Program-made: the position numbers and the translations under genes
Part shown: piece after piece, positions 1-64,000 of the stretch
How positions within the stretch are numbered: position 1 is the stretch's first letter
Layout of the letters: every line of letters starts with the position of its first letter
Origin: Macrostomum lignano
Taxonomy: Eukaryota
DNA length: 64,000 nucleotides
Assembly (NCBI GenBank): GCA_002269645.1
Contig: NIVC01000391.1
Coordinates: forward strand, 434,001 to 498,000
Reading direction: 5' to 3'
The notes under the pieces: generated by a model
What the model was told of the DNA's origin: nothing
Database searches by the model: none
What the model saw: only the letters and a program-made list of their open reading frames with translations

Positions 1-13
1 AAAATCTCTAATT

Positions 14-1333
14 TCACAACTCAGCTTCGTCCACGCCGTCAGCTTCCGAACGCTTGGCCGCCGCCAGCGCCGCCACGTGCAGCCGCTTTCGGCCTTTGAT
101 CATGCCGACACCGGGCGGCGCGGGCTCCGCGTCTTCAATGAGCTCGGAGCTGCCAGCCAGAGTGTCTGCGCGGCGCGTTTGCTGGAAGGCGACCGGCGTG
201 GCGCTGGTGGAGCGCTGGCCGTGACGCTGGGCGGCCTGCGTGTATGTTGTGGTGAACCGGCCGCCTCCTCTGTACTGGCTCTTCTCCCGGCAGAAGATTC
301 TGTACAGAATCTGCATCGCCTTCTGTCGGAAGACCTTGCCTGCGGCGCAGTAAAACACCCAGTTGAGCGAGGCGTTCAGGAAGCAGATGGAGCGGAACAG
401 GTAATAATAGAACTTGTGCAGACTCTTGGCGATGCTCTTGCCGACCTGGTTGTCCTTCACAAAGTTCAAGTACATCATGTAGATGAGCAGCGGGAAGGTG
501 GTGAACAGGTAGAACAGGTTCATGGACACCAGCAGGCGGGTCACGTGCGCGTTCTGGTCGGAGCCGTGCCGCCGGCCGCCGATCACCGCTGGCTGCGGGA
601 CGCCACCGCCTCCGTCGCTGCCGCGGCCGTCTTTGGTCTTGGCGGCTTTGAAGTTGCCCCGGCGGTAGCGAATCAGCCGGTAGGAGATGCAGCCGGTGGA
701 CACCACCATGGAGGCCAGCGGGATGATGCCCCAGGCGATCAGGTGCACCAGCGTGGTCACGTAGTAGAACCACTTGTCAACTGGCTCGCAGTCGGACTTC
801 CTGCCGATGTGCCAGTAGATGAGGTAGGTGATGTTGGGGAACAGCAGCAGGAAGGTCATGGTGGCCCACGTGGTCATCACCCGCTTGGTGTTGAGGATGG
901 TTCTGGAGCGCAGCGGGGAGGCGATGAAGACCAGACGCTGGATGGACATGGCAGCCTGGTTGTAGGCGCTCCAGTGGAAGAAGAAGCTGCTGAAGTAGGA
1001 CTGCAGCTTGCAGATGACGACGCCCTGGTCGATGTAGTCGTAGCCGAAGGCCAGCTTCAGGAACAGGCGCAGCACGTCCCAGATGAGGATCATGAAGTCG
1101 CCGAAGCAGATGCTCACCAGCCAGACTTGGATGATCTTCGGGAACATCCGCGACATGAAGATGAACAGCATGCAGAACACGGCGCCGAATGTGCCGATGG
1201 TGAGGATCAGCGGCAGGTACCAGATGAGGAAGTACCTGGTCAGACCGCTGAGCATCCGCATGCCGAACTCCTCTTCGAGCTGCATGTCCGTCTTGTTGCC
1301 GACGGTTTCCACGGAGCTGTTCAGCAGCGACAT
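14..1333 (-). CDS. Orphan rhodopsin-like (class A) GPCR, peptide-receptor-like, single coding exon
   Basis: Seven hydrophobic segments, a TM3-end SIQRL motif (DRY-equivalent), a TM7 NASLNWVFY motif (NPxxY-equivalent), N-terminal N-glycosylation sequons (NSS, NKT), and an extracellular Cys pair (ICKL/SDCEP). The ORF track starts at 1423. The Met at 1333 is preferred because a CAG acceptor-like site lies 16 nt upstream of it. Confidence 0.9.
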   Translation of the reverse strand: MSLLNSSVETVGNKTDMQLEEEFGMRMLSGLTRYFLIWYLPLILTIGTFGAVFCMLFIFMSRMFPKIIQVWLVSICFGDFMILIWDVLRLFLKLAFGYDYIDQGVVICKLQSYFSSFFFHWSAYNQAAMSIQRLVFIASPLRSRTILNTKRVMTTWATMTFLLLFPNITYLIYWHIGRKSDCEPVDKWFYYVTTLVHLIAWGIIPLASMVVSTGCISYRLIRYRRGNFKAAKTKDGRGSDGGGGVPQPAVIGGRRHGSDQNAHVTRLLVSMNLFYLFTTFPLLIYMMYLNFVKDNQVGKSIAKSLHKFYYYLFRSICFLNASLNWVFYCAAGKVFRQKAMQILYRIFCREKSQYRGGGRFTTTYTQAAQRHGQRSTSATPVAFQQTRRADTLAGSSELIEDAEPAPPGVGMIKGRKRLHVAALAAAKRSEADGVDEAEL

Positions 1334-2221
1334 GCTGTCGAGTTCGGCCCTGGCGGTGGATTGGGAACAGGATCCAGGATACGAAGGATCAGAGACGAGC
1401 GCTATGAGGATAGAAATCCTCATTGCCGAGCGCCTTTTCTACCCTTGCGGATGCGGATATCCCATTGGCTGCCCCCCCCGGGCCTCATTTGCTTTGCCGC
1501 TTGTTAATCAACTGATGATCGCCGCAGGGGCTCGCAGACTTCGCGCAGTAATTACGAGCTACTTTTCTCTTTCTGAAGGCGGCAAAAATCACCAATTTCG
1601 CGATTGAAACAGTCTGGAAAAGGCTATTTTTAGAAACCAGATTTCGAGTCTGAAAGAAAGCTGCTCCATCTACCTAGGGGGTTTGTCGCAGAGTGTGAGA
1701 ATGAAGTGATGGAGAAAATCATATTGCTAAATCAAAGCCCTGAGTCTGAGTAGCTTCTCTCTTGCCATTGAAGTCTTTGATCACATTTAGTTCGATCCCT
1801 GAAATGTGTGTTAAAACCGGCTTTGGCAGACGGACTGTTTCACGACTTGGATCAACCAGTGGGTGGCTTCAAAGCACAGGGAGAGGTGGGCTGACGCCCC
1901 CGACTGCCGGCAATCCCGCGCGGCTGTCCCCTGTTCTCCCCCGCCCTCCGCAGGGCCCTGCTTGGACTCAACCGCAGGGACATCTGGGCGGTGACCATGG
2001 CCCTCTCGCTACCTTCAGGCAGGTAAAAATCCGCTGGGAGGAATGCCCTTTCTGCATTCCTGTCAGAGTGTCGAGAATGCGAAGCACTTCATCCGCCTTT
2101 ACTCAGGACAGGCTCACCTCGGCCCACACCCGGACCTCTCCGATTTTTTTTCAAAATCTTTGCCTGAGGGCTACCGGGCGAGCGACCATCCACCTCCTGG
2201 ACTCTCCTGGGCATATATACA

Positions 2222-2470
2222 TGTAGGTCACTGTTATGACTGGCATCTATAGGTCACTGTTATGACTGGCATCTATAGGTCACTGTTATGACTGGCATCT
2301 ATAGGTCACTGTTATGACTGGCATCTATAGGTCACTGTTATGACTGGCATCTATAGGTCACTGTTATGACTGGCATCTATAGGTCACTGTTATGACTGGC
2401 ATCTATAGGTCACTGTTATGACGGGCATTTATAGGTCACTGTTATGACTGGTAACTATAAATCACTGTTA
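2222..2470. repeat. 26-bp tandem repeat (ATAGGTCACTGTTATGACTGGCATCT), about 9 copies
   Basis: Directly visible periodicity. Confidence 0.95.
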
Positions 2471-3012
2471 TTCTTACCTGATAATTTGCTCACCAGAAAG
2501 CATTGCTGCTACGAGCATATATTCTAAATAAGAATTTAAAGTTAAAGGGTTTTCACTACGGCGGCTACATGTCACAGTAGCCACTGTCTGTCCTACACTG
2601 TGAATGCAGGCCCGTTGGCAGCACGGGCACACAGCGGTTATTCAAGCCGCAACCCCAGTTGATATTTCACTATGATTGCTGGGCCGGCATGAGTCAGCTG
2701 GCCATGCACGCGGTGGCCGCCAGCACAGCACTGCGGGCGCGAGCTGCCAGAGAGGGAGCGGAAGGGGGTGGGTCAACATTGTCAGTCGCATTGTCAGTCA
2801 CCCGCCGCGGTCGGAGTCAGCTTGGCCCCCCCACCCCATTCCAAATCTAAGCTGCAGGGCCCATTGTTCCGGCCGGGCATTGACTGTGTATGGTGGATAT
2901 GAGAAGATTTCTATTGTCGCATGCGCTCGCGAATGCGATGGCTGGGCACAGGAAGCACAGTGCGATTGGCCATGATTAGTTCTGCTGATTGATATGCTAA
3001 TGCTGCTGCCGT

Positions 3013-4270
<1,258 letters not shown>

Positions 4271-4317
4271 CCTGAGGTTACACGTCATTCACAAAAAGAG
4301 TTTTAAGTAAATATAGC

Positions 4318-4528
4318 ATTTCCCGGTCAATTTGGTCCTAGAATCACTCAATTTAATCCGCAATAGAGAATTCCAATTCATTCCGCCATCACTAGAGATA
4401 TGTCTATGGCCAAATATGCTGTTTCGTTCCACTCAATTTAATCCTGGGGGCACTTATTTTGCGTATTTATTTTAAAAGCCGTTAATAAGCAAGAATGAGT
4501 GATTCTAGAACCAAATTGACCGGGAAAT
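4318..4528. mobile_element. Small MITE-like element with about 33-bp terminal inverted repeats
   Basis: ATTTCCCGGTCAATTTGGTCCTAGAATCACTCA at 4318 and its near-perfect reverse complement ending at 4528; TA-rich flanks. Confidence 0.6.
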
Positions 4529-4844
4529 AAGTATAATTCTACTTTTTTTAAGAAGTAGATTTCGCAAAAAAAAGATTTTAGCGTTGCTCAGAATGAAGTT
4601 TTGTCATAGACGAAGTAGATCGAGAAAAATCCGCCTAAAATACCCTAAACAGATAGGAGCAATTGAACTTTCTCCTTAACTTTGCCTGCTTGCTGGTCTT
4701 CATTAGCTTTTTCGAACAAATACCTGTGCTTAAAAACCTGTGTGCTTTGCTGCTTCATTTTGCAATTCTGAAGTTCAGACGGCCTCCAGCAAAAGTTGCA
4801 CGAGTTGCGGATGCCAGCGTCCTTCTGCTTCTGCTGTTCCACAG

Positions 4845-6325
4845 ACTGTGCAGAGTCTGAGCAGGGTCTGAGCAGGGTCTGAGCAGGGTCTGAGCAGGGT
4901 CTGAGCAGGGTCTGTGCAGAGTCTGAGCAGGGTCTGAGCAGGGTCTGAGCAGGGTCTGAGCAGGGTCTGAGCAGGGTCTGAGCAGAGTCTGAGCAGGGTC
5001 TGAGCAGGGTCTGAGCAGGGACTGAGCAGGGTCTGAGCAGGTTCTGAGCAGGGTCTGAGCAGGGTCTGAGCAGGGTCAGAGCAGGGTCTTGGCAGGGTCG
5101 GTGCATTGTCTGAGTAGGGTCTGAGCAGGGTCTGAGCAGGGTCTGTGCAGAGTCTGAGCAGGGTCTGAGCAGAGTCTGAGCAGGGTCTGAGCAGGGTCTG
5201 AGCAGGGTCTGAGCAGGGTCTGAGCAGGGTCTGAGCAGGGTCGGTGCATTGTCTGAGTAGGGTCTGAGCAGGGTCTGAGCAGGGTCTGAGCAGGGTCTGA
5301 GCAGGGTCTGAGCAGGGTCTGAGCAGGGTCGGTGCATTGTCTGAGTAGGGTCTGAGCAGGGTCTGAGCAGGGTCTGAGCAGGGTCTGAGCAGGGTCTGTG
5401 CAGAGTCTGAGCAGGGTCTGAGCAGAGTCTGAGCAGGGTCTGAGCAGGGTCTGTGCAGAGTCTGAGCAGGGTCTGAGCAGAGTCTGAGCAGGGTCTGAGT
5501 AGGGTCTGAGCAGGGTCTGAGCAGGGTCTGAGCAGGGTCTGAGCAGGGTCGGTGCATTGTCTGAGTAGGGTCTGAGCAGGGTCTGAGCAGGGTCTGAGCA
5601 GGGTCTGAGCAGGGTCTGAGCAGGGTCTGTGCAGAGTCTGAGCAGGGTCTGAGCAGAGTCTGAGCAGGGTCTGAGCAGGGTCTGAGCAGGGTCTGAGCAG
5701 GGTCTGAGCAGGGTCTGTGCAGAGTCTGAGCAGGGTCTGAGCAGGGTCTGAGCAGGGTCTGAGCAGAGTCTGAGTAGGGTCTTGGCAGGGTCGGTGCATT
5801 GTCTGAGTAGGGTCTGAGCAGGGTCTGAGCAGGGTCTGAGCAGGGTCTGTGCAGAGTCTGAGCAGGGTCTGAGCAGGGTCTGAGCAGGGTCTGTGCAGAG
5901 TCTGAGCAGAGTCTGAGCAGTGTCTGAGCAGGGTCTGAGCAGGGTCTGTGCAGAGTCTGAGCAGGGTCTGAGCAGGGTCTGAGCAGGGTCAGAGCAGGGT
6001 CTTGGCAGGGTCGGTGCATTGTCTGAGTAGGGTCTGAGCAGGGTCTGAGCAGGGTCTGAGCAGGGTCTGTGCAGAGTCTGAGCAGAGTCTGAGCAGGGTC
6101 AGAGCAGGGTCTTGGCAGGGTCGGTGCATTGTCTGAGTAGGGTCTGAGCAGGGTCTGAGCAGGGTCTGAGCAGGGTCTGTGCAGAGTCTGAGCAGAGTCT
6201 GAGCAGTGTCTGAGCAGGGTCTGAGCAGGGTCTGTGCAGAGTCTGAGCAGGGTCTGAGCAGGGTCTGAGCAGGGTCAGAGCAGGGTCTTGGCAGGGTCGG
6301 TGCATTGTCTGAGTGGGGTCTGAGC
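4845..6325. repeat. 11-bp satellite (GCAGGGTCTGA) with recurring variant units
   Basis: Directly visible; translates as LLRPCSDPAQT in several minus-strand frames. Confidence 0.97.
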
Positions 6326-6959
6326 CATGGATGAATAATATAACTGGATCGCATAAAGCTAAATTTTGGTTTTAGCTCTAGACAAGCACCAGCATCACAA
6401 GAAGCGCAGAACGCCGTACTTTCACGCGAATGGTCCGAGTGGTCAAGTACGGCATTCTGCAATCATATCGGCTTCTGTTGTCCATGACGCAAAGCGTCCA
6501 AGATTTCTAGGATCTTTACTAGGAAATTAATCAGATTTAATCATTTAATTGCCTAAAGATAAAAAATGCGGTCAATTTAAGATACGAGTATTTAATAAAA
6601 GTAAGATCAGAGTGGTTCACTGACGGATGTGAGGAATGACTGCATAGGGGGCTTTGGGTTGCTAGCAAAACACACAGGTGTGGTAAATTATTGGATATGG
6701 ATAAACTTTCACAGTGATGTTTGCGCAGTCAGACGCGCCGATTCAAAGTCAAATATTATACTAAGTAACGAACCGTATAACTGTGTACGGACAGATCAAA
6801 TATGGATTCGGCCTGTGGCCATCGGTCAGCTTGGCCAACACTGGGCCAAAGCCAGACTTGGAAAACATTTTCAACTTGCCTTGCCAAGTCAGCATGGCAG
6901 GCTGGTGAGTTGCTCAGGAGCTCAACTCTGGCGACTTTGGGGGTTGTTTCAGCTGTGAT

Positions 6960-7690
6960 GTCCGCTACTCTGGTCGAGAGTGTCCGCCACCCTGTCCGAG
7001 AATGTCAGCTACCCTGTCCGAGAATATCAGCTACCCTGTCCGAGAGTGTCAGCTACCCTGTCCGAGAATATCAGCTACCCTGTCCGAGAATGTCAGCTAC
7101 CCTGTCCGAGAATGTCAGCTACCCTGTCCGAGAATGTCAGCTACCCTGTCCGAGAATGTCAGCTACCCTGTCCGAGAATGTCAGCTACCCTGTCCGAGAA
7201 TGTCAGCTACCCTGTCCGAGAGTGTCAGCTACCCTGTCCGAGAATGTCAGCTACCCTGTCCGAGAGTGCCCGCCACCCTGTCCGAGAATGTCAGCTACCC
7301 TGTCCGAGAGTGTCAGCTACCCTGTCCGAGAGTGTCAGCTACCCTGTCCGAGAGTGTCAGCTACTCTGTCCGAGAATGTCAGCTACCCTGTCCGAGAATG
7401 TCAGCTACTCTGTCCGAGAATGTCAGCTACCCTGTCCGAGAGTGTCAGCTACCCTGTCCGAGAGTGTCAGCTACCCTGTCCGAGAGTGTCAGCTACTCTG
7501 TCCGAGAATGTCAGCTACCCTGTCCGAGAATGTCAGCTACTCTGTCCGAGAATGTCAGCTACCCTGTCCGAGAGTGTCAGCTACCCTGTCCGAAAATATC
7601 AGCTACTCTGTCCGAGAATGTCCGCTATCCTGTCCGAGGGTATCAGCTACCCTGTCCGAAAGTGTCAGCTACTCTGTCCGAGTGTATTCA
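6960..7690. repeat. 22-bp tandem repeat (CAGCTACCCTGTCCGAGAATGT)
   Basis: Directly visible periodicity. Confidence 0.95.
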
Positions 7691-8079
7691 CTACCTTTTT
7701 GATCTGCCCTTACCAAAAGTACATCTTCTGCTAATGATTAGATGTGGAATCGCAAAAACAGCCTCTTTTATCGGATTCCGCTACAAGTTAATTGGCTAAT
7801 TTTTTATTTACCCCAGTCGCACTAATTAGCATGGAATCCTCATTGCTCGTTGAAAATCGGTAGTTCACCTGGACCTGAGCAAGCAAAATAGTCCTAGTTA
7901 ATTAGGTAATAAAAAACCAGTTTTCCGATTCATCGCATAAATTCTTTGAGACGAAGTTAATTCTTTTGATGTCCAAATGCTCAGTCGCGATCAGAATGAC
8001 CTAATTTGCAGGAGCCCCAGTCTGAACTTGCCAGACAAAGAGCCTAAGAATGAGGAATACTACGGGACACAGGTCAGAC

Positions 8080-8275
8080 AGTGACAGCATTGCTGTTAGA
8101 CAGGGACAGCATTGCTGTTAGACAGGGACAGCATTGCTGTTAGACAGTGACAGCATTGCTGTTAGACAGTGACAGCATTGCTGTTAGACAGCGACAGCCT
8201 AGCTGTTAGACGGTGTCAGAATTGCTGTTAGACAGTGACAGCATTGCTGTTAGACAGTGACAGCCTAGCTGTCAT
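8080..8275. repeat. 22-bp tandem repeat (GACAGCATTGCTGTTAGACAGT)
   Basis: Directly visible periodicity. Confidence 0.9.
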
Positions 8276-8605
8276 ACATTAACGGCCCGTATACCAGTTA
8301 GGAAACCACGGACTACTTAATTAGTCCGTGTAGGAAACGACTGCGACCCTGTCAGAAAATTTCAGTATTCACTATCGAAATTGATTTAAAAATGACGCAA
8401 AGAAAAACTCACTAATGGCGGTGACTGCTTTATGAATAAACAGCAATAGCAGGGTCTGAAAAATCTTACAGTTTAGAATTAGAGAAATTATTAGTGCGAA
8501 TAGCTGGCATAATTAACATAGAAAACTTTAAACAAATAATTCGACAGTTCGACACTTGTTACTGATCGATAGCAATAATGAGTAGTATAGGCCGAGCCAG
8601 GATTT

Positions 8606-10185
<1,580 letters not shown>

Positions 10186-11347
10186 GATTGCAACTCGTTT
10201 TCTTCGTTTTAAACTATACGAATAATTGCAGCTAAGATGAAAGCTGAGGTACCGTTTAAAAAAGCTTGGCTTGAAGCCACAGTAGTCATAGTAACAATGG
10301 GCTGAGCGAGCGTACACTGCAAGTTGAGCAGAGCTGACCTGAATGAGGCTGGGAAATGTTCATTGAGCCGCATGGACTGGGTAGAACTCTTCTCTATGCA
10401 AGCTTTTCTTTCTGGCTCTTTTTAAAGCGTTTCATTCCTTGGCTGAACTGCACCTCGCGACCTGTTCAGTGGAGCATGAATGTACTTAGTTTTCCAGAGT
10501 GCGTAGGCTGCTTGGGTTGAAGCGCTCTACATTCGTCCGCCGTCACTGGCTCTAATCAAAGTTAATCTGCTGACGACTTATTTAAGCATATGGGTAAAAT
10601 TGGTAAAAAATTTTTGTCTGGCCCGTATATTTCACTGCGAGAGCAAAAGGAATGAATGGATTCAGTAAGTAACGTTTCGGAACACAGAATGATGGCTGGA
10701 GAAGTTCATCAATATTTACCACAAGTACATGGTCAGCTCTTCTGCGTCAGTTCCCGAATCATTTGGAATGCTTGGGTTGTACAATTCTGCGTCAATCAAC
10801 TGCTGCAGAAACTCCTCATAGTATTAGCTTCTTTGAAGAAGAAGAGGAAGAATTTATGGTTCTACATGCAGCTCGATCGCTACTCAAAATAGTACATTCT
10901 TATTAATTTGCACATTACATGTACATGTGCATGTAGTGCACAGAAATTCTCCTTATGAACTGCATGCACGAGCGTACAGGTGATTTTGACGTTCTGACAT
11001 CAAATGATTCCGGGCCGTCGACCATTTAAATTTTAATACGTTGTGATCAGAGGCGTCGCCACGGGGGGGGGACAGAGGGGGACGTGTCCCCCCCCTCCCC
11101 CAGTAAAAGGTAAAAGATATGGGGGGACATACCCTCCTTGTGCCCCACCCCACCTTGTGACGCGTTATGGAAATCAATAATTTTGCTGCAGGGCGACAAA
11201 AAATAGCGTCTGCGGCGCCAAAATGATTACCTGCGGCCCCAAAATGAGTGCCTGCGGCGCCAGAATGATCGTGCCTGCGGCGCTAAAATGAGTGCCTGCG
11301 GCGTCAAAAATAAGTGTCTGTAGCGCTAAAATGAGCGCTGACAACAC

Positions 11348-12558
11348 TGTAGTGTGAGCATCTTTGCGTGTATTTTGTTGTAAATTGACTGCATTAGTTT
11401 CTATATTGTCATTGAATTGTTATTTTGCTTTAGTTTAGTCATGCGTTTTTGATGTACTTTTTCTTGTTAGTTGGAATCTAAATTTGTAAACAGGTTAGAG
11501 TTAGACGCCATCTGTGACTCAGCGGAGGGTTGAGTTTTGTCTGCGAACCCCAGCTTTGCGCGGTCAGCCAATCAGAACCGACCTGGACCCTGGCACGCGG
11601 CAAGTTCCAGTTCTACCCGGCGCCGCGGGCACAGTTCAATTCGGCTTAAGCAAGCGGCCGGCCAGACGACCACCACCCGGCTTGAGGGGGTTTTGAGGGG
11701 TTGTGACTCTGACTATATATGAAAGTGTGTTTGGCAATCGGATCTCACTTTTTTTCCTTCTCTCTCCTTTTCCCCGGTTTTGTCTTGTCCAGTTCCCGGC
11801 CGGTGGCCCGACTTTTCCTCCCTTGTTGGTTCGCGCTTTGAGGCGTTTTGATTTCATCACCCCCGGTCCATATCTTTGTTCCCGCCCAACCGCAGTAGTC
11901 TTGTGGCGTAACGTCTACGGCAAATTCCTGTCTGAAGTCGTCGCTATCAAGCGCGGTTAGATAGAGACTGTTGGATCTGATCAAGTACGCGGCCTCGACC
12001 CCGAGGGCCTCAGTGTTACACTGAAGGGCAGTGCCGATAGAATTTAGTCGGTACTCCGTTGAACGGTCGGTTCGGCAGGGCTCTCGTTTGAGAGTAGGTT
12101 CTGGCTTAGGCCAGGGGTTAGGAGTCTTCTCCGTGGTCCTGTGTTCGGTGCCTTCTTCTTCTTCTTCAGCTGAGATCCGCTTGCCAGTTGCGTAATTAAT
12201 TTATTAGTTATTAATCGTTATTATCATCTGTGTCAATTTATCTGCGCCGCGAATTGCATCTTGTAATTGAATCTTGTTAAATCTTGTAACTCAGCTAATC
12301 AAATTAAACCGTCAATCAAGTTAGTTATTCTTGAAATAGGATTATCACTCTCTAAATCTTTCGGTTTGTGTTTCCTCGTGTTCTTTATTTTCTTGTACTG
12401 TACCTGCGGCTATTGGAGAAGACTGGTAGAACTCGCCGACCGGCGATAGGCGATTAGGATTAATAGTTTTAAAATCTCCGAACGCTCCAAGTAGGTTTGT
12501 CTAGGGCCTAAATAATTGCTCACCGTGCATGCTATTATCTAATTGCCTATTTATCACA
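11348..12558 (+). repeat. 5' LTR
   Basis: Starts TGTAGTG and ends ATCACA; direct repeat of 20731-21941. Confidence 0.97.
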
Positions 12559-12560
12559 AG

Positions 12561-12578
12561 TGGAGCCCCTGGGAATCC
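12561..12578 (+). promoter_or_regulatory. Candidate primer-binding site (tRNA not assigned)
   Basis: TGGAGCCCCTGGGAATCC begins 2 nt after the 5' LTR; TGG is complementary to the tRNA CCA end. Confidence 0.7.
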
Positions 12579-13083
12579 AATAGTTAGCAGGCGGCAGTTT
12601 ATTGGTAGGCGCTCTAAGTGAGCAAGCTTGGACTAAAACTCAACGAGTCTGTTCCAGGCTCGTAGCGGCTATTTCGTCAACCACGCAGTGTGCAGCAATT
12701 CCGCATTAGGTGTGGTTTTGCGGTTGGCCAGTTACCCCAAAATACTGAATAGGATTTAGGAGTGGGTAAAATAAAATTGACTTTCTAAAACTAAAATTAT
12801 CACTTTAATAGAAACTTGCGTGTGAAAGTAGATTTTGTTTACAGTTTGAAATTTTATTAGTGTTTATTAGCATAGTCTGCGAGTGCGCGCACTAGAGAGT
12901 ACATTGGTTGAAATTGTCTCAGTGTACATTCAGTTTTCTTATCAGTTATTGCCAGTGCGAGCGAGGTAAACGATTCCGCTCATTAGATAAAATAGAAAGC
13001 TAGATTATTGAAATTGTTATAGCTTACAAGTTGTACTTTCTGAAGTTGCAGTAATAGAAATTCCAATTGGTTGAAACTTAGCA

Positions 13084-14316
13084 ATGGCGCAGGACGGAGA
13101 AAATAGTCAAGAATCGAAGTCAGTTGAGATTAGGAACGAAGGCGAAATAGATGAGGCCGAACATTTGAGAACAGTAGTGAGAGAACTGCAGGATCGCATA
13201 AGAAGAATGGAAACCGAAAATCCTGAACCTAGAGTGATTTTGAAGTCGCATAACAGCGTAGCAAAGCCCAAGCCATACCGACTTGGCTCAGATTTCGAAT
13301 TGTTTCTAAGAATCTTCAACAACTACTGTCAAGGCAACAGTATAGACGAATCGGCTAAAGTGTATCAACTATTGTCGCTCCTAGACGAAGACGCCTACAA
13401 GGTTTACATTAACTTAGGCCTAGCGAGCACCGAATCATTTGAAAGCATCGAAAAGACTTTAAAGGACAAATTTAAGCCCGTAGGACAGAAGGAAGAAGCG
13501 AAGCTAGAGCTGATGAACCGCAGGCAGAAGGAAGACGAATCGTTAGAAGAATTTTACGACGCACTAGTTGAATTAGTTAGGAAGGCAGGACTAGAGAATC
13601 AGGCTCGAGAGCGAGTTTCTGAACGATTTGAAGCCGGCATAGCAAATTATAAAGTCAGGCGCGCAGTTATTGCCTATCGCAGAACGCATGAATCGAAGTA
13701 TCAGACTCAAGATTTACTGACTGCAGCAAAGAACGAGGAGATCCTCGAAGAACTCGCAAATCCAGGCAGTCAAAAGAATAGGAAGAAGCAGGAGGGCTCA
13801 AATACTTTGACAGCTCAAGTAGAAAAAGAGCAGAAAAAGCCAGCACCCAGCGCGGACCAAGGCCATCAGTCATTTGGACCTCAGTTTGCTTCCCCAGCCA
13901 ATTATCCTTCGCAGTACCAATCGTACCAGAATTATCAGCCTCAGTTCGACTACAGGCAATGGCAACCCAGGTTCGCCCATAGACAAATGAACCCAAGCTA
14001 TAGGCCACAGGCACCAGTGCAGCCTCCGAATAGCTTTCGGCCACAGCATCACATGAGCAGTTACTCAAGACCCTATAATCGGCAGTCTTCGCTATTTGCC
14101 AGGCCCGCCATGACACGCCCGCCACGCTTTGGTCACGAGGCCGGAGGGGCCAATGACAGGTTCAAACCTTCGGGGGCGAACGCGCCAAATGCGAGAAAGG
14201 CCTGTTATGAGTGCGGCGAAGAAACTCACCTGGCTAGGGACTGCCCAGTTAGACGAAATTCTTTAAACTACCGACGGGGCGGCACCAAGGGAGGGCCAAC
14301 CGCCCCCAGCCATTAA
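13084..14316 (+). CDS. gag: Gag (capsid-like region, Q/P-rich linker, one CCHC zinc knuckle), 410 aa
   Basis: Contains the knuckle CYECGEETHLARDC (CX2CX4HX4C); first long ORF after the PBS. Confidence 0.95.
   Translation: MAQDGENSQESKSVEIRNEGEIDEAEHLRTVVRELQDRIRRMETENPEPRVILKSHNSVAKPKPYRLGSDFELFLRIFNNYCQGNSIDESAKVYQLLSLLDEDAYKVYINLGLASTESFESIEKTLKDKFKPVGQKEEAKLELMNRRQKEDESLEEFYDALVELVRKAGLENQARERVSERFEAGIANYKVRRAVIAYRRTHESKYQTQDLLTAAKNEEILEELANPGSQKNRKKQEGSNTLTAQVEKEQKKPAPSADQGHQSFGPQFASPANYPSQYQSYQNYQPQFDYRQWQPRFAHRQMNPSYRPQAPVQPPNSFRPQHHMSSYSRPYNRQSSLFARPAMTRPPRFGHEAGGANDRFKPSGANAPNARKACYECGEETHLARDCPVRRNSLNYRRGGTKGGPTAPSH
14262..14306 (+). promoter_or_regulatory. -1 programmed ribosomal frameshift signal
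   Basis: Slippery heptamer T TTA AAC (14262-14268) in phase with gag, a 7-nt spacer, then a GC stem of GGGGCGG (14276-14282) pairing with CCGCCCC (14300-14306). The -1 frame is open downstream. Confidence 0.85.
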
Positions 14317-14933
14317 ACCGATTCACTCCCAATAGAAGAGCTGCAGCAGTAGAAGATCAGCAAGTTAGCTCAGGCAATGTAGAATATGGCAATTTAGTTT
14401 GGTATAATTATTACAGAGGCTACGGATTCCTGCGAGATAGCAATAATAGAGATATTTTCTTTCATGTGACTAATACTAACATAGCAACTGATTACGAAAT
14501 TATGCATTTTCTGCGCCAGAGGGCGACAGTAAAATTTATTCGCACTAACGATACTACTCATAGTAGGAAACAGAGAGCGGTCAATGTTAAAATTTGCTCA
14601 AGCGAGGAACGCAGATTAGCAGAAATTAACAAACAGAAGTCAGCGAGCTTAGCTAGACAGTCAGAGGCATTGACGAAAGAATTAGAGAAACGAAGCGAAG
14701 CTGCGGCAGCTCAGAGAAGCGCATTAAACAGCATAGACTTGCGACTTAGTGAAGTAGAAGGAAAGAAAGCTTCAGCGGACGAATCAAAGGTAGTAAAAGA
14801 ATTATCAGATCTAAGAACCGAATTGAAGGACTTGCGCCAATGCTTGGTAGGAAAAGTCCAGAAGAATCAGCGAAAGAAGAACCTGACAAGAGTGCGACGA
14901 CAGCAGAACTTAGAGCTGAACTTAGGGAAATGA
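14262..14933 (+). CDS. -1 frame continuation of gag: cold-shock domain (about 14382-14594) followed by a coiled coil
   Basis: Translation reads EYGNLVWYNYYRGYGFLRDSNNRDIFFHVTNTNIATDYEIMHFLRQRATVKFIRTNDTTHSRKQRAVNVKI, with RNP1 (RGYGFL), RNP2 (DIFFH) and the C-terminal AxNV strand. The ORF track shows only 14466-14933 and so misses the N-terminal half of the domain. Confidence 0.82.
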   Translation, partial: FKLPTGRHQGRANRPQPLNRFTPNRRAAAVEDQQVSSGNVEYGNLVWYNYYRGYGFLRDSNNRDIFFHVTNTNIATDYEIMHFLRQRATVKFIRTNDTTHSRKQRAVNVKICSSEERRLAEINKQKSASLARQSEALTKELEKRSEAAAAQRSALNSIDLRLSEVEGKKASADESKVVKELSDLRTELKDLRQCLVGKVQKNQRKKNLTRVRRQQNLELNLGK

Positions 14934-17900
14934 AGCAAGAATTAAGGAAGTTAGAGACAGCCATCCAGCGAGATGTGGCAGCTGAGAAGAAAGCGACAGA
15001 GAAGCAGGAGAAGACCGTAGAAGCAGATATATCTAGCCAATTAGTGAATTCAGGATTATTCCTCGATAGCCAGATTAACGGATTAAGCGAAAAAATATTA
15101 GTTGACACCGGCGCCTCGAATTGCCTAATTGATAGTAAATTATATCAGCGCCTCTATCCGGCAAATCATAGTTTGAAGCCATGCTCAGTGAATATGCGAT
15201 CCGCCAATGGCCAGACTTCAAATTTATTAGGCCAAGTAGCATTGCGCGTCAGATTCGGGGACTGCGAGATTACGCACCCATTCTATGTTGCTGAAGGCTT
15301 ACTAACGTCATCAATAATAGGCATCGACTTGTTAACTAGGCATAAAATTAAATTAGATATAGCAGGAAAATCCTTAGAATTTAGTGATCGCAGAATTCCG
15401 CTTGTAACAACGAGTGATGAAACGCGCTGTGTCCTACTGCAAGTAGTCAAGAAAGTATCTATAGCACCGATGAGCGAAATTTACGTCAAGGCTAAATGTA
15501 AAGATACTCCGGAAACTGCAGAACTCGGCTTCATTTCAGGCCGCAGTCAAATTAGCGAGAAAGATGAGCCATTAGTAGCAAAAGCTATTACTAGATTGGA
15601 CGAATTCGGCGAAACTTACGTTAGATTAATGAACCTGACAGAAGAGGCTCAGACAATTCATAAGGATGAGATAGTTGCGCAGTATCAACCGATGAAGGAA
15701 GAAGTAGAACTTTTCGCAATGTCAGAAACTGATTTAGAAGCAGGTGCGCGGAAGCAATCGAAGGCAGCAATTACGGTGCAAGAAGCTGATAGACTTAGGG
15801 ATCAATTCCGCTTAAACGAGACCGATTTAAGTGAGGCTCAGAAGAGAAAAGTAATTGAATTACTACATCGTTATCAAAATATAGTTTCGAAGGATCAGTG
15901 GGATATCGGCAAGACCCAGATGGGCGAATTCAAGATTGAGACTACCGATGAAATTCCAGTCAGAATTCCCCTGCGCAAGCAAAGCCCTGAGCAACGAGAA
16001 TTTGTAAGCGGGCATGTGCAGCAGCTATTAGAGCACGATTTGATTGAGCCCTCAGAATCTGAGTGGAGTTGCCCTATAGTTCTCGCCCGGAAGAAGTCCG
16101 GAGAATTCAGATTTTGCTGTGATTTCAGACAGTTAAATAATAAGACTAAGAAGGACAGTTTTCCGTTACCGCTAATTCAAGAATCGCTGGAATCCCTGGC
16201 AGGCAACATGTACTTTAGCACCCTAGACATGGTCGGCGCTTATTGGTCAGTGAAGGTCAGAGAGACTGACCGCGAGAAATTAGCGTTTCGAACCCATGAT
16301 GGCCTGTTCCAGTGGAAAGTTTTGCCTTTCGGAGTCACGAATGGACCCGCTTGTTTTCAGCGTATAATGCAGAAGATCTTAGGCGATTACGCTTATAAGT
16401 TCGCCTTACTCTACCTAGATGATGTAATTTGCACAGGCAAGAATTTCGAAGAAATGCTCAGTAATTTAGAATTAATTTTCTCTCGATTAGCAGATGCTGG
16501 AATGAAAATCAAGCCAGAGAAGACCTTTCTGTTTCGGAAAGAAGTCACCTTCCTAGGGCACACCGTCTATCAACACGGTATCTATACCAGCAAAGATAAG
16601 ATAGAAAAAGTCCAGACATGGCCCCGGCCAGAGAATATCTCTGAGCTGCGCGGATTCTTAGGCTTAGCCGGCTACTATCGCAGATTTATTAAAGATTTTG
16701 CGCGAATAAGTGAGCCCTTGAATAATTTAACTAGAAAAGATGTCAAGTATAAGTGGGATGACAGTTGCCAGAAGGCATTCGATCTTTTAAAGCAGAAGCT
16801 AGTAAGCGCACCTGTGCTGAGCTACCCCAGGTTCGATAGCGACGCGGGACCGTTCATCCTCGATGTCGACGCCTGTGACGTAGCTATAGGTGGAAATTTA
16901 TTACAAGAGCAAGATGGGGAAGAAAAAGTAATAGCCTATGCTTCGCATCCGTTAAATGAGCATCAGTTGAATTACTGCACTACGATGAAGGAAATGTTTG
17001 CGCTGATATATTTCTTAGAACATTACCGGCCTTATCTGGTCGGCCGTCGTTTCAAGGTCAGGACAGACCACGCGGCCCTCCAATGGCTACGCAAGTGCCA
17101 CGGTGCAAAAGGCATGCTAGGCAGATGGAACATGATCCTTGAGCAGTTTGATCAATTTGAAGTAATTTCGAGAATGGAGGAATATGACTTTGCAATTCAG
17201 TACCGCCAAGGGATCGCCCATGGTAACGCAGACGCCCTGAGTCGCAGACCTCAGCGGGATGGTCCCCCGAAACGCTACCATGAGGAATGCCCCACTTGCA
17301 GTGCGACGAAGACAGCAACAGTCCACTGCGGTGCAATTAATATCGATACGCCAGCAGGAATTGTAGAACTGCAGGAGAGCCAGCCAGAGTTGCTGCTGCT
17401 CAAGCAAAAGCTCAGACAGGGAGAGCCCTGTCCACCCAAGAATGAATGGGTTGGAATGAGCCGCAGTTATAAGTCATTATTTAGCGATTATGAGCAGCTA
17501 TTAGTGAAAAATGACATAATTTACAGGAATTGGATAGATTCCGAAGGCCGAAAATTTGAGCAGACTGTACTGCCGGAAAATCAAGCCCTGGAGCAGCAGT
17601 TGTTTAGAGCGTTTCATGATCAAATGGCTCACGGCGGTATTTCGAAGACTAAAGATTTGATTCGACAGAGATTTTGGTGGCCAAACTATTCAACGAACTT
17701 AGATAGATATATTAAGACTTGTACTGAGTGCCAGACAAGAAAGAAATACGGGCCGAAGCCACGAGCGCCCTTAGAACCAGAAGTCAGCAGTTACATGGGC
17801 GAGAAAGTACATATAGATTTCGCCGGTCCGTTCAACGCCACAGCACGGGGGAACAAGTACCTCCTGCTGATGGTTGATCACTTTACGGGCTGGCTAGAGG

Positions 17901-19039
17901 TAAAAGCGCTTAGAGATTGTACAGCTGAAAGTACAGCTTGGGCCCTGTACACAGAGTGGATCACTCGGCATGGTGCCCCTGAAGCATTCATATCAGACAG
18001 AGGTACATCGTTTACTGCAGAATTAGTGAAATCGTTAACCGAAAATTTCCGAATAGATTTACGCCATACTACTAGCTACCATCCGCAGGCAAACGGTCGC
18101 TGCGAGCGTATGGTCAGAGTAGTGAAAGATGGAATCAGATTAGCTCAGAGTGAACTCAGTTTGGCATGGGATGAGGTGCTTCCGCACGCTTTGATGGTTC
18201 AGCGAAGCACGGTCAGTGAAAGCAATAAATTTAGTCCGTTCGAATTAGTCTATGGTCGAAAGATGCGGCTACCGGTTGATGCTGAGCTCGGATTGCCTGC
18301 ACCGGAGCGCAAGACCCGTGATAAACATTTACATGATCTGTATAAGAAGTGCATGGAATCGTATAGAATCGCCAGAGAAAAGCAGCAAATATCAGTCAGG
18401 CGGCAGAAATCTAATTATGACACGAAAGTATTCCAGCAGTATTATCAGCCAGGTGACCTGGTCTGGATAACAAATACGCAGAATGTTATGATACGAATAG
18501 GAAATGGGTAGGTCCGTACGAGTGCTAGAAGTAAGAAATAATGGAAAAAATTTAAAATTGAACCCGGTCCAAAGGTTGACCGAATAGAGCAACCCGTCAG
18601 AATTCATGACGTAGTGACAGTAGACAGAACAAAGCCCTGCTACTTGTCAGAAGAAAAGTTGCGTCAATATCGAGAAGAGGAAGCTGGAAGTGCTAGTGAT
18701 GACGGCTCGGAGGAGTCAGAAAGAGTCCAAGTGGAGATTCAGAGGCCAGAGAGAATTAGATTTTTGCAACGTGAGAGAGCTCACGAAGCTACTGAAAGTA
18801 ATATAGATAGAACAGTCGAAAATACTCAGACAGCGGCCAATGCAAACCAGCAGGCGCAGGCGAGTCCTGCGGGGTCCCAGGCCAGGCAGAGTCCTGTGCG
18901 CACTCCACCGAATTTAATGCATCTGAGCCCAGTGCACAGTACGCCCCCGCAGCGGGCAGGCACGAATAACGTTAGCTGGATACCGCGGCTGCGGAACCGC
19001 GCGGCGATTAGACCCCCGGAACGATACGGTTATCATTGA
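14840..19039 (+). CDS. pol: Pol polyprotein (protease, RT, RNase H, integrase with GPY/F C-terminus); C-terminus broken by three 1-nt deletions
   Basis: Motifs: LVDTGA (PR), YLDD (RT), DVDACDVAIGG/DHAAL/NADALSR (RH), HHCC and DDE (INT). Three -1 shifts at about 18483, 18519 and 18551 restore KWVGPYRVLEV...VVTVDRTKPCY and join ORF 18614-19039, which ends RPPERYGYH. The pol frame is open from 14753. Confidence 0.95.
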
Positions 19040-19645
19040 ATGGAGTCTATAGAAACGAAAGGCACTGTCGAGACGAAAAATTTCAATTGTATTACTAATA
19101 GTAACTTGTCGAGACATACGCGAGAAATTCGTTGAACGAAAGTGGAACCAGAGAAAAATAGTCAATAGAAAAAATAATAAAGACTTGGAAGTGCTGATGT
19201 TGACACTGCAGTTGCAGGAGTTGAAGACTAACTGCTCGAGCTGCCACACCTGGTAGATTCCATGACGCTAATGAAAGAGAAATACCATAGACGACCATGG
19301 AAGATATGAAACGATTGGAAGTTGCAAATAGAAATTGAAATTGAATTGAGCCCAGATTGAAGTCGTCTGCGGTTCCATCGGCCAGCATATTACTATGAGT
19401 AGGACATATTATTATCAGAAAATTAGTAAGGAATAAATATTACAAGAAAAATTATAAGAAAAACAGTCTTGCAGTAGAACTGACATGCGTGAATATTCGA
19501 TAATAACATAAAAATTGTAAAAGCTTCATAAAAAAAACACAAAAATATTATTCAAATTGCTTGAGTCAGAACACTGCTTGACGCAAAAATAAGTCTAACT
19601 TACAGCTGATCGACATGTCACATGTTGCAGCTAGAAATGTCTGAA

Positions 19646-20065
19646 GCGTCCTGGGCACGACGTTAAACTGCAGCCGCTAGGAAAGAAATTAACTAATGAT
19701 GCGTCCTGGGCACGACGTTAAACTGCAGCCGCTGGAAAGGAAGTTCACTAGAGCCGGCGTCCTGGGCACGACGTTAAACTGCAACCGCTAGGAGAGAAAC
19801 AAACTAAGCAAGCGTCCTGGGCATGACGTTAAACTGCAGCCGTAGGAAGAGAAATTACCAAAAGAAGCAACCACGAGACGAAAGAAGTCCGAGAAAGATA
19901 GAAAAGCGACGTCATGGGCATGACGTTAAACTGCAATAAAAAAAGACTGAAGTGCGAAGGAAAGGAGCCCTTGTCCTGGGCACGACAGAAAACTGCAGCC
20001 ATTGGGCGGTGAATTTCGCCACGGGGATTGGTCCTGGGCAAGACCATAAACTGCAGCCAATGGGC
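19646..20065. repeat. Seven copies of a 28-bp core (GTCCTGGGCACGACGTTAAACTGCAGCC) separated by divergent spacers, in the Gypsy 3' UTR
   Basis: Cores start at 19648, 19703, 19759, 19814, 19911, 19973 and 20031. Confidence 0.9.
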
Positions 20066-20718
20066 GATAGTTTTCGCGCGCTGAGTGTTAGTCCGCCACG
20101 GGAGCGTGGGCGTGAGTTAATTATCGTCGAGGCACCCGACAGAGATAAGCGTCGTGGTATATTGCGATAAGAATTCCGCTGTGGAGACAGCGAGGGTCGC
20201 AGCGCCAACCCTACCTTTTTAGGAGGGGGGAGGTGCGGATAGTTAAATCAGCGAGTAATAAAATTTTGCCAGCCGATAAGGTTCATCGTAGCACGTCGAG
20301 AAGGAGTAATTTAATTAATTTGTGTAAAATGCGTCAACGCGTTATTTGTTCTTGGTGATGGGTAGCATGCGTTTTGCTTTAAGTTTTCGATTGTAGAAAG
20401 TCGTGCCATAGTTTGCGTAAACGTTGCGTTCCGTCGCGATTTGTTTCGATTTATTTATTGATTTGCTTGTGTTTTGTCTTGTCGCGTATTGAATAGTAAC
20501 TTTGCTTATGTATTTGATTGCGTTTTGCCGTGTCATAGAATTGTATTGTGTTCATTGCGTTAGTCCCCTGATTCTCGTTGTAACATTGCTTGTTTTTGCG
20601 AATTTTGGTTCCCGTAAACGCGAATTTCGTTATATAGTACTCATTTGCTTACTGGAAGTAGTATGTTACGCATGTTCGAATTTTTCAAATTTTTCTTCTT
20701 TTGTACTCTATTTCTTTT

Positions 20719-20730
20719 AGGAGGGGGGAG
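20719..20730 (+). promoter_or_regulatory. Polypurine tract
   Basis: AGGAGGGGGGAG directly abuts the 3' LTR and is preceded by TTTT. Confidence 0.92.
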
Positions 20731-21941
20731 TGTAGTGTGAGCATCTTTGCGTGTATTTTGTTGTAAATTGACTGCATTAGTTTCTATATTGTCATTGAAT
20801 TGTTATTTTGCTTTAGTTTAGTCATGCGTTTTTGATGTACTTTTTCTTGTTAGTTGGAATCTAAATTTGTAAACAGGTTAGAGTTAGACGCCATCTGTGA
20901 CTCAGCGGAGGGTTGAGTTTTGTCTGCGAACCCCAGCTTTGCGCGGTCAGCCAATCAGAACCGACCTGGACCCTGGCACGCGGCAAGTTCCAGTTCTACC
21001 CGGCGCCGCGGGCACAGTTCAATTCGGCTTAAGCAAGCGGCCGGCCAGACGACCACCACCCGGCTTGAGGGGGTTTTGAGGGGTTGTGACTCTGACTATA
21101 TATGAAAGTGTGTTTGGCAATCGGATCTCACTTTTTTTCCTTCTCTCTCCTTTTCCCCGGTTTTGTCTTGTCCAGTTCCCGGCCGGTGGCCCGACTTTTC
21201 CTCCCTTGTTGGTTCGCGCTTTGAGGCGTTTTGATTTCATCACCCCCGGTCCATATCTTTGTTCCCGCCCAACCGCAGTAGTCTTGTGGCGTAACGTCTA
21301 CGGCAAATTCCTGTCTGAAGTCGTCGCTATCAAGCGCGGTTAGATAGAGACTGTTGGATCTGATCAAGTACGCGGCCTCGACCCCGAGGGCCTCAGTGTT
21401 ACACTGAAGGGCAGTGCCGATAGAATTTAGTCGGTACTCCGTTGAACGGTCGGTTCGGCAGGGCTCTCGTTTGAGAGTAGGTTCTGGCTTAGGCCAGGGG
21501 TTAGGAGTCTTCTCCGTGGTCCTGTGTTCGGTGCCTTCTTCTTCTTCTTCAGCTGAGCTCCGCTTGCCAGTTGCGTAATTAATTTATTAGTTATTAATCG
21601 TTATTATCATCTGTGTCAATTTATCTGCGCCGCGAATTGCATCTTGTAATTGAATCTTGTTAAATCTTGTAACTCAGCTAATCAAATTAAACCGTCAATC
21701 AAGTTAGTTATTCTTGAAATAGGATTATCACTCTCTAAATCTTTCGGTTTGTGTTTCCTCGTGTTCTTTATTTTCTTGTACTGTACCTGCGGCTATTGGA
21801 GAAGACTGGTAGAACTCGCCGACCGGCGATAGGCGATTAGGATTAATAGTTTTAAAATCTCCGAACGCTCCAAGTAGGTTTGTCTAGGGCCTAAATAATT
21901 GCTCACCGTGCATGCTATTATCTAATTGCCTATTTATCACA
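20731..21941 (+). repeat. 3' LTR
   Basis: Direct repeat of 11348-12558; one mismatch seen by eye (A12175 vs C21558). Confidence 0.97.
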
Positions 21942-23070
21942 ACACCGATTCTGAAAATAATGTACATTTAAGACTTTAGTTATGTACATTTACATGTAGA
22001 AGTCTTTGCTTTGTCCCCCCACCATAAAATCCATGGCGACGCCCCTGGTTGTGATGAACATATCTTTTGCAACTGAATGAGACTACACTGTAATTGTGAC
22101 TATTCGTAGGGTAAATAGCTCCATAGATTGCTCTAGATGTAATGTTAAATTATTTAATTTTCAAACAAAAGTTAGTCTTGTCAACATTTTGCCTGAAAGG
22201 TTACTTTTTAACGCAGAAAATTTCCTTGCTTTTAAAACAATTTTAAAATGTTAAAATTCTAAAGACACTTTAATTTTAAATCGTTTCACTTAATCATCCG
22301 GTTTAACAATTAATTAAAACGATTTAAGATGGATTTTTATGTACAAAATAGCTACTATCAGAAAAGTTAGTAATATTCCATTCAAATCCTTTGTAGATTC
22401 ATGCAGACCCCAGCAAGTACATACTTCGACTGTTTTGCCTATTACATCAATCAAATGATGATAAGTAATTGCATGATGCGTACACTTAAAAAACTTCCGG
22501 ATCATGTGCCTACTTAGGAACGAAAGGTATTAGTTCTAAATGAGTATTCCTTAAGTAGTCATGGCCTCAGTTCGATCATTGAAGCATAAAAATCAACACT
22601 AGTTACAATACACGCATATTAGCAATACGGATTTTGTAACTAGAACTATTATTTACTAATGCAGCTGTAAAAAGTTACTTTTTAGCCTTATCACTTAGTT
22701 TTTTAAAGTATTAAAAGCATTTTTGTATAAAATTAAACATACATTTGTTTTAACACTCCATCGTTAACTTGACGAAGATAAATGGCTGTAGCGAAATTTA
22801 ATTTTGCAAAGCAATAGAATTTTTAAGAAGTTGGCAAGCGGTTTTACTTGTTTGATTAGTTTGTTTACGATACGCTTTGATATCTTTTAGTTCAAGAGAT
22901 CAAATAGTATTGAAAAAAACGTGCTGTGATACAAACTGTTTCTTTTTCAGTCGGTAAACGAAAGATGAATGCGCATTTTTAACCCTTGTATTACATAATA
23001 TTTCTTCGTTCGCATCAAAGTTCTTTTTTATTTCTGAAGAAATTTGCTCAATTTTTGAGGCTCAATCACA

Positions 23071-47573
<24,503 letters not shown>

Positions 47574-49139
47574 GGGAGTGCTGAGCCGCGCTGAGCTGCC
47601 GCTCTGGTGAACCCCATGCCCTCCCGCCCCGTCGGTCGCACCAAGCTGTTTTTAATGTTTTCCCCTCTCTAAATTCAATAACTTTCGCTTATAATTTTCT
47701 ATGCAGACTACTTGAGTCCCAAACCCAGCTAGTAGTTGATATTACTATCGGAGTAAAAAGGCGTGCCCGAGCGAAGACTATTTTGTTCTAAGCCAATCAA
47801 CGCTAGGATAGACGCACCCGAACCCACAGTAGTCCCCTCATCCATTCTGTTTTTTTCTGTGCGTTTTTGTTTTATTTTTTTTATAAAATGTAACTTGCAG
47901 CTGCTTACAAGAATTACACAGGTGTAGCAAGTATTTCATTGTGAATAAGTTTAGTCTGTGTTATGAACTGTAAACTGTACCTCATCATTTATATAAATAT
48001 CTGTATTACGGAACCATTAGTTTACGCCACAGATACTGTAATAACAGATATGTCACTCGCAGAATGCGCTTATCTACTCTTTTCAGTAGAAAAATTATCT
48101 TTTTTGCCTTTATATTGGTAGAATGAAAAATCTATTAAATTTTACAAAAGGGATGGCGCCCCAAGCCCCAGCCCCCAGCCAGGCCGATAAACAGTTTGGC
48201 TTTCCTCTTGCCCCTCCTGTGTCTGACTTTGATCTCTTTCCTTACTGCTCTCTCATTGGCTAAGCCAGATTGGGCCTGCCCCCCCCCTAGGCTGAGTTTC
48301 GTCCGTCTGACTTTGGCCTCCCCCCTTGCTGCTCTGCAATTGGCTGAGCCAGATTAGGCCTTCCCCTAGGCGGATTTTCGTCCGTCTTGCGTTCACTTGT
48401 GTACATCAATTTACGCTCGTTAATGCTTGCTGTTAATTCCTAACCCCATAATGCTCTTGAGGCCGCAAACCCCCGAGGAAGAAAATGAAAATTTAGCCTT
48501 GTTTGAGCTGCATTAAATTAAAAGGACACTGCGCAGACAAACTACTGAAAAATGAGTAGAAGCTCTACTTTTTTCACTTTATTTTGAGAGTTGTTTAATC
48601 TAGTTTATTTAGTTTCAGTGGTTCATGCTAATTAAATGTTCATCCACCAGTTTTCTTGTTGAAGGCTCGGCGCGGGCGACCACTTTAATGTTGGACTGCA
48701 GAATATTGAAAATGTCTGGGTTAAACACAGCCCATACCAATTCAAGCCTAATTAGTCAATACATTTTGAAGGCCGATATCCAACACGATAAAGCGCCCAG
48801 CCCGTATACTTTAGCTGCCACTGGCGCTCCCGGCTTCTGACAATGCACGTGTGCATGTACTTTTGTCATGCAAAAATATTTCATTGCAATCGCTTTGGAT
48901 CTCTGATGTGTACTAGTAACCATTCGAATATCATTACTTATGGTAAAAGTTATAATTTTTTGGTTTTCGTTAGGCAAAAAATTTAACTTAACCCGCATAT
49001 ACACTGCGCTTTATCTCCTACTACCAGTAGCTTGACAGGCTGTTGCGCCTAAATTTAACTCGGCTTTATTTCTCCGTGCTTGTCTGATTCTTTATTCAGA
49101 GTTTTTGTAATTTTAGGAGCCATTGGGTTGGCTCCTTTT

Positions 49140-49410
49140 TCTGACTGGGCTAATTCCATTTTCTAAATAGGCTAATGCCATTTTCTGATTGGTTAATGTC
49201 ATTTTCTGATTGGTTAAAGCCATTTTCTAATTGGTTGACGCCATTTTCTGATTCGTTAATGCCATTTTCTGATTCGTTAATGCCATTTTCTGATTAGTTA
49301 ATGCCATTTTCTAATTGGTTAACGCCATTTTCTGATTGGGCTAATGCCATTTTCTAATTAGGCTAATGCCGTTTTCTGATTGGTTAATGCCATTTTCTGA
49401 TTGGACTGGT
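49140..49410. repeat. 21-bp tandem repeat (GCCATTTTCTGATTGGTTAAT)
   Basis: Directly visible. Confidence 0.9.
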
Positions 49411-50119
49411 GCCATTGTCTCAATTAAGTTTAGCGCGGTTGTCTCTGTATTTAGATTTGCATCATCATTTTCCCAGTTAAAATCAAGAGTTAAATAATGA
49501 TTTTGTAATAATTTGTACCTGTCAATCATCTGCAGTTCAGAAACCAAAAGTTGCAGCTGTCGTTCTTTTACCCAAAGATTATTATGGAATTTATTATAGA
49601 GCTAAATTGGTCAGCTTCTGGCGTATCAGTTTGAAATCTCTGGACAGTTTTTAGGCTTTTTGGAGCCTTTTGGGTCCTGCTTTTTTACTGTGTGGAATTT
49701 TTCTGTAAATTTGTCTCTATCAGGCTCTGCTCCCACAGTTTCATAGTGTCCACAAAAAGCAATCTATTATTGATATTCAATTTGCTAACCCCCTTTCACA
49801 AATCTGGCATCAATTTTACTAACCAGTTTTTTGCTGTTATATTCTATTTGCCTCGAGATTGAAACGAATTTTTTTATGTTAAAGAGTATTATAATACTTT
49901 AGCTTTGCTGAATTGTGAATTCGATATTAAACACTTCGGCACTGCATGGCTGCTGCACTGGTGGCTCATGAAATACAGGCGTGATGATGAAGCTGGACAC
50001 AGGTTATTAAAGCTTACTTATATATTTATTTGTAAGGCTGCTCCAGACTGTATTCTTTATTTCAACTATAAAGATGGTCTTGCCATGTTTTTTACTCACT
50101 TTTTATAAAGCTTTCATTA

Positions 50120-50521
50120 GATGACTACCTGTGCAGATCAGTGCATCAGTACCTGTGCAGATCAGTGCATCAGTACCTGTGCAGATCAGTGCATCAGTAC
50201 CTGTGCAGATCAGTGCATCAGTACCTGTGCAGATCAGTGCATCAGTACCTGTGCAGATCAGTGCATCAGTACCTGTGCAGATCAGTGCATCAGTACCTGT
50301 GCAGATCAGTGCATCAGTACCTGTGCAGATCAGTGCATCAGTACCTGTGCAGATCAGTGCATCAGTACCTGTGCAGATCAGTGCATCAGTACCTGTGCAG
50401 ATCAGTGCATCAGTACCTGTGCAGATCAGTGCATCAGTACCTGTGCAGATCAGTGTATCAGTACCTGTGCAGATCAGTGTATCAGTACCTGTGCAGATCA
50501 GTGCATCTCAGTACCTGTGCG
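50120..50521. repeat. 24-bp tandem repeat (GTACCTGTGCAGATCAGTGCATCA)
   Basis: Near-perfect copies. Confidence 0.97.
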
Positions 50522-51003
50522 GATAATAGAAACTTTGTGCTTTCATACACGCATATTAAAATGGTAAAAGATAAATTGAAATTAGCCAGCAGTATTAGTG
50601 CACGGTGCAGTCTCGCCTTCACAGCTCTTCGCCCACGTGTTCAGCGCCGAAATCGAGGAAAAACGACGACGAGCCGCCAGGCGGTTCCGCTTGCGATGAC
50701 GGCTTTTTCCGGAGTTTCTCCTGCCGCCTGCCGCGACCTGGAGCAGATTTTGTAATTCTTTTTCAGCTGTAACTAAGCCCAAATATGAACTATGCGCTAA
50801 AACTGTTCTATTTAGTTATCGAAGCAATAAAAATGTCGGGAGGGCGGCGGGCACCTTGGCGCAACGCCTTTAGCGACATCGTCCCACAATCAGCGCTGAG
50901 GTAATTCCGCCAATCCCGCTGACTCAGTACACAGGTGCGCACTCATACGCTCACAGAGGTTATACACAAGGACAGCTTAAGTAGAAGGAGGAAGTAGAAG
51001 GAA

Positions 51004-51670
51004 GTAGAAGGACGCAACACTCGAAGTCTATGGTAAATGTTTTGAAAGCAACTTTTCGCCGAGAAATACACTACAGAGATAGGAGGTTTTAATTTTTTCA
51101 GCACAAACATTGTTATTGCTTTTGATCGGAGGCAGATCCAGTGTTCATCTTTTGATATGTTGTGCCTTTCTTATTGCTCTATCGATATTCATAAAGCTTT
51201 TCGTTCAGAAATAGTTTTAAAGGCAGGTTTTCTCATGTTAAATTGGTCTGTCACTTGAAAAAACATTAAAATAATGACAAGGCCAATATATTTAACATGA
51301 AAAATCGATTAATGCGTCGTTAGAGCAGCATGTGAGGCACAAAATAGTGTGATTACAACTTTCTCTGACACTGTTAAGAGACCCAATCAAGCTGTTTTAG
51401 TGTTGAAAATCGGGAAATTTCCTATCTCTGTAGTGTATTTTTCCGGTGAAACCTGCCTTTAAAACTATTTGTGAACAAAAAGCTTTATGAATATCGATAG
51501 AGCAATAAGAAAGGCACAACATATCAAAAGATGAACACTGGATCTGCCTCCTTTCAAAAGCAATAAAAATGTTTGTGCTGAAAAAATTAAAACCTCCTAT
51601 CTCTGTAGTGTATTTTTCGGCGAAAAGTTGCCTTCAAAACATTTACCATAGACTTCGACTGTAGCGTCCT
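51004..51670. mobile_element. MITE/foldback of the GTAGAAGGAC family with inverted arms of about 220 bp
   Basis: 51004-51225 is the reverse complement of about 51447-51670; the extreme right terminus is eroded. Confidence 0.78.
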
Positions 51671-52247
51671 ATATATATGTTACTTGAATAGTCCTTGGTT
51701 ATACAACGGGCCTGACTTTCTGATCGTCAGGCTGTACACTCGCTGCCCTCATGGTTGTGAATCGCACGACAGCGACCCCTCGGCAAATTTTCGTGCACAG
51801 GCCCCAAATGAATCGCAATGAATCCAGGGGTCGCGGCTAGGGAAACAGATCGTCAAGCTGATTTTCATTTTATGTGTGAAGGTCTGTTCATTACTCTTCG
51901 TACGTGCTATAAAGACTTGCGTTTATTACGAAATGTTTTATATATTTTGTAAGGTATTATCGTATAGAATTTCAGTCATTTGGCTTAGGTCTAGTTTTCG
52001 GCGTAGATAGATTCTCAGATCCAATAGCAAGCGCGGCTAGTTGCAGTACATGCCATAGACTATATTGGCGGGGCCCTGCTGCCCGCTGAATACGTAGGCA
52101 TGTGTTTATGTCTGTGGCCAAAAGTCTGTCTATGTATTGATTTGAATGCATGTTTATGGCTGCGGCCAAAAATCTCTGTGTTGATATGAAGGCGTGTTTA
52201 TGTCTATGGTCGAAAGGATACAAAATCATTTTTACCTACCTCGGCGC

Positions 52248-53761
52248 TTACTCACCCGTCTCGCCGGCGCACTGGCACGCGGTGGCCTGAGCGTCGAGGT
52301 AGAACTCGCAGCCGAAGCCTTGCACTGTTTCGTAGAACAACCCGGCGATGCTCTTGCAGTCTGGGCATTGTGTCCGAAATGAAACTAATTATTTTTGTTG
52401 CTAGTGCGATTTTCGGTGACACAAAAGGCCGTATGCAGAAAGCTTAGTCCAGACTAGCTAGTCCGGACTTGGGTAGTTCAGTCTATAGTCTATGGTCTAG
52501 CTACCCTAGTTCTGCTATAGTAGACTGGTCTAACTTTGTGTTTCTGTATACCAAATCCAAGTCTAGACTAGCTTTTCAAGACCGGACTACCCTAGACAGA
52601 GCTTTCTGCATACGGCCCTTTGAGGCCTGCATATTCATTTACGAGTATAACTAGATGGGTCACTCACACCTGCTGAGTGCATCTGAGGATGTGTACAGCC
52701 TGTGAGACTGTGAGAGCTGAAACTCCCACCCTGTACCCTATAAGCCCTATCACACCTGGAAAAACTGGAGCTCACTGTGGTGTTCGCATCCTCAGTGGCT
52801 TTGTCCTAATCTCCAAAGGCCAATGACAACGCCCTGTGCTTACTGTCATAGTCCTTTGCATCCGGCAGTTGTCCCCTGGACCTCATTGAGTCGCACGCCT
52901 GGCTCAAGCAGGCTTTGAACTCGGATTCGCAGTCAGACTTGGCAGCATTGCAGGTGCCGTAGCAGATGTCGTGACGGTTGCAGCACTCGGTCACTGCGGG
53001 CAGCGCGCTTGTGTCCACCTGCATTGGGATGGATGGTGCGAACTGTTGAGTCTGTGACATTTAGATTGGGTGGTGTCTGTTAGATCCAAATGAGGCATTA
53101 CTACTGTACTGCTTAGATCGATTGGAACCAGGGTGTCTGCTTGATCTAAATCAGCTTGAACTGGTTCGTCTGCCGGATCTAGATCGGTGGTTCATCTTCT
53201 AGATCTAGATCGGTCGGTTGAAGCTGGTTCATCTGCCAGATCTAGATCGGTCTGTTGGAACTGGTTCATCTTCCAGATCTAGATCGGTCTGTTGGAACTG
53301 GTTCATCTTCCAGATCTAGATCGGTCTGTTGGAACTGGTTTATCTACCGGATCTAGATCAGTTGGAACTAGTTCATCTGCCAGATCTAGATCGGTTGGAA
53401 CTGAATTGTCTACGAGATCTAGGTCAGTTGCGACATGAGTGTTTGAAGTCTCTATTCGTGAGTCGGCTCGGCTCACGTGAAACTCTCGACTCCCGCAGCC
53501 GTTGAAAGTGGGCTTGTAGGCCGGCCTTGGCCTCGATGGAGCCCCGTCTGGGCACCTGAACCGGCACTGCTCTGCCTCTCCGCTGGCCCCGCCGACACCG
53601 CTGCCACCGCCAAGGAAGGTGTTGAAGACGCGCAGACTGTCTAGTGTGGCACCGAGCGACCCGAGGGACTCTTCGTCTTTAGCTGCCTGGCTCTGGCCGA
53701 GTGTCCAGGCCGTTAGAAGCAGTGACAGGCAGAGTGAGCAGACTGTGAAACGGAGTGACAT
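52248..53761 (-). CDS. PLA2G12A: Group XII secretory phospholipase A2, 190 aa, 3 exons
   Basis: Exons 53761-53477, 53018-52844 and 52360-52248 with matching phases (573 nt). Signal peptide, CRFRCPDG, NGCGS, the catalytic CCNRHDICYGTC (His-Asp intact), and C-terminal GCEFYLDAQATACQC. The last codons GGT GAG TAA could alternatively be a splice donor. Confidence 0.9.
52427..52617. mobile_element. Small MITE with 18-bp TIRs in PLA2 intron 2
   Basis: GGCCGTATGCAGAAAGCT (52427) and AGCTTTCTGCATACGGCC (52600-52617); no TSD seen. Confidence 0.6.
53110..53425. repeat. Degenerate tandem repeat of about 35 bp (GATCTAGATCGGTCTGTTGGAACTGGTTCATCTTCCA) in PLA2 intron 1
   Basis: Directly visible. Confidence 0.85.
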
Positions 53762-54990
53762 TTTACAGTGCAGCAGTGCTCAGATTGGAACTCCGCTGGT
53801 GCTCAGTGGCGCGCGACCCAATTCCCGTTTTATTTCCCATTGCTGATCGGTAAAATTTGCATGAGCCATTATTGAAACACCTGCTTTTGCAGTGGACTGC
53901 TGCGGACAAGTGTTTGCCTTACAAACCAGCAGGTAACCATGTGTGTTTGCTTTGTGCAGAAATCAGTTAGCAAAATGAAATTATTGAAGCGAGCGATAGG
54001 AAAAATTCCCCTAAATTTTACGCTGAGACTCCACCCTAACTCAATTGTGCACCGAAGCCTTCATGAGAAATCGCAGTCTCAACTTCGTATGAAAACTTCT
54101 GTATCAGCTATCGGTTTGTACTGTTGCAAGCAAACAGTTTGAGGTGCAGATAAGTCGGGACTTTGGCCTCAAAACAGCTAAGCTCTGTCTAGAACCGCGA
54201 TACCTGAGTTCGCTATACAAAGTATCTGCAGTTGCTTGGAAAGTTATCTTTCTCGAGAAACAGCAGCGCATCACGCAGTGCCAGCCTGGCTCTTATCAGT
54301 GACTAACACCTCTACCTGCTATTTTTGTTCCCTGAGAAAGTTTGCCTGCAGCGATAAGAGAAACGATAACGAAATCGATCCAACCGCACTGAGAAATACG
54401 TGTTACTTTCGTTGCTGTGTTTGCACTGTAAAACTGTAGGAGAGCATTGGGGGGCCTAGGAAGAATAACTGTGGTTAAATAAAGTTTAGTATTTAGTAGC
54501 ATCGATGACTGGAGTATTCTCAGGTTATGTAAGCAGAAACGTTATAAATCTATTCATAAATCGGATAAACTTGTAAAATTTGAAAGTAAAACTTCAACTA
54601 AACTATAATTTAACTGTTCAACACGTCATCATGAAGACTTCTACAGGCTCTACAAGTTTTTAAATGTTATTATTTTTTCTGGAGTTTTGCAACTCTGAAA
54701 AACATAATTTTGAAAAAAAAATCAGGGTTTGCCTTGGCTTTCTCTGAAACTTTCTTTCGGAGAAAGTGACGCCGATAAGAGAAGCAAGGTTGAAGAGTTT
54801 TGCAATTCTTGCTGCTGCCCTTGGCATGCCTGAACTCCAATTCTGCAGCTCTCGTCACCGGCCGATAAGATAACAGCCGAGGCCTCTGAGTTTTTTTATA
54901 AAACCAAGCTTGCTCGAAAGCAGAGAAAATGGATTGTCGCTATATTTTTTGTTGACAATCTCTCTGACCGGTTCAAGTCTCGCTGTGGCA

Positions 54991-56261
<1,271 letters not shown>

Positions 56262-58727
56262 CCAGCGAGGCAATTCCGCGGAATTTCCCCGACTTTTCCC
56301 TGCGCCGAAGATCAATAATAACCAATTCAGTACAGTAAAGTGCAGTCTGTACGGAAGAAAGACTCCCTCTATCTGTATTCTCTGGGACTAAAATCTATTT
56401 TTCTAGCCCAAAGCTCCCGTGGCGCTTCTGCAAAACTTTTTTTTAAATATATAAACCCCTAAAAATAGTCGCAGGATCTGTCGTAAAGAACAGAATACTT
56501 TTCTTGTTTTTTCGTGGGCGATAAACTAACTATAATAATGCAGGGGTCGACAAACTCCGACGTACGGGCCACATGGTTCCGTTGAAACTTCAAAACAGCA
56601 ATCCGGCCTGCTCAAGGTTTGTCTCTTCTCAACTCTCTTCTCCCCTCCTCTCATCTCCTCTCTCTATTCTCTCTTCTTTCCTCTCTTCTCTCCCTAATTT
56701 CCGCTTCTTTGCTATCTCATCCGGCGCGCAGACACGAGCTCCATACGAGCGAGCGTATTGATGTCTGTTTCTCCCGGCAGTACGCACAGAGGGTGTTCCA
56801 CGCGTAGGGTTGGACGTAAAAATGTCAGTTTTTTCTCCCCGGTTGGGGCTGCTTTGGGCTGTTTTCCGCTCAGTTTCTCTATCATATTGACTGATCAGGT
56901 CTTGACTGATTCTGGCGTGACGTCACTGGCTATGCGCCGCCCGTATTTTTTCCTGACTGTTGACATTAACTCTTGTTTACTTGAAACTTGGAAAGCAACG
57001 AGTAGTTGGTTGTTCCCGGATTCCTACAGGATAAGTAAAGTTATTAGTACGCTCGTATTTACTACTACTAGTACGTTCACTATTTTTTGAATAAACTACA
57101 TGTAGCTTTTGAAATTGTTCAGTCACTTCTTAAGGAGAATTATGTTTAAAACAAACAAGCATCAGCCCAGAAGGCCAGCTATCTGACCTAAGATATCAGC
57201 ATCCCCTTTGAGTTTTGGCATCAAAGCCTTTTTTAAGCCACGGCTTGTCCCTAATTCTCCCTTTGATGCTTGGCCTACCAACAACTACCAAGAGGAATAT
57301 GTGTGGACTTTCCAACGACGAGTTGGCTTTTTTTGTCATCCGAGAGTCGAGCAATCGCTTTGTTCTGGAGTGGAGATTAACAATTTGGACGCGTCGTCCT
57401 GTACCGAAGTGCTGCCTGAGCCGACTAGCGATGATCTACAAATGCTGGACCGGATTGAGAATGAGTCTGTGCCGAAATCGACCGAGACTCAACGAAAACT
57501 TCACTTCACGCAAGATTCCCACAGTTTCTCAATGAGAAGGAGCTCTGCCTGCTCTGGAGAAGTGGATTAATTCCTGAACGATTATCTGAGGCTTTTCTAA
57601 TCGTCTCTTCGAAAGCAGGATGGAACACATACTACGCGCCAAAGTCTCTCATCTGTTTTCGTGCGGCCATTCAACAGCACCTGGAATCCCCGTCCGTCAA
57701 TCGCCAGGTGAACAAGTAAAACAAGACTGCTTAGTTATTCGCTTTTGTCCTTACGAACTTATTTCTGACAGTGGAACAAAATTACTCCGTTGTTTTTTGT
57801 TGCTGTTCGTCGTTGTATGCTTCAATTCAACAATCAACAATCTGAAACAGCCGGCAAACAATTGAATTGTTGCCGGAAGGCTTTACTGCCGAAAACCAGA
57901 GACAAAAGGGTACGAAGTAACGATAGTTGACTTTTTTCTCTTATTTCTTTTTATTGAATCGAAAGTTCATAGATCCTTCTACATGTACATGTATGAAAAT
58001 TTTCCACTTATCTCGGGTTATTGAGTAGTCCTTGAGCTGATATTGAAATCGTGACATTCGAACGAACTCTTAGTACACCTTTTTCCGTTCACACCTTTTT
58101 GTCCATCTTGCGAAACTCATTAAGCCGCTTCTGCCTCTGCCCTCATACCTTCATGTTTAAATTGAGCGCTGCGTGCCGAAATAGAATGCAAGTTTTGTTG
58201 AAATTGCGCAGCAAAAGGTGTAAACTTAATGTAATGCTTGAGAGTGTTGTTTGCAAGTAAAACTAACTCATAAGGATGTCTCAGTCAGGTGACAGTATTC
58301 TCTGTCATGTGAAGCGCCCCCATAGAGAGAGCTTGAACGGAGAAAAACAAGATGAAAACTTGTCAAGCCGTTTACAAAAATATCTACATTTCCTTCGCAA
58401 GGCCACGCGGTGGCGCGCCTCAACGAGCGTGAGTGGAAAAATATTCCTTGGAAAACAAAATGCGATCCGGCTGTCTGTGCTCAACTAACTTGGATGTCAA
58501 TAGGTTGCCGTGGCGTAAAAATATTTACATCACTTCTGCCAGCTGCGGAGGAATTGTTTGGTCAAATGTGCTCTGCCTCTGTTTTGGTAAAACGCATTGC
58601 TCAATAGGAAGCATTTGTCTATAAATATCTCGTAGGTCGGCAGTAAAGGAATTTCAGCATGCTCAATAGGAAAAACGATAGACAAAGTAGATAGAAATCT
58701 TTGCTCAGGACAAAGCTTGCGAACTAC

Positions 58728-60908
58728 ATGGCGGGCCAAACTGGTGAGTGAGCAAACTGAGATTAGTCAGTTAATCCCTGGTGATGAGATCTGCTCTAAC
58801 AGTTCATTTTAAGCCAGGCTTTGTAGATTTGAAGTGTTAAATTCGGTTTCTAACTTTGTTTTTTCAGATAAGTTTCTTTTGCTTTTAATTGAGCTGCTGC
58901 TTGTTGGTCGCCTGTGTCACTGCGTCCCGACAGAACGTGAGTAATGACTGCTTTGCGCAGACCCGCATGCTCTGTACGTTAACGAGATAAAAATTCAATA
59001 TTTTCCCCTAGATAGCTGCACTGATCCACCCGAAATCTCGACTTTAGGACCTGAAGCCTCGACTGCCCGACCTGTAGCCTCGACTGCCCGACCTGTAGCC
59101 TCGACTGCCCGACCTGTAGCCTCGACTGCCCGACCTGTAGCCTCGACTGCCCGACCTGTAGCCTCGACCGCCCGACCTGAAGCTTCAACTGCTCGACCTA
59201 AAGCCTCAACTGCTCGACTTGAAGCCTCGACCGCCCGACCTGAAGCTTCAACTGCTCGACCTGAAGCTTCAACTGCTCGACCTAAAGCCTCAACTGCCCG
59301 ACTTGAAGCCTCGACTGCCCGACCTGAAGCTTCAACTGCTCGACCTGAAGCTTCAACTGCTCGACCTGAAGCTTCAACTGCTCGACCTGAAGCTTCAACT
59401 GCTCGACCTGAAGCCTCGACTGCCCGACCTGAAGCCTCGACTGCTCGACCTGTAGCCTCGACTGCCCGACCTGTAGCCTCGACTGCCCGACCTGTAGCCT
59501 CGACTGCCCGACTTAAGCCTCGACCGCCCGACCTGAAGCTTCAACTGCTCGACCTGAAGCTTCAACTGCTCGACCTAAAGCCTCAACTGCTCGACTTGAA
59601 GCCTCGACCGCCCGACCTGAAGCTTCAACTGCTCGACCTAAAGCCTCAACTGCCCGACTTGAAGCCTCGACTGCCCGACCTGAAGCTTCAACTGCTCGAC
59701 CTGAAGCTTCAACTGCTCGACCTGAAGCTTCAACTGCTCGACCTGAAGCTTCAACTGCTCGACCTAAAGCCTCGACTGCCCGACCTGAAGCCTCGACTGC
59801 CCGACCTGTAGCCTCGACTGCCCGACCTGAAGCTTCAACTGCTCGACCTGAAGCTTCAACTGCTCGACCTGAAGCTTCAACTCCTCGACCTGAAGCTTCA
59901 ACTGCTCGACCTGGTGCTTCAACTGCCCGACCTGAAGCTTCAACTGCTCGAGCTGTAGCCTCGACTCCCCGACCTGAAGCTTCAACTGCTCGACCTGTAG
60001 CCTCGACTGCCCGACCTGAAACATCGACTGCTCGACCTGAAGCTCTAACTGATCGACCTGAGTTTCGACTGCTCGACCTGAGCTTTCGACTGCTCGACCT
60101 GAGGTCTCGACTGCTCAAACTGAGGCTTCGACTGCTCGAAAGCCCACTGATCGTCCTGAATCCTGAACTGCTCGACCTGCTTGAACTGAGGCTTCGACTG
60201 ATCGACCTGAGGCTTCGACTGATCGACCTGAGGCTTCGACTGATCGACCTGAGGCTTCGACTGCTCGATAAGAGGCTTCGGCTGAATCGACCTAAAGCTT
60301 CGCCTGATCGACCTGAAGCCTCGACTGTTCTTCCTAAAGTCTCCACTGCTCGACCTGAAACATCGACTGCTCGACCTGAAACATCGACTGCTCCACCTGA
60401 TGTCTCGGCTGATCAACTTCGACAGCTCGAGCGTGAGATTCAACAGCTTGAGCGTGAGATTCAACAGCTTGAGCGTGAGATTCAACAGCTTGAGCGTGAG
60501 ATTCGACAGCTCACGCTCCTACTGTTCAAGCTGGATCGTCGACTGAATCGACCTGAAGCTTCGCCTGGTCGACCTGAAGCTTCGCCTGGTCGATCTGATG
60601 CCTTGACTGATCGAGCTGAACTTCGACAACTCGAGAAGATGCTTCGACTGCTCAAGATGAAGCTTCGACTGCTCAATCTAATGCTGGAGTCTCGACTGAA
60701 CCAGCTTCGACTGCTCGAGCTTCCATTGAATCGACCTGAAGCTTCGCCTGATCGAGCTGAAATTCGACAGCTCGAGCAGAAGCTTCGACAGCTCGAGCTG
60801 ATGCTTCGACTGCTCGAGCAGATGCTTCGACTGCTCGAGCAGATGCTTCGACTGCTTGAGCAGATGCTTCGACCGAATCGACCTGAAGCGCCACCTTTTC
60901 TTGTCTGA
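58728..60908 (+). CDS. Uncharacterised secreted repeat protein, about 660 aa: signal peptide, about 48 RPEASTA-type heptads, four Leu-rich coiled-coil blocks
   Basis: Exons 58728-58743, 58868-58936 and 59012-60908; both introns are phase-1 GTGAGT..AG. The N-terminus reads MAGQTDKFLLLLIELLLVGRLCHC-VPTEHSCTDPPEISTLG. Repeat variation is concentrated at third codon positions of the RPEASTA frame (GCC/GCT, TCG/TCA, ACT/ACC). One 20-nt unit at about 59514 (CTT[G]AA) breaks the frame as assembled. Confidence 0.8.
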
Positions 60909-61028
60909 CCTACTGTAATCCGCATTACTGAATCACTGATTGCAAATTTCATTGACAATATCTTTTGTCCTGCCGACTTGATTTGTGATACTGACCTACT
61001 GACTCATATCGACTCGAGTTCGCATGTA

Positions 61029-62639
61029 TACTCAGCAACATCGAAAAGTCACCATCACAGAAGATTCCGTCTGTGGTCGCCACTTTTGAGAGTGCAGGTA
61101 AGTCTCTCAATCTTTACGAGTGACGCAACTCAGCTACGCCGCGGCAGACTTGAGTCGAGGAATGAAGTGGGGGAGCGGTATGCGAGGGCTGGACGGATTA
61201 AAGCCACCCGGATCAGCTTTCTCGTATCTTTTATTTCAGATTAGTCCAAGAGAAATTGCTCACTGGCGCATAGAGTGGCGACTTTTCAATGTTTCTGAGT
61301 ATAGTTTGCTGCGTCATGACGTCTAGCATTATCTACTGTTCTGTTACCACTTATTGCCGTCAAAATTTTAGCAACATTTGAACTTACTGTAGTGTACGCC
61401 CCCTCTATGCCTTCATGCTTTTCTCTGACTCTAGCTCACGCAACCAACGTTCACTAGCTCTGGCCCCTCAAACTATTACCTAACATTGTAAAGAACTTTT
61501 ATCCAGACATTGCAATCTCTAGAGCGTTATGGGCATTCATTCAAGCATACAAACCTTAGAGATTTAGTATATTTAGATTTAGTACTCGTATATTTTAGAC
61601 TAGCAATCTAGTGCCCCCCTTTGGGACGGCCAATAAGCAAGTCTTGACATCTCAGCAATTCCCCAAGTCTTGACATCTCAGCAATTCTCCAAGTTTTGAC
61701 ATCTCAGCAACTCCCCAAGTCTTGACATTCTTAGCAATTCCTTAAGTCTTGACATCTCAGCAATTCCCCAAGTCTTGACATCTCAGCAACTTCCCAAGTC
61801 TTGACATCTCAGCAATTCCCCAAGTCTTGACATCTCAGCGATTGCCCCCGTAAGCCTTTTAAATGAGTTGTCTGTCTGTGTGCGATTGATTTAGCAAAAA
61901 CGGCTCAACCGATTTTCTTCAAACTTGCACCATTTGATCAAATTTTTTTGTTGACGGTACATGTGTCGTGGCTAAGAAGTTTCTCAATGCTAAGTGGATT
62001 AAATATTCGAAAAACGTGCTTTTTTGCAAAGGTAAAGCGAAAGTTTTCGACTTGAAATGCATTGTCAGAATGCTAGAGAAAAAACTGACTGACTGAATTT
62101 TGATTCTGATAAAGATAGCATCACAATATACTTTATATTTATCTTCCATTGACTGGCTGTGTTTATTGGTGACGCAATTCAAGTTGGATTACCGCTCAGT
62201 GTCGCAGCATAGCACAAGACTGCATTCCAGCTTCGGCTTGATTGACATTGCGTAACTATATTGTTAACTTTAACGAAAACAGATGAAGATGAAGACTAAC
62301 TGAGACATGTCCACGTGTAAAATTCGCAAACTAAATTTAAAAGCTGGAGAAAGGGAGAGGGAGCAACATTGATTGAAAAGTCGCCACTCTATGCGCCAGT
62401 GAGCAATTTCTCTTGGACATTCTGAAATAAAAGATACGAGAAAACTGCTCGGGGTAGCTTTAATCCGTCTAACCCTTGCACACCGCTCCCCCACTTCATT
62501 CCTCGACTCAAGTCTACCGCGGCGTAGCTAAGTTGCGTCACTCGCAAAGATTGAGAGACTTCGCGAGTGCCTGCACTCTCAAAAGTGGCGATCACAGACG
62601 GAATCTTCTGTGATGGCGACTTTTCGATGTTGCTGAGTA
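61029..62639. mobile_element. Tc1/mariner-type non-autonomous element A with TIRs of about 260 bp
   Basis: Both ends read TA|TACTCAGCAACATCGAAAAGTC; 61029-61290 is inverted at about 62375-62639. Confidence 0.8.
61632..61845. repeat. 26-bp tandem repeat (CAAGTCTTGACATCTCAGCAATTCCC) inside element A
   Basis: Directly visible. Confidence 0.9.
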
Positions 62640-62641
62640 TA

Positions 62642-63259
62642 CACTCAACAACAGTCAAAACCGCCACCCTACCGAGAGAGGCGACTTCTCTCTCACCTCA
62701 ACTGCAAGTGACGTAACTTGCGCCACGGCGTGGCTAAAGCTGGGTGAGAGTGAATTCCAGGGTGAGAGTACAAAAGGGACTGGGGTTGGGGTTGGGGGTG
62801 CAACAGTACACGTGACAATGGTCAGGCATATGACAGACGCTGAACGATGGCGCGCTGTTGGCATGCTAGAAGCTGGTGCATCCATCAGCGCAGTTGCTCG
62901 CCAATTTGGCCGATCACGTTCAACAATTCGAGCGCTGTTACGAAGTCCCAAGATACTGGTAGTGTTCAGCACGCAGCCATAGGCAGCCAGCGCCATGATC
63001 TCCGCGGCTCAACAGCCAGGGCAAATTGACGTCTGCTGCGGATTGTCAGGCGAACTCCGACCGCACCAGCCACCCTGTTCCGTCTAATGTGGGGTGAAAG
63101 AAGCAGATGGGGCATCCCCTGCATCCCCTGATTGCCCTTTCCTGCATTCACTCTCACCCAGCTTTAGCCACACCGTGGCGCAAGTTACGTCACTTGCAGT
63201 TGAGGTGAGAGAGAAGTCGCCTCTCTCGGTAGGGTGGCGGTTTTGACTGTTGCTGAGTA
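62642..63259 (+). mobile_element. Internally deleted Tc1-like element B with TIRs of about 115 bp
   Basis: Ends are TA|CACTCAACAACAGTCAAAACCGCC and GGCGGTTTTGACTGTTGCTGAGTA|TA; carries a transposase remnant. Confidence 0.85.
62830..63090 (+). pseudogene. Tc1 transposase N-terminal HTH remnant
   Basis: MTDAERWRAVGMLEAGASISAVARQFGRSRSTIRALLR / SQDTGSVQ ... RLLRIVRRTP, with a frameshift and a stop; no DDE domain. Confidence 0.8.
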
Positions 63260-63611
63260 TATATCTACTTGATTTGCAGCGCAAGCTTAATGCGACATCG
63301 CTAAAAACCATAGTGGCCTCTTTTGAGATATTTTTTAAAAATTCATATACAATATTCAATGCTTCAATGCATAAAGCCAAAAGTATGAGTTCAAGTTCGC
63401 TTTATTGCCCTCTTTTAATGACTCTTGTGCTTTTTCTCTAATTTTCTTAGTGAGAAAGTGCGAAAAAATCAGTGAAAAACTTGAAAAGATTAGTGAGAAG
63501 GAGAAATGATTAGTCAGAAAATATTTATTAAGAGCAGGAATACCGTATTCAGTACACCCCTGTGCGCCAATCAGCACTGCCCCTCAGTGCGGCCTTGCCA
63601 AGCCAGCTCTG

Positions 63612-63695
63612 ACTTTCATCAGCTCTGACATGTGTCTGCATCAGCTCTGACATGTGTCTGCATCAGCTCTGACATGTGTCTGCATCAGCTCTGAC
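63612..63695. repeat. 22-bp tandem repeat (CATCAGCTCTGACATGTGTCTG)
   Basis: Directly visible. Confidence 0.85.
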
Positions 63696-64000
63696 TTCGT
63701 TGATCACTGGCCTACACCGAGACGGAGCTTCTGGACCTTCAACAGGTGGCACCAGGTGACTATGAACACCCTGATGCGGATTTCTCTAGTTTCGCCGATC
63801 AAGCCTCGACAGTGGGCAAGCCTCAACTGTTGGACATCCTAAGCTAGTCTCTCAAGCATTCCGTCATCACCCCGACACCGTCGGCACCTTCAACAGGTGG
63901 CATCAGGTGACCATGGAATCCTGTTGCAACTATGTCAGATTTTTCTTTTCAAGCTTCAATGGTGGACAAACCTCAACTGCTAGGCATCCTTAGCTATATC

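What the first reader, a model, noticed from the sequence alone, without database searches (positions are those of the whole stretch)
58728..60908. Hidden secreted protein that builds two different domain types from one 21-nt repeat read in two frames
Seen in sequence: a clean 3-exon gene with a signal peptide. The unit CGACCTGAAGCTTCGACTGCT reads RPEASTA in one frame and DLKLRLL in the next. The ORF switches four times from the Pro/Ser/Thr frame into the Leu frame by a 1-nt loss, for example GAT CGA CCT GAG TTT CGA at about 60054, GAT CGA GCT GAA CTT CGA at about 60609, and GAT CGA GCT GAA ATT CGA at about 60750. Each time it returns through essentially the same junction, C(T/C)G AAT CGA CCT (LN-RP or PN-RP), and no stop occurs from about 59520 to 60908. 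The Leu blocks have diverged into amphipathic heptads (LRLIDLR, LEREIQQ, LRLLEQM) and have stops in the original frame. Inference: a coiled-coil domain arose de novo by compensated frameshifts in a mucin-like repeat, and the linker-plus-coil module was then duplicated. The product could be a glue, mucus, rhabdite or eggshell-type secreted polymer with an O-glycosylated stalk and an oligomerising end.
Basis: partly seen in the sequence, partly recalled or inferred. Interest (0 to 1): 0.85.

Follow-up and report, generated by a model that had tools for sequence, protein, structure and literature searches.

The report
Two-frame repeat gene, reading frame broken
A 1.86-kb array of a 21-base repeat in the flatworm Macrostomum lignano sits behind convincing signal-peptide exons and can be read as a Pro/Ser/Thr stalk and, one base over, as leucine-rich helices, but as assembled a single missing base separates the start codon from the long reading frame, and nothing yet shows that the protein is made.

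Summary
The sequence facts hold. A 21-nt array spans 59047-60905. Two of its three + phases are open: RPEASTA and DLKLRLL. Frame 0 is stop-free over 59517-60908 and switches four times into the Leu phase and back through the same junction. The "clean 3-exon gene" fails in one respect. The ATG exons are in frame 1, and a fifth, uncompensated 1-nt deletion at about 59512-59515 makes that reading stop at TAG 59809-59811 (294 aa).

The two introns look real: theirs is the only strict donor-acceptor-donor-acceptor chain in 128 kb. The four switches come from about 3-5 indel events copied by module duplication.

Frame 0 alone has no stop in the degenerate 852 nt; the other five frames have 2-29. However, substitutions show no codon-position bias. 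GC3 is 0.15-0.47 against 0.69-0.95 for neighbouring genes. No homologue or annotation was found, and 29% of the window is tandem arrays with mechanical ORFs.

The neighbouring cathepsin L gene carries a similar single-base frame break, so the deletion may be an assembly error or a mark of a decaying duplicate.

Best reading (confidence about 0.5): an unannotated secreted repeat-protein gene, intact until very recently. The claim of a de novo coiled coil remains a hypothesis.

The parts
58620..58627 (+). TATAAATA, a TATA-box-like motif about 100 nt upstream of the ATG
   Evidence: Read directly and found by motif scan. It is inferred to be a promoter element; this was not tested.
58728..58743 (+). 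Putative coding exon 1 (ATGGCGGGCCAAACTG), followed by a GTGAGT donor
   Evidence: It is part of the only strict donor-acceptor-donor-acceptor chain found on either strand of the window.
58744..58867 (+). Putative intron 1 (124 nt): GTGAGT ... TTCTAAC ... TTTGTTTTTTCAG
   Evidence: Its size and signals resemble the verified cathepsin L introns nearby.
58868..58936 (+). Putative exon 2, encoding DKFLLLLIELLLVGRLCHCVPTE, a signal-peptide-like hydrophobic stretch with one Glu in the core
   Evidence: No signal-peptide predictor was available.
58937..59011 (+). Putative intron 2 (75 nt): GTGAGT ... TTTTCCCCTAG. It removes two in-frame stop codons.
59012..59046 (+). Start of exon 3, the unique lead-in (HSCTDPPEISTL) before the array
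59047..59508 (+). 22 regular 21-nt units, phase a (RP[E/V/K]ASTA), in frame 1 and contiguous with the ATG
   Evidence: Unit map and translation.
59509..59528 (+). The single 20-nt unit. It lacks one base (CGACTT-AAGCC) and creates TAA 59514-59516 in frame 0. This is the uncompensated frame break.
59529..60053 (+). 25 regular units, phase a, now in frame 0. The ATG-initiated frame 1 reads them as DLKLQLL/DLKPRLP.
59809..59811 (+). TAG that ends the ATG-initiated ORF as assembled (294 aa). It comes from a Val-variant unit (CCTGTAGCC).
60054..60287 (+). Leu block 1. Frame 0 reads phase b after a -1 at 60061 (CCTG-AGTTT). It includes LRLIDLR x4 and an irregular stretch at 60137-60181.
   Evidence: AF2 predicts helices at residues 16-42 and 51-91 of the model, pLDDT about 80-91.
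60288..60410 (+). Linker 1, back in phase a through CTG-AAT-CGA-CCT (NRPKASPDRPEAST...)
   Evidence: AF2 gives pLDDT below 50 here.
60411..60548 (+). Leu block 2 (LRQ LEREIQQ x4 ...), with a canonical a/d heptad (I at a, L at d)
   Evidence: Only sub-threshold Pfam coiled-coil matches fall here. AF2 predicts a helix at residues 133-178.
60549..60611 (+). Linker 2 (RPEASPG x2 ...), phase a
60612..60731 (+). Leu block 3 (AELRQLEKMLRLLKMKLRLL...). The exit is a -1 at 60621 (GAA-CTT).
   Evidence: AF2 predicts a helix at residues 195-239.
60732..60752 (+). Linker 3 (RPEASPD), phase a
60753..60878 (+). Leu block 4 (AEIRQLEQKLRQLE LMLRLLEQ x4). The exit is a -1 at 60762 (GAA-ATT).
   Evidence: AF2 predicts a helix at residues 248-286.
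60879..60908 (+). Last degenerate unit (RPEAPPFLV) and the TGA stop at 60906-60908, at the very end of the array

Best explanation
This is the last exon of an unannotated, lineage-restricted gene of Macrostomum lignano. The exon consists almost entirely of a 21-bp minisatellite.

GENE MODEL. Transcription would start just downstream of a TATA box. Two short introns are removed. Translation from ATG 58728 gives a signal-peptide-like N-terminus followed by RP(E/V/K)ASTA heptads, a disordered Pro/Ser/Thr/Ala-rich, mucin-like stalk.

HOW THE TWO PHASES ARISE. The unit has no stop in two of its three phases. A 1-nt loss therefore does not terminate the protein. It turns RPEASTA into DLKLRLL, which is hydrophobic, Arg-rich and helix-prone. 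In the 3' third of the array a -1 indel, a +1 indel (the extra A in CTGAATCGA) and a second -1 indel produced a "PST linker + Leu block" module. That module was then duplicated, and each copy amplified its own 21-mer variant.

INTACT VERSUS ASSEMBLED STATE. The intact allele would encode about 725 aa: signal peptide, about 47 PST heptads, then four helical Leu blocks separated by short PST linkers. In the sequence as given, one further uncompensated 1-nt deletion at about 59512-59515 breaks this reading. The product would then be 294 aa: signal peptide, 22 PST heptads, 14 Leu heptads, stop. I take the deletion to be an assembly error, a null allele, or the first lesion of a decaying duplicate.

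SHOWN: the array, its phases, the indel map, the module homology, the splice signals, the frame break, and helix prediction for the Leu blocks.

INFERRED: transcription, splicing, secretion, translation of the distal part, and any function.
For: 1. SPLICE CHAIN. With strict definitions (GTRAGT donor; at least 11 of 14 pyrimidines plus YAG acceptor) the window has only 15 donors on the + strand and 18 on the - strand. The introns are 124 and 75 nt with GTGAGT donors, like the verified cathepsin L introns 3-4 kb upstream.
2. READING FRAME. The splice removes two in-frame stops. It joins an ATG and a hydrophobic exon to phase a, the only + phase open through all 47 regular units.
3. STOP COUNTS. 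In the degenerate 60054-60905 stretch (284 codons), + frame 0 has 0 stops. The + frames 1 and 2 have 20 and 29. The three - frames, which are all open in the consensus unit and share the same mutational history, have 2, 7 and 4. Counting distinct substitution events, frame 0 gained 0 stops in 53 changed codons, against 3 each in the other + frames.
4. CONTINUITY. The open frame is exactly the continuation of phase a from the regular array, and it ends at the array's last unit.
5. THE DELETION. The deletion-bearing unit is a single copy, not propagated, in an otherwise exact 21-nt register. The neighbouring conserved cathepsin L gene has the same kind of lesion. Its ATG, signal peptide and first 13-15 I29 propeptide positions are in one frame, and the rest is in another. 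Pfam I29 matches positions 16-59 alone at 57 bits, and 1-59 at 74.9 bits only when the two frames are joined.
6. STRUCTURE PREDICTION. AF2 (single sequence) gives helices with pLDDT 80-91 that coincide with the four phase-b blocks. It gives pLDDT below 50 in the longest phase-a linker and breaks between helices at the other two.
7. PUBLISHED GENERAL PATTERN. Frameshifted tandem repeats gain hydrophobicity and Arg, and disordered repeats often become predicted coiled coils (PMC12871928).
Against: - The ORF is not intact as assembled.
- GC3 is 0.15-0.28 in the RPEASTA phase and 0.47 in frame 0 of the degenerate part. Three verified genes of the window have 0.69-0.95. CCT, CGA, ACT and GAA are their rarest codons.
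- Substitutions relative to the consensus show no third-position excess, and the synonymous:non-synonymous ratio (10:43) equals that of the other frames.
- There is no homologue. The word-indexed search of 5.8 billion proteins gave one low-complexity hit. The exhaustive HMMER search of 1.84 billion representatives gave only compositional matches to the PST part, sharing at most two 6-mers.
- No Pfam family passes threshold, and no structural match has E below 0.3.
- There is no AATAAA within 1.5 kb 3' of either stop; the nearest signal is ATTAAA at 61197.
- Tandem arrays make up about 29% of this window and 15% of the genome (PMC5730564). Arrays elsewhere in the window give ORFs of up to 1162 aa in two or three frames.
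- The stop-avoidance signal is post hoc, about 0.025-0.05 for this frame and about 0.1 for any of six frames.
Confidence: 0.5

Rival explanations
1. The array is a non-coding minisatellite. It would be one of the many tandem arrays of this genome, and its long ORFs would be a mechanical result of a stop-poor unit. The four "compensated" switches would be one +1/-1 pair copied by segmental duplication. The upstream spliced exons would belong to a non-coding, dead or very short transcript that happens to run into the array.
For: - About 29% of the window is tandem arrays. Other arrays (3019-4270, 4846-6325, 6958-7682, 8865-9895, 27515-28175, 29763-33196, 50126-50524) give ORFs of 130-1162 aa in two or three frames and on both strands.
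- The same array gives stop-free runs of 897, 543 and 348 nt on the - strand.
- There is no codon-position bias.
- GC3 is far below that of real genes here.
- No homologues or annotation were found.
- The ORF from the ATG is broken.
- There is no nearby AATAAA.
- The return junctions share derived characters, so the switches are not independent events.
- In Nematostella, 37.5% of alternative frames over repeat segments are open (PMC2805694).
Against: - The strict donor-acceptor-donor-acceptor chain is unique in 128 kb of sequence. It sits directly upstream of the array, in frame with an ATG, with a hydrophobic exon and with phase a. My estimate of chance placement is below 1e-3.
- Frame 0 is the only one of six frames without a stop in the degenerate 852 nt, and it is the frame the gene model predicts apart from one base.
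- The phase path never enters the stop-bearing phase c across about 10 phase changes, which stem from about 3-5 independent events.
Confidence: 0.33
2. The gene is real and the assembly is correct. The true product would be the 294-aa protein ending at TAG 59809-59811: signal peptide, 22 PST heptads and 14 DLK(L/P)(Q/R)L(L/P) heptads. Everything 3' of the stop would be untranslated array, and the open frame 0 there would be coincidental or a relic.
For: - This is the literal translation of the sequence.
- The two-phase principle still applies: one uncompensated deletion converts the PST repeat into a Leu repeat without an immediate stop.
- It resembles the known MUC1 VNTR frameshift situation (general knowledge).
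Against: - The deletion-bearing unit is unique, and the units on either side are near-identical copies. The deletion is therefore very recent relative to array turnover.
- The distal 1.1 kb has not gained a single frame-0 stop, which is unexpected for an old 3' UTR.
- A similar single-base break in the adjacent conserved cathepsin L gene points to sequence errors or recent decay rather than a designed stop.
Confidence: 0.12

Closest known systems
Mucin-type / PTS tandem-repeat secreted proteins (e.g. the MUC1 VNTR, insect salivary glue Sgs proteins). This comparison rests on general knowledge.
   Same: A short 5' exon or exons encode a signal peptide. One large exon then consists of a minisatellite whose unit encodes a Pro/Ser/Thr/Ala-rich, probably disordered peptide. 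The array shows higher-order repeat variants and degenerates towards one end.
   Different: There is no sequence homology. None of the usual flanking domains (VWD, SEA, Cys-knot) is present. Ser+Thr make up only 2 of 7 residues, alongside charged Arg and Glu. Expression and glycosylation are unknown. The C-terminal third is read in another phase of the same unit.
Frameshifted protein tandem repeats (Osmanli ... Kajava, FEBS J 2025, PMC12871928)
   Same: That paper reports that shifting the frame inside tandem repeats raises hydrophobicity and Arg content, and often turns disordered repeats into predicted alpha-helical coiled-coil repeats. This is the RPEASTA -> DLKLRLL change seen here.
   Different: The paper analyses conceptual frameshift translations of reference proteins. 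Here both phases lie in one stop-free frame through paired -1/+1 indels, and the shifted blocks have since diverged and been duplicated.
MUC1 VNTR frameshift protein (ADTKD-MUC1) and MUC1-ARF (PMC5074479, seen; the disease allele is from general knowledge)
   Same: A single-base indel or an alternative frame inside a repeat array yields a long, different repeat peptide instead of a quick stop. The uncompensated deletion at 59512 does the same, giving 14 DLKLQLL heptads before TAG.
   Different: Those are pathogenic or alternative products of a well-characterised gene. They have no compensating second indel and no duplicated two-phase modules.
Ohno's [quoted passage not shown] (1984; general knowledge), and the open alternative frames of Nematostella repeat proteins (PMC2805694)
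   Same: Repeats built from a stop-poor oligomer tolerate frameshifts. 37.5% of alternative frames over Nematostella repeat segments lack stops. This explains why two phases are open here.
   Different: Those works describe the potential. This locus would be a concrete case in which the alternative phase is incorporated in the same ORF.
Ordinary non-coding minisatellites of M. lignano (simple and tandem repeats are 15% of the genome; PMC5730564)
   Same: The same kind of array, with higher-order repeat structure, sub-array amplification, mechanical ORFs on both strands and no codon-position signature.
   Different: This is the only array in the window preceded by a strong in-frame splice chain with an ATG and a hydrophobic exon. 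It is also the only one with a single frame kept open through a degenerate, indel-rich flank.

Membership tests
Protein-coding gene (generic criteria) | An uninterrupted ORF from a start codon through the claimed coding region | tested here: not met
   The ATG-initiated spliced ORF ends at TAG 59809-59811. The 59517-60908 ORF is in another frame because of the 20-nt unit at 59509.
Protein-coding gene (generic criteria) | Canonical splice signals joining the exons in frame | tested here: met
   Two GTGAGT donors and two strong acceptors form the only such chain in both strands of the window.
Protein-coding gene (generic criteria) | Codon usage like that of verified genes of the same genome | tested here: not met
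   GC3 is 0.15-0.28 in the PST phase and 0.47 in the degenerate part. The GPCR, cathepsin L and PLA2G12 exons have 0.69-0.95. The reference set is only 608 codons.
Protein-coding gene (generic criteria) | A substitution pattern showing purifying selection (third-position or synonymous excess) | tested here: not met
   Distinct substitutions fall 20:22:24 on codon positions 1:2:3. There are 10 synonymous and 43 non-synonymous changes, as in frames 1 and 2.
Protein-coding gene (generic criteria) | Avoidance of stop codons relative to comparable frames | tested here: inconclusive
   There are 0 stops in frame 0, against 2, 7 and 4 in the consensus-open - frames and 3+3 derived stops in the + frames. 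This is about p 0.025-0.05 post hoc.
Protein-coding gene (generic criteria) | Homologues or an annotated product; transcript evidence | tested here: not met
   No homologue was found. The transcript evidence itself is not testable with these tools. The neighbouring cathepsin L copy is also absent from the protein collections, so absence from them is weak evidence.
Mucin-like (PTS-domain) secreted protein | An N-terminal signal peptide | tested here: inconclusive
   MAGQTDK-FLLLLIELLLVG-RLCHC has the n/h/c layout but a Glu in the hydrophobic core. No SignalP-type predictor was available.
Mucin-like (PTS-domain) secreted protein | Long tandem repeats rich in Pro/Thr/Ser | tested here: met
   There are 47 heptads of RP(E/V/K)ASTA, with P+S+T at 3 of 7 and Ala at 2 of 7. 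The top HMMER hits are PTS-repeat proteins matched by composition only.
Mucin-like (PTS-domain) secreted protein | Dense O-glycosylation and secretion by gland or epithelial cells | not testable with these tools
   This needs biochemistry and in situ hybridisation.
Alpha-helical coiled-coil domain | Heptad periodicity with hydrophobic a/d positions | tested here: inconclusive
   LEREIQQ x4 fits a canonical a/d pattern. LRLIDLR and LRLLEQM have 4 hydrophobic residues per 7, which is more like a helical-bundle core. The 7-residue period is automatic for a 21-nt repeat.
Alpha-helical coiled-coil domain | A significant match to a coiled-coil family or a solved coiled coil | tested here: not met
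   Seven Pfam coiled-coil-type hits all fall below their gathering scores (16-21 bits against 28-45). The best Foldseek PDB hit has E 0.35.
Alpha-helical coiled-coil domain | Helical structure and oligomerisation | tested here: inconclusive
   The AF2 single-sequence monomer model has four helical blocks with pLDDT 80-91 and pTM 0.66. Oligomerisation is not testable here, and AF2 favours helices for Leu-rich repeats in any case.
Non-coding minisatellite | A tandem array with higher-order variants and mechanical ORFs in several frames and strands | tested here: met
Non-coding minisatellite | Absence of gene signals linked to the array | tested here: not met
   There is a strong in-frame splice chain with an ATG and a TATA box directly upstream.

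The most novel reading that the evidence does not exclude
The most novel reading is this. A functional, secreted flatworm protein has a helical, possibly oligomerising C-terminal domain that was born de novo from the +1-shifted reading of its own mucin-like 21-nt repeat. Paired -1/+1 indels fixed that reading in the ORF, and module duplication multiplied it. The precursor repeat, the shift junctions and the diverging products would all still be visible in one exon. The uncompensated deletion at 59512 would then show the first step of the same process, or be an assembly error.
Probability: 0.3. Interest if true: 0.75.

Novelty: new variant of a known kind. Interest (0 to 1): 0.42.

Why it matters
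If the gene is expressed and the distal part translated, this locus would be an unusually legible natural example of domain birth by frame switching inside a tandem repeat. That route was proposed on theoretical grounds (Ohno) and has recently been surveyed in silico (PMC12871928). Here the ancestral repeat, the junctions and the derived helical blocks lie side by side.

It would also add an unannotated secreted structural protein to the M. lignano model, in which transgenesis, RNAi and in situ hybridisation are routine.

If it is not expressed, the locus is a cautionary case. In a genome that is 15% tandem repeats, long "clean" ORFs and even compensated frame switches arise mechanically.

Tried and rejected
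- HOMOLOGUES. A word-indexed search with a signal + PST + Leu-block query gave one low-complexity hit, P0001. An exhaustive HMMER search of the 462-aa ORF gave 1329 hits. All are compositional matches to the PST part and share at most two 6-mers with the query. I rejected these as evidence of homology.
- FAMILIES AND FOLDS. Pfam gave only sub-threshold coiled-coil families. Foldseek of the AF2 model against the PDB gave nothing with E below 0.3.
- RNA FAMILIES. Rfam gave no hits anywhere in the window.
- SECOND COPY OF THE LOCUS. Exact look-ups of window ORFs found nothing. The public contig NIVC01003585.1, reached through the GPCR gene, is collinear with window 1-11259 at only 84-97% identity. 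By my arithmetic it ends before the finding would be reached. The repeat unit is absent from that locus and from the JGI metagenome contigs.
- OTHER COPIES IN THE WINDOW. There are no other copies of the array or of its flanks.
- REVERSE-STRAND GENE. Rejected. The - frames carry stops, and no splice chain exists on the - strand.
- TRANS-SPLICING AT 58868. I considered a leader-supplied AUG joined at this acceptor. That reading would hit TAA after 6 codons (read; the leader ending in AUG is from memory).
- CRYPTIC ACCEPTORS. Acceptors at Val-variant units (…CCTGTAG|CC, e.g. 59811/59812) would join exon 2 to phase a in frame 0 and bypass the break. They are much weaker than the 59011/59012 acceptor and remain untested.
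- NEUTRAL SIMULATION. I did not run a forward simulation of array evolution, because the result would depend on arbitrary duplication parameters. I used the - strand frames and distinct-event counts as internal controls instead.
Full report
WHAT IS IN THE SEQUENCE

A tandem array of a 21-nt unit (consensus CGACCTGAAGCTTCGACTGCT) runs from 59047 to 60905. TRF reports 59048-60889. The first 1.1 kb has 52 copies at 88% matches and no indels. The last 0.7 kb has 71% matches and 9% indels. A wrap-around alignment to the consensus gave a unit-by-unit map. The consensus matches 57 times at 3 or fewer mismatches, against 0 in shuffles, and nowhere else in the window.

In phase a the unit reads RPEASTA. 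In phase b it reads DLKLRLL. In phase c it has TGA. On the reverse strand all three phases of the consensus are open. Two open forward phases are therefore a built-in property of the unit.

Relative to frame 0 (coordinate mod 3 = 0) the units are in phase a from 59529 to 60053. They go to phase b at 60061 (CCTG-AGTTT), at about 60411-60427, at 60621 (GAA-CTT) and at 60762 (GAA-ATT). They return each time by one extra A in (C/T)(T/C)G AAT CGA CCT, at 60281, 60542, 60725 and 60872.

Frame 0 is stop-free from 59517 to TGA 60906-60908, which is 1389 nt and the longest stop-free run over the array. The others are 861 nt (+ frame 1) and 897, 543 and 348 nt on the - strand.

The three exons (58728-58743, 58868-58936, 59012-) are in frame 1, not frame 0. 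The first 22 units (59047-59508) are in phase a of frame 1.

One unit, 59509-59528, is 20 nt long. It reads CGACTT-AAGCC where its sister units read CGACTTGAAGCC. It also puts the ATG-initiated reading into phase b, where a Val-variant unit (CCTGTAGCC) supplies TAG at 59809-59811.

The literal product is 294 aa: MAGQTDKFLLLLIELLLVGRLCHCVPTEHSCTDPPEISTLG, then 22 PST heptads, then 14 DLK(L/P)(Q/R)L(L/P) heptads. The 1389-nt ORF has no in-frame ATG until about 60640. The gene is therefore not "clean". There is a fifth, uncompensated frame switch.

IS THE 5' GENE STRUCTURE REAL?

I think so.
- Both donors are GTGAGT.
- The acceptors are TTCTAACTTTGTTTTTTCAG| and TTTTCCCCTAG|.
- With strict definitions the window holds 15 (+) and 18 (-) GTRAGT donors and 73 and 61 strong acceptors. 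Exactly one donor-acceptor-donor-acceptor chain exists with plausible exon and intron sizes, and it is this one.
- It lies directly upstream of the array. It removes two in-frame stops. It joins an ATG and a hydrophobic exon to the only forward phase that is open across all regular units.
- My rough estimate of chance placement is well below 1e-3 (inference).
- A TATAAATA motif lies at 58620.
- Verified introns of the cathepsin L gene 3-4 kb upstream are alike, with a GTGAGT donor and lengths of about 80-100 nt.

ARE THE FOUR SWITCHES INDEPENDENT?

No. The four return junctions share derived characters: the extra A, and TTCGCCTG in place of TTCGACTG. Three exits share CTGATC(GAGCTG)AA-(C/A)TTCGACA(A/G)CTCGAG. 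One +1 and one -1 event were thus copied with a "PST linker + Leu block" module.

The first exit (60061) and a -2/+2 pair at about 60674-60716 are separate events. That gives about 3-5 independent phase changes, none of which enters phase c. After duplication each module amplified its own 21-mer variant: LRLIDLR, LEREIQQ and LRLLEQM, each x4.

IS FRAME 0 PROTECTED?

In 60054-60905 (284 codons) the stop counts are:
- + frames 0/1/2: 0, 20 and 29;
- the three - frames, which start stop-free in the consensus and share the same history: 2, 7 and 4, or 2, 7 and 2 counted as distinct events.

Counting distinct substitutions against the consensus, frame 0 has 53 changed codons and 0 stops. Frames 1 and 2 have 3 derived stops each. 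This gives P(0) of about 0.025-0.05 for this frame. Combined with the phase path it is about 0.003-0.013. For any of the six frames it is about 0.1 (my arithmetic, post hoc).

Set against this, there is no codon-position signature. Substitutions fall 20:22:24 on positions 1:2:3, and the synonymous to non-synonymous ratio is 10:43, as in the other frames. The only detectable constraint is "stay open".

CODON USAGE

Three verified coding stretches of the window have GC3 of 0.90 (GPCR), 0.95 (cathepsin L) and 0.69 (PLA2G12). The RPEASTA phase has 0.15-0.28, and frame 0 of the degenerate part has 0.47. CCT, CGA, ACT and GAA are the rarest synonymous codons in the reference set.

This argues against an old, adapted gene. 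It does not exclude a young one shaped by repeat amplification.

CONTEXT AND ORGANISM

The GPCR ORF at 14-1423(-) is 99% identical to BOX15_Mlig001214g1 of Macrostomum lignano. Window 1-11259 is collinear with contig NIVC01003585.1 of assembly GCA_002269645.1, but at only 84-97% identity. The window is therefore a diverged duplicate or comes from another assembly.

That genome is 15% simple and tandem repeats. It carries 180 Mb of duplicated blocks and was assembled from PacBio reads with Pilon polishing (PMC5730564).

In this window about 18.6 kb (29%) is tandem arrays, with periods of 4 to 70 nt. Many give ORFs of 130-1162 aa in two or three frames. A long ORF over an array is therefore no evidence in itself.

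AN INTERNAL CONTROL FOR THE DELETION

The cathepsin L gene 4.4 kb upstream is frame-broken in the same way. ATG 54991, the signal peptide and [13 protein letters not shown] are in frame 1, which then stops at TGA 55126-55128. The rest of the I29 propeptide ([15 protein letters not shown]...) continues in frame 0 across a GTGAGT intron.

Pfam Inhibitor_I29 matches profile positions 16-59 in the second part alone (57 bits). It matches the full profile 1-59 (74.9 bits) only when the two frames are joined.

A conserved gene with GC3 0.95 and no other defect thus also lacks one base. Either this assembly has residual single-base deletions, or the whole segment is a recently decaying duplicate. Both readings make the 59512 deletion unremarkable, and both are compatible with an ORF that was intact until very recently.

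EXTERNAL EVIDENCE

There is none either way.
- The word-indexed search found only a low-complexity mucin-like protein.
- The exhaustive search of 1.84 billion representatives returned 1329 hits. Nearly all matched query residues 1-180 by composition, and none shared more than two 6-mers.
- Pfam gave only sub-threshold coiled-coil families on the LEREIQQ block.
- This locus's cathepsin L is also missing from the collections; its best hit is 76% identical. The absence of an annotated product is therefore weak evidence.

STRUCTURE PREDICTION

AF2 (single sequence) on 60012-60905 gives helices at residues 16-42, 51-91, 133-178, 195-239 and 248-286, with pLDDT about 80-91 and pTM 0.66. These coincide with the four phase-b blocks. 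pLDDT falls below 50 in linker 1, and there are breaks between helices at linkers 2 and 3.

No PDB fold matches with E below 0.3. This fits the published finding that frameshifted repeats become more hydrophobic and Arg-rich and are often predicted to be coiled coils (PMC12871928). But AF2 predicts helices for almost any Leu-rich heptad, so this is not evidence that the protein exists.

VERDICT

My ranking is:
1. An unannotated spliced gene for a secreted PST-repeat protein whose intact form reads the same minisatellite in two phases. Here it is broken by one missing base (confidence about 0.5).
2. A non-coding minisatellite with mechanical ORFs behind a dead or non-coding spliced 5' end (about 0.33).
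3. A correct assembly with a 294-aa product (about 0.12).

The principle is known from Ohno, from the MUC1 frameshift and from Kajava's survey. A natural ORF with paired, duplicated phase switches would be a new variant of it.

The decisive data are RNA-seq junction reads, raw reads over 59512, and other copies of the locus.

Noticed in passing
window 54991-55478 (cathepsin L exons 1-2), break at about 55108-55118: The conserved cathepsin L gene is frame-broken by a single missing base inside its I29 propeptide domain. ATG, signal peptide and [13 protein letters not shown] are in one frame, which ends at TGA 55126-55128. The rest of I29 is in another frame. The full Pfam I29 match appears only when the two frames are joined. 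This is either an assembly indel error or a young pseudogene copy.
   Followed up: yes
window 1-11259 versus L001 (NIVC01003585.1, GCA_002269645.1): The window is from Macrostomum lignano. It is only 84-97% identical to the collinear public contig, with many gaps, and the arrays differ in length. It is therefore a diverged duplicate (homeologue) or comes from a different assembly. The window's own GPCR product is not on record in the protein collection.
   Followed up: partly
window 13084-18511 (+): A Ty3/gypsy-type LTR retrotransposon has long open gag (410 aa; Retrotrans_gag, zf-CCHC) and pol (1223 aa; protease, RT, RNase H, integrase) ORFs. It is apparently intact.
   Followed up: partly
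window 2224-53395, about 19 arrays (e.g. 3019-4270, 4846-6325, 8865-9895, 29763-33196, 35990-40145): About 29% of the window is tandem arrays with periods of 4-70 nt. Several give mechanical ORFs of up to 1162 aa in two or three frames and on both strands. An 11-nt array (4846-6325) reads as a 33-nt "LLRPCSDPAQT" protein repeat in all frames.
   Followed up: partly
window 61025-61290 versus 62372-62643; 62638-62755 versus 63146-63263: Two pairs of inverted repeats lie just 3' of the finding (273 nt at 91.6% and 118 nt at 97.5%). The first pair encloses a 26-nt tandem array at 61638-61848. They look like foldback or TIR-type elements. The only poly(A)-like signal near the ORF's stop (ATTAAA at 61197) lies inside the first arm.
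   Followed up: no
window 53188-53761 (-): An exon resembling group XII secretory phospholipase A2 carries its own signal peptide (the Pfam PLA2G12 match is below threshold). The ORF runs on into a 37-nt tandem repeat (53188-53395), which is probably intronic.
   Followed up: no
window 57300-57560 (+): A short open stretch (…LDRIENESVPKSTETQRKLHF…) recalls, from memory, Crypton/DUF3504-type domesticated recombinase N-termini. It was not tested.
   Followed up: no
window 58659-58694 (+): An upstream ATG with an 11-codon ORF (ATGCTCAATAGG…TAG) lies between the TATA-like box and the proposed start codon. The motif GCTCAATAGGAA occurs twice (58599 and 58661). It would matter for the start-site choice if the transcript begins upstream of it.
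   Followed up: no
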